A stretch of DNA of 64,000 bases from Macrostomum lignano (Eukaryota), in contig NIVC01000296.1 of assembly GCA_002269645.1 (NCBI GenBank), forward strand, positions 186,001-250,000. Reading direction: 5' to 3'. The notes under the pieces were generated by a model, which made no database searches, was not told the DNA's origin, and saw only the letters and a program-made list of their open reading frames with translations. Numbering within the stretch: the stretch's first letter is position 1; each line of letters begins with the position of its first letter. This document shows positions 1 to 64,000 of this stretch, one piece after another. The translations under genes and the position numbers were made by a program.

Positions 1-714
1 TGGGGGGGGGGCAATCTGGGGCAATCTGGGGGCAATCTGGGGCAATCTGGGGGGGGCAATCTGGGGGCAATCTGGGGGGCAATCTGGGGGGCAATCTGGG
101 GGCAATCTGGGGGCAATCTGGGGGCAATCTGCATGGGGGGCAATCTGGGGGGCAATCTGGGGGGCAATCTGGGGGGGGGCAATCTGGGGGCAATCTGGGG
201 GCAATCTGGGGGGCAATCTGGGGGCAATCTGGAGGCAATCTGGGGGCAATCTGGGGGGCAATCTGGGGGGGGCAATCTGGGGGGGGCAATCTGGGGGCAA
301 TCTGGGGGCAATCTGGGGGGGCAATCTGGGGGCAATCTGGGGGGGCAATCTGGGGGGGGGCAATCTGGGGGCAATCTGTGGGCAATCTGGCGGCAATCTG
401 GGGTGGCAATCTGGGGGGGGGCAATCTGGGGGGGGCAATCTGGGGGGCAATCTGGGGGCAATCTGGGGGCAATCTGGGGGCAATCTGGGGGCAATCTGGG
501 GGGCAATCTGGGGGTTCAATCTGGGGGCAATCTGGGGCAATCTGGGGGGCAATCTGGGGGGCAATCTGGGGGGGCAATCTGGGGGGGCAATCTGGGGGGG
601 CAATCTGGGGGCAATCTGGGGGCAATCTGGGGGGGCAATCTGGGGGCAATCTGGGGGCAATCTGGGGGCAATCTGGGGGCAATCTGGGGGCAATCTGGGG
701 GGCACTCTGGGGAC
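1..714. repeat. G-rich minisatellite (G4-8 CAATCT)n, ~11-13 bp unit, truncated by window start
   Basis: Continuous GGGGGCAATCT units with variable G-run length. Confidence 0.97.
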
Positions 715-1447
715 AATGTTAGAATTTCAGAACTTCCTGTGGCCCGCAATAACTATAGCTTATATTTCTGTTCAACATACTCTGCAAAATAATTTAACAC
801 AGAAAATCTGTTCTTCTACTCAGCAGTTCGAATCGAACTTGTTGTGGTTGAAAATTGCGGTTTGCACAATTATTAAAAGAAAGAACAACACGAAACGAAT
901 TGAGTGCATTCGAACTAACTAGATATGAAAAATGGAGCAGCATTATCAAGAAGTCTAGTAACACCGAAGTTGTAGTGCAAAGTGGGTGATGCTCAATACA
1001 ATAAAATTGGCCAAGCCAAGTTGTTCAAGCCATTAGGACCATGCTATGAAGTCGGTAATATTTTGGCCCAGTACTCCTGTACCTCACCGGAAATGAATCA
1101 TGAATTACACCGCTGTCTAACAGTCAAGGATAAGCAACAGAAAATAAATGTTTGATTGAGTGCAACATTTCGGCACAAAGTGCCACTGCAAACAGGTGAG
1201 TATAGTAGGAAGGTTGAGAAATTTGTCAGTTTAATGAGTACAACGAACACACATGGAAAAAGCAAGATCGTTAACATATTCGATACATAAATCGTCACAG
1301 TAAAAGGAAACAGTTATAAATTTGTGGCAAAATGTTGCGGAATTGAAAGAGGTGCAAAAAAAAGAGTATTGCTTTCATTCTATCAGCGTAGTTAAAAAAT
1401 GACCTTAAAGCAAGTGGCTCAAACCGCGAAGAGAGTAGGTGGAGGAG

Positions 1448-1622
1448 TGCGGCGTGGGGTGGGTGCAATGTGCAGGGATAGAAAAGCATGACTGTCCATC
1501 CACCAACTCTCCCAGCCAATCGGGGCCAACCAGCAATTAAACGGCGTGGGGTAGGTGCAGTGTGCAGGGATAGAAAAGCAAGGCTGTCTACCAACTCTTC
1601 CAGCCAATCAGAGCCGACCAGT
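1448..1622. repeat. Two-copy ~93-bp direct duplication containing CCAAT motifs
   Basis: CGGCGTGGGGT.GGTGCA.TGTGCAGGGATAGAAAAGCA...CCAGCCAATC occurs at ~1449 and ~1542. Confidence 0.8.
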
Positions 1623-2222
1623 ACGCTCGTAATTAAAATGGCGTGAGGTCGGTGCTGGGGCGAGGCAAAAAGCAATGACCTATTGCCGAGCGCTGCATCT
1701 GAGGCTATTTAAGGCAAACAAGGACCAAAAAGGCACAACACAATCCTATCAGCAAAATCCAAAGGGAATGAAAATAACTAGACTAGCCAAAATAGATACT
1801 TTAAATAGAACTAATTTCCGAATGAGTGAATCCAGTTCCTTCATTCGCAGCCAATATAGTTGTAAAACTTAGGAAAAGATTTCCATTGTCTCCGCAATTT
1901 CTTCAACTGTGGCATTGTCAGAAGCCGCCGTCTCGCCCGCCTTGTCCGCTGGCACCTGCCGCCGGTCCTGGCTTCCAGCCGCAGCTTGCCGGCCCTGGCG
2001 TGCCGCACCGCCAGGGCGAAACTCACCGAGTCGTCCAGCCGGGCCAACCGCAAAGATTCTTCCACCTCGACCGCGGGCCGCCCGGCCGACTGCAGCCGCC
2101 AGCGCTCGCTCTTCTCCGTCCGGTGGCGCAGCAGTGCCTCGCGAATTTTCGATCGCGACGCCAGGCTGATGTTCAGCGTCGAGCGCAGCGTCGCTACGAG
2201 GCTGCCGCCGCCGCCGCCGCCG

Positions 2223-3137
2223 TTAGGTCGCAGCAGCCGGAGCAGCTCCTTTCGAGTCTGGCGACGCCTTCGCCGGCGCGCCGCCGAGCCCGGTACCGCC
2301 AGCCGCCAGAGCCGGACAGACGCGCTCGGCCAGCAGGCTGGCCACCCTCGCCGACTCGAAGGCGAGCGTCAGCAGGTCGCGCCGGCAGTGAAGCTTCCGG
2401 CTACGCCGCAGACGACGCCGGGACATGCAGCCGCGGCGGCCCGTTCCAGCGTCGTCCAGAAAGGCCAGCGCGAGGTCCTTGTTGAAGTAGCGGTTCGCCA
2501 GCCTGACGGCCCGGTCTCCGGCTCGGGCGCGGAGTTTGGCGCGCAGCTGGCGCAGCTGGCGCCGAACCCGTCTGGTGAGCGCCGCTTTCTCCAGCGCGTG
2601 CGCCTCCGCGGCCGCCTTGGCAGCCGAGCAGCGCGCGTCAACGTTGGCGCCGCCAGCGGCCTCGCTCTCTCTGAGACGCCGTCGAGTGGCCGAGTTCAGC
2701 GACTCGGTCTCCAAGCGCACCAGGCGGCCGGCGCCGATTTCCACCTGTTCAGTCGGCCTCGTCTCGTTCCGGCGCGTCTTGTCCATCACAGTCCAGCGGA
2801 GACCGTCTGCGTCCACTTTGCGTCGCTCTTCCACCAGGAATACGACTGACTTGGAGCGGCCGCGCAGCTCGCGCCCGTTCTGCGGATGGCTGTCGCTGAT
2901 GCCGAGGTACCAGCGGCTCGCCGCCTTATGACTGCGCGTCCCATTGCCGCCTCCTTTGACGGCAGCGTCCGGCAGGATGGCCCGGTAGAAGGTGGCCACG
3001 GTGAAGCGGCTGCTGGCGGGGCGGTGGCTCCGGTCTGGCAGTGGCAGGTCGGGCAGCAGCCGGCCGCGCCACAGGCAGTTCTCGGGCAGGCGGCCGGACT
3101 CGACTTTCTGCAACGGGGATTGGGGAGGTGGCCTTAA
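2223..3137 (-). CDS. FGF-family ligand, exon 3 (C-terminal half of FGF core plus long basic extension)
   Basis: Acceptor tctacag|TTA at 3137 (phase 0). Encodes ENCLWRGRLL...RWYLGIS...RSKSVVFL, matching the FGF second Cys, WY and terminal F-L strands. TAA at 2225-2223; the true end may be further downstream (see findings). Confidence 0.75.
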   Translation of the reverse strand, partial: LRPPPQSPLQKVESGRLPENCLWRGRLLPDLPLPDRSHRPASSRFTVATFYRAILPDAAVKGGGNGTRSHKAASRWYLGISDSHPQNGRELRGRSKSVVFLVEERRKVDADGLRWTVMDKTRRNETRPTEQVEIGAGRLVRLETESLNSATRRRLRESEAAGGANVDARCSAAKAAAEAHALEKAALTRRVRRQLRQLRAKLRARAGDRAVRLANRYFNKDLALAFLDDAGTGRRGCMSRRRLRRSRKLHCRRDLLTLAFESARVASLLAERVCPALAAGGTGLGGAPAKASPDSKGAAPAAAT

Positions 3138-3608
3138 CTGTAGATACATGTATAAGGTGTCTTATCTACGGAGTTTCTCTTGGATACAACTGCTTAGCAA
3201 CGGGGCTTCCCTTAGATACACTTCTTACAAACAGGGACTAGTTTCGATGACGCAGATGTTGCAGCAGATTTTTAATAGGCATCTAAATAGAGGAACTGCG
3301 ACATGATTGGCAAACTGCCAGATAACAGAGTGGTGCCAATTTTCTCATTGTCTGACGCCATCCTCAATTAGCCGCATCAATAAAAATGTTTAGAAATCGA
3401 ATCCATAATCTAAAAGTGTATGGCTGAATCCTCATACCGTTATTGATGCCCAATTTATCAATTATGAATTATGTTAAAAAATTATTGATTGTAAAGAAAT
3501 TTAAATAGAGAACTTTTTTTGATTGATACTTCTATGAAACTTTAAAACTTCCATGACAAAGATACACTCGCACTGGCGTGAATGCAGTACAGCGTATCCC
3601 TCTGCTGA

Positions 3609-3880
3609 AAGAGCCAGAATTGGGGTGGGCGTGGATTGAACCTCCCGCTGAGGGAGCCAGAATTGGGGTGGGCGTGGATTGAACCTCCCGCTGAGAGAGC
3701 CAGAATTGGGGTTGGGCGTGGATTGAACCTCCCGCTAAGAGAGCCGGAATTGGGGTGGGCGTGGTTGAACCCTCCGCAGGGAGAGCCGAAATTGGGGTGG
3801 GCGTGCTTGAACCCCCGCAGTGAGAGACAGAATTGGGGTGGGCGTGGTTGAACCCCCCCCCCCTACAGAGAGAGAGCCAG
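3609..3880. repeat. ~41-bp minisatellite (GAGAGCCAGAATTGGGGTGGGCGTGGATTGAACCTCCCGCT), ~6 copies, intronic
   Basis: Direct tandem units visible. Confidence 0.92.
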
Positions 3881-3923
3881 AATGGAGTGAGGCGGATGGT
3901 AGTTAATGTACAAAGTTAATTAC

Positions 3924-4081
3924 CGTGGTGTAGACATCCGCCAAGTTGTTCATGCAGATGTAGTGTTTCCCAAAATGGCTTTTGATTAAAAACTTAAATT
4001 CGCCTCTGTCCGAGGCCTTGTCGCCCGGCAGTTGTAGAGGCTGACCAGTGTTAAAGTTTAACACCATCTGGACATTTAGCA
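3924..4081 (-). CDS. FGF-family ligand, exon 2
   Basis: Acceptor cattttccag|TG (phase 1), donor ACG|gtaatt (phase 0). Open frame (V)LNVQMVLNF...EFKFLIKSHFGKHYICMNNLADVYTT containing YICMN as in FGF8/17/18. Confidence 0.75.
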
Positions 4082-4744
4082 CTGGAAAATGTGAAATATG
4101 GGTTCAAGATTGCCGACTGTAAAAATCCGAAATTAAACTCATCGTTTTTAAAATGAATCACTCAACTTTTTGTAGGCGGGAAAGCCTCGTAGAACTTCTC
4201 TACTACTTCGCATTTTGTTTAAGTTGGCAGCGTGCCAAAATGAAAGGAAGAATCTCCCCACAAATATATCCTGAGCGGAGAATCCGCATAAGGTAGCAGG
4301 AGCGGAATGCGTGGGCGGTGGAGCCCTTGTGACTCAATACCCAATTGTGCATTCAATGGGAGCAGAGCTGGACTAAGCAGTGTGAGGGGAGACAAAAGCA
4401 GTGCAGGCTAGAAACCAATTGGCTCGCTTCCAAGTTGGGATTAAAACCTGAATGAAGCTGGGATGATGTTCGCTCCTCTGCTACAAGTTGGCAGGCTGCC
4501 AGAACACGGGTAAATTTGTCTGAAAAATTGCCAGACAAAATAGAATACGGGTGGCAACGTAAATCTCTACTGCAGGCATTTTTATAGGCAGTCGGAAATT
4601 AATAATTAATCATTGCCGGCCTCAGCACGCATTTCCCATTCAATTTGATCAACAATATATAGAGTTGCGATTCCAAAAATTGTCGGCCACGTCGACTGCC
4701 GATATGTGGCGCAGAAAGCTTTCTTAAGAAGCTATTCGACTTGG

Positions 4745-6027
4745 TGTGCTGTTTGTGATGCTGTTTGTGGTGCTGTTTGTGATGCTGTTTGTGATGCTGT
4801 TTGTGATACTGTTTGTGATACTGTTTGTGATACTGTTTGTGATGCTGTTTGTGGTGCTGTTTGTGATGCTGTTTGTGGTGCTGTTTGTGATGCTGTTTGT
4901 GGTGCTGTTTGTGGTGCTGTTTGTGATGCTGTTTGTGATGCTGTTTGTGATGCTGCTTGTGATGCTGTTTGTGATGCTGTTTGTGGTGCTGTTTGTGGTG
5001 CTGTTTGTGGTGCTGCTTGTGATGCTGTTTGTGGTGCTGTTTGTGGTGCTGTTTGTGATGCTGCTTGTGATGCTGTTTGTGATGCTGTTTGTGGTGCTGT
5101 TTGTGATGCTGTTTATGATGCTGCTTGTGATGCTGTTTGTGATGCTGTTTGTGGTGCTGTTTGTGGTGCTGCTTGTGATGCTGTTTGTGATGCTGTTTGT
5201 GGTGCTGTTTGTGGTGCTGTTTGTGGTGCTGTTTGTGGTGCTGTTTGTGGTGCTGTTTGTGGTGCTGTTTGTGGTGCTGTTTGTGGTGCTGTTTGTGGTG
5301 CTGTTTGTGGTGCTGTTTGTGGTGCTGTTTGTGATGCTGTTTGTGATGCTGTTTGTGATGCTGTTTGTGGTGCTGTTTGTGGTGCTGTTTGTGGTGCTGT
5401 TTGTGGTGCTGTTTGTGATGCTGTTTGTGATGCTGTTTGTGGTGCTGTTTGTGGTGCTGTTTGTGGTGCTGTTTGTGGTGCTGTTTGTGGTGCTGTTTGT
5501 GGTGCTGTTTGTGGTGCTTTTTGTGGTGCTGTTTGTGATGCTGTTTGTGATGCTGTTTGTGATGCTGTTTGTGATGCTGTTTGTGATGCTGTTTGTGATG
5601 CTGTTTGTGATGCTGTTTGTGATGCTGTTTGTGATGCTGTTTGTGGTGCTGTTTGTGATGCTGTTTGTGATGCTGTTTGTGATGCTGTTTGTGATGCTGT
5701 TTGTGATGCTGTTTGTGATACTGTTTGTGATACTGTTTGTGATGCTGTTTGTGATGCTGTTTGTGATACTGTTTGTGATACTGTTTGTGGTGCTGTTTGT
5801 GATGCTGTTTGTGGTGCTGCTTGTGATGCTGTTTGTGGTGCTGTTTGTGGTGCTGTTTGTGATACTGTTTGTGGTGCTGTTTGTGGTGCTGCTTGTGATG
5901 CTGTTTGTGGTGCTGTTTGTGGTGCTGTTTGTGGTGCTGCTTGTGATGCTGTTTGTGGTGCTGTTTGTGGTGCTGTTTGTGGTGCTGCTTGTGATGTTGT
6001 TTGTGATGCTGTTTGTGATGCTGTTGG
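4745..6027. repeat. 12-bp minisatellite (TGCTGTTTGTGA/G)n, intronic
   Basis: About 105 units; explains the long low-complexity ORFs on both strands. Confidence 0.97.
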
Positions 6028-6473
6028 TGTTGCTAAAAATTGGGGCTGTTGCGGGGTGCCCAGTGGGCAGTGCACAGTGTTGCAGAAGCTGGAGCACTCG
6101 AAGAGTTCAAGGCAAACAATTAATTGGGGTGAGCACTGACAGTCTGACAGACAGACAGACAGAAACTTGACAAGCTATAAAAACTCAAATATCTCGCTGA
6201 CAGTTTCAAAGGGCCTTTCCAATGCACAGACACATAAAAACAAATATTTCTGTAGCTTCAAAAATCTTATTCGAATTTCATTAAATTTCAGACATTTGTT
6301 GAACTTTGAATCTGAAATTTACTGAGAGACTGTGAAAGAACTTTTGCCAAGTGCAGAGAAACTGAAGGAAGCTGAAAATCTGTACAGCAGTTCACTGTTC
6401 GTCATCAAAACAGCGATTGGTGAAGTTGAAATATGCTTATTGGACACTGCCTCAGCTTACGCAACTGAAAAAT

Positions 6474-7111
6474 CTCACACTGCAACTCACACTGCAACTC
6501 GCACTGCAACTTGCACAGCATCTCACACTGCAACTCACACTGCAACTCGCACTGCAACTCACACTGCAACTCGCACTGCAACTCACACTGCAACTCACAC
6601 TGCAACTCGCACTTCGCAACTCGCACTGCAACTCACACTGCAACTCACACTGCAACTCACACTGCAACTCACACTGCAACTCGCACTGCAACTCACACTG
6701 CAACTCACACTGCAACTCGCACTGCAACTCACACTGCAACTCACACTGCAACTCGCACTGCAACTCGCACTTCGCAACTCACACTGCAACTCACACTGCA
6801 ACTCACACTGCAACTCACACTGCAACTCACACTGCAACTCATACTGCAACTCACACTGCAACTCATACTGCAACTCACACTGCAACTCGCACTTCGCAAC
6901 TCACACTGCAACTCACACTGCAACTCACACTGCAACTCACACTGCAACTCACACTGCATCTCACACTGCAACTCACACTGCATCTCACACTGCAACTCAC
7001 ACTGCAACTTGCACTGCAACTCACACTGCAACTTGCACTGCAACTCACACTGCATCTCACACTGCATCTCACACTGCATCTCACACAGCAACTCTTACTG
7101 CAACTCACACT
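6474..7111. repeat. 12-bp minisatellite (ACTGCAACTCAC)n, intronic
   Basis: About 50 units, with a recurrent frame-shifting TCGCACTTCGCAAC variant. Confidence 0.95.
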
Positions 7112-7161
7112 GATGAAGACACAGAAAGTACAGAAGGACCAAAGAAAGTTCACCGCCTCAC

Positions 7162-7465
7162 CTGTCTCAGCCGTCCAGCCCTGAAACCGTTCGCTGCGCA
7201 GCCGACCCACCGAGCTCACGACCAGCGCCTCGCGCCTCTTAAAGTCGGCGCTATCGAAACCGCTGTTGCTCAGCGTCTCCATGGCCGCCTCGCCGATGCT
7301 GAACCCAACTCGATGCGGACTGGCGCTTCGCCGTATCAGTTTGGCGCCGCCGGCGCTAGTAGGCGCTAATTCTAGCGCCTGCATTGCCGGTCTGGCGCCA
7401 GTGGATTTGATAGAAATTAAAATTATTAGAAGCAAAAGACTGCAAGGGTTCGGACCCGCCAGCAT
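7162..7465 (-). CDS. FGF-family ligand, exon 1 (signal peptide plus start of core)
   Basis: ATG 7465. MLAGPNPCSLLLLIILISIKSTGA looks like a signal peptide; ALVVSSVGRLRS resembles FGF LQI.PDGRV.G. Donor ACAG|gtgagg is phase 1 and joins exon 2 in frame. Confidence 0.7.
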
Positions 7466-7729
7466 AGTGTCTGCGGAGATTGCTTTTTAAATTCCAACTT
7501 TGATAGAAAATTTGAGTCCCGAATCTGGGCTGCAAAACTTCAATGTGTCTCCGCTTTTTCGCCGAAAACTGCCCCCGTTTTATTTGCCGTCATGCCGTGG
7601 CGCGCGCCGGCTTCTGATTGGCTGGCCAGGGGTCCAAGCCACTGCTCTCAAAGCGCTTCCACTTTGCAGATTACTTATAGTAGGAATGAGTGGACTGCTG
7701 CTGTCCGATTGCGCCTTCTATCGCAATCA

Positions 7730-8019
7730 TAAATAATAATTGCTTACACCACCTGCCCCAATTGGGCCAGATGTGCAACCGACAGCTCAGCCGCAGCTAT
7801 TGCGCGGCGCATCTGAAGGCTGCGTACGGCTGTTCAGTCCAAGGACGGGGGAGTCGCCACAAACACCCTCAATTACCCCAGCTGGCACCCATTTTACACC
7901 TGGGTGAACTGAAGCAATGCAGAGTTAAGTGTCTTGCTCGAGGACACAAATTGTTCCGGTGGGATCTGGACTCAAACCCCCGAACCTTCAAGTTGTCAGT
8001 CCGATGCTCCAACCACTGA
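7730..8019 (-). mobile_element. tRNA-derived SINE with CORE-like central domain (copy 1 of 3)
   Basis: Minus strand: A-box AGTGGTTGG, B-box GGTTTGAGTCC, GTGTCCTCGAGCAAGACACTTAAC...TGTAAAATGGG, and a 3' tail shared with 41591-41856 and 61688-61960. Confidence 0.85.
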
Positions 8020-8449
8020 TCTAAAACCCTCAACCTGAGATACCCCTCAGTCTGAACTATAGTTGAAGCCAAATCAATCAGAACCGAAGACGTACACGCA
8101 GAAACTGATATTAGCTAAGTGGCGAGCTAGAAAATTAAACCAGTTCTAAAATCTATTCATGAAATCAATTCATGGTTTGTATATTTTGTATTTAATCTAC
8201 CAATATTTAGATAAAATGGCTAATTGCATTTACGCTTGGTCACTTGTCAAACAAATTCAAGACTCAAGTGCCATTGTAAACAGTACTTTAAAAAACAAAA
8301 ATAATCGAAGACTAATTATAAAAATATATAGACTAAGAAAGCTCTGCTTTTGTAATAAGACACTTCTAAAAATGGATTAAAATGGTGCCGCGATTGTGGC
8401 GCAGGTTCGCAGAGTGGTTGTCAGCACGACTACCTACTGCTCTACAGTA

Positions 8450-9890
8450 GGTAATTAGTGGGGCCGAAACCTGTTCTCAGCAATTATCAGAAGTAATTAG
8501 TGGGGCCGAAACCTGTTCTCAGCAATTATCAGAAGTAATTAGTGGGGCCGAACCTGTTCTCAGCAGTTATCAGAAGTAATTAGTGGGGCCGAACCTGTTC
8601 TCAGCAATTATCAGAAGTAATTAGTGGGGCCGAACCTGTTCTCAGCAATTATCAGAGGTAATTTGTGAGGCCGAAACCTGTTCTCAGCAATTATCAGAGG
8701 TAATTAGTGGGGTCGAAACCTGTTCTCAGCAATTATCAGAGGTAATTAGTGGGGTCAAAACCTGTTCTCAGCAGTTATCAGAAGTAATTAGTGGGGCCGA
8801 ACCTGTTCTCAGCAATTATCAGAGGTAATTAGTGGGGCCGAAACCTGTTCTCAGCAATTATCAGAGGTAATTAGTGGGGTCAAAACCTGTTCTCAGCAAT
8901 TATCAGAAGTAATTAGTGGGGCCGAACCTGTTCTCAGCAATTATCAGAGGTAATTAGTGGGGTCAAAACCTGTTCTCAGCAATTATCAGAAGTAATTAGT
9001 GGGGCCGAAACCTGTTCTCAGCAATTATCAGAGGTAATTAGTGGGGCCGAAACCTGTTCTCAGCAATTATCGGAGGTAATTAGTGGGGCCGAAACCTGTT
9101 CTCAGCAATTATCAGAAGTAACTAGTGGGGCCGAAACCTGTTCTCAGCAATTATCAGAAGTAATTAGTGGGGCCGAAACCTGTTCTCAGCAATTATCAGA
9201 GGTAATTAGTGGGGCCGAAACCTGTTCTCAGCAATTATCAGAAGTAATTAGTGGGGCCGAAACCTGTTCTCAGCAATTATCAGAAGTAATTAGTGGGGCC
9301 TGTTCTCAGCAATTATCAGAGGTAATTAGTGGGGCCGAAACCTGTTCTCAGCAATTATCAGAAGTAATTAGTGGGGCCGAAACCTGTTCTCAGCAATTAT
9401 CAGAGGTAATTAGTGGGGTCGAAACCTGTTCTCAGCAATTATCAGAGGTAATTAGTGGGGCCGAAACCTGTTCTCAGCAATTATCAGAAGTAATTAGTGG
9501 GGCCGAAACCTGTTCTCAGCAATTATCAGAGGTAATTAGTGGGGTCGAAACCTGTTCTCAGCAATTATCAGAGGTAATTAGTGGGGCCGAAACCTGTTCT
9601 CAGCAATTATCAGAAGTAATTAGTGGGGCCGAAACCTGTTCTCAGCAATTATCAGAGGTAATTAGTGGGGTCGAAACCTGTTCTCAGCAATTATCAGAGG
9701 TAATTAGTGGGGCTGAAACCTGTTCTCAGCAGTTATCAGAAGTAATTAGTGGGGCCGAAACCTGTTCTCAGCAGTTATCAGAAGTAATTAGTGGGGCCGA
9801 AACCTGTTCTCAGCAGTTATCAGAAGTAATTGGTGGGGCCGAACCTGTTCTCAGCAGTTATCAGAAGTAAATAGTGTGGCCGAAACCCAT
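8450..9890. repeat. 43-44-bp tandem minisatellite (GTAATTAGTGGGGCCGAAACCTGTTCTCAGCAATTATCAGAA)n, ~33 copies
   Basis: Head-to-tail units with no unique spacers. Confidence 0.97.
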
Positions 9891-10016
9891 CAACAATTAT
9901 CAATAGTAATTCGCAGGGCAGACACACCAGGTGCCTCCATATTTGTGCAGCCAATTGCAATACACGGCACACCTTCATAATGGCTAATTCCATATTCCAT
10001 AGGTTGAGCCACTCAG

Positions 10017-10253
10017 CTACTTGACCGCAAAGCCCTCCAGCTGCTCCTGCACCAGCAGCGCATGCAGCGGCATGTCCCAGTTGCGCCCGTAGTTCAACTG
10101 GCTGAAGCCGGCGCCGTCGAGACTGGCCTCCGGCTTGTTCAGCAGGCGGCAGTCACAGAACAGCAGCGACCAGGCGGGCTGGCAGAGCCACTGGACCAGT
10201 CGAGCCCAACGCCGAGTAGAGGCTACGTGCTCCAGAAAGATAAACACGCCGTT
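10017..10253 (-). CDS. METTL7: METTL7/TMT1-like SAM-dependent methyltransferase, exon 2
   Basis: Acceptor cccgcag|AAC; NGVFIFLEHVA...QPAWSLLFCDCRL...LEGFAVK*, matching the METTL7A C-terminus (GGVLFFWEHVA...IMGKAVK). Confidence 0.9.
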   Translation of the reverse strand, partial: NGVFIFLEHVASTRRWARLVQWLCQPAWSLLFCDCRLLNKPEASLDGAGFSQLNYGRNWDMPLHALLVQEQLEGFAVK

Positions 10254-10269
10254 CTGCGGGATTTTCGAT

Positions 10270-10470
10270 ATCGCGCATAGAAACCAGCATGGAAACCGCA
10301 TAGCAACCAGTATGAAACGGCACCGAAACCAAGCAAAAAAACCACATAGCAACCAGTATAGAAGTCGCATAACAACCAGCATAAAAACCGCATAGCTACC
10401 GGCATAGAAACTGCATAACAACCAGCATAGAAACCGCAAAGAAACCGCATAGCAACCAGCATAGAAACCG
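10270..10470. repeat. ~23-bp degenerate minisatellite in the METTL7-like intron
   Basis: CATAGAAACCGCATAGCAACCAG-like units. Confidence 0.8.
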
Positions 10471-10498
10471 CATGGCAACAGGGAGAGAGAGCACGCAC

Positions 10499-11011
10499 TG
10501 GCTTGAGCACGCGGGCAATCTCCCCCAACACTCGGTCGGTGTCCCGCACGGAGCACAGCACAAACGTGCCCACAACAGCGTCGAAAGATTCGTCGGGAAA
10601 AGCGTCGACCAGATCTTCGGCGCCGCGGACTAGGTGCCGCTCCAGCCGAATGCTCGGCCACCTGGCGACCTCGGACAGCAGGTAGGGCCGGGTTGCCAGA
10701 CAGGGGTCCACAACGGACAGGAAGATGCGGCCGCGAAACGCGGCCGTCATGAAGGCGAAGTTCGCCCCGGACCCGCCGCCAACCTCCAGAACGCGGATGA
10801 AGCGGCGCCCGGAGAATCTGTCGCCGAGGCAGGCGAACAGCTTCCGCTTCCGGTCCCAGCAGAGAGCGTTGTAAGCCCGGGAAATTCGGTCCATCAGGTG
10901 GGCGTACACCTCGGCGCGGTGGCGGCTGTACAGCAGGACCACGGCGCCGAGGAGGAACACCGCGGCGGCGATGGTTGATGATACAAGCGAGCAGTCAGAC
11001 AGGTGCAACAT
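10499..11011 (-). CDS. METTL7: METTL7/TMT1-like SAM-dependent methyltransferase, exon 1
   Basis: ATG 11011, hydrophobic N-terminal anchor, motif I VLEVGGGSGANF, DESFDAVVGTFVLCSV, EIARVLKP|gtgcgt. Joined product is 249 aa. Confidence 0.92.
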
Positions 11012-11040
11012 TGTGCTCAGGACCTTGCGGGTTGTTAGAG

Positions 11041-12597
11041 TGGGGGGTCAGGGTGCTGGAGTAGGGGTCAGAGTGTTGGAGTGGGGTCAGGGTGTTGCAG
11101 TGGGGTCAGGGTGTTGCAGTGGGGTCAGGGTGTTGGAGTGGGGGTTAGGGTGCTGGAGTGGGGGTTAGGGTGTTGGAGTGGGGTCAGGGTGTTGGTGGGG
11201 TCAGGGTGCTGGAGTAGGGGTCAGGGTGTTGGAGTGGGGTCAGGGTGCTGGAGTGGGGTCAGGGTGTTGGAGTGGGGTCAGGGTGCTGGAGTAGGGGTCA
11301 GGGTGTTGGAGTGGGGTCAGGGTGCTGGAGTAGGGGTCAGGGTGTTGGAGTGGGGTCAGGGTATTGGAGTGGGGTCAGGGTGCTGGAGTAGGGGTCAGGG
11401 TGTTGGAGTGGGGTCAGGGTGCTGGAGTAGGGGTCAGGGTGTTGGAGTGGGGTCAGGGTATTGGAGTGGGGTCAGGGTGCTGGAATAGGGGTCAGGGTGT
11501 TGGATGTTGGTGGGGTCAGGGTGCTGGAATAGGGGTCAGGGTGTTGGAATGGGGTCAGGGTGCTGGAGTAGGGGTCAGGGTGTTGGAGTGGGGTCAGGGT
11601 ATTGGAGTGGGGTCAGGGTGCTGGAGTAGGGGTCAGGGTGTTGGAGTGGGGTCAGGGTGCTGGAGTAGGGGTCAGGGTGTTGGAGTGGGGTCAGGGTATT
11701 GGAGTGGGGTCAGGGTGCTGGAATAGGGGTCAGGGTGTTGGATGTTGGTGGGGTCAGGGTGCTGGAATAGGGGTCAGGGTGTTGGAGTGGGGTCAGGGTG
11801 CTGGAGTGGGGTCAGGGGGCTGGAATGGGGGTCAGGGTGTTGGAGTGGGGTCAGGGTGCTGGAGTAGGGGTCAGGGTGTTGGAGTAGGGGTCAGGGTGTT
11901 GGAGTGGGGTCAGGGTATTGGAGTGGGGTCAGGGTGCTGGAGTAGGGGTCAGGGTGTTGGAGTGGGGTCAGGGTGCTGGAGTAGGGGTCAGGGTGTTGGA
12001 GTGGGGTCAGGGTATTGGAGTGGGGTCAGGGTGCTGGAATAGGGGTCAGGGTGTTGGATGTTGGTGGGGTCAGGGTGCTGGAATAGGGGTCAGGGTGTTG
12101 GATGTTGGTGGGGTCAGGGTGCTGGAATAGGATCAGGGTGTTGGAGTGGGGTCAGGGTGCTGGAGTGGGGTCAGGGGGCTGGAATGGGGGTCAGGGTGTT
12201 GGAGTGGGGTCAGGGTGCTGGAGTAGGGGTCAGGGTGTTGGAGTAGGGGTCAGGGTGTTGGAGTGGGGTCAGGGTATTGGAGTGGGGTCAGGGTGCTGGA
12301 ATAGGGGTCAGGGTGTTGGATGTTGGTGGGGTCAGGGTGCTGGAGTAGGGGTCAGGGTGTTGGAGTGGGGTCAGGGTGCTGGAGTAGGGGTCAGGGTGTT
12401 GGAGTGGGGTCAGGGTATTGGAGTGGGGTCAGGGTGCTGGAATAGGGGTCAGGGTGTTGGATGTTGGTGGGGTCAGGGTGCTGGAATAGGGGTCAGGGTG
12501 TTGGAGTGGGGTCAGGGGGCTGGAATGGGAGTCAGGGTGTTGGAGTGGGGTCAGGGTGCTGGAGTAGGGGTCAGGGTGCTGGAGTGGGGGTCAGGGA
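11041..12597. repeat. 19-bp G-rich minisatellite (GGGGTCAGGGTG[TC]TGGAGT[GA])n
   Basis: About 80 tandem units immediately upstream of the METTL7-like ATG. Confidence 0.97.
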
Positions 12598-13221
12598 TCA
12601 ATTGAGAAAATTAGAACAAGTGCGCTGTAACTTCAGGTGCGACTCACTTACCCACTAAGCCTCAAACTGAATGGCGGATTGGCGCCCAGTTTTGAGTAGA
12701 TTTCCTCCGCAAAGCGCCAAAATTGAAGAGTTGCAAGTAGAAATATTTATATACAGGCTACCCCCCCCACCCAGGCTCTCTCAATCATCGCCAATGTTCA
12801 GCTTGATCCAACTGCGGTTTCCAAGAGGGCGTTGCCACACTATAAGCCATGGGGCGTCACCGGAAGAAAGGCGCGCCTGCATGACGGTGATGAAGGATTA
12901 GGGACGGCTAACCTGAGGGCTCGTTAAAGTGCTCTCCGGTGGCATCCAGCCACCCACACAAATAATCCTTGCACGCGGATAAAAGCGGCAATCAAACAAA
13001 CACGGATACCGCAGCTGAGTCAAGTCCGCTTCCGCATCTGATAGGCTTGCCAGCCTGGCCTTCAATTATAGCTCATGACAGATGAGGCTGGCAAAGCTTT
13101 TTATTGCACATCTGAGCAGTAGAATGAATGGCTCATTGTACTTGCGATTCACGGGATTACACCCTAGCAACCAGTTAGAGATCGCCGCTACAAAGAGAAA
13201 AGCAAAGAAATCAAACTGTTG

Positions 13222-14300
13222 CAGAGGTGGGTCAGCTCATGATTCACACTGGGTCAATCGGGAGAGAGGTGGGTCAGCTCATGATTCACACTGGGTCAAT
13301 CTCGGAGAGGTGGGTCAGCTCATGATTCAAACTGGGTCAATCTCGGAGAGAGGTGGGTCAGCTCATGATTCACACTGGGTCAATCTCGGAGAGGTGGGTC
13401 AGCTCTTGATTCACACTGGGTCAATCTCGGAGAGAGGTGGGTCAGCTCATGATTCAAACTGGGTATATCGGGAGAGAGGTGGGTCAGCTCATGATTCACA
13501 CTGGGTCAATCTCGGAGAGAGGTGGGTCAGCTCATGATTCAAACCGGGTCAATCTCGGAGAGAGGTGGGTCAGCTCATGATTCAAACTGGGTCAATCTCG
13601 GAGAGGTGGGTCAGCTCATGATTCAGACTGGGTCATTCTCGGAGAGAGGTGGGTCAGCTCATGATTCACACTGGGTCAATCTCGGAGAGAGGTGGGTCAG
13701 CTCATGATTCACACTGGGTCAATCTCGGAGAGAGGTAGTGTCAGCTAATGATTCAGACTGGGTCAATCTCGGAGAGAGGTGGGTCAGCTCATGATTCACA
13801 CTGGGTCAATCTCGGAGAGGTGGGTCAGCTCATGATTCACACTGGGTCAATCTCGGAGAGAGGTGGGTCAGCTCATGATTCAGACTGGGTCAATCTCGGA
13901 GAGAAAGGGGTCAGCTCATGATTCACACTGGGTCAATCTCGAAGAGAGGTGGGTCAGCTCATGATTCACACTGAGTCAATCTCGAAGAGATTGGGGGGTC
14001 AGCTCATGATTCAAGCTGGGTAAATCGGGAGAGAGGTGGGTCAGCTCATGATTCACACTGGCTCAATCTCGGAGAGAGGTGGGTCAGCTCATGATTCACA
14101 CTGGGTAAGTCGGGAGAGAAGTGGGTCAGCTCATGATTCACACTGGGTAAATCGGGAGAGAGGTGGGTCAGCTCATGATTCACACTGGGTCAATCTCGGA
14201 GAGAGGTGGGTCAGCTCATGATTCACACTGGCTCAATCTCGGAGAGAGGCGGGTCAGCTCATGATTCAAACTGGGTCAATCGGGAGAGAAGTGGGTCAAG
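13222..14300. repeat. 39-41-bp minisatellite (GAGAGGTGGGTCAGCTCATGATTCACACTGGGTCAATCTCG)n
   Basis: About 26 tandem units. Confidence 0.96.
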
Positions 14301-15009
14301 AAAAATCGGATTAGATAAAAAGAAAATAACGAGCAGAAAATGCGTGAAAACAAAGTTTTCCAAATACAAACTGGTCCTCCAAAAACCAAAATAAAAATTA
14401 TAATACTCCCTCTATTTAGCAAGACCGCAATACGCTACTTATAATTTATTGCAAAGTAGCAATTTAAGGACATAAAATAAGCCAGAGAGACAGATGCACA
14501 AATCAAATAAATTGAATAATATGCAACAAATAAAAGTTGACTCGAATCGATAACATAATATCCAAAAACAGATAAGCCAACATGTCACCCGCGGAAGAAA
14601 AGAACAAAGTGAATCACGAGACGGCGCAAAAATCAGTTAATAAAATCAGCGCATTAATAAATTAAGGAAGGCTAAGCTTTTGCTGCGATAAAAATCGAAT
14701 ATTCGACTATGGATTAGTAAATATGATGACAACTAATGTCATCATCAAAAATGCTATTGTGCGAGCGAAATTAATTATGACACGCCACTCTATACGCTCA
14801 GACACTTAATTACAATCACGTGTGGCATGAAAAGGATAGATACGATTGTAGACAGAATCGATATTCATACATTTATACAATATTACATATTAATACATAT
14901 ATCGGTTGAGACGGACCAATGGGCTAAGAAGACAGACAGGCACACTAAACTGCCACTAAGAAAGAAAGACAGACAGACAGACAGACAGACAGACGGACAG
15001 GAAGAGACC

Positions 15010-16086
15010 AGATCAGGTAGGGATCATCACAACAGGGAACATAAAGGATTATCAGGGATCGTCAGGGACTATCAAAGAACATCAGGGATCATCAAAGAAC
15101 ACCAGGGATCATCAAAGAACATTAGTGATCATCAGTGATCATTAGGGAACATTAGGGAGCATCAGTGATCATCAGTGATCATCAGTGATCATCAGTGATC
15201 ATCAGTGATCATCAGGGATCATCAAGGATCATCAGTGATCATCAGGGATCATCAGTAATCATCAGGGATCATCAGTGATCATCAGTGATCATCAGGGATC
15301 ATCAAGGATCATCAGTGATCATCAGGAATCATCAGTGATCATCAGGGATCATCAGGAATCATCAGTGATCATCAGGGATCATCAGTGATCATCAGGGATC
15401 ATCAGTGATCATCAGGGATCATCAGGGATCATCAAGGATCATCAGTGATCATCAGTAATCATCAGGGATCATCAGTGATCATCAGGAATCATCAGGGATC
15501 ATCAGTGATCATCAGTGATAATCAGGGATCATCAGGGATCATCAGGGATCATCAGGAATCACCAGGGATCATCAGGGATCATCAGTGATCATCAGGAATC
15601 ATCAGGGATCATCAGTGATCATCAAGGATCATCAGGGATCATCAGGGATCATCAGGGATCATCAGGGATCATCAGGGATCATCAGGAATCATCAAGGATC
15701 ATCAGGGATCATCAGGGATCATCAGGGATCATCAGGAATCATCAAGGATCATCAGTGATCATCAGGAATCATCAGTGATCATCGATGATCATCAAGGATC
15801 ATCAGTGATCATCAGGGATCATCAGGGATCATCAATGATCATCAGGGATCATCAAGGATCATCAGTGATTATCAGGAATCATCAGTGATCATCGATGATC
15901 ATCAAGGATCATCAGTGATCATCAGGAATCATCAAGGATCATCAGTGATCATCAGGGATCATTAGGAATCATCAAGGATCATCAGTGATCATCAGGGATC
16001 ATCAGGAATCATCAAGGATCATCAGTGATAATCAGGGATCATCAGGAATCATCAAGGATCATTAGTGATCATCAGTGATCATCAGG
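15010..16086. repeat. 10-bp minisatellite (GATCATCAG[GT])n
   Basis: About 100 units with variants. Confidence 0.97.
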
Positions 16087-16605
16087 GGGGATCGTCACAC
16101 AGCAGTCCAGCCGCTGATTAAAGGCCTACAAATATGGAATGAGTGACAGCAGACACGGGCTGTTCGGCAGCAAAGTCCAGGCTGTCGTAACCGGTTCGGC
16201 GCTGATGCTGGCAGCTGTGACTGAGCCACAAGAAGCCCCAATAGCGACAGTTGCCGGGGCCGCTGCAAAAATAAGATTGAGCTGCATTGCTAAATCAAGT
16301 AAAAATTTGAGCACATTTTGACGGCATTGTCCAGAATAAGCATCGGGTCACTACGGTGGATGACAGACAAATTTTGTGCAGCGAACACACAGAAACTGAA
16401 GCTGCTAAGTAGGCCATACGAATTTCCGGAGACAATTGTTAACTACCAGTATGATACAGTCATGCAGCTTGCACCTTATAAGTAATTTTGTTTTAAAAAT
16501 AAGTACTCTTATTATTGTTACCTTTAATGCTTCTTTAGTGTTAATGTGTGTTTCTGTGAATAACAGAAGACAATGCAAAACAAAGTTGATGAGTTGAGCC
16601 ACGTA

Positions 16606-17040
16606 TGCTAATTATGCACAATAGTTTGTGTACATTGTATATGCATGTACATTATGCACAATAGTTTGTGTACATTGTATATGCATGTACATTATGCACA
16701 ATAGTTTGTGTACATTGTATATGCATGTACATTATGCAAAATAGTTCATGTACACTGTATATGCATGTACATTATGCACAATAGTTCGTGTACATTGTAT
16801 ATGCATGTACATTATGCAAAATAGTTCATGTACACTGTATATGCATGTACATTATGCACAATAGTTCGTGTACATTGTATATGCATGTACATTATGCAAA
16901 ATAGTTCATGTACACTGTATATGCATGTACATTATGCACAATAGTTCGTGTACATTGTATATGCATGCACATTATGCACAATAGTTCATGTACACTGTAT
17001 ATGCATGTACATTATGCACAATATTTCATGCAAACAGCAA
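16606..17040. repeat. 40-bp minisatellite (ATTATGCACAATAGTTTGTGTACATTGTATATGCATGTAC)n
   Basis: About 10 tandem units. Confidence 0.95.
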
Positions 17041-17264
17041 ACATGTACACTATGTACACTAAGTAAATTTCGCAAGTTTTACATGCTCACAGCGGATAAT
17101 AAATAAACAAAAAAAAGCTCCTGCAATCTTCAGGTGCAAACAAAGCAAGAGGGTACACATGAAGGTCCTGCAAGTCAATTCGGATAGAAATGCAAGCTAT
17201 AATAAATCAAGCTTCGTGTCTATGGCCCAAAAACGGGGATCTACTACGTTCGTAGAGCAACCAA

Positions 17265-17458
17265 TTAGAGAATTTTGGCGTGTCTTTCGGGTACAAAGAC
17301 ACGGCCTACCCACCTGGCAGTTTTACAGCTAGGCAATTTGAATTCGCGCGTCAATACCAGACAGATTGGCAGGCTGCCAAGATCGTAATAGGCGGTGAAG
17401 TGAAACAGGATATTGGCGTAAACTACGGCGTATTCCGCAACGGCAAAGTAGGTGTACA
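17265..17458 (-). CDS. PGAP2: PGAP2/FRAG1-like (Frag1/DRAM/Sfk1 family), exon 5
   Basis: Acceptor cattccag|TG; (M)[27 protein letters not shown] matches PGAP2 [28 protein letters not shown]; TAA at 17267-17265. Confidence 0.9.
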
Positions 17459-17582
17459 CTGGAATGAAGGGGTTTCAACAGAGCGGTGAAACAATGCGCA
17501 ATGCAGAACACTACTATGAGTAGCTAAATCCACAGTGAAAGCTCTTAAACTATTAACATGGATCGAATATCCTGTTAAAGGC

Positions 17583-17769
<187 letters not shown>

Positions 17770-17842
17770 GCACTATGACTATTTCTGTGTGAAAAAGCTA
17801 CTTAATAAACTATCGATCAAGTCGTGCTTGCATTGAACTCAC

Positions 17843-17942
17843 TCATGTCCTCGCAGTAGGCCTGGTGCCTGGCGTAAAAGTACACGGCTAGAAGGATGCT
17901 GGCGCAATAGGCAGAGAGCAGCAGCAGTTTGGCCAGAAAGCA
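17843..17942 (-). CDS. PGAP2: PGAP2/FRAG1-like, exon 4
   Basis: cgtttcag|TGC...ATG A|gtgagt; CFLAKLLLLSAYCASILLAVYFYARHQAYCEDM resembles PGAP2 LAVYFRHNMYCE. Confidence 0.88.
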
Positions 17943-18028
17943 CTGAAACGGTTAAATATACAGTAAAAACGTTGCTTTTTTAACTATATGTAAATTAAAA
18001 ACAGGAAGGCACTGAACGACCTACTCAC

Positions 18029-18159
18029 CCTAGTAGTGAATAAGACGCGCTGGGTGCCGGCTATAAACTTGGACCGGATTCGCGAGGCAACCCACAGATG
18101 CAGCAGCATGTAGGCGAATGAGGAGAGCAGGAAGGTGATAAAGCAGTTCCGGTGAACGG
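18029..18159 (-). CDS. PGAP2: PGAP2/FRAG1-like, exon 3
   Basis: cccgcag|CC...AGG|gtgagt; (A)VHRNCFITFLLSSFAYMLL resembles PGAP2 IHENAFIVFIASSLGHMLL. Confidence 0.88.
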
Positions 18160-18282
18160 CTGCGGGAATTGGTGAACGGCTCCTTTCGTTGAACAGGATA
18201 TTAGCAGAAAAGGGACTGACATCATGAATGTGGTAGACAAATGACAGACAGGGGAATTTAATATGCAAACAGTCAGACAGGC

Positions 18283-18440
18283 ACAGCAAGACAGACAGAC
18301 TGACTGAGACAGACTTACAGACAGACAGACAGACAGACACACACACACACAGACAGACACACACACAGACAGACAGACTGAGACAGACTTACAGACAGAC
18401 AGACTGAGACAGACTTACAGACAGACAGACAGACAGACAG
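18283..18440. repeat. (GACA)/(CA) compound microsatellite, PGAP2-like intron 2
   Basis: Directly visible tract. Confidence 0.93.
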
Positions 18441-18460
18441 CCAGCCACACGGACGCCCAC

Positions 18461-18734
18461 CATAGTTATCAGTAGAGGCAATCACGGAGAGGCCCAGCAG
18501 CGAGGCCAGCTCCAGACAGCCCAGCCCAAAGTGGGCCCCCGGGATGAGGCTGGCAGCCCCGCAGCTGTCCGACACCCGCCAAGTTGCTGACAGCCGCGCC
18601 GCGATCTCCTGACGATAGGCGGCCGCCACCAGCAGGCGAAGGGCGCAGCTGACGGCGATGCTGACGGACCAGATCCGCTTCTCCAGGCTGCGCTGCCCCA
18701 CCGCTGCGCTGATTGACGGCAGTCGGTTGACGTT
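18461..18734 (-). CDS. PGAP2: PGAP2/FRAG1-like, exon 2
   Basis: ttgcag|AAC...TAT G|gtgggc; NVNRLPSISAAVG...KRIWSVSIAVSCALRLLVAAAY resembles YLPSVSSAIG...[22 protein letters not shown]. Confidence 0.9.
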
Positions 18735-19018
18735 CTGCAATAGACAGCGGATGTCCAGCCTGTCTGATCTCAGCCTATCTAATCTCAGCCTATCTGATCT
18801 CAGCCTGTCTGATCTCAGCCTGTCTGCTCCCAACCTATCTAATCTCAGATTGATAGACCAAGACTGAAAGACAAAGATAGCCATGCTGAGATAGACAGGC
18901 TTATCTCGTCCGAGCGATCTAATTGTTTTCCTTCGATTCCCTGTCTATAATATTTTATGGATCTCATCTCAGCTGGTGACTATGGCCATTTATAGTTATT
19001 AAAAACTCCGCTGCTTAC

Positions 19019-19147
19019 CCTGCAGTGCGTAGCCAGCGCACCCTCCCCGCGGTAGTGCACCGCAATGCATACGCAGGCTAGCAGGGCCGCAGCAGGCAGA
19101 GCGGAGGCAAACAGGGCCAGAGGTCGCATCCAGCTGCCGCTGCTCAT
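19019..19147 (-). CDS. PGAP2: PGAP2/FRAG1-like, exon 1
   Basis: ATG 19147; TM1 then ATHCR|gtaagc (PGAP2 TATHC). Five exons join in frame to about 275 aa. Confidence 0.85.
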
Positions 19148-19239
19148 GTTAAGTAACTCTCTGCTGCGCACTGCAGTTACAGGCGGGCCTGAAATGCCGA
19201 TAAACAGCGGCTATCTTAGCCGTAAAACTCAAGGATGTG

Positions 19240-20408
19240 CTGCCGAGAGTGTGACGTACTCAAGGATGTATTACAGAGAGTGTGACGTACTCAAGGATGT
19301 GCTGCAGAGAGTGTGAAGTACTCAAGGATGTGCTACAGAGTGTGACGTACTCAAGGATGTTGCAGAGAGTGTGACGTACTCAATGATGTGCTACAGAGTG
19401 TGACGTACTCAAGGATGTTGCAGAGAGTGTGACGTACTCAAGGATGTTGCAGAGAGTGTGACGTACTCAATGATGTGCTACAGAGTGTGACGTATTCAAG
19501 GATGTGCTGCAGAGTGTGACGTACTCAAGGATGTGCTGCAGAGTGTGACGTACTCAAGGATGTATTTCAGAGAGTGTGACGTACTCAAGGATGTGCTGCA
19601 GAGTGTGACGTACTCAAGGATGTGCTGCAGAGTGTGACGTACTCAAGGATGTGCTACAGAGTGTGACGTACTCAAGGATGTTGCAGAGAGTGTGACGTAC
19701 TCAGGATGTTGCAGAGAGTGTGACGTACTCAGGATGTGGTTCATAGAGTGTGACGTACTCAAGGATGTATTTCAGAGAGTGTGGCGTACTCAAGGATGTG
19801 CTGCAGAGTGTGACGTACTCAAGGATGTGCTGCAGAGAGTGTGACGTACTCAAGGATGTTGCAGAGAGTGTGACGTACTCAAGGATGTATTTCAGAGAGT
19901 GTGAAGTACTCAAGGATGTATTTCAGAGAGTGTGACGTACTCAAGGATGTTGCAGAGTGTGACGTACTCAAGGATGTGCTGCAGAGAGTGTGAAGTACTC
20001 TAGGATGTGCTGCAGAGAGTGTGAAGTACTCAAGGATGTGCTTCATAGAATGTGACCTATTCAAGGATGTATTACAGAGAGTGTGACGTACTCAGGATGT
20101 GCTTCATAGAGTGTGACGTACTCAAGGATGTTGCAGAGAGTGTGACGTACTCAAGGATGTGCTGCAGAGTGTGACGTACTCAAGGATGTGCTGCAGAGTG
20201 TGACGTACTCAAGGATGTGCTGCAGAGTGTGACGTACTCAAAGATGTATTACAGAGGATGTGACGTACTCAAAGATGTATTACAGAGGGTGTGACGTACT
20301 CAAAGATGTATTACAGAGGGTGTGACGTACTCAAAGATGTATTACAGAGGGTCTGACGTACTCAAAGATGTATTGCAGAGTGTGACGTACTCAAGGATGT
20401 GCTGCAGG
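19240..20408. repeat. ~29-31-bp minisatellite (GTGTGACGTACTCAAGGATGTGCTGCAGA)n
   Basis: About 38 units, starting ~90 bp upstream of the PGAP2-like ATG. Confidence 0.96.
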
Positions 20409-21786
20409 GAGTATGCTGTGTGCTCAAGAATGTGAACATGAACTGGTAACAGACTCTAATTGTGAGCACCTTATTGCACAAGCATACTACTTAGGCTTGG
20501 TGTTTCAACAGCATATGATGCACAATTGAGAAACGGCACTGAGTAGAGATAGAAAATCCACATTAACGCGGGTTGAGCACTCAGGCAAGAGAGCTGCTCT
20601 CACTTAAATAACAGCTTTATGAAATATTATATTGATATAATTGATACACTGTTGATCCACTAGCTTGTTTATTGCAGAGACCAAAAAATTCAGCTATCAT
20701 TCAGTTTTCACTGAACCGCGCATTTCAAAGTCAAATAATACACTGTAAAGTCGCATATACTACTAAGATAGTAGGGTAATAAACGAATGCGAGTGACCGA
20801 ATGAGTACGCACGCGGCGGTCCTGTGTGTACTGATGCTTACTCGTAGAAAATGATAAAATATGAAAAAAAACCTGGAATTTCACAACCTGCACAGTTTGA
20901 TCCGACCCGTACATTATTGCGCAAAAATACCAATTACAAGAATACTTGAATATATAGCTCGTAAGTCCATACGCTTAACACTACTAAATAGCTATTAGTA
21001 GCAATGAAAGCAAAAACTGTGCGAAATTGTAATAAGAATAAGAAATTCATCTTCATCTAAAATATGACAAGCATAACACAAACAACAAGCAACGGATGAA
21101 CAAAGGAAAGCATTGATTTTATGAAGAGTTCAGGACTTAGGTTGAATTTTAGCTAGTAAAAATATAGAACGCCTAATAGTAAAAAATTACGTGTTTGATT
21201 ACAAAAATGGCGTACCAAAGGTACTCAAAACTACAATGAATATTTGGTCCTCTGCAACTCGCACAAGTGAGACAGAGGTAGGCAGAGCCAATTATTCATT
21301 AGACCTAATGACGCAGCTCTGAGTTGGTAATAATTCTTCTTTGGAAAAGTAAAAAAAATAAAACATATAAAGTATATACGGTATACGGGAAATGAAAAAC
21401 ATTACGAAGACTAAAGCACTGCTAGAGCCTGCAGTGGATTTTTATACTATAAAATCATGCTCGCCAGTGTAAAAGGTAGCAATGCGAGAAAGCAGCTGAC
21501 TCTGAGAATGCGCGCGACTTTCATGACAAGTAGGACAGACAGGTAGAGAGAGAGGCTGGGGAATACGAAGACAGACAGAGAGGACACATTTGAGGGGGGG
21601 AAGAGCTCAGCGGTAACCGCATCTGACTCTCGCACTTCAACACAGGTAAAATAAGAAAGAAGTGACTCTAGAGGACTCTAAAACGACAATATCAAAAATT
21701 TAAATTTGAGGTATTTTTTTGTACGGCTCGTAGTCTACTTGAGTTAGTAGAAAGTTAAGCGCTAACGGCACAGATTCTAGAATGAC

Positions 21787-22193
21787 TAGATGAGCCACTC
21801 AGGCATTTATACATAGCAAAACAGCTTTCTACTTTCAGTTCAGTAGCAAAGAAGAATACATAAGCTATTTTTATAAGAAGGCAGCTGAACTAACTTTGAT
21901 AAGTTCAGAAGCCCAAGCTTGCAGGCGTAAACAACTTGCTAATTGGTTCAGCAGTAATGTACATTAGCCAGTCCACTGAAATGTACATGGCAGCTTTAGG
22001 CTGGAATTCAGAGGAAGGCAATAAAAATTGGGGCGGGTGGGGGGTAGCGTGGAAAGGCGCGGCTGGGGGTGCATGATGGGGTTTAAGAGCCAATGAATGA
22101 GACTTGGCTTTAAAAATAGATTAAAATGCTTCTGTTTAATTTACTACTGAACTGAAAGTAGCTTACACGCAAATGTGCTGAGTGGCCCATCTA
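21787..22193. mobile_element. Probable MITE with imperfect long TIRs and flanking TA
   Basis: TAGATGAGCCACTCAG...CTACTTTCAGTTCAGTAG at left; reverse complement CTACTGAACTGAAAGTAG...CTGAGTGGCCCATCTA at right. Confidence 0.6.
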
Positions 22194-22931
22194 ATTTTTT
22201 CAAGTATCCGTGGCGCTAACACAATGACTTTTTACGATTCTGCAACCCACGCAATGCGCTCGTGACTCAAGGGTTTCCTTTCCGTCGCATCGCAGTCGTT
22301 TAAGTCGTTAAAAAATCACGAGAGTCACCCCAGACTCGCTAGAGTCACGCTAGTGGGTTGCTTAAAATAACTTTTTTGCGATTTTAGTCACGGTGACTTT
22401 TTCAACGGGCATGAGGGTCAGCCCCCAAGGCACAGAGTGTACATGCCTGACGATTGGAAATTCGCAAGGGCCGCTGTACACCTGGGTTGCCTCAGCGTTG
22501 GTTGTGGGAGAGAGAGAGAGAGTATAGAAGTCAGAAGACACAGCAGTGAAAAGCGATACAAAGCAGATAAAAAAGAACTAATTAAATACGCATCCACATT
22601 AGCTGAAAAGAAGAAATTAATCTAGCAACAGATTTACTTATTATCAAATCAGTAAGTATTGGACCAGCAAGTCAAACAAAGCTACTGCAAGTAGCCAAAA
22701 GCGATATGCAAATAAAAGAATTCAATTTCTACGCTTGTACATTGATCAAAAGCATTTCGCTTTTTTAGATACAATTTTGCACGTTTGCCTGGATGATTAA
22801 AAACAGGCACTAAATGACAAGTTTGAATGATATAGACAGGACAGCTGATCAACATCTCTCGCATACAGTGAGTGAGAGAGAGACAAATGCCGCGCACAAA
22901 ACCAGAAGGACATGCAGAGCCGGACAGCTGA

Positions 22932-23524
22932 TCAAATCCGACTCTCGATCTCTTCAAGCGGCGGCGGCTCGTGCGCCGGGAACTGGTCGTGATAGGTCAG
23001 GGGTTCGATTCCAGTAGCCGGGGCAGCGGAGGTCGACGCAGCGGAGTCTGCGGCGGGAGCGACAATGATGGTTGGAGGCGGCGTGTGCATCGGCTGCTGC
23101 TGCTGGCCATAGTCGGCGATCTCCCCGCCAACTAAGAACGTGGAGGCGGCATTCGGACTATAGTTGTTATTGTTGCCATGGTAACTGTGCGAGCCGCTGT
23201 ATGACGCCGTCTCGTCGTTATTAGCAGCGGCCGCTCTTGCAGCTCTGGCCGCCTCCCACTGGCTGAGGGCGCGAAGGGGGAAGCCGGCCAGGCCCGACAG
23301 CGCCAGCAGGGCGCCGGCTGCGTAGAAGGAGGCCGCCAGGCCCGGCCCGCCCACTGGCCCCAGAGCCGCCGCCGGCGCCCAGCCATTAGCGAAGGTGGCT
23401 GTCAAAGGTGGCCCGACGACCAGGCCGGCGCCTTGGATCAGCAGGAGGAGGCCGAAGGCGTTGGTCAGGCGGTCCAAGCCCATCAGGTCCACCACCAGAA
23501 TGGTGCGTAGGGAGGTCCATGCGG
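22932..23524 (-). CDS. SLC16: SLC16 monocarboxylate transporter (MFS), exon 8 (last)
   Basis: gccgcag|CC; (S)AWTSLRTILVVDLMGLDRLTNAFGLLLLIQGAGLVVGPPL is the typical MCT TM10-11 motif; TGA at 22934-22932. Confidence 0.92.
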
Positions 23525-23560
23525 CTGCGGCGGCGGGTGCGGCAATGAATGAGCGGCTAC

Positions 23561-23850
<290 letters not shown>

Positions 23851-23856
23851 ACTCAC

Positions 23857-24003
23857 AGGTGAAGACTCCATAGCAACAGGCGCAGACAGCCAGCGAGGTG
23901 AAGCTGTCTAACAGGGGCACGGCAGCGGTGGCCAGCCCGGCGCCAATGAGGGTGAGGTTGTTGACCCACAGACAGTCGGACCAGGACCGATCGCCAGCCC
24001 AGG
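23857..24003 (-). CDS. SLC16: SLC16 transporter, exon 7
   Basis: gtctctag|CC...ACC T|gtgagt; WAGDRSWSDCLWVNNLTLIGAGLATAAVPLL. Confidence 0.88.
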
Positions 24004-24859
24004 CTAGAGACGAAATGGGCAGCGTGAGGCGGCATTGAGCACAGAAGCAAATACAAGTAACTAAAAGTACATAAGGACACGAAAACAAGCGCATGCTTAA
24101 AGTTTAAAAATAAACCTGGGGAGCTAATGACTCACTTAATTACTTATACTGGAGTAGAGGGCGGGCACTGTAAGTTGCGCAGCACAAGCATGGTTAAAAT
24201 CTATTTATTTATCATCAAGCAAGTTATCAAGTTAAATTTATTAAGCGCTTCGTACAGCTTTTACTAAGAATAAGCAGTGTTTGGCATTAATAATATCAAT
24301 AGAAATTCGGGTTAAGAAAGTTTTCATTCATTTGCAATTATATTTTTTCATGAATTTTGGATAAATTGAAATCTAAATAACATACACAACAGCGAAAGTT
24401 TTAATACTTCTCGAAATATTAAATTAGACTCAAAAACAGCTTAGAATTGTTTAAAAATGTTAAATTTAAATCACAGGCCTCGCAGACCTAAATGTTTGTT
24501 TCCTTGAAAGGCTTAAAATTTCCCGAAAAATAATAAAAAATCATGCGGGTTTAATGTCTTTTTAAATACTTTTCTAATAAAATAGAAAATATCCCTTCAA
24601 TAAAAATGGAATCAATGATAATAAGTTATCCATATTGTTAGTAGTTAGTCCCAATGACAGACTAGAATGAATAGCTAGTTATGTCACTCGTATTAATTGT
24701 TGTGAAAAAAATTACGAGTAAAGTGTCAACTCTATTTTCAGTAGTTTGTCTGCGCAATGTCACTTAAATTTAATGTGGCAGCTAAAACTTCCGTTTCTGC
24801 CTTGGGGTTTGCCGCCTCAGGAGCATAGGGGGTCAAGCATTTAACAACAAGACTTGATG

Positions 24860-25160
24860 TACACAAGCGAACAGGACGGACGAAACTCAGCCTAGGGGAC
24901 AAGCCCAATCTAGAGGTCAAAGTCAGACGGGGACGAAACTCAGCCTAGGGGGGCAGGCCCAATCTAGCTCAACCAATAAGAGAGCAGTAAGGAAAGAGGT
25001 CAGAGTTAGACGAACGAAACTCAGCCTAGGGGGGCAGGCCTAATTTGGCCCAGCCAATGAGAGACCAGTAAAGAGAGAGGCCAAAGTCAGACGGGGACGA
25101 AACTCAGCCTTGGGGGCAGGCCCAATCTAGCTCAGCCAATGAGAGAGCAGTAAGGAGAAG
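24860..25160. repeat. ~85-bp degenerate tandem repeat, 3-4 copies, with CCAAT motifs
   Basis: GACGAAACTCAGCCTAGGGG...GCCCAATCTAG recurs four times. Confidence 0.8.
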
Positions 25161-26021
25161 AGAGAAGTCAGACACAATCGGGGCAAGAGGAAAGTTTATC
25201 GTTTACTGTTTATCGGGCTGGCTAGGCTGGGACGCCACACATTGCTCTCTTGCTTGCTCTGCACACGCACTAGATTTAGTGTTTTTTAAGTTTTCCCGCA
25301 ATCTGCATTCTTAAATTCATATTTTTTTAAATTCCGGTTGTTGCAGTAAATAACTAAATATGTAAATTTTAGAGACTTTCTAATTTACGAGCATAAAAAA
25401 ATAATGATCATTTTGCTACTGAAGAAAAAGTAGTTTTGCGAGTGACATTTCTAGTTATTCTAGTATCTGTGGGCTCAATCAAGAGCCAGTTAATCGCAAA
25501 CAACTACTGTATTTGGACACGCGCGAAATCCAGAAGCAGAAATCTAATTGATTTACTTACACGACTTCTTCTGAATAATGATAGCTAAAAAAGAAAGGTT
25601 AATAAAACATGTTGATAGATATTGTGCGCAATTTAATGTTTTAAAGTGCAGATAAACTTTGAACTTTTGATTTTTTGCCAAAAAAGCACAATTCATTTAA
25701 ACATAGAAATCATATATTAATAATGGTTAAATAAATGTGTTGCATAACTATCTAATAACACGCTAGATAAATATAAAGTCATATTTAGTTAATACCTGTG
25801 AAAATACTACTGATGGATCTGTTTTAATCGTGAGTAGTAGTGAAGTGTGCATATCAAGCAACAACAGTATTATTTTAGATTACGCCTTTGAACATTAGAG
25901 CAAAGTAAAAGTGAATAAGCTCAAATGAGTTTGCCTTCGCCAACAGAAGTCAAAGCAATTAGAAAAAAGCAGAAACGACTATGCACTAATATATAATTGA
26001 TTAATAAGTTCTAACCCTCAC

Positions 26022-26144
26022 CAAATAGCATTCGGCCTGCGCTATTAGCGATCCCAGTCAGCACTAGCAGGTTGGTTGCCTCTGCTGAGCTTATTCCGCG
26101 TGTGATTGCGTAAGGCCGGATCAGGTGATAGAACTGCAGGTAGC
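26022..26144 (-). CDS. SLC16: SLC16 transporter, exon 6
   Basis: gatccag|GC...TTT G|gtgagg; (G)YLQFYHLIRPYAITRGISSAEATNLLVLTGIANSAGRMLF (TM7-8, conserved GR). Not in the ORF track. Confidence 0.88.
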
Positions 26145-26199
26145 CTGGATCAGGTAGCATTTTAAACATGCTGTTAAGGCTTCAGAAAGGCAGACATCC

Positions 26200-26532
26200 A
26201 CCCACCTAGACCACTCTCAACCCACCTGAATCATTCTCAACCCACCTGAATCGCTCATAACCCACCTGAATCACTCATAACCAACCTGAAGCGCTCATAG
26301 CCCACCTGAATCGCTCATAACCCACCTGAATCGCTCATAACCCACCTAAATCGCTAATAACCCACCTGAATCGCTCATAACCCACCTGAATCGCTCATAA
26401 CCCACCTGAATCGCTCATAACCCACCTGAATCGCTCAAAACCCACCTGAATTTCTCATAACCCACCTGAATCGCTCATAACCCACCTGAATCGCTCATAA
26501 CCCACCTGAATCGCTCATAGCCCACCTGAATC
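26200..26532. repeat. 20-bp minisatellite (CCCACCTGAATCGCTCATAA)n
   Basis: About 16 units, intronic. Confidence 0.95.
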
Positions 26533-26579
26533 ACCATTACCTAACCAGGAATGGCTCAGCCATTAGACCCCGCACTCAC

Positions 26580-26888
26580 CTAGCACAGTGAACACCGAGC
26601 CAAGCATCAGCAGGCAGAAGGTTGGCGATCGCAGCATCCCAGGTGACAGCATTTTGCGCAGCGCCGATCTGGCCGGAGCCGCTGGCCGCCCGGCGTCGAC
26701 CGGCACCGTGGTGGCCGAGCGATAGAAATCTCGGCCACCGGCGCCACCGCCCCGCCAGCAGCGCCGGGGGCCCGCGTGGCCCGACAGTACTCGGCAACGT
26801 GGCGCAGCGAGCCGGAATGGAATACGTCTTTGCGATTGAGCGGTCGGAGCACTTCCCGACGCAGCGAACGGCCGATAGCCTCGCGAAC
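26580..26888 (-). CDS. SLC16: SLC16 transporter, exon 5 (contains an apparent 1-nt frameshift near 26750-26753)
   Basis: gccgcag|GTT...CTA G|gtgagt. 5' frame RPLNRKDVFHSGSL; 3' frame DFYRSATTVP...SALRKMLSPGMLRSPTFCLLMLGSVFTVL. Confidence 0.85.
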
Positions 26889-26917
26889 CTGCGGCAGCAA
26901 TAAAGCATTTTAAATAA

Positions 26918-27125
26918 AACAGTCACTGTGGCTGTTTTGTTCAGGGTCACCATGCTACCGTTTACTGTGACTGTTTTGTTAAGGGTCTCAATGCTACCGT
27001 TCACTGTGACTGTTTTGTTCAGGGTCACCATGTTACCGTTCACTGTGACTGTTTTGTTCAGGGTCACCATGTTACCGTTCACTGTGACTGTTTTGTTCAG
27101 GGTCTCCATGCTACCATTCACTGTC
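26918..27125. repeat. 39-bp minisatellite, ~5 copies, SLC16 intron 4
   Basis: CTGTGACTGTTTTGTTCAGGGTCACCATGTTACCGTTCA units. Confidence 0.93.
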
Positions 27126-27166
27126 AAATATGGCCTAGGTACCCTCTAGATAGCTAGAGCGCCCAC

Positions 27167-27754
27167 CTCCTCGGTGATTTCAGTCGAGCCGCTCAGCAGA
27201 GCCATCGCGGCCCCGTTGATTGCCGCCGGCCCGCCAGCTGCCGAAGTTGCCGTGCCGGCTAGAGACGTGCCCGACGCAAAATTCGATTGATCAGGCGTCG
27301 GAACTTCGGAATTGAGCGCCGTGTGCGGCTGCAGCGGCGCGCCGACCAGATGCGGCTGATTCGCTGCCGGATCATTGCTGCTGACGCCGCCGACTGCTAG
27401 AGAAGTTTGGCTTTGGGCGAAGTCGCCGACGCCTGCGCCGCCGCTAATGCCTCCGCTCACGCCGCTGACGCCGCCGCCTCCGCCTCTGACGGTAGCAGCC
27501 AGCTGAGACAGGCTGCCCTTGGCTGTGGCGGCCGCCTCGGCCAGGAAGCTGTGCCTGCTAGTTAAACGACGCGATCCTGCGCCGGAAGCAGCCGCAGCCG
27601 CTGTCGCAGCAGAATAGCCGGGCGTTTTCCTGCGCAGAACATTCTCGGCTATGCGGTGGATCGCCTCCATGCTGAGCATTGGCCGGTCATCAAAGTCTGG
27701 GGGCGGCGGCTCCACCCGATTAGCCGTAGTGATGATCCAGCCGTTTAGGGAGCC
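27167..27754 (-). CDS. SLC16: SLC16 transporter, exon 4 (large cytoplasmic loop)
   Basis: aacgcag|GGC...GAG|gtgggc, 196 open codons, phase 0/0, in frame with both flanking exons. Confidence 0.8.
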
Positions 27755-27817
27755 CTGCGTTGGTTAGTGAGAGATTAGGGCTGCCTCTGCGCACCGGTTT
27801 TATGGGAATCTAAGGAC

Positions 27818-28230
27818 GGGCTAGTGGGGAATTTAAGCATTGGCTAGTGGGGAATCTGAGCATTGGATAGTGGGGAATCTGAGCATTGGCTAGTGGGGAA
27901 TCTGAGCATTGGATAGTGGGGAATCTGAGCATTGGCTAGTGGGAATCTGAGCATTGGATAGTGGGGAATCTGAGCATTGGCTAGTGGGGAATCTGAGCAT
28001 TGGCTTATGGGGAATCTGAGGACTGGCTAGTGGGGTATCTGAGCACTGGCTACTGGGGAATTTGGGCACTGGCTAGTGGGGAATCTGAGGACTGGCTAGT
28101 GGGGAATCTGAGCACTGGCTACTGGGGAATCTGAGGACTGACTCATGGGAAATCTGAGGATTGGCTAGAGAGGAATCTGAGGACTGGCTTATGGGGAATT
28201 TCAGGACTGGCTCATGGGTAATCTGAGGAC
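27818..28230. repeat. 23-bp minisatellite (TGGCTAGTGGGGAATCTGAGCA[TC])n
   Basis: About 17 units, intronic. Confidence 0.93.
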
Positions 28231-28291
28231 CGGTTCTAATTGCTAAAATTTAAATTTTAAGGCCGCGCACAAAAAGTCGCCCACCGCTCAC

Positions 28292-28650
28292 CTGGCTAAT
28301 ATTTCTCTCACGCTTCTTATTCTCCACCAGCTTCCGCATGATGTTCCCCTTGACGCGCGGCTCGCCGCGGGCCAGCCGGCGCAGCTCCCGCTTAGCCAGG
28401 ATGTCGTAGTAGCGATCCAGCGGCATCAGCAGGGAGCCGGCGACAACGCAGTTGAACAGCACACCGGCCAGCACCATGAGGGCGCCTCGCCAGGTCAGCT
28501 GGTCGACCAGCTGATCGGTGGCCAGGGCTACGGCGGCCGTGCCGACGCCACTGCCGCAGACGCCGATGCCGGTGGCGATGGCTCGTCGACGCTCGAACCA
28601 GAAGCCGACAGTGACTACGGCTGGCAGGTAGACTAGGCCTAGGCTGGCGC
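28292..28650 (-). CDS. SLC16: SLC16 transporter, exon 3
   Basis: cccgcag|GC...CAG|gtgagc; LGLVYLPAVVTVGFWFERRRAIATGIGVCGSGVG and WRGALMVLAGVLFNCVV are MCT signatures. Confidence 0.93.
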
Positions 28651-28759
28651 CTGCGGGCGGAGCCGGGGTGGACGGCTACAGACACTGAGACAGACTGGCT
28701 CTGAGCAAAATAGTTATAGAAAATGAACACAATGCATTTCTCTCAGGAGACTCCGCCCA

Positions 28760-30335
28760 TGTGATGGAGGGTGAAGAGGGAAGAGGAGATGGAGGGTGAA
28801 GAGTTGAGAGGAGATGGAGGGTGAAGAAGGGAGAGGAGATGGAGGGTGAAGAGTTGAGAGGAGATGGAGGGTGAAGAGTTGAGAGGAGATGGAGGGTGAA
28901 GAGTTGAGAGGAGATGGAGGGTGAAGAGTTGAGAGCAGATGGAGGGTGAAGAGTTGAGAGGAGATGGAGGGTGAAGAGTTGAGAGGAGATGGAGGGTGAA
29001 GAGTTGAGAGGAGATGGAGGGTGAAGAGTTGAGAGGAGATGGAGGGTGAAGAGTTGAGAGGAGATGGAGGGTGAAGAAGGGAGAGGAGATGGAGGGTGAA
29101 GAGTTGAGAGCAGATGGAGGGTGAAGAGTTGAGAGGAGATGGAGGGTGAAGAGTTGAGAGGAGATGGAGGGTGAAGAGTTGAGAGGAGATGGAGGGTGAA
29201 GAGTTGAGAGGAGATGGAGGGTGAAGAGTTGAGAGGAGATGGAGGGTGAAGAGGGGAGAGGAGATGGAGGGTGAAGAATTGAGGGGAGATGGAGGGTGAA
29301 GAGTTGAGAGGAGATGGAGGGTGAAGAGTTGAGAGGAGATGGAGGGTGAAGAGTTGAGAGGAGATGGAGGGTGAAGAGTTGAGAGCAGATGGAGGGTGAA
29401 GAGTTGAGAGGAGATGGAGGGTGAAGAGTTGAGAGGAGATGGAGGGTGAAGAGTTGAGAGGAGATGGAGGGTGAAGAGTTGAGAGGAGATGGAGGGTGAA
29501 GAGTTGAGAGGAGATGGAGGGTGAAGAGTTGAGAGGAGATGGAGGGTGAAGAGTTGAGAGGAGATGGAGGGTGAAGAGTTGAGAGGAGATGGAGGGTGAA
29601 GAGTTGAGAGGAGATGGAGGGTGAAGAAGGGAGAGGAGATGGAGGGTGAAGAGTTGAGAGCAGATGGAGGGTGAAGAGTTGAGAGGAGATGGAGGGTGAA
29701 GAGTTGAGAGGAGATGGAGGGTGAAGAGTTGAGAGGAGATGGAGGGTGAAGAGTTGAGAGGAGATGGAGGGTGAAGAGTTGAGAGGAGATGGAGGGTGAA
29801 GAGGGGAGAGGAGATGGAGGGTGAAGAATTGAGGGGGGTGGAGGGTGACGAGGGGAGAGAAGATGGAGGGTGAGGAGGTGAGAGGAGATGGAGGGTGAAG
29901 AGGGGGGAGGAGATAGATGTTGAAGAGTTGAGAGGAGATGAAGGGTGAAGAGGGGGGAGGTGATGGAGGGTGAAGAGTTGAGAGGAGATGGAGGGTGAAG
30001 GAGGGTGAAGAGGGGAGGAGATGGAGGGTGAAGAGGGGGAGGTGATGGAGGGTGAAGAGTTGAGAGGAGATGGAGGGTGAAAAGGGGGGTGATGGAGGGT
30101 GAAGAGTTGAGAGGAGATGGAGGGTGAAAAGGGGGGAGGTGATGGAGGGTGAAAAGGGGGGAGGTGATGGAGGGTGAAGAGTTGAGAGGAGATGGAGGGT
30201 GAAGGAGGGTGAAGAGGGGGAGGAGATGGAGGGTGAAGAGGGGTGATGGAGGGTGAAGAATGGAGAGATGGAGGGTGAAGAATTGGGAGGGGAGAGGAGA
30301 TGGAGGGTGAAGAATGGAGGGAAGGAGAGTAGATA
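28760..30335. repeat. 25-bp purine-rich minisatellite (GAGTTGAGAGGAGATGGAGGGTGAA)n
   Basis: About 60 units, degenerating toward the 3' end. Confidence 0.97.
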
Positions 30336-31014
30336 TAAGTAGAGCAAAGAGAAGGGTGAGAAAAATTATATTTCAACTGAACAGAAGGACACAGGTAATA
30401 AATTTATTTTCCTACAAGCGTCCAACAGAGAGTTGCTAAACATAAATTTTCATCTTTTATCTTATGCAAATTTGGATTAATTTTCAGTTAACAAAAACGC
30501 GAAACGACAGGATGGCACACAAAAAGATGCGGGAGAAGCAGATAGCAACACACAGAAGCCATTTGACAGTCGGGCAATTAATTAATTAGGCTTAAATAGC
30601 TAGTTCCGACATGGCAGTCACTGAGAGAGGAGGAGGAGAATGAAAAGAGAACGGCACATGGGAAATCGAACCAACGCACGTAATGGGACTGAACACAATT
30701 AAAAGTACATTACGAGTAGCATAGTAGAAAAGAGAATTTTACACTGTTAAATCTAGCCTAGTAGGCTGGTGCCATAATATATAATCTAAACTACTAACAG
30801 TAGGCTTTAATTCACTTTTATAAACTGTACGCGTACGTCCTAAAAAGTGCACTAGCACTGAAAGCAGACAGAACTGGGAACAGGCGCTTAAGATAAGAAC
30901 TAAGCGTACTAGGGTTCCGAACTGTTTTGCTTCAGTTACCTATTTATATGTGACAGGATACCAGTGAAACATAATGGCACATTCATGTGAGTTGGAGTGG
31001 CTCATTCATGTAAA

Positions 31015-31720
31015 CCAGAGCGACACATTCACGCGAACCAGAGTGACACATTTATGTGAGTCAGAGTGACATGTTTATGTGAGTCAGAGTGACACATTTG
31101 TGTGAACAAGAGTGACGCATCAAAGTGAGTGACAGATCTAAATGAACCAGAGTGACAGATCTACATGAACCAGAGTGACAGATTTACTAGAACCTGAGTG
31201 ACAGACCTACATGAACCAGAGTGACAGATTTACTAGAACCTGAGTGACAGACCTACATGAACCAGAGTGACAGATTTACTAGAACCTGAGTGACAGACCT
31301 ACATGAACCAGAGTGACAGATTTACTAGAACCTGAGTGACAGACCTACATGAACCAAAGTGACAGATTTACTAGAACCTGAGTGACAGACCTACATGAAC
31401 CAGAGTGACAGATTTACTAGAACCTGAGTGACAGATCTACATGAACCAGAGTGACAGATTTACTAGAACCTGAGTGACAGACCTACAGGAACCAGAGTGA
31501 CAGATTTACTAGAACCTGAGAGACAGACCTACATAAACCAGAGTGACAGATTTACTAGAACCTGAGTGACAGATTTACTAGAATCAGAGTGACAGACCTA
31601 CATGAACCAGAGTGACAGATTTACTAGAACCTGAGTGACAGATCTACATGATCCAGAGTGACAGATTTACTAGAACTTGAGTGACAGATCCACATAAATC
31701 AGTGACAGATATCAGTCAAC
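31015..31720. repeat. 23-bp minisatellite with 46-bp dimer structure
   Basis: Alternating AGTGACAGATTTACTAGAACCTG and AGTGACAGACCTACATGAACCAG. Confidence 0.94.
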
Positions 31721-31743
31721 AGTACACATGACGAGCGACTCAC

Positions 31744-31887
31744 CGCCAAGGACGCCGAACACGAACACGAATGCATAATAGTTGGTGACAAAGGATGCCC
31801 CGCAGAAGACGGCAGCGGAGGCCGCGGCGCCCAGCATAATGATGGGCCGGCAGCCGAATGTGTTGGCCAAGGCGGAGCTCGTGGGGC
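31744..31887 (-). CDS. SLC16: SLC16 transporter, exon 2
   Basis: ttccccag|GC...GGC G|gtgagt; (G)PTSSALANTFGCRPIIMLG resembles MCT GP.SS.L.N.YGCRPV. Confidence 0.92.
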
Positions 31888-32109
31888 CTGGGGAAGGGTC
31901 GGTGGGAGAGGCTTCTTGATATGCACTGCAACCATTGGCTTATGGACATGACCGGAGCAATACTCGTAAGAAGTAATCATACAGTTATTATATTCTCGCA
32001 ATAATTATTGACCATCTGAGAATGCAAAGTAAATAGTAATAGTAAATAATACAGAAATAAAGATCGGGGCGATTATCATTGTTTTGTACATATAGTGACA
32101 CATCAACAA

Positions 32110-32470
32110 AGACAGACAGACAGACAGACAGGCAGATAGACAGGCAGGCAGGCAGGCAGACAGACAGACACTAAGACAGACAGACGGACACTAACACAGA
32201 CACTAAGACAGACACTAAGAGAGACACTAAGACAGACACTAAGAGAGACACTAAGACAGACACTAAGACAGACACTAAAACAGACACTAAGACAGACACT
32301 AAGACAGACACTAAGACAGAGAGACACTAAGACAGACACTAAGACAGACACTAAGACAGAGAGACACTAAGACAGACACTAAGACAGACACTAAGACAGA
32401 CACTAAGACAGACACTAAGACAGACACTAAGACAGACACTAAGACAGACACTAAGACAGACACAGACAGA
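32110..32470. repeat. (GACA)n-derived 12-bp repeat (AGACAGACACTA)n
   Basis: Directly visible. Confidence 0.93.
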
Positions 32471-33216
32471 CATGCAGTCAGCCAGACATAAAAGTAGGCA
32501 AAAAGTTAACCGAAAAAAACACAGCCATTCGGGCATGCCATAAACAGACAGCAGCAGCAATAGCAGGCTATTTATCAAGAGTTCAGTTAAAGAGGCGCAG
32601 CTTATCAACACACATTTGTCAGCACATACGACTCGATAATAAATACGAATAGTGTAATTATCTGGTATCGAAGGGCGCGGGGCCGATCCGGCCAGATGAA
32701 AACCCCGCTACTTAGATAAGCAGCAAAACACACGGCTGCATTGGTTCTTCTGTCAATACGAATACGAGCATTTCTAGTTGACCTCGACTGAACTGTTTTA
32801 GCTCGTACAGGCAAAATCAGGCATCAAGTTTATGCAATAGAAATTTATCCAGCGACAACAAACCGGCCTAAAATAGAAACATATCAACATTCAATTTTCT
32901 GCGATCATAAAGAAGAAAGCGGCTGCTTTTACTCGTACTATTGCGTTATGTTTCGACTGCGGGCTCCACAGGAATGGCGGGTTATGTAGCGAGAAAAAAT
33001 TACGCTTTGGGCCGGATCCAGTGCAGGCTTTTCTCGCTTCTATCGCTTTTTTAACTTTTGCTCGGAACTTTATCACCGTGTTGAAGCCGAGGAGATGACC
33101 CGGATTCGAGCCCAGCCATCTGTGTTGGGCTTTACAAATCTATTTATGAACTTTACAATTCATGACACTGATGGCGGGGGGAGCAGCTGGTAACGCCACT
33201 CTCGACCATGAGGGCC

Positions 33217-36200
33217 AACTAGCTGACTAACTGACTGACTAACTGACTAACTGACTAACTGACTAACTGACTAACTGACTAACTGACTGACTGACTAACT
33301 GACTAACTGACTAACTGACTGACTGACTAACTGACTAACTGACTAACTGACTGACTGACTAACTGACTAACTGACTAACTGACTAACTGACTAACTGACT
33401 AACTGACTAACTGACTGACTAACTGACTGACTAACTGACTAACTGACTAACTGACTAATCTGGTTTTCTATAGCACCTAGCATATTTATTTTTGTGCAAG
33501 GCTTTAGCTGCAAGACTTTAACCAATCAGCTTGCTTCAACTCACGTTTTTAACTAATTTTACGTACACATCTTTACTCAACACTGCTCAGTGCACCCCAA
33601 AAAGTCGCATATATATATTGAAATTATGTTAAAATAACTTCACAGCCAATATATTTGTTTTTAAACCCGAATAAATAAACCCTGATAAAGGCCCAGTCTG
33701 GGCCGAAATATCGGTTTCTGAATATTCGACAACTAACGTTCTTCAATATTTCCGTGTGTGTGGTTTGCAGTTTGAAGCTGCCTTTTGCATAACTGACTAA
33801 CTGACTAACTGACTGACTGACTAACTGACTAACTGACTGACTAACTGACTGACTAACTGACTAACTGACTAACTGACTGACTGACTAACTGACTGACTAA
33901 CTGACTGACTGACTGACTGACTGACTGACTGACTGACTGACTGACTGACAGACCGACTGACTAACTAACTAACTAACTGACTAACTAACTGACTAACTGA
34001 CTAACTAACTAACTGACTGACTAACTGACTAACTAACTGACTGACTGACTAACTGACTGACTGACTAACTGACTGACTGACTGACTGACTAACTGACTAA
34101 CTGACTGACTAACTGACTAACTAACTAACTGACTGACTAACTGACTGACTGACTAACTGACTAACTAACTAACTGACTGACTAACTGACTGACTGACTAA
34201 CTGACTAACTGACTGACTGACTAACTGACTGACTGACTAACTGACTGACTAACTGACTAACTGACTGACTGACTAACTGACTAACTGACTGACTGACTGA
34301 CTAACTGACTAACTAGCTAGCTGACTAACTGACTAACTGACTGACTGACTGACTGACTAACTAACTGACTGACTAACTGACTAACTAGCTAGCTGACTAA
34401 CTGACTAACTCACTGACTGACTGACTGACTGACTAACTAACTGACTGACTGACTGACTGACTGACTGACTGACTGACTGACTGACTGACTGACTGACTGA
34501 CTGACTGACTGACTGACTGTATAACTGACTGACTAACTGACTAACTGACTGACTAACTGACTAACTAGCTAGCTGACTAACTGACTAACTGACTGACTAA
34601 CTGACTAACTATTGCTAGCTGAGCTGAACAATAGCTAGCTGACTAACTGACTAACTAACTAACTGACTAGATAACTAACTAACTGACTAACTAACTGACT
34701 AACTGACTAACTAACTAACTGACTGACTAACTGACTAACTGACTGACTGACTGACTGACTGACTGACTGACTGACTGACTGACTGACTGACTGACTGACT
34801 GACTGACTGACTGACTAACTGACTGACTGACTGACTGACTGACTGACTGACTGACTGACTGACTGACTGACTGACTGACTGACTGACTGACTGACTGACT
34901 GACTGACTGACTGACTGACTGACTGACTGACTGACTGACTGACTGACTGACTGACTGACTGACTAACTGACTGACTGACTAACTGACTGACTGACTGACT
35001 AACTGACTGACTAACTGACTAACTGACTGACTGACTAACTGACTAACTGACTGACTGACTGACTAACTGACTAACTAGCTAGCTGACTAACTGACTAACT
35101 GACTGACTGACTGACTGACTGACTAACTGACTGACTGACTGACTGACTGACTGACTGACTGACTGACTGACTGACTGACTGACTGACTGACTAACTAACT
35201 GACTAACTGACTGACTGACTGACTGACTGACTAACTGACTGACTGACTAACTGACTGACTGACTGACTAACTGACTGACTAACTGACTAACTGACTGACT
35301 GACTAACTGACTAACTGACTGACTGACTGACTAACTGACTAACTAGCTAGCTGACTAACTGACTAACTGACTGACTGACTGACTGACTGACTAACTAACT
35401 GACTGACTAACTGACTAACTAGCTAGCTGACTAACTGACTAACTCACTGACTGACTGACTGACTGACTAACTAACTGACTGACTGACTGACTGACTGACT
35501 GACTGACTGACTGACTGACTGACTGACTGACTGACTGACTGACTGACTGACTAACTGACTGACTGACTGACTGACTGACTGACTGACTGACTGACTAACT
35601 GACTGACTAACTGACTAACTGACTGACTAACTGACTAACTAGCTAGCTGACTAACTGACTAACTGACTGACTAACTGACTAACTATTGCTAGCTGAGCTG
35701 AACAATAGCTAGCTGACTAACTGACTAACTAACTAACTGACTAGATAACTAACTAACTGACTAACTAACTGACTAACTGACTAACTAACTAACTGACTGA
35801 CTAACTGACTAACTAACTGACTGACTGACTGACTGACTGACTGACTGACTGACTGACTGACTGACTGACTGACTGACTGACTGACTGACTGACTGACTGA
35901 CTGACTGACTGACTGACTGACTGACTGACTGACTGACTGACTGACTAACTGACTGACTGACTGACTGACTGACTGACTGACTGACTGACTGACTGACTGA
36001 CTGACTGACTGACTGACTGACTGACTGACTGACTGACTGACTGACTGACTGACTGACTGACTAACTGACTAACTAGCTAGCTGACTAACTGACTAACTCA
36101 CTGACTGACTGACTGACTGACTAACTGACTGACTGACTGACTGACTGACTGACTGACTGACTGACTGACTGACTGACTGACTGACTAACTAACTGACTAA

Positions 36201-39200
36201 CTGACTGACTGACTGACTGACTGACTGACTAACTGACTGACTAACTAACTGACTAACTGACTGACTAACTGACTAACTGACTGACTGACTAACTGACTAA
36301 CTAACTAACTGACTGACTAACTGACTGACTGACTAACTGACTGACTAACTGACTAACTAGCTAGCTGACTAACTGACTAACTAACTAACTGACTAGATAA
36401 CTAACTAACTGACTAACTAACTAACTAACTGACTAACTGACTGACTGACTGACTGACTAACTGACTGACTAACTGACTGACTAACTGACTAACTGACTGA
36501 CTAACTGACTAACTAGCTAGCTGACTAACTGACTAACTGACTGACTAACTGACTAACTATTGCTAGCTGAGCTGAACAATAGCTAGCTGACTAACTGACT
36601 AACTAACTAACTGACTAGATAACTAACTAACTGACTAACTAACTAACTAACTGACTAACTGACTGACTGACTAACTGACTGACTAACTGACTGACTGACT
36701 GACTGACTAACTAACTAACTAACTGACTAACTGACTGACTGACTGACTGACTGACTAACTGACTGACTAACTGACTGACTAACTGACTGACTGACTGACT
36801 AACTGACTAACTAGCTAGCTGACTAACTGACTAACTAACTAACTGACTAGATAACTAACTAACTGACTAACTAACTAACTAACTAACTGACTGACTAACT
36901 AACTGACTAACTGACTGACTGACTGACTGACTGACTGACTGACTGACTGACTGACTGACTGACTGACTGACTGACTGACTGACTGACTGACTGACTGACT
37001 GACTGACTGACTGACTGACTGACTGACTGACTGACTGACTAACTGACTAACTAGCTAGCTGACTAACTGACTAACTCACTGACTGACTGACTGACTGACT
37101 AACTGACTGACTGACTGACTGACTGACTGACTGACTGACTGACTGACTGACTGACTGACTAACTAACTGACTAACTGACTGACTGACTGACTGACTGACT
37201 GACTAACTGACTGACTAACTAACTGACTAACTGACTGACTAACTGACTGACTGACTGACTGACTAACTGACTAACTAACTAACTAACTGACTAACTGACT
37301 GACTAACTGACTAACTGACTAACTGACTGACTGACTAACTGACTAACTGACTGACTGACTAACTGACTAACTAACTAACTGACTGACTAACTGACTAACT
37401 GACTGACTGACTAACTGACTAACTAACTAACTGACTGACTGACTAACTGACTAACTAACTAACTGACTGACTAACTGACTAACTGACTGACTGACTGACT
37501 AACTGACTAACTAACTAACTGACTGACTAACTGACTAACTGACTGACTGACTAACTGACTAACTGACTGACTGACTGACTGACTGACTGACTGACTGACT
37601 AACTAACTGACTAACTGACTGACTGACTGACTGACTGACTGACTAACTGACTGACTGACTGACTAACTGACTGACTGACTGACTAACTGACTGACTAACT
37701 GACTAACTGACTGACTGACTAACTGACTAACTGACTGACTGACTGACTAACTGACTAACTAGCTAGCTGACTAACTGACTAACTGACTGACTGACTGACT
37801 GACTGACTAACTAACTGACTGACTAACTGACTAACTAGCTAGCTGACTAACTGACTAACTCACTGACTGACTGACTGACTGACTAACTAACTGACTGACT
37901 GACTGACTGACTGACTGACTGACTGACTGACTGACTGACTGACTGACTGACTGACTGACTGACTGACTGACTGACTGACTGACTAACTGACTGACTGACT
38001 GACTGACTGACTGACTGACTGACTGACTGACTAACTGACTGACTAACTGACTAACTGACTGACTAACTGACTAACTAGCTAGCTGACTAACTGACTAACT
38101 GACTGACTAACTGACTAACTATTGCTAGCTGAGCTGAACAATAGCTAGCTGACTAACTGACTAACTAACTAACTGACTAGATAACTAACTAACTGACTAA
38201 CTAACTGACTAACTGACTAACTAACTAACTGACTGACTAACTGACTAACTAACTGACTGACTGACTGACTGACTGACTGACTGACTGACTGACTGACTGA
38301 CTGACTGACTGACTGACTGACTGACTGACTGACTGACTGACTGACTGACTGACTGACTGACTGACTGACTGACTAACTGACTGACTGACTGACTGACTGA
38401 CTGACTGACTGACTGACTGACTGACTGACTGACTGACTGACTGACTGACTGACTGACTGACTGACTGACTGACTGACTGACTAACTGACTAACTAGCTAG
38501 CTGACTAACTGACTAACTCACTGACTGACTGACTGACTGACTAACTGACTGACTGACTGACTGACTGACTGACTGACTGACTGACTGACTGACTGACTGA
38601 CTGACTAACTAACTGACTAACTGACTGACTGACTGACTGACTGACTGACTAACTGACTGACTAACTGACTGACTAACTGACTGACTAACTGACTGACTGA
38701 CTGACTGACTAACTGACTAACTAACTAACTGACTGACTAACTGACTGACTGACTAACTGACTGACTAACTGACTAACTAGCTAGCTGACTAACTGACTAA
38801 CTAACTAACTGACTAGATAACTAACTAACTGACTAACTAACTAACTAACTGACTAACTGACTGACTGACTGACTAACTGACTGACTGACTGACTGACTGA
38901 CTAACTAACTGACTGACTAACTGACTAACTAGCTAGCTGACTAACTGACTAACTGACTGACTAACTGACTAACTATTGCTAGCTGAGCTGAACAATAGCT
39001 AGCTGACTAACTGACTAACTAACTAACTGACTAGATAACTAACTAACTGACTAACTAACTAACTAACTGACTAACTGACTGACTGACTAACTGACTGACT
39101 AACTGACTGACTGACTGACTGACTAACTAACTAACTAACTGACTAACTGACTGACTGACTGACTGACTGACTAACTAACTGACTGACTGACTAACTGACT

Positions 39201-40531
39201 AACTAACTAACTGACTGACTAACTGACTAACTGACTGACTGACTGACTAACTGACTAACTAACTAACTGACTGACTAACTGACTAACTGACTGACTGACT
39301 GACTGACTGACTGACTGACTGACTGACTGACTGACTGACTGACTGACTAACTAACTGACTAACTGACTGACTGACTGACTGACTGACTGACTAACTGACT
39401 GACTGACTGACTAACTAACTGACTGACTGACTAACTGACTGACTAACTGACTAACTGACTGACTGACTAACTGACTAACTGACTGACTGACTGACTAACT
39501 GACTAACTAGCTAGCTGACTAACTGACTAACTGACTGACTGACTGACTGACTGACTAACTAACTGACTGACTAACTGACTAACTAGCTAGCTGACTAACT
39601 GACTAACTCACTGACTGACTGACTGACTGACTAACTAACTGACTGACTGACTGACTGACTGACTGACTGACTGACTGACTGACTGACTGACTGACTGACT
39701 GACTGACTGACTGACTGACTGACTGACTGACTGACTAACTGACTGACTGACTGACTGACTGACTGACTGACTGACTGACTGACTAACTGACTGACTAACT
39801 GACTAACTGACTGACTAACTGACTAACTAGCTAGCTGACTAACTGACTAACTGACTGACTAACTGACTAACTATTGCTAGCTGAGCTGAACAATAGCTAG
39901 CTGACTAACTGACTAACTAACTAACTGACTAGATAACTAACTAACTGACTAACTAACTGACTAACTGACTAACTAACTAACTGACTGACTAACTGACTAA
40001 CTGACTGACTGACTAACTGACTAACTGACTGACTGACTAACTGACTAACTGACTAACTGACTGACTAACTGACTGACTAACTGACTGACTAACTGACTAA
40101 CTAGCTAGCTGACTAACTGACTAACTGACTGACTGACTGACTGACTGACTGACTGACTGACTAACTGACTAACTGACTGACTGACTGACTGACTGACTGA
40201 CTGACTGACTGACTGACTGACTAACTGACTGACTAACTGACTGACTGAATAACTGACTGACTAACTGACTAACTGACTGACTAACTGACTAACTAGCTAG
40301 CTGACTAACTGACTAACTGACTGACTGACTGACTGACTGACTGACTGACTAACTGACTAACTAGCTAGCTGACTAACTGACTAACTGACTGACTAACTGA
40401 CTGACTGACTGACTGACTGACTGACTGACTGACTGACTGACTAACTGACTGACTAACTAACTGACTAACTGACTGACTAACTGACTGACTGACTGACTAA
40501 CTAACTAACTGACTAGATAACTAACTAACTG

Positions 40532-40566
<35 letters not shown>

Positions 40567-40571
40567 GACTG

Positions 40572-40638
<67 letters not shown>

Positions 40639-40690
40639 GACTGACTGACTAACTAACTAACTAACTGACTAACTGAGTAATGAACTAACT
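33217..40690. repeat. ~7-kb (GACT/AACT)n tetranucleotide array, interrupted by a unique island at ~33458-33789
   Basis: Mixed CTGA/CTAA units with recurrent landmark variants; lies in SLC16 intron 1. Confidence 0.98.
33677..33717 (+). ncRNA. Minimal type-I hammerhead ribozyme-like motif (Penelope-like element type), G8A core variant
   Basis: AAACC-CTGATAAA-GGCCCAG(T)CTGGGCC-GAAA-TA-TC-GGTTT: stem I AAACC/GGTTT, stem II, GAAA box, palindromic ATAT stem III, AUC cleavage triplet. Confidence 0.6.
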
Positions 40691-40776
40691 AGCTAAAAAT
40701 CTAACCAACAGTACTAGCTATTTAACTAACAATTTAACTAATGATTAAGGAGCTAATGAACTCCAATTGAACTCAC

Positions 40777-41158
40777 CAAACAGCATGTAGGCGCCAAACA
40801 CGGTGCTGCCGATCAGAGACAGCTCTGCCGGCCCCCTGCCAGCAAAGGATTCGCTAATCCGGTCGCGAGCTACGCTAAAAAACGAATAGCAAAAGCCGTC
40901 AACAAGGCCGTGGCAGAGGAATGCGCCAAGCACAATGAACCAAGCGTAGCCCTTGTCCGGCGGGCTGGGAGGCCCGGCCGCGTCCACACCAGCCGGTGGC
41001 AGCGACGCTGTCGCCTGGGGAGGATTGGGATTCGGCGAAGTAAAATAACTGTAGGATTCTGCCGCTGACTGCGGCGGCTGCTGATGCTGAGGGTCTGGTG
41101 GTTCGGCAACCGCCTGGCCAGCAGCTGCAGGCGGCTGCTGCTGCTGCGGATTCGTCAT
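40777..41158 (-). CDS. SLC16: SLC16 transporter, exon 1 (first coding exon)
   Basis: ATG 41158; PPDKGYAWFIVLGAFLCHGLVDG is the MCT N-terminal PPDGGWGW motif; TTT G|gtgagt. Eight exons give about 880 aa. Confidence 0.92.
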
Positions 41159-41590
41159 GATCGAGAAGTTCAACAGCTCTGAGTCTTATTTTTGCAGAAT
41201 TTCAAACTGAAAATTTAATTTAAAAAAACTTATTTAGCGAATAAACTTGGGCCAAAACGAATCATGAGCTCATTTAGTAATGTTCTATTTTTAGAAACCC
41301 GACGAGTACTGGCCTAAGTACTTGCAACTTAAAATTAGTATTAAGTAAGTACAACAATAGTCCACTGTCTCGACAAGTTGAAATAGACTATAAATAGAAT
41401 CATATTGTCATATTCTTTATGTACAGTGACAATACATATCCAAGAAAAGTCTGCTCACTTCTATATCTAGTGTGCTGTGTGCTGTGTTTGACACAATGCA
41501 CACTACATAGTATGTTCTCTTAAAATTGCACAATACCTAAATTAGTTTTCCATTATGCAACATATACTAATCATAATAATTGATTACTGA

Positions 41591-41856
41591 TTACACCTGC
41601 CCTATTGGGCACATGTGAAACCGACCGCTATGCTGCAGCTACTGTGAGACGCATCTGAAGGCTGCGTACGGCTGTTCTGGGGGGTCGCCACACACCCTCA
41701 ATTACCATATCGAATGCTGGCACCCATTTTACAGCTGGGTAACCAGAAGCAATGCAAAGTTAGGTGTCTTGCTCAAGGACACAAATTGTTCCAGTGGGAT
41801 TGGGAATCGAACCCACAACCTTCACGTTGTGAGTCCGACTCTCTAACCATAGGGCC
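41591..41856 (-). mobile_element. tRNA-derived CORE-like SINE (copy 2)
   Basis: Alignable along its length to 7730-8019; B-box GGTTCGATTCC on the minus strand. Confidence 0.85.
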
Positions 41857-44588
41857 ATAACCCCCAATGGCTATAGCTTATAGATAAATTACAGTATAAT
41901 AATTACCTATGATAGCTATGGATATGCCAATAGAAGACTGCACTTATGGCTATAACTAGGAAAAATAATATGAATAATTTAGTAAGAAGCCACAGCCTTG
42001 TCTAGTTTTTTGCAACAATAAATGTGCCATGGCCTATGAGATTTTAAATTTGCATCTTCTAATTCGGACTTTAAGATGCCAATTTAATATCTAGCTTATT
42101 TATTTAAATTAAAAAGTCAAGCACCACTTAATAATAAATATAAAAGCAATGTTAGAATTAGTTAACAAATAAAAAATAACTATCTTAACCATTTTATTAT
42201 TAGGTGTATCAAAGTATATTATATAAAATAGTCTAGCACTAAAGTCTATTGTTTAATACAATAACAATTACATATTGCTATTGCAATATAGAATACTTTT
42301 AGGTTAGGTTTTTAAGTATCAAAATTGTAGTACATTTGGTATGCCAGGTCTTAAATTAGGATGCTAAAGAAAAAACTATTTATAGAATACTAACTAATAT
42401 CATCTGATTTAAAAGAAACTAATCTTACGTAAATAAAATAAACTAAGCTAATCCAACTAACCAAATATATATCCTACAAGTATAAGCTATAAGTTTGATT
42501 GCTAACTTAAACTATTCTATTTATTGATAATATTAGGTTTCTTAAACTTTAAGGTATATAGAATGTTTTTATTTTCTAATTGTTATATGCTTTTACCAAA
42601 AGTACAATAATTAGATACCTTATGTATCAATATATATAAGATAAAAAACTAAAAAATTGACAATATCATATTGAGTAAATTCAGTCTTGAACACGATTCT
42701 AATACTCTGATATTCTAATACTATTGGCAATACATTTTGGGTATTGGAGTATTAGAAGCTAATACTTTTATGATAATATCAGACTTTGGTAACTTCCAAT
42801 ACAATTTCAAATTTGCCTGATAGTCTGATAGTTGAATATTTTTTTAAATTTTGAGCCTGCAAACAATCAAAATTTGTTAAAATGAATGAAATAGTTGCAT
42901 GATTTTAGAGAAAGTAATGATAAATCCTTTTTTACTTTATATTACTTTTGACCTTAAAATCAGTTTTTAGAACTTTTAAAAATTGCCTGCACCATAGATA
43001 CTTTATCAATTAGTAATTAGTAATTATCATCAAAATGATATTATTTATTTAATTATCATGCTACAAGTACTGCAACATTGTCACTGTCAGCCACTGATTG
43101 CCAATTGAGTCTACAATTTCTACAATATAGTATAATACACAAGTACTACACTAGTAATAGTAGCAATTTAGTGAATGATGCATACATGTAAACACTTAGC
43201 AAAAAATAAATAAATACACTATTTTGAGTGCATCTATTGGGCAAGGCCAAGTTGAGTAAAGGGAATTAAAGAGAAATGACATGATTTACTTGGGTTTACA
43301 TATGTAAAAAGTAGAGTGGCAAGGTGTTGCCCAATCAGAGATTTTAAAGTCTGTACCTTGGCTTAGAGCATTTGGTTTGGCTAGCTGACTAAATGTACAT
43401 GTAAATGCACCCAACCCAAAAAAACAAGACTGAGATTAAGCATGCAAGTGCATCAATTGCAGATTAACAGGCTGCCACACTATACTAAGACAATAACAGT
43501 ACTAATATATGTAAAGAAAAATAACTACAGAGGCTAATAAGTAGTTAATGATTGACTATAGTAGTAACTGTTGGTTTTCATTTGTTAATTTTTTTTTATT
43601 GAAGGCTTTATCATTAAAAACAGTGCTAAGCTTGCTTCATTCACCTGAAAAACAAAGGAAAAGGTCTAAGAAGCTTGAATTATATGCATTTTTTGTTAAG
43701 CAATTCTTTTTGTAAGACAGGGTATTAGAATAGAATATTGGAATTGGGGTATCACTAATACTCAAATTTGGGTATTAAACTTTCAGGTATTGGTAATACT
43801 TTTTTAGAAAGGGTATTGGAGTATTGGCTTTCACAGATACTTTTTTGAGCATTGTGCCCAACACTGAGTAAACTCGCTTTGAGAAAATAAACATTTCTAA
43901 TAAAATACACAACCTTAATTATAGGATTAAACCTTTAGGGCTAAGTGGCAAATCATATTGCAACCAAGGTCTAAATTGCACTTAAATATAGTTCCTATGT
44001 TAGATATCTTCTCCCTATATCTATACCTATAACCTTCTCTTCCAATATGCACCTTGCATTTTTTTCTATGTGGGCTTTATAAATGATATTGAAGAAATTT
44101 TGGTAACTAATACTTAAACAAGTTATAAAAATAGACAAGTCTAGCAAAATACAAAGAAGATTAATTGGGCAATTTCTTTAGGCTTTGATACATTCTAGCC
44201 AAATTTAACTCTGTACCCTAAAATGGTATACAATTAATTTTTCTTTGAAGACTGACAAGTATTCTCCTTTTGTGCTTCATTTGTTTCTTTTGCTTATAAA
44301 TTGTTTTGTTCAACCCAAATAATGCAGATAATGCAGAAGCTACACTTGTGATTTGTAGAAATTTTAATGGAGGCTTATTCTTTCATTTCAATATTTTGTT
44401 TGCGCAGGATTACATGCAGTAAGAGTGTTTTATGACTATTAACTTTTTAGGCTAATTATATTTACTGCAAAGGCACTAATCAAATTATTCATTGTTTTCT
44501 AAAGGTTTTTACTAATTTATTCAAATATTGGATGTGATAATAATATCATTTTAGCATTTTTATTTGAAGAAGAACTGCATGTTTAATT

Positions 44589-44879
44589 CGGCAATGGCTA
44601 GAGTTCCGGCACCGGAACCCATTTTCAAATGGCTACGGATCCGGCAGTGCCATTATAATATAGATGAAACATTATATTTTTCTTTTTACATGTGGCTGAT
44701 ATTGAGATTTTGTTCTAGATTAAAATTTAAGACAATATGATAAGATTCAGGACGAGATGCTTCTAATATCCAGAATTCTTAGATATGTTCTTAGCAGTCT
44801 TTATATGCTTCTATATGGCACTGCCAGATCCCTAGCTGTTAGAAAACGGGTTCCGGTGCCGGAACTCTAGCCATTACCG
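44589..44879. mobile_element. MITE, ~70-bp TIRs, 7-8-bp TSD (TTTAATT)
   Basis: CGG[C/T]AATGGCTAGAGTTCCGGCACCGGAACCC at both ends in inverted orientation; TTTAATT on both flanks. Confidence 0.85.
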
Positions 44880-45904
44880 TTTAATTCTAGACCAACGAAC
44901 ATTTTTGCTCTTTGTACAAAGAAATATTTAATCACTTTTTAATTATTTGGTTCTTTAGAATTAGAAAAGACTAGTAATGGAAGAATGGAAGTTACTTTTT
45001 TCAAAAATAGTGCTATTCACTACTAAAACAAGTGCCAAGTTACTTTTTAACATTGCAAATAATATATTCTACTTTGACTATTTAAATGCACATTTAAATT
45101 TGGCAACAAACAATTTTGGCAATAGAAATTTACCATGGACAAATTTAGCAAAAGCAAATTTGGCAATAATCTAGGCAAATTTGGCAACAAGTCTTTTTAG
45201 GTCTAATTTATTGATCTAACCAAGGTTTTAGTCAGATATACTTTTATAAGCTATCTGTCAAATAGTCTAATTAACCCCTATCCCTTTTGTTAATAATACA
45301 ACAAATATATAACTTAAACTTAAGTATAAGGTATGCATTGTCAGCTAGCTAAGTGTACTGTAGAAAAATTAAAATTAAAATAGAATAACTGTCAATTGAT
45401 ACTACTGCTATACATGTATATATATTCAGATTTTCCTTGGCAAAGAAGTGCCTTAAGATTATAGCCACTTAACTCCTGCATGACCTTTGATAGAAAAAAT
45501 GTATTTGATTGAAATAGACATTGAAATAAAGAATGAACTAATATTTCTTGGCTTTATTACCTAAAAATGATATAAAAATAAAATGCATATAATAATAGTT
45601 ATAATACACAATTGACTTATATTTCAAATTTTATACTGAAAATTTAAAAATGATACTTTTAAAAACAATTTATTTTTAAACAAAGGCTTGATGTTCTCAA
45701 CCCTATAAATATAATCATTCTAGCAAAGTTTTGGTTTTAACTTTTATTAGTATTTTTTAAAATATATGCTACAGAAATAATTTTGAGTATTATATAGTCA
45801 CAAGACCAACTCCTCCATTGGAAGAGAAGGGGTTAGAACTCCCATTGCCAGAACTCCATTCCCTGAAATCTATCAGCTGAATCCCAAGACCAGAGCTTTA
45901 AACA

Positions 45905-46175
45905 GAACCAAAATAGAACTTTACCAAAATCCTATCTGTAAAACAGAAATTTATCAAAATCCCATCTGTGAAATAGAACTTTATCAAAATCCTATTTGTG
46001 AAATAGAAATTTATCAAAATCCTATCCATAAACTAGAACTTTATCAAAATTCTATCTGTGAAATAGAAATCCCCTCCATGAAACAGAGCACTATCAAAAT
46101 CCTCTCCATGAAACAGAACTTTATCAAATGCTCTTCATGAAACTGAATTCTATCAAAATCTCCTCTGTTAAACAA
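45905..46175. repeat. 30-bp degenerate minisatellite (AAATAGAACTTTATCAAAATCCTATCTGTG)
   Basis: About 8 units, followed by GGTTAGGGTTAGGG near 46232. Confidence 0.85.
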
Positions 46176-47166
46176 TATCTAACAATATTATCTCCGTCAA
46201 TCAATACTAATAAATTGAAATTGAAATCAGTGGTTAGGGTTAGGGATATATAGAGCAGCCTATTAAAAGGTGCCGAAAATAAAAAAAATTGAACCAATTG
46301 ATGGCATAATCTATTTCTCTGTCAGTCAGTATCAGTCTTCATTAAAGCTAACAAAATGGTTACACAATCTAAATCAACCCTCTAATACATAGCAACCAAC
46401 CCCCTTCCAATACACAGCGGCAGTTAGAAGTTGAACCCCCCCCCAACATTTATCTATTACATCTTGCAAAAGTGAGTATAATCTTTGCAGAAAGTTAAAA
46501 GTATAGAAATAGTATTTTGAATGATGTGCTTTCTATTTTCATATTTAAAGCAAACAACTGATATCTCTAAACTCAGTGTTGCAGGAACTTTCTAGCAATA
46601 TAAGTCTCTCTCCTCTCAAAGTTTAAAACTTGAGGAGTAGTTAGTATTATTTGAAATTTCCAAATTTTAAAGCATTGAAGTATTGAGTATACATTCATTT
46701 GTAAGCCTATATTATAGTAAAAGGCTTGCAAGTTTATTCATTGAATTTAACTGCATAACTAATACACATTGAAAGGCGCCAATAAAAAAAGCAATTGAAT
46801 CTTGACACAGTTGTAAATCATTGCGCTTCTTGCCCACTACCCCACAAATTATGCATAGTTAGCCAATGTGCAGTTGAGTGAAATCTATAAATTTAGCAAT
46901 TGTCTATACAGTTGGCCAGTTAGCTAAGGTCAGAATGTACACACACAGCCACTGAGAATGCCGCCACCCCTCCACTAGAGAGATAATACACTGCCATTCT
47001 GCCAAGATAGGAAAAAGTTGTGATACAATCACTTAAAATTATTGCAAATATTTAGTTCTCAGTAGAAAAAGTGGCCAAAGAAGGTTACAAAAAGTGTTTT
47101 CTACTTTTTTTAACAGACTTAACTTTTTTAGTTTTCAACATTAAGTAAAATAGCCTACTTGTTGAG

Positions 47167-48070
47167 TAGGGATTCCAAATTCCTGACATTTTATAATCCC
47201 GGGATTGAATAGTCCCGAAATCCCGATGCTGTTGAAATCCCAGGATTCAAAATCTCAGAATCCCGGTGCTTTTGCAATCCCAGGATTAAAAATCCCGGGA
47301 TTTGATTCCCAAAAAAATCCCGGGATTCAAATCCCGGATTTTTAGCCCCAATCCCGGGATCCCGGGATTGGAATCCCTAAGACAGACTGTGTGGCATGCC
47401 GCATGCAGTAGTCATGGTCTTGTGACTCTCAGAGTCTCAGGGCCTTTTCATATTACCAATTCTAAAACCAGAATCGGTTCGGAATTCCAAGAAAAACAAC
47501 AGTATAACTATTAAACTCTATTAATATTTGACTGCCTTAACAGCCTCACTTTGCACGATTTTTCACTTTCTTCTTGGCGATTGTCATTCAATAATAAAAA
47601 CTTTATAGCATGTATCTACCTCTAGTTATGGAGACAAAAAGTTATACTTCACAAATTGGTTCTGGTTCTGGAACCAGAACAAGCAATATGAAAAGGCCCT
47701 CAGTCTCGTCTCATGGTGGAAAAAGAAAAAAAGTTAAAATTATCTATCATTTACAGTTCACATTAACAATTTTTAGCTCAATTAGGACAGGAGCTTTGCA
47801 AATGTTTAACGTTTCATTAAGAAACAGCAAAAACAAATAAATGTTTTATTATTCAAATAAACGTTTAGACTTTAAATTATCTAATTTAGGCATTGAAAGG
47901 TTGTTCTAATCCAGGACCAATCCCGGGATTAAGGCCTTGAAATCCCGGGATCCCAATCCCGGACTTTTGCAATCCCAGGATTAAAAAAATCCCGGGATTC
48001 GATTCCCAAAAAAATCCCGGGATTCAAATCCCAGATTTTTGGCCCCAATCCCGGGATCCCAGAATCCCTA
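47167..48070. mobile_element. Non-autonomous hAT-like element, TAGGGATT termini, 8-bp TSD TTGTTGAG
   Basis: TTGTTGAG|TAGGGATTCC ... GAATCCCTA|TTGTTGAG; subterminal AATCCCGGGATT repeats; extra internal right end at 47379. Confidence 0.85.
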
Positions 48071-48401
48071 TTGTTGAGTAGGAAAATTCTGCATTGATAT
48101 ATAAGTCCCACATTTGAATTGCTAGCCATCTAGGAGATACACATTAAACCAGCCAGTTGATTGATCTACTTAGCACTTTAGATATAAGTATAAGATAGAA
48201 TAATAATAATGCACAATATATTTAGTAATCTAAAACACAATTTAGGTCAAAGAGCTACATAATCCAGTAGTAATTAAAAGAGCTAGTAGAGCATAAAACT
48301 GCATATTGTCAAATAGTATGGTGCTTAACTGCTCTAAAGTTAACAGCTCATAGGGGCAGAGTGCAGTGTCACTCGGGGTCAGATCAAGGTCGCTGCGGTC
48401 G

Positions 48402-48497
48402 TCAGTCATAGTCTGGATCAGCGTGGCAGCGTACCACGGCCTTGGCCGCGTCGAGGCCGTTCTTGCGGTAGATGAAGCAGCGCCTAGTTTCACTCAT
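48402..48497 (-). CDS. Candidate 31-aa small ORF or uORF (MSETRRCFIYRKNGLDAAKAVVRCHADPDYD)
   Basis: ATG...TGA in a GC island within AT-rich DNA with mostly G/C-ending codons; no homolog recognised. Confidence 0.35.
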   Translation of the reverse strand: MSETRRCFIYRKNGLDAAKAVVRCHADPDYD

Positions 48498-48893
48498 AGC
48501 TAACGATTCAATGAATGAAGCCGCTTAATTTTATTTTTAAAGGATCAAGACTGATTTAAATCTTTCTTCTTGCTTCACCAAATATAAAATATATGCCAAA
48601 CGACGACATAAACTCAAGGAAAACTAAAGCAAATATGCTCAACTACCTGCATTTTTCGTGGGTCATGTGGGGTCAGACAAAAGGTTTTGCACATTTTCGC
48701 CATGCATTTTCCTAAATACTGAGGAACAATCAGCTTTTAGCTAACTAGTCCAACCAGGTGAGGATCCAGAAAATTTTGAATGGGGGCAAGACTATACTAA
48801 TTAAGGTATGCTTTCGATAACGTTTTATAAAATAGCCCATGTAAAAGTTTAAGAAATCAAACGCAAAGGGGGCGCCCTCCCCCTAAATCCCGT

Positions 48894-49000
48894 ACTGAGT
48901 CAAAATACTTGTCCACGTATGTTTTTGTCCACTGAGTCAAAATACTTGTCCACGTATGTTTTTGTCCACTGAGTCAAAATACTTGTCCGCGTATGTTTTT
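48894..49000. repeat. 37-bp triple direct repeat containing TGAGTCA and CACGTA
   Basis: ACTGAGTCAAAATACTTGTCCACGTATGTTTTTGTCC at 48894, 48931 and 48968 (third copy partial). Confidence 0.92.
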
Positions 49001-49661
49001 AAGTTTAATGGTTTTGCTTCGTTATTTTCCATGCACACGATCCAATAGAAACGAACAAGCAGAGCTAGGCTTACATGTACGTACATGTACTTGAAGGTGA
49101 ACGATAAGCATGTGATGAGGACGCACTTTTTTCAAATTTCACGCTCACAGCAGGCTATGGGCGTTTTTCTCCCTCTTTTGCAATTTTTCTAGAATTCATA
49201 CTAGTAGGACTTCTGTAGCTATATTAATCTGCCATACTTGTAACACAGGCGCGGTTTTTTAGCTGCTTTTGGGTCATAAATCATTGCGTCTGACTGACAG
49301 CCACCTGCGCCTCACTCAATGCGGAGGCTGGCGCCAATCAATGCGGAGGATGGTCTGAGAGGTGGCTTTTTTCTCATCATTTCAACAGGCCATCAAGATT
49401 TATGAGGTCAGGGCCTATTGTTCGTGTTTACTCAAGCGTGTGACAGCTTTGAGAGCTATGCGTTTTACCCCTAAAAGTATGTTGAGATTAGCGATTAGCA
49501 ATTTCTCTTCATTATCTTTACTTTCTACTCAATAAGAGCTTTCTAATGTATATTTTTTCATTAATTTTTGTCATTTCTACGCGAAAGGTCATAAATCATT
49601 ATGTAGCGATTTTGAGTGATTTATGACCGCACCTGTCGTATTTTTATGGCCCCGAGGAAAC

Positions 49662-51487
49662 GGGTCTACGACAATTGACTGCCACAATTTGACTGCCGAG
49701 CAATTTGACTGCCGACAAAATGACTGCCGACAATTTGACTGCCGACAATATGACTGCGGCAATTTGACTGCCGACAATATGACTGCGGCAATTTGACTGC
49801 CGACAATATGACTGCGGCAATTTGACTGCCGACAATATGACTGCGGCAATTTGACTGCCGACAATATGACTGCGGCAATTTGACTGCCGACAATATGACT
49901 GCGGCAATTTGACTGCCGACAATATGACTGCGGCAATTTGACTGCCGACAATATGACTGCGGCAATTTGACTGCCGACAATATGACTGCGGCAATTTGAC
50001 TGCCGACAATATGACTGCGGCAATTTGACTGCCGAGCAATTGACTGCCAGCGAAATGACTGCCGGAAAAATGATGCTCCTAAAGTTTAGCACTCTGTCAA
50101 CCCTTTTAAGTCTATGCATGTAGTGAAATATTGTATTTACGAGCTAGAATGATGCAGAACAGAACACATAACCTTTATACAACAAGCTGTAACAGCTGTT
50201 GAAACCCGCGGATTTTGAACAGTGGGAAATGGGAATTCCAATCTTAGGAACTATTTTGCATATATTCTAAAATCTGAAGTTAAACTCAAGCAAAAACTTT
50301 TATTATTAGAGTTAAACATAACATAGATTACATTCGTGTAAAATTAGGATTGGAGGCAAACTATTGATATTGTTGGCTGGGTGCCGCGCAGAATGTCAGA
50401 AAAACTCTGGCCTCTACTTCTGCCTCTCGATCCCTATGTTCCTTGCATCCTTTGAACCTTCTATCTTCTCTTCTGTTTTCTCACTTCTCTCTCGTCTCTG
50501 CTCTCTCATCTCCCCTCTCTCATCTGTCATCTTTACTCTCTTATACTGGTATGTTCTCTCACCTCTCTCCTCTGTACTCTTCTCTTTCCCCTCTTTTGAC
50601 TCCTCTCTTTCCTTTCTCCTTTCTTGCCTTTTCTTTTCTTCTCTTCTTTCTTCTATAGTCTCTCCCTCTCTTGTCTTTTCTCTTCTCTCTCTGCGCTCTC
50701 CTCTCTCCTCTCATATATCGTGTTCACTCTCTGACTCTCATCTTTGCTCTCTCATCCCCCTCTCATCTTTACTCTTCACTCCTGTGTACCTGTCACTTCA
50801 CTCTTTCCCCTCTTCTGACTCCTCTCTTTCCTTAGTCCTCTTCTTTTCCCTCTTCTATACTCTCTCCCCTTTATTCACTTCTCTCGTCTCTCTGCACTCT
50901 GCTCTCTCCGCCTTCATCTCTCATCTCTCATCTCTCCTTTCATCTCTCTCATCTCTACAATCTCTCCTTTCCCCTGTCTTCTTTTTCAACTTCTCTCTTA
51001 TCTCTCTCCTCTTTTGCATAACGAGAATGCGCCTAGCAAGCTTTGCCGCTGTCATTTTGTCGGCAGTCAAATTGCTCGGCAGTCAAATTGCCGCAGTCAT
51101 TTTGTCGGCAGTCATTTTGTTGGCAGTCATTTTGTCGGCAGTCATTTTGTTGGCAGTCATTTTGACGGCAGTCAAATTGTCGGCAGTCATTTTGTCGGCA
51201 GTCATTTTGTCCGCAGTCATTTTGTCCGCAGTCATTTTGTCCGCAGTCATTTTGTCCGCAGTCATTTTGTTCGCAGTCATTTTGTCGGCAGTCATTTTGT
51301 CCGCAGTCATTTTGTCCGCAGTCATTTTGTCCGCAGTCATTTTGTTCGCAGTCATTTTGTCGGCAGTCATTTTGTCCGCAGTCATTTTGTCCGCAGTCAT
51401 TTTGTCCGCAGTCATTTTGTCCGCAGTCATTTTGTTCGCAGTCATTTTGTCGGCAGTCAAATTGTGGCAGTCAATTGTCGTGCATCC
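49662..51487. mobile_element. Foldback/Mutator-like non-autonomous element with tandem-repeat TIR arms, 9-bp TSD
   Basis: Left end GGGTCTACGACAATTGACTGCCACAATTTG, right end (revcomp) GGATGCACGACAATTGACTGCCACAATTTG. Arms are built of ~14-15-bp GACTGC.GACAA units. TSD CGAGGAAAC / CGAGGGAAC (8 of 9). Confidence 0.85.
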
Positions 51488-51513
51488 CGAGGGAACTGAT
51501 AGGATCTCTTGGT

Positions 51514-51644
51514 CACGTGAGTTTGGGTGGCAACAAGCTCAGCCAATCAGAAAATTCGACGTGCGGTATAACAAATCGGCTCAGCCAATCAGAATCGAGG
51601 TGTTCCATAATAACAAATTGCGGTCCAGTTGGCGGCTATAAAAA
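51514..51644 (+). promoter_or_regulatory. Pol II promoter-like module: E-box, two AGCCAATCAG boxes, TATA box
   Basis: CACGTG 51514, CCAAT 51543 and 51585, TATAAAAA 51637-51644 in canonical order and spacing. Confidence 0.55.
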
Positions 51645-52382
51645 CCGGCGTTTTTTGGCCCGCTCGGACTTCAATTTGGCCGGTCACCTGTCACCTGACA
51701 CCCGGCTGCTACACGCGACCGTCGTCTCTTAATCCCCGGATCGCGACTCCCCCCATCATCATCAAGGACGAATCCCCCCGGTCGTCAGCAGCGAATATCA
51801 AGGTTAAAGATCATCACCTGCTAGCTATCTGCCAAGAGTGTGACGGCATCATCCCGAGTCTACAGCTGCGAAGCACTAAGCCGATTCGGTCACTGTGGAT
51901 TACCTGGTCTCCGGCTGTTGAGTTTTTGATTGGTTGGGTGAGAGGCTGCCTAGACTTGCTTGATTGGGTGATCCCTTATCTGTCCCCTATTTCAGTAGCT
52001 GAATTAGGCGCACACTTTTGCTCAATTCGTTCAACAGTGCTGTTATCGAGGCAGAAATGACTTAATAATACTGTTAGTAGTCTAAAACTCCAATTCAATC
52101 TGAGGTGTGACCTGATTTAAGAAGAAGGTTAAATCTGACAGTTATTTTTATCGGTTTTATTTCTTCGCTCGCCGATGGCTCAGATGAGAAGAGAAGCTAG
52201 TAGGCGCCGGTCACAGTGGACCAATGGCAAGATGGTTCTCAGTCGATCAATCTATCAAATCAGTGAGCAAAATTGCCAATAGTGCAAAATCGGCGCTAGA
52301 GATGTACTCTGTGCACTCTAGGTCCGCCAAGCGGCTCGGGTAATGAATCATGCGGTCTCTGATGTTCGAGTTAGCCTATCAT

Positions 52383-53299
52383 CTGGGGCCCGTGCTATAG
52401 AATACTCTTAACTCCTAAATCCTTAAGAGTGTCCTAACTCCTAGCTCCTAGCTGGCTTTTCTGTGCTATAGAATCAAGAGTAAATTTTAAGAGCTAGGAG
52501 GCTCCTTAAGGACGTTAGGATACTCCTTGGTGAATTTAGGAGACCTCATTAAGGTTTGTCGCGTGCTATAGAATAAGGAGCGGAGCGTAGGAGCTAGGAG
52601 CTAGGAATTGCCGTTTAGGAGTGAGTTTTAGGAGTGCGTGTCCTATAGAAGGAGCGAAACTCATTTCTAGCTCCTAACTCCTAGTTAAGACTTCAAGGGC
52701 CAAATTTCACTCTTAGGTTATAGTAGGATCGTGTGATTCGTTTCTTTTTTCATGTTTTCGGACAGTGAGCTAGGCTCGGACGATGAGGGAGCTAATGATC
52801 GACGACCCAGACAATTTAAGCAGAGGATTAACTTTTTTGAAGAATATAATACTGTGTCACGATTTCGGCTCAATGAGAATCAACTCTTGGCGACATTCAA
52901 GGATGACCTCTCTCCACATTTCAGTCTTGAGTGCTTTTGTTATTGTTGGCGAAAAGGCACCGAAAAGTACGTCCTTTCGAGCCGCAATCGCTTTAACAAA
53001 CGCAACTTTTTGGTTTGCTTGCATTGTTTGAATTCACGAATTGCTCCTATAATTACTCCTTAAGGTGCGTACATTTAGGAGTTTAATATAGCACGCAGAT
53101 TGGCAGACTCCTTAGCCAATTGCCTTACACTCCTTAGACTCCTCCTCACTCCTATGCTGCACTCCTTAAAACAACTCCTAGCTCCTAACTCTTGATTCTT
53201 GAACTCTATAGCACACAAAATCGATTCGCTCCTTGCTAGGAGCACTCCTGACTCCTAACTCCTTACTCTTTGCTCTTAAATCTATAGCATGGGCCCCAG
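52383..53299 (+). mobile_element. Internally deleted PIF/Harbinger-like DNA transposon with transposase 5' remnant
   Basis: TIR CTGGGGCCC[G/A]TGCTATAGA at both ends; subterminal ACTCCT/AGGAG repeats; 52752 ORF MFSDSELGSDDE...RRPRQFKQRINFFEEYNTVSRFRL resembles Harbinger transposase N-termini. No identical TSD seen. Confidence 0.7.
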
Positions 53300-54115
53300 C
53301 GCTAGGAGAGGCTGGTTGGCGCGTTGAAGGCCAAAAGTACATTTCTCGTATTTAGCAATGTAATAGTACATGTAGCCACCCCATAGTCTCGCCACTGCAA
53401 GAATCCCCTCTGTACCTGCATGGCCAATGCGATCTAGTCCCAGCAGTGTCCCTTAACATCGGCTATGACTTCGAGATTGACAGCAAAAAGACACTAGTTG
53501 GCAGGTAAGTGCTAAGCCCCCTCTAGTCGGAAGCCCGATTTCGAAAGTTCCGGTTTGGTGAGCCAGGACGCACGGGCTGGTGGAAGCGGGTTAGTTAATC
53601 TGCAGATTGGCTAATCTCTACCTTCAAAACTCTCCCTGCTTGTCTCTCGCTGTCCCTCTCTTAGCTATAGGACCTAGGCTGCTCGCCACAAGATCAAGCT
53701 ACCATGGGGCTGACCATCTGACAGGAGTGGGGGGGGGGCAGGACTCTAATTGATTTATTTCTGAGACCTGAGGCCCGAAGGCTTCCCGAAAGGGGCCGAA
53801 AAGGCCGAAACCCATCACATGCATCAAGGACCACATTCGGCTTTCCTTTCAATATATGGTAAATTTTATAATCTATTTTGATCGAGTGATTCATACATCA
53901 TAATTAATATTAGTTTAAATAAATCCTTTTCTCTTTAACCTTTCTCTTGGACATAAATGTAAATTCTTGCCAACTATGCATTATCTTCTTTAAGATTTCT
54001 ATGGTTTTGACGTCCGCAAGTTATAATGTACGAGTGTCTCCTCCCGATGTACTTTTATGCGAAAGTTGCTTATTTCTAGGCAACAAAGCAGACCTGACGT
54101 AAAAAAATTGCGAAA

Positions 54116-54637
54116 ATGAATCCAGCCGCAATGAAGCGAACAGTTAAAAAATTGAGGCCCGAGGCGGCCTTGCTGCCAACCAACGCATCGGATCATCAAC
54201 GCCCCAGCTCAAAACACGCGCGATCCAAATCCTCAGGGGAAGTGATCACTTCCGTTCGCATCAATAGCAGCCAACTGAGGTTCGGGAGGCAATGGCGCCG
54301 GCCCAAAGTGCTGTCTGCCGAGCTGGAATACGCCAGCGAGTTCAGCAGCCAGTTCGAAGCCAATCAAAGCAACGATGAAAAATTACCAGAAGGCGACGCG
54401 CCATTGTCGAGCAATAACAAGGTGCCCTTTATATTTGGCTACCCGGGCTTCCGTCCGACAGGAACGCGGCTAATTGAAAGCGTGCATCGGAAAGTACCCG
54501 TGGACCTCCCGGTGCACTATTGGTTCTACTTGTTCGCCTACAGCAGCGACGTTGAAGCCATTCTGAAGCCTTTTCGGGAGTCCGATAAGAAGACTCAAAT
54601 GGACAAGCGGCTGCTCTGCCTGATGAGGCGGAATGGG
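54116..54637 (+). CDS. Uncharacterised protein, probable main exon
   Basis: 174 open codons of normal complexity ending AAT GGG|gtaagg (phase 0); no family recognised. Confidence 0.5.
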
Positions 54638-55180
54638 GTAAGGTTTGAAATGTTATTGATATTTCATTGGGTGACATCGTTCTATGCGCAGCGATGAGAC
54701 AATTCTACCAATTCCGCTGGCTCCTGAGCAACATGCAAGCGCGCCAATACTGTACGCAGGCACGCACTCGTACACACGCTCATACGGAGTGTACAGAGGC
54801 TCTTTGACTTTCTAATCGTCAGGCATGTACACTCTCTGAGCCTTTTTGGTTGGACCTCACGGGTGTAAATTGCATCACAACCCGCCGGCTAATTTTCGTG
54901 CACACAAGCCCCAAATGAATGTGGCAGCGCACGGAATCGAACCATGTAGGGGGTCGTACAAGCAACACAAATCCGACGCATTTCCCGCGGAGCCACAATC
55001 TGCACTCATCTCGAACTTTTGATTAACTGGTAACTGTTAGTCGGCTAATTTGGAGAGTGTTTATTGAGGCAGAAGAACGGGAAGACTTCAGTCATATGTG
55101 GGATGTTTTCAAATGCATATCTTCGACTTCAAGCTAAAAGTCTTACAATTATTTGTATTTTCACATATTAAATCATCAAG

Positions 55181-55417
55181 GTGCAGCTCTTCCTGAAAGA
55201 TCTGGAGCTGTACAAGTCACTGCCGCGTCGCGTGATTGTAATCAAAGCTCCGGATTGGGATCACATTCTGTCTACACTGGCCGATCTGGAGGTAACTCTG
55301 CCGGGCATGATGAGGTTTGCCAGCTACCCACTGCTGCTGGACACGGATACAACCAGATTCCCCTGCACTTCGAACCTCACCACCGTCTTCACCAGGGCAG
55401 TGTCGCATGCGTTTTGA
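55181..55417 (+). CDS. Uncharacterised protein, probable last exon
   Basis: catcaag|GTG phase 0, in frame with the previous exon; VQLFLKDLELYKSLPRRVIVIKAPDWDH...SHAF*. Confidence 0.5.
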   Translation: MQLFLKDLELYKSLPRRVIVIKAPDWDHILSTLADLEVTLPGMMRFASYPLLLDTDTTRFPCTSNLTTVFTRAVSHAF

Positions 55418-55577
55418 ACTGCTTTTGAGGCAGAATCAACTTTGTCAGGTACAGGTAGGTTAGTCAAACAATTGAAACAATTAGTCAATTGTTTGAAATT
55501 GATTTTTTCGGCTGGTTCCGAAAATTTATTAATTAAAATTTAAAGCTCTCATATGTAGATTGCTGGGGATGCCCTTA

Positions 55578-55905
55578 CCTCACAGGTATTATCCTTGGCT
55601 CATAGATATTATCCTGAGCTCACAGATATTATCCATGGCTCACAGGTAGTATCCTTGGCTCACAGGTATTATCTTGGGCTCACAGGTATTATCCTTGGCT
55701 CACAGGTATTATCCTTGGCTCCCAGGTATTATCCATGGCTCACAGGTATTATCATTGGCTCACAGGTATTATCCTTGGCTCACAGGTATTGTCCTTAGCT
55801 CACAGGTATTATCTTGGGCTCACAGGTATTATCCATGGCTGGCAGGTATTGTCCTTGGCTCACAGGTATTATCCTTGGCTCACAGGTATTATCTCTGACT
55901 CACAG
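55578..55905. repeat. 20-bp minisatellite (CTCACAGGTATTATCCTTGG)n
   Basis: About 16 units. Confidence 0.94.
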
Positions 55906-56962
55906 GCCCTCAGGCGATGCCCTCGGCTCCATGGTGCTGGCTGGGTCTCATGCACTTCTTGTTTGAGGTTCATTGTCTTAAATTTGTTGGACGTCTCGCC
56001 GGCAGTACATGTTTTCTCTCACGTGTTTTAATAAGCGTGTAAGAAGTTATAGAAACTACAAAACAACATTTATGTTCATTTTCAGTATCAAAAACGGATG
56101 CCAATAACATCAAAACAAGGAATCCTGCAGCAAATTCGGCACAGATTCTTCAAGCTGCACAATGAAAATATCATTAGTTCAATAATATCAGTTCGTTACT
56201 TTCTATTTCCGCAATTTTCGTATGACTTAATCCCACAGTTTCCATCTGATGAAACAGACTATATAATTTGACGTCATTTTCTAATATCATTGACCATTTT
56301 ATTATTGCTTTTCGGTGTGTGCATTTTCGGACGACTTTGCTGCCTTTATTGCCTTCTCAACCTGTCAGCTGTTTCCAAGAAGCATCAAAATACACCGCAT
56401 TAATCTCTTTGTTTGTATGAAGTTCAAATTTGCTATAATTTGTTTATCAGTTTACTTATTTCAGTAATGTTTAATTTGATTCATAAAGATCTGACAAATG
56501 CGTCCTTATGGTAACCCTGTGAAGAATTCTGCCAAATTTTGATGGCTTGAGCTTGGAATTATGATTTCAATTAGCTCACGCCTTTCTGGGTTCCAACAAA
56601 TGCATTTTTCTTTGGTGCGGGTTACATATTTAATAGTTTAATTCATTATATTTGACTTACTGTAACATTGACGCTTTGAGTAAACTTTTGATAGCTCGGG
56701 TTTTACGAGTTAACTCCAACTACATGTAGTTATTAAAGTACCTAACTGACACAAAAATATTTCGATTTACACTCAGCAACGCATTAAATTTTCCAACCCG
56801 AAAAGCAGTGCGGTAAACTTTTTTCAGATGTCAGCCTCAAATGATGCAACTCACGCCAACTTCGGGTGATGCAACTTGCGTCACAAGGACCGAGCTTAGG
56901 CTGATGAGGAGAGGGTGGGAAGTTATGGCTATAATTGGATTAAAGCTGCCACTCCGAGTTCT

Positions 56963-57643
56963 GGGTCACCATCGCAAGCTCGAAAAGTCACATCGTCGAA
57001 AAGTTTAGCAACCACCATCGCAAGCTCGAAAAGTCACATCGTCGAAAAGTTTAGCAATCACCATCGCAAGCTGGAAAAGTCACATCGTCGAAAAGTTTAG
57101 CAACCACCATCGCAAGCTCGAAAAGTCACATCGTCGAAAAGTTTAGCAATCACCATCGCAAGCTGGAAAAGTCACATCGTCGAAAAGTTTAGCAACCACC
57201 ATCGCAAGCTCGAAAAGTCACATCGTCGAAAAGTTTAGCAATCACCATCGCAAGCTGGAAAAGTCACATCGTCGAAAAGTTTAGCAACCACCATCGCAAG
57301 CTCGAAAAGTCACATCGTCGAAAAGTTTAGCAATCACCATCGCAAGCTGGAAAAGTCACATCGTCGAAAAGTTTAGCAATCACCATCGCAAGCTGGAAAA
57401 GTCACATCGTCGAAAAGTTTAGCAATCACCATCGCAAGCTGGAAAAGTCACATCGTCGAAAAGTTTAGCAACCACCATCGCAAACTCGAAAGGCACAAGT
57501 TCTAACCCTAATCCTTTTCGAGCTTGTGATAGTGGTTGCTAAATCATTTTTCGAGCTTGTGATTTTTCGAACTTGTGACTTTTCGAGCTTGTGATGGTGG
57601 TTACTTTTCGATGATGTGATTTTTAGAGCTTGTGATGTGACTC
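56963..57643. mobile_element. Foldback/Mutator-like non-autonomous element, asymmetric repeat arms, perfect 9-bp TSD CCGAGTTCT
   Basis: CCGAGTTCT|GGGTCACC...GTGACTC|CCGAGTTCT; left arm ~11 x 45-46-bp units; right arm holds inverted GAGCTTGTGA/TTTTCGA modules. Confidence 0.88.
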
Positions 57644-59707
57644 CCGAGTTCTCAGTCTTCCTGAACTGGAAACTTTATCATGTTGTTGAATATAGTTAAA
57701 GGCTCAATTTTTTATAAACTTTCGAGGCCTTTAATTGCACTTTCCCGACCTGCACTTCTGAATATCAATTTGAAGAAAGAATGGCTTCTCCAATGAGATC
57801 TAACGGGTTTACAGAGTTGTATTTTAGAAAAATGCCATCTAACAGTTTGGACGGTACTACTCGTAAATATTAATAAATTAATATTAGAAATTGCTTTAAT
57901 TTTACTACAAATAATCCTATTCACTGCATCACGAGTTGCAAATTACAAAGTCTTTGATCGTAAGCTTGAATTAGGCATTTATCTAGCAAAATCTTGCCGA
58001 TTCAAGCCAGTTGCTTTTAGAAGCAACTCCCTTATCTGTTGTTTGATATTTCTGGATTGTTAATAATTCCAAACAGTTTTAAGATCCTATTTTGCCTGCA
58101 CCGTTGGACTCGGAGTCAGGTAGGGCGCACGCCCGGCCCCTATCTCTCTCTTTCTCCCTCTATCTCTCTCTCAGTCATAGGTTTCGAGTCCCATAAGCAA
58201 CACAGAAGATATCCTGCGCATTAGTTTCGGCGCAGCCGTTGCTTTCACACAAGTCACCCACAGAGAGTAACTGAGCTTCAATGTATTGCTTGGATGGGCC
58301 AAAGGGGATATTTGGGACAGCAGTAACCAGCGCTGGTCTCGCTGAGATTACTTTAGTAGGCAATAGAATTCTCTTATCTAGCTATCTATCTGGCGCAACA
58401 CCCCACTCGCACGCGCTGTCCCATTGATGCCGGCGCCCCCCTGCCCCCACCCCCTACCCCCAGAAAAAGGATTTAATGCCAACTCGCGCCAGGCCAGACC
58501 AGTCGCTGCAACTCTTCATTCCAACTACATTTGCCTGTTGTTTTCCAATATTCAACTTTTGTTCATAGGTAAGTTTGCTCGTTTCTTTTTGAAAAAGAGA
58601 GCAGAACACCTTGAAGACGACGCGCGAGTTGTACGGAAAAGCAGGTCAATTTATTAATTAGTTGCTCCCGTACTGAGCCCAACTGTTTGTTCGTTCGGCT
58701 CGCGTCCGTCTGTAAGGTTATGCGCAAGTATGCACTGTGATTCACCGAGATGTACCATCGAACAAATAAGAATTTGCATGGCACCAGGGCTGTAGACACC
58801 GTTCCATAAATAGCAGTGCTGGGTATTGCAAAACCTCTTTCCTCTCTGTCAAACCTTCCTAAGTAACGATTTTCTTCAAATCACGAATTATAAATTCAAT
58901 CACTGTCAAATATTTACGTATTGTTGGTGCTTATTTATATCGACCAGGTGACGCCGTTGCGTCAATAAAATTATACACCTATCGTGAATGCTTCCATAGT
59001 TTTTTTATAAAGGACTTCCGTGTCAGTACACGTGTACTGCACTATAAACAAGCATGTATTTAGCATTGTGTCCTGCTGATAATTATACAGTAATAGCATA
59101 AAATACGTAATACTTGGATATTGATCATTGGCGTGTGGCAGTCGTCACGCATGCAATTCATTATTAAATAAATAATCTGTACATTGAATGACAGTGACTG
59201 AACTATTAATAGTTTGACTGACATGAGAAAAACTGTTTAAAACTGAATTATGAATTATGATTGACGTAACAAGTACACAGGGATGCACGGAGCCGCTCAA
59301 TAAATGAGAATGAAAACCCAAGCCTTTTTCTCAAGGAACCACTGTTAGGGTGGAAGGACGCAGTGGAAGGCCCTTAAATTCAAAATGGTAGCAGTGTTCC
59401 CGATGTACACTTCTGTATGTGCTCAGGACTCAGCGAAGTGGGCAGAATGGCCTCAGCGCTGGCTGTGGGATTGTGCAACGATGCGGGCGCCCGCAGCCCT
59501 CCTGCGATTATTATTATTGAAAGGCGTCGTCCAGCGAATACTACCAGTGGTCCTTGAGCGTATGTTTAATATACATAAGTGGGCAAAGTGGACAATGAGC
59601 AACGCTTGCATGGAAACTGAGATTAGCACAGAATTCTGGCACCAACTCGTAGGAATAGTAGAGCACAATGCGTCACAATCAATCACTGATGCAGCTGATC
59701 AGCTTCT

Positions 59708-61558
59708 TCAAATCACGGAGGTTGAAAATGCGGTCTCGTCGTGTACATCGTAGAGTCCCACAAAGCCTCCATCAGCGTTGGCGTCGTCTTTCAACTGCGC
59801 GATCTCGGCGAAGACGCTGGCCAACGGCTGGAACTGCGGCTGCCAGGCTGTCAGGTGCGACGGCAGCCGGGGCTGAGCCGTGTTCAGCCCGACGGGGAAG
59901 CCGCCGACTCCGCTGACGCCGTTGGAGCCACCGAAGCCAGCGGCACCAGCGGCAGCCCGCGGCAGCTCCAGCAGGCTGGGCACCGGGGTGGCTTGGTACG
60001 GATCCTCGCTCCACAGGCTGGCCGCGGAGTGGAATCGCCTGCCGGCGCCAGCGCTCAGAGGCGACGGTCGCAGCTCCGGGGTCACGCCAAGCCGGTGCAG
60101 ATACTCTCGATGGTCCTTAGGCAAGGAGGCTCCGTCAGTCTGTCCTGTCGATATGAAATTCAGCGGCTGCTGTTGCTGCTGCTGGTGGTGATGCAGCTGC
60201 TGCGATTGATGGTCTTCGTCTGACGCGGCGCTGCCAAGTCCGGAGCTGTGCGCGGTGCCGCTCAGTCGAGTCAACTCCGTCATTGTCCTCGGCGGCGGCC
60301 TCGGCGGTTGGAGTCCGGCGGCCGCCGCGGCAACGACAGCGGCCACGTTCTGGTCGAAGCACGAGTCGTACAGCGTGGAATTGGGCGATGCTGAGTTTGC
60401 GGCTCCTGCCGCGGCCGCTGCCTCCCTTCTCTTGGCTCGACTCGAATGCAGACCGCGCTTTCCAGCCAGTTGCCGGCGGCGATGCACGCAGACTGCCACG
60501 ACTACCGCGACGACAATGATAGCAACCAAGACGAAGAGGCCTGCGAGGATGGCAGCCAGCGGTGGAGTGGCAAGGCCTGTCGAGGGTGGCTTCATCTCCA
60601 GCGGCACTGGCATGGTCAGCTGGACGACTGCGTCGGTGAACAGAGCCACGCTGCTGGCACGCACTCGGAGGCTGTAGTTCGCCAGCACCGTGTCATCAGC
60701 TGCCGCCGCATTGAAAGCTCGCGCCAGGTAAACTTCGCCCGTGCTGGTGTTCACGCTGAACCGTCCGGCAGCCGCTTCGCTGTCGGCGTCGCAGTCCACG
60801 CCAGTCAGCGAGAAAGCAACCCGGCCGGCCGACCCGGCGTCCCTGTCCGAGGCGGCCAGACGAATTAGCGACTGTCCGATTGGTGGTGTGGATGCCAGGT
60901 TCAGCCGGTACTCGGCCAGGTCGAAGACCGGTTGGAACTCGTCGACATCCTGCACCAGCATCAGCAGCTGCTGCCTCTCCGCGCCAGCGCTGCAGTTGAG
61001 CCGCAGGCTGTAGGCAGTCGTGTTCTCGTAGTCGAGCATCCTCAGCGTTGTCAAGCGACCCGATTTGAGTTCGAACTCCGGACTGGCCGGCTCAACTGCG
61101 CAGTCGGTCGGCAGTTTGTCGCTGACCAGTGACCAGGCTGCGAGGCCTTCGCTCACCAGCAGAGCCAGCGGGTTCGCCGGTAGCGACGGCGCAGAAGCCG
61201 CAGCGTCGGTGAGAACCCGAAGACTGAGGCGGGCGAGGCTGGACAGCCGGACGTCGGAAGCGCGGACGAGGAATTCGAAGCCGACAAAGCCGGCGGCGCT
61301 GTCAGATGCGTCGATCTGAACCTCCGGCGGAGTCGAAAGTAGCGACACTCCCCCGCTTGCGGAATCTACGCCGAGCAGCGTCCCGTTGCCAAGCAACCGG
61401 TAGGTCACCTGACCGTTGATGCCGACGTCTGGGTCGTTCGCGGCCACCGTCAGGAGGCGAGATCCAACGGAGGCGGCCGCGGTGGACGCGACGAGGCTGG
61501 TTGCGTAGGGATCGCCAACGAACTTCGGCGCATTGTCGTTGGCGTCCTGCACCAAAAC
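59708..61558 (-). CDS. ds: Dachsous protocadherin, last exon (final cadherin repeats, TM, cytoplasmic tail)
   Basis: cccgcag|GTT; DANDNAP, DPDVGING, DYE, DVDEFQP, DRDAG cadherin motifs; TM; SSGLGSAASDED and WQPQFQPLASVFAEIAQLKD match Dachsous/DCHS intracellular motifs. Confidence 0.93.
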   Translation of the reverse strand, partial: VLVQDANDNAPKFVGDPYATSLVASTAAASVGSRLLTVAANDPDVGINGQVTYRLLGNGTLLGVDSASGGVSLLSTPPEVQIDASDSAAGFVGFEFLVRASDVRLSSLARLSLRVLTDAAASAPSLPANPLALLVSEGLAAWSLVSDKLPTDCAVEPASPEFELKSGRLTTLRMLDYENTTAYSLRLNCSAGAERQQLLMLVQDVDEFQPVFDLAEYRLNLASTPPIGQSLIRLAASDRDAGSAGRVAFSLTGVDCDADSEAAAGRFSVNTSTGEVYLARAFNAAAADDTVLANYSLRVRASSVALFTDAVVQLTMPVPLEMKPPSTGLATPPLAAILAGLFVLVAIIVVAVVVAVCVHRRRQLAGKRGLHSSRAKRREAAAAAGAANSASPNSTLYDSCFDQNVAAVVAAAAAGLQPPRPPPRTMTELTRLSGTAHSSGLGSAASDEDHQSQQLHHHQQQQQQPLNFISTGQTDGASLPKDHREYLHRLGVTPELRPSPLSAGAGRRFHSAASLWSEDPYQATPVPSLLELPRAAAGAAGFGGSNGVSGVGGFPVGLNTAQPRLPSHLTAWQPQFQPLASVFAEIAQLKDDANADGGFVGLYDVHDETAFSTSVI

Positions 61559-61687
61559 CTGCGGGTTCAGTGAGAAAATCAGCCTGTGACTACTTTAATT
61601 AGCATGATGAGCGAAATTTTCGTGACCTTTACTGTTGCTCTAATATTAAATTGGCTCTTCACAGTAAGAGACCGTTTTTAAGGCCTA

Positions 61688-61960
61688 GGGGGTTTAGCCT
61701 AGTGGTTAGAGCGTCGGACTTGAAGGTCGGGGGTTTGATTCTCGATCCACTGGAACAATTTGTGTCCTTGAGCAAGACACTCAACTCTGCATTGCTGGAA
61801 ATGAGTGCCAGCATTAGCTGGGGTAATTGAGGGTGTGTAGCGACTCCCCAGTCCTTGGACTGAACAGCCGTACGCAGCCTTCAGATGCGCCGCGCAATGG
61901 CTGCGGCTGAGCTGTCGGTTGCACATCTGGCCATTAGGGCAGGTGTAATCAATTATTATT
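61688..61960 (+). mobile_element. tRNA-derived CORE-like SINE (copy 3), in Dachsous intron
   Basis: A-box TAGTGGTTAG, degenerate B-box, GTGTCCTTGAGCAAGACAC, same 3' tail, ends in (ATT)n. Confidence 0.85.
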
Positions 61961-62164
61961 TAATATTATCGAATACTAACCGGTGGTAGATACCATCAAT
62001 TGCGGTCAATTTGTAAATAAAATTTTCGTCGGTATAATCTCAAAATTACATTTAAAAACTTGTGTCAAAATCATCTTGACAGCTCAAGCAACTGAAGAGC
62101 GGCTGAAACTAAGTTATAAACAAGAAACTTTAATTTGGTTTAAATGGTTTAAATGTTTTTTCGG

Positions 62165-62368
62165 CAATGTGAAGTTTCGGCCTTATGAAAGAGCGTGCTA
62201 ATCATTTTGGCAAAGTGAAGTTTCGGCCTAGTGAAGTTTCGGCCTAGTGAAAGAGGCTGCTAAAATGATTTTTCCGCAATGTGAAGTTTCGGCCTAGTGA
62301 AGTTTCGGCCTTGTGAAGGAAGATGCTTTCGGCGAAGTGAAATTTCGGCCTAGTGAAACCCCCCCAGC
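62165..62368. repeat. GTGAAGTTTCGGCCTAGTGAA repeat cluster, possibly one arm of a foldback element
   Basis: About 7 copies of GTGAAGTTTCGGC ending in GAAACCCC; no opposite arm found. Confidence 0.7.
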
Positions 62369-62905
62369 GCCGCGCTCCTCAGCTGATTGACAGCAGCAGG
62401 GGGAGAGTTTGCCTGGCTTGAGTGTCCTTTCCCAGCCCGGCAACCAGACACTCCTCTTGCTCCCCCCCCCTTCCTGCTTGTCGCGCACAATAAATGGCAC
62501 AAGCGGCGGCCCTCTGACTACGCAGAATTCATTCTCTTCTTTAGATTCTCCCAACATGCTCACCCCAGCGTGAGGGATGCTGCAGTGAGCTGCTGACAGT
62601 CCCTTCCTGTGTTGGTACTTTGGAACCCGCAAAACTGCATTAGGACTGAACTATATTAGCTTTAACTATGAGTAATTCTATAGAGATTCCAATTCTGTCC
62701 TTTTTATTCATTTTATTGTTTGCTGGCACCTGTGCTTTTTTGCCAGTTGATTTAGGGAAATACCATCCAATGACTATGGGCATATGCGGATTTGAATTTT
62801 GTACTTTTAAACCGTTTTGCATGGCTTTTTTAAATTTCATTACATCTCCCATCTCTCTCTCTATATATATATCCTGACTCCAACTCAATCTCAATCCTCT
62901 CTCAC

Positions 62906-63417
62906 CCTGACGGTGGCGTTGACACCCAGGCTCGGCAGGCCGCTGTCCCAGCAGGCCACCTGGAAGCGGTGCTCCGCCTGAGACTCCCGGTCCAACCGCT
63001 TCGTCAGTACCAGCCGGCCCGTGTGCCGCACCGCCTGCACCGGCGGAGGCTCCGAGCCCGCCGCGGGGACCACCTCAACTGACGTCGTCTGGCCGGCGTC
63101 CTCGTCGACGCAGACTGCGACGCCCACAGCTCGACCAATCGGCGTCGCCTCCGACACCGTCAGCACGATGTCGCCGGTGGCGGCGCTGACATTCCGGAAG
63201 GCCGGCGGTCGCGAGTTCGAGGCCTGATAGCTGACCAGCACCGTGGCGAAGTCGGCGGATGTCGTCGTCGATCCGGACGACAGCGGCAGCGTCGCCTTGA
63301 CAACGAAGGCAAAGTCGGCGGCCTCGAGAACGGCCCGGCTCGGCCGGAGTTCCAGGCCGACCAGCTGAAACGGCGGCGGCTGTGGCAGCGTCGGATCGGC
63401 GACAATCGACAAGGACA

Positions 63418-63452
<35 letters not shown>

Positions 63453-64000
63453 ACAAGCTCTAAAGTGCCGACCGGATCTGTCAGCGAGGCGCCCAACCTG
63501 GCAACAAAGAAGAAAAAGCCGCGGACGAACTTGGCGCCGCCAGCCGAGGCGTTGAGTCGGACGCGGAAGCTGCCAGACGCCGAGTGTTCGCCACCGTCCA
63601 CGACAGTCACGCTGAGGTTGAAGTCGGACCGGTCGGGTTTGCCGACCAGCCAGAGGTCGCCGGAGAATCGGCCGATGGCGAACACCGTTGAATGCGTCGA
63701 CGGCTCGATGGCCAGGCTGTAGGCCAGCGGAGGGTAGCCATCAAGGTCCGTGGCTCGAATCTGGGTCAGCCGCTGACCGGGCCGGGCATCGGCGGCCAAG
63801 GTCAGGTCGGGATTCGGTTGCAGCAGCGGCTTCTGGTTGTTCAGATTGACGATGCGGACCAGCAAAGTGCACTTGGCCGTCATCAGCGGGTCATCTTCGG
63901 AGGCGGCTACCACGGCCAAGGAATGGTTGGACTGCAGACTGTAGTCCGGCGGAGTGGCCACGGTCACCAGCCCGGTGTCTTCGTTGATGGCGAAGCCGCT
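62906..64000 (-). CDS. ds: Dachsous protocadherin, penultimate exon (runs off window end)
   Basis: Open to 64000; cadherin motifs (NLNNQKP, ATDLDG, LDRE, DSGLPSL); donor AGG|gtgaga phase 0 joins NATVR|VLVQDANDNAP. Confidence 0.92.

What the first reader, a model, noticed from the sequence alone, without database searches (positions are those of the whole stretch)
2223..7465. Cryptic, highly divergent secreted FGF ligand with insertion-rich core and a long basic tail
Seen: exons 7465-7162, 4081-3924 and 3137-2223 splice in frame (phase 1, then phase 0) into 458 aa with an N-terminal hydrophobic signal-like segment. Established: the FGF core has these two introns at comparable positions and phases, and the motifs V.I.....G.YICMN..G.L (FGF8/17/18), C.F.E..L, WY.[AG][LIF] and a terminal ..FL strand. 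All are found here in order (FLIKSHFGKHYICMNNLADVY | ENCLWRGRLL | RWYLGIS | SKSVVFL), separated by unusually long loop insertions. Inference: an FGF8/17/18-like ligand with a ~200+ aa Arg-rich extension containing dibasic sites, reminiscent of long-tailed invertebrate FGFs (Pyramus/Thisbe, LET-756). It is invisible in the ORF track because exon 2 is short and the introns are filled with minisatellites. If the host is a flatworm, where FGF ligands are hard to detect by similarity, this is a strong developmental/regeneration candidate.
Basis: partly seen in the sequence, partly recalled or inferred. Interest (0 to 1): 0.82.

Follow-up and report, generated by a model that had tools for sequence, protein, structure and literature searches.

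The report
Divergent flatworm FGF-like secreted protein gene
This is a real three-exon gene for a secreted protein whose core is a very divergent, loop-expanded relative of fibroblast growth factors, followed by a long basic tail. Its only known relative is an unnamed protein of the flatworm Macrostomum lignano, so it is a candidate for an FGF signal in flatworms, where such ligands have been hard to find.

Summary
The gene model is real. The three minus-strand exons splice in frame with canonical GT/AG sites. Exon 2 shows frame-specific codon bias. A search of 1.84 billion proteins found one relative, a 607-aa 'hypothetical protein' of Macrostomum lignano, whose gene has introns 1 and 2 at the same codons and phases.

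The FGF reading is supported for about two thirds of the domain:
- Pfam FGF is the only family hit on the core of both proteins, but below threshold (E 0.013-0.018, about 15 bits against a cut-off of 24).
- A two-species profile aligns to an FGF profile over strands beta5-beta12. Score 38-40, P 6e-6 to 2.5e-5, against a maximum of 22 in 400 shuffles.
- With loop insertions removed automatically, Pfam FGF scores 35-43 bits. Seven shuffled controls gave no FGF hit.
- Intron 2 lies exactly where it does in FGF genes.

Not shown: the N-terminal third of the domain, the beta-trefoil fold (AlphaFold pLDDT 36-39), and any ligand activity.

One correction. The stop at 2223 follows a 1-nt frameshift between 2331 and 2275. 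Homology and codon bias continue in the shifted frame to a stop at 1843-1841. That gives about 586 aa with a conserved tail of about 325 aa carrying cysteines and glycosylation sequons.

The parts
7162..7465 (-). Coding exon 1 (residues 1-101 plus the first base of codon 102). It holds the start ATG at 7465-7463, the signal-like segment (residues 1-24, 7465-7394) and a conserved dibasic RR-S at residues 45-47.
   Evidence: Translation and splice donor CAG|GTGAGG. Hydrophobic segment CSLLLLIILISI. Aligns with the N-terminus of the M. lignano protein, which ends its exon 1 at the same codon and phase.
4082..7161 (-). Intron 1 (phase 1), mostly two 12-bp minisatellites (6474-7112 and 4747-6034).
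   Evidence: GT..AG boundaries. Tandem Repeats Finder.
3924..4081 (-). Coding exon 2 (158 nt, residues 102-154). It holds VLNVQMVL, a loop, then FKFLIKSHFGKHYICMNNLADVYTT (FGF strands beta5-beta7).
   Evidence: GC3 0.64 against GC2 0.28. tblastn with P0001 hits 4082-3921 at E 5e-6. Pfam FGF's best stretch is residues 133-154. The following intron is phase 0, nine residues after the Met of YICMN, as in FGF2 (gene structure from my own knowledge).
3138..3923 (-). Intron 2 (phase 0), with a 43-bp minisatellite at 3604-3858.
   Evidence: ACG|GTAATT .. TCTACAG|. Tandem Repeats Finder. Same aligned position and phase in M. lignano.
2835..3137 (-). First part of exon 3 (residues 155-255), the rest of the FGF-like core. 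It holds ENCLWRGRLL (beta8), FY (beta9), RWYLGIS (beta10) and SKSVVFL (beta12), separated by three lineage-specific loop insertions. A conserved sequon NGT lies at residue 219.
   Evidence: hhalign places query 125-255 on FGF columns 43-125. Loop-excised Pfam FGF 35.1 bits. tblastn E 4e-13.
2297..2834 (-). Exon 3 continued in the model frame: the proximal part of the Arg/Ala-rich tail. It holds conserved Cys324, the motif RRVRRQLRQLR (furin-type R-x-R-R at residues 344-347) and C..RDLLTLAFESARVASLL.
   Evidence: P0001 residues 271-384 align to 2720-2331 in this frame. GC3 0.73-0.90. Motif positions.
2275..2331 (-). Zone that contains a 1-nt frameshift (a real mutation or an assembly error). 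It is too short and GC-rich to hold an intron.
   Evidence: The homology to P0001 changes frame between 2331 and 2275. GC3 switches frame here. Sequence inspection shows no workable GT..AG pair.
1841..2296 (-). Distal tail in the shifted frame, ending at the stop TGA 1843-1841. It holds RRRRRRQTRKELL, the conserved sequon LNISL, and the C-terminal FPKFYNYIGCE.
   Evidence: P0001 residues 415-594 align to 2275-1847 at E 1.4e-9. GC3 0.80-0.90 in this frame. Corrected alignment.

Best explanation
The locus is a protein-coding gene of a flatworm related to, but distinct from, Macrostomum lignano. It encodes a secreted protein of about 586 aa (458 aa as the sequence stands).

Shown:
- The exon structure.
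- Relatedness to an M. lignano gene with the same two intron positions and phases (I treat it as the ortholog, though a divergent paralog is not excluded).
- A hydrophobic N-terminus in both species.
- Statistically supported homology of residues about 125-255 to strands beta5-beta12 of the FGF domain, interrupted by lineage-specific loops.
- A conserved tail of about 325 aa with no known domain.

Inferred mechanism:
- The protein enters the secretory pathway. Supporting features are a signal peptide, conserved N-x-T/S sequons in the core and tail, and conserved cysteines.
- The core folds as an FGF-type beta-trefoil.
- It acts as a ligand for flatworm FGF receptors or FGFR-like proteins, with heparan sulfate as cofactor.
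- The basic tail limits diffusion, or is removed at a conserved R-x-R-R site, as proposed for the long-tailed Drosophila FGFs Pyramus and Thisbe.
For: Gene model:
- In-frame splicing and canonical sites.
- Exon 2 GC3 bias.
- Independent tblastn recovery of exons 2 and 3.
- Identical intron positions and phases in M. lignano locus L001.

Single relative: an exhaustive phmmer search gave one hit, P0001 (PAA71187.1, hypothetical protein, M. lignano), at E 6e-16.

FGF homology:
- Pfam FGF is the only core hit: E 0.018 (window) and 0.013 (M. lignano).
- hhalign of the two-species profile against six FGFs gives score 38.3, P 2.5e-5, probability 75%. With M. lignano as master it gives 39.9, 5.9e-6, 85%.
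- 400 column shuffles gave mean 12.5, sd 2.3, maximum 22.2. Reversed profiles gave 15-16.
- After automatic removal of loop insertions, Pfam FGF scores 35.1 bits (E 1.5e-8) and 42.7 bits (E 6.7e-11), above the cut-off of 24. Seven shuffled controls through the same pipeline gave no FGF hit.
- The same trimmed sequences hit FGF8b (8.4e-10), FGF18 and more than 100 FGF chains, or consensus FGF (1.3e-3) and FGF18, in the PDB.
- Gene structure: phases 1 then 0 around a short central exon. Intron 2 lies nine residues after the Met of Y-x-x-M, as in human FGF2 (between codons 94 and 95; from my own knowledge).

Secretion: hydrophobic N-termini in both species and conserved sequons GN[GS]T and LN[IV]SL.
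Against: - The native sequences score only 12.5-15.9 bits on Pfam FGF, below the cut-off of 24.
- The window protein alone is barely above noise in hhalign: 18.8 against shuffles of 10-19.5.
- A profile search of PDB sequences with the untrimmed two-species alignment found no FGF. phmmer with the native core found none either.
- The N-terminal third (beta1-beta4) is not significant on its own: 9.5 against 7.2 +/- 1.7.
- Both AlphaFold2 models are unreliable (pLDDT 36 and 39). Foldseek gave nothing significant; the top hit, FGF1, had E 0.86.
- Loop excision was guided by an FGF alignment, so its E-values are optimistic.
- The reading frame is broken as assembled.
- There are no expression, receptor-binding or functional data.
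Confidence: 0.72

Rival explanations
1. It is a Macrostomum-lineage secreted protein unrelated to FGFs. The YICMN / C.W / WYLG / F-hydrophobic motif series is chance or convergent similarity in a beta-rich protein.
For: - The native Pfam score is below threshold.
- No FGF turned up in PDB searches with the native sequence or profile.
- No beta-trefoil model was obtained.
- The N-terminal third is not significant.
- Only two effective sequences support the profile.
- No other relative was found among 1.84 billion proteins.
Against: - FGF is the only Pfam family on the core of both proteins, out of 24,736 models.
- The hhalign score lies about 11 sd above 400 shuffles.
- The match is collinear over about 80 columns covering eight strands.
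- Loop-excised sequences pass Pfam's cut-off, while shuffled controls do not hit at all.
- Intron 2 position and phase match FGF genes.
Confidence: 0.2
2. It is an FGF-derived gene that is no longer functional in this genome: a pseudogene or decaying duplicate. The frameshift between 2331 and 2275 is real.
For: - The frame breaks relative to the M. lignano relative.
- In the window protein the putative beta1-beta2 region is less hydrophobic than in M. lignano.
- The window protein alone matches FGF profiles more weakly than M. lignano's.
Against: - There is only one frame disruption in about 1.76 kb of coding sequence.
- Strong GC3 bias (0.80-0.90) persists after the shift.
- Homology persists to the very C-terminus, including FP.FY....C.
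- All four splice sites are intact.
- A 1-nt indel in a (GGC)n-like, 75% GC stretch is a typical assembly error.
- Even if the frameshift is real, the truncated 458-aa product keeps the whole core.
Confidence: 0.1
3. It is a true FGF-fold protein that does not signal through FGFR tyrosine kinases. It might be a matrix-bound or heparan-sulfate-bound factor, a ligand or decoy for FGFR-like (nou-darake type) proteins, or have a function carried by the conserved tail.
For: - Receptor-contact regions cannot be recognised.
- Large loop insertions lie between beta4/5, beta7/8, beta8/9 and beta9/10.
- The tail is as long as 325 aa, is conserved at 29% identity with shared cysteines, and has no known domain.
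Against: Nothing speaks directly against it. Secreted FGFs with a signal peptide generally act through FGFRs, and long-tailed invertebrate FGFs do so too (my own knowledge).
Confidence: 0.25

Closest known systems
Macrostomum lignano hypothetical protein BOX15_Mlig028597g1 (PAA71187.1, 607 aa), with its near-identical copy Mlig024534g2 (PAA64592.1)
   Same: It is the only detectable relative (E 6e-16). Identity is 27% in the N-terminus, 43% in the core and 29% in the tail. Signal-like N-terminus, RR-S site, core motifs, tail landmarks, and introns 1 and 2 at the same codons and phases are all shared.
   Different: The M. lignano gene has a third intron in the tail (after residue 439) that is absent here. 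Its loops are shorter. Its frame is intact. It is unannotated (no Pfam domain on record) and has never been called an FGF.
FGF family (Pfam PF00167), nearest to the FGF8/17/18 subfamily
   Same: The match to strands beta5-beta12 is collinear and includes Y-I-C-M-N, C-x-[FW], W-Y-[LVM]-[GA] and the terminal F-hydrophobic strand. The protein has a signal peptide. A short central exon is flanked by phase-1 and phase-0 introns, and intron 2 is at the identical position. FGF8b and FGF18 are the best solved-structure matches of the trimmed M. lignano protein.
   Different: The native score is below Pfam's cut-off. Four loops are expanded, and the central exon is 158 nt instead of about 104 nt. The conserved Glu of C-x-F-x-E is Gly. 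The N-terminal third is unrecognisable in the window protein. A C-terminal domain of about 325 aa is present. No phylogeny was made, so the subfamily is not established.
Long-tailed invertebrate FGFs (Drosophila Pyramus, Thisbe and Branchless; C. elegans LET-756)
   Same: The architecture is shared: signal peptide, N-terminal FGF domain, then a C-terminal extension of several hundred residues with basic and dibasic sites. This rests on my own knowledge of those proteins.
   Different: This tail has conserved cysteines and sequons and looks like a folded or helical domain rather than a low-complexity spacer.
[quoted passage not shown] 2020, cited in PMC8662385 and PMC9257043)
   Same: It is a flatworm FGF ligand found late, because flatworm FGFs escape ordinary similarity searches. 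PMC6426264 (2019) states that none had been identified in flatworm genome projects.
   Different: The exhaustive phmmer search returned no planarian protein, so any relationship is too distant for single-sequence detection.

Membership tests
FGF (Pfam PF00167) | The native sequence reaches the curated Pfam gathering score (24 bits). | tested here: not met
   Native scores are 12.5 bits (full length) and 15.5 bits (core) for the window protein, and 12.6 and 15.9 bits for M. lignano. FGF is nevertheless the only family reported on the core of both. This is an operational threshold that long loop insertions defeat, not a structural feature.
FGF (Pfam PF00167) | Statistically supported, collinear homology to the FGF core profile. 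| tested here: met
   hhalign gives score 38.3-39.9, P 2.5e-5 to 5.9e-6, over FGF columns 43-125 of 136. 400 shuffles reached at most 22.2. After automatic loop excision Pfam FGF scores 35.1 and 42.7 bits over profile positions 44/45-115/124, and 7 shuffled controls gave no hit. Trimmed sequences hit FGF chains in the PDB. This covers beta5-beta12 only.
FGF (Pfam PF00167) | The N-terminal third of the domain (strands beta1-beta4) is present. | tested here: inconclusive
   hhalign on this part alone scores 9.5 against shuffles of 7.2 +/- 1.7, maximum 13.8. M. lignano shows a plausible QL..R..GK.L.L..N.R register with FGF8. The window protein is more degenerate here.
FGF (Pfam PF00167) | Twelve-stranded beta-trefoil fold. 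| tested here: inconclusive
   AlphaFold2 with alignments of 3-4 sequences gave pLDDT 36.2 and 39.0. Foldseek against the PDB gave no match below E 0.86. The low-confidence models do place strands where the FGF alignment expects them.
FGF (Pfam PF00167) | Conserved gene structure: three core coding exons, intron 1 in phase 1 before beta4, intron 2 in phase 0 after beta7. | tested here: met
   The flatworm side was measured. Phase 1 falls at codon 102 and phase 0 after residue 154, identical in M. lignano. Intron 2 is nine residues after the Met of YICMN, as in FGF2 (S94|K95). Intron 1 matches within a few residues, depending on an uncertain alignment. The FGF side rests on my own knowledge (FGF2 intron 1 in codon 60, 104-nt exon 2). 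PMC2119192 confirms only three coding exons for FGF1.
FGF (Pfam PF00167) | Secretion signal, as in paracrine FGFs. | tested here: met
   N-terminal hydrophobic stretches occur in both species: mean hydropathy 3.2 and 2.1 over 12 residues. Sequons are conserved. No dedicated signal-peptide predictor was available.
FGF (Pfam PF00167) | Binds FGF receptors and heparan sulfate, and activates ERK. | not testable with these tools
   This needs recombinant protein and receptor assays.
FGF8/17/18 subfamily | Groups with FGF8/17/18 in a phylogeny, and shares subfamily motifs. | tested here: inconclusive
   The YICMN motif is shared. Best PDB hits of the trimmed M. lignano protein are FGF8b (8.4e-10) and FGF18 (4.8e-7). 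For the window protein they are consensus FGF and FGF18. FGF8 was the master sequence of the template alignment, which may bias this. No tree was made.
Long-tailed invertebrate FGFs (Pyramus/Thisbe type) | N-terminal FGF domain plus a long C-terminal extension that is cleaved off. | not tested
   The architecture matches, and a conserved R-x-R-R site exists (RVRR at 344-347; RSRR in M. lignano). Tail homology and cleavage were not tested, because no sequences of those proteins were at hand.

The most novel reading that the evidence does not exclude
This gene and its M. lignano relative would be the endogenous FGF ligand of macrostomid flatworms, a very divergent branch of the family with a new conserved C-terminal domain. 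A profile built from them and from other Macrostomum transcriptomes could then expose equally cryptic FGFs in planarians and in parasitic flatworms. Schistosomes and tapeworms are currently said to have FGF receptors but no ligand of their own.
Probability: 0.3. Interest if true: 0.8.

Novelty: new member of a known kind. Interest (0 to 1): 0.6.

Why it matters
Flatworms have FGF receptors and FGFR-like genes that control stem cells and brain patterning, but their ligands have been elusive. PMC6426264 (2019) and PMC9257043 (2022) state that no endogenous FGF ligand is known in tapeworms or schistosomes. A single planarian FGF was reported only in 2020.

A recognisable, if very divergent, FGF-like gene in Macrostomum gives an experimentally tractable regeneration model a ligand candidate for in situ, RNAi and receptor-binding tests. 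It also gives a seed for profile searches in other flatworms.

It further shows how far an FGF core can drift, through loop expansion and an added tail domain, while keeping its intron positions.

Tried and rejected
1. The word-index homolog search with the full 458 aa found nothing. With the two-species alignment it found only a frameshifted copy of the same M. lignano gene.
2. phmmer or profile searches of PDB sequences with the native core or the alignment found no FGF.
3. Two AlphaFold2 runs gave pLDDT 36 and 39, which is unusable. The Foldseek result was therefore meaningless.
4. I tried to explain the frame change near 2300 by a short intron. It was rejected: the only GT..AG pair would give a 29-nt intron in 75% GC sequence.
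5. An exact look-up of the exon 3 ORF in public assemblies found nothing on record.
6. Species identification through the neighbouring cadherin gene returned only distant vertebrate protocadherins. The host is therefore inferred only as a flatworm related to M. lignano, and not M. lignano itself.
7. Synteny with the M. lignano locus showed only shared satellite-like matches.
8. The tail searched against Pfam and the PDB gave nothing.
9. A literature check of FGF intron phases found only partial confirmation.

Full report
**Observation**

On the minus strand, 7465-7162, 4081-3924 and 3137-2223 join into a 1377-nt ORF of 458 aa.
- The donors are CAG|GTGAGG and ACG|GTAATT. The acceptors are TTTTCCAG| and TCTACAG|.
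- The intron phases are 1 and 0.
- Residues 8-19 (CSLLLLIILISI) form a signal-like hydrophobic segment.
- Both introns are largely minisatellite: 12-bp units at 6474-7112 and 4747-6034, and a 43-bp unit at 3604-3858.
- Exon 2 looks unlike the GC-rich exons 1 and 3 (46% against 60% and 70% GC). However, its third codon positions are 64% GC against 28% at second positions. That is the codon bias seen in the other genes of the window, where GC3 is 0.62-0.83.

**Is it a gene?**

An exhaustive phmmer search of 1.84 billion representative proteins, using residues 1-309, found exactly one relative. It is a 607-aa 'hypothetical protein' of Macrostomum lignano, PAA71187.1 (BOX15_Mlig028597g1), which has a 99%-identical second copy.
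- tblastn with that protein against the window picks out exon 3 (E 4e-13) and exon 2 at 4082-3921 (E 5e-6), with no prior knowledge of the model.
- I fetched the M. lignano locus. Its first intron splits the aligned codon in phase 1: AAT G|GTGAGC ... CAG|CT, which is Ala98 before LEIQMVL. In the window it is Val102 before LNVQMVL.
- Its second intron is phase 0 after FVHTV. In the window it follows DVYTT.
- The model is therefore confirmed by conservation across two species that share only 27-43% protein identity.

**Correction of the 3' end**

- Third-position GC switches frame at the same place.
- The 56 nt in between cannot hold an intron, so there is a 1-nt frameshift, either real or an assembly error.
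- With it bridged, the protein is about 586 aa and ends ...FPKFYNYIGCE at a stop at 1843-1841. M. lignano ends ...FPSFYFDLRCNE....
- The M. lignano gene has a third intron, after residue 439, that the window lacks.

**Is it an FGF?**

Native sequence:
- Pfam FGF is the only family hit on the core of both proteins, but below threshold: E 0.018 at 15.5 bits, and E 0.013 at 15.9 bits, against a cut-off of 24.
- On the full-length proteins FGF scores E 0.15 and 0.14; the full-length window protein also gives a weak tail hit to DUF7739 at E 0.14.

Profile-profile comparison:
- I built a six-member FGF alignment of FGF8b, FGF18, a consensus FGF, FGF9, FGF2 and FGF1. The first four were checked against PDB entries. 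FGF1 and FGF2 were written from memory and not checked there.
- hhalign of the two-species profile against it gives score 38.3, P 2.5e-5, probability 75%. With M. lignano as master it gives 39.9, 5.9e-6, 85%.
- The alignment pairs FKFLIKSHFGKHYICMNNLADVY with strands beta5-7, ENCLWRGRLL with beta8, FY with beta9, RWYLGIS with beta10, and SKSVVFL with beta12.
- 400 column shuffles gave mean 12.5, sd 2.3, maximum 22.2. Reversed profiles gave 15-16.
- Each sequence alone is weak: window 18.8 and M. lignano 26.3, against shuffles up to 19.5. The signal therefore comes from positions conserved between the two proteins.

Loop excision:
- HMMER penalises long insertions. I therefore removed, automatically, every query insertion longer than 5 residues in an extended hhalign alignment, and rescanned.
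- Pfam FGF then scores 35.1 bits (E 1.5e-8, profile positions 45-124) for the window protein. It scores 42.7 bits (E 6.7e-11) for M. lignano.
- Seven shuffled sequences put through the same pipeline gave no FGF hit at E up to 10.
- The trimmed M. lignano core hits FGF8b (8.4e-10), FGF18 (4.8e-7) and over 100 other FGF chains in the PDB. The trimmed window core hits a consensus FGF (1.3e-3) and FGF18 (5.5e-3).
- These trimmed scores are optimistic, because the trimming was guided by an FGF alignment. The controls show that the procedure does not create hits.

Gene structure:
- In human FGF2 the first intron interrupts codon 60 in phase 1, just before beta4. The second lies between codons 94 and 95 in phase 0, nine residues after the Met of YLAM. 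This is from my own knowledge. PMC2119192 confirms only that FGF1 has three coding exons.
- Here intron 2 lies nine residues after the Met of YICMN, in phase 0.
- Intron 1 has the right phase. Its position matches within a few residues, but the alignment is uncertain there.
- Exon 2 is 158 nt instead of about 104 nt, and the surplus corresponds to extra residues after the acceptor and in the beta4-beta5 loop.

**What is not shown**

- The N-terminal third of the domain is not significant on its own: 9.5 against 7.2 +/- 1.7.
- Searches of PDB sequences with the native core or the untrimmed profile found no FGF.
- AlphaFold2 with these shallow alignments gave pLDDT 36 and 39.
- Foldseek gave nothing below E 0.86. 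The beta-trefoil fold is therefore untested.
- Nothing here bears on receptor binding.

**The tail**

- After the core come about 325 residues rich in Arg, Ala and Leu. They are 29% identical to M. lignano.
- Shared landmarks are a Cys in C..AK, V.RQLRQLR preceded by an R-x-R-R site, C.R..L...F.SA.VA.L, the sequon LN[IV]SL, and the C-terminal FP.FY....C.
- The tail has no Pfam or PDB match.
- Conserved sequons and cysteines fit a luminal or extracellular location (inference).

**Most likely mechanism (inferred)**

- The protein is a secreted FGF-fold ligand.
- Its basic tail restricts its range or is cleaved off, as in Drosophila Pyramus and Thisbe.
- It would act on flatworm FGFR or FGFR-like proteins.

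The rivals are listed separately with probabilities: chance similarity, a decaying gene copy, and an FGF fold with a different partner.

**Context and novelty**

- PMC6426264 (2019) states that no canonical FGF ligand had been found in flatworm genome projects.
- PMC9257043 (2022) says the same for Schistosoma mansoni.
- One planarian gene, Djfgf, was described in 2020 (cited in PMC8662385 and in bioRxiv 10.1101/2024.11.26.625069).
- The M. lignano relative is unannotated.
- I file this as a new, very divergent member of the FGF family. Family membership is supported for two thirds of the domain and is unproven at the level of fold and function.

**Host**

The only relative is from Macrostomum. 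The neighbouring cadherin has no close match in the protein database. The source is therefore probably a related flatworm rather than M. lignano itself.

Noticed in passing
window 7333-7325 (residues 45-47): A dibasic motif followed by Ser (LIRR-S here, KYRR-S in M. lignano) is conserved about 20 residues after the signal-like segment. It could be a propeptide cleavage site.
   Followed up: partly
window 1-64000: About 23 kb (36%) of the window is tandem repeat with TRF score of at least 200. This includes a 6.9-kb (ACTG)n-type array at 33792-40680. Exons stand out as 60-75% GC islands in a background of about 40% GC.
   Followed up: partly
window 10223-11011 (-): An ORF with a SAM-dependent methyltransferase domain (Methyltransf_11, E 5e-10) lies upstream of the FGF-like gene. 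Its 3' part runs into a 23-bp minisatellite (10274-10473) that reads as repetitive Cys/Phe-rich sequence.
   Followed up: partly
window 59708-61555 and 62891-63967 (-): Two large exons of a cadherin or protocadherin-like gene (Cadherin domain, E 3e-15 and 5e-17) encode a transmembrane segment and a Gln/Ala-rich cytoplasmic tail. The best database matches are only 25-28% identical vertebrate protocadherins.
   Followed up: partly
window 22932-23495, 27146-27715 and 40745-41173 (-): GC-rich ORFs have no Pfam hit. By eye the ends resemble the N- and C-terminal membrane segments of a monocarboxylate-transporter-type protein. If they are one gene, its introns hold the 6.9-kb microsatellite.
   Followed up: no
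L001 24094-24437 (M. lignano locus): The M. lignano relative has a third, phase-0 intron in the tail (after GGRK439) that is absent from the window gene. This is an intron gain or loss between the two species.
   Followed up: yes
P0004 (UniRef A0A1I8F4U7, M. lignano): An older M. lignano gene model of the same locus is riddled with frameshifts. It carries the misleading source name 'FH2 domain-containing protein'.
   Followed up: partly
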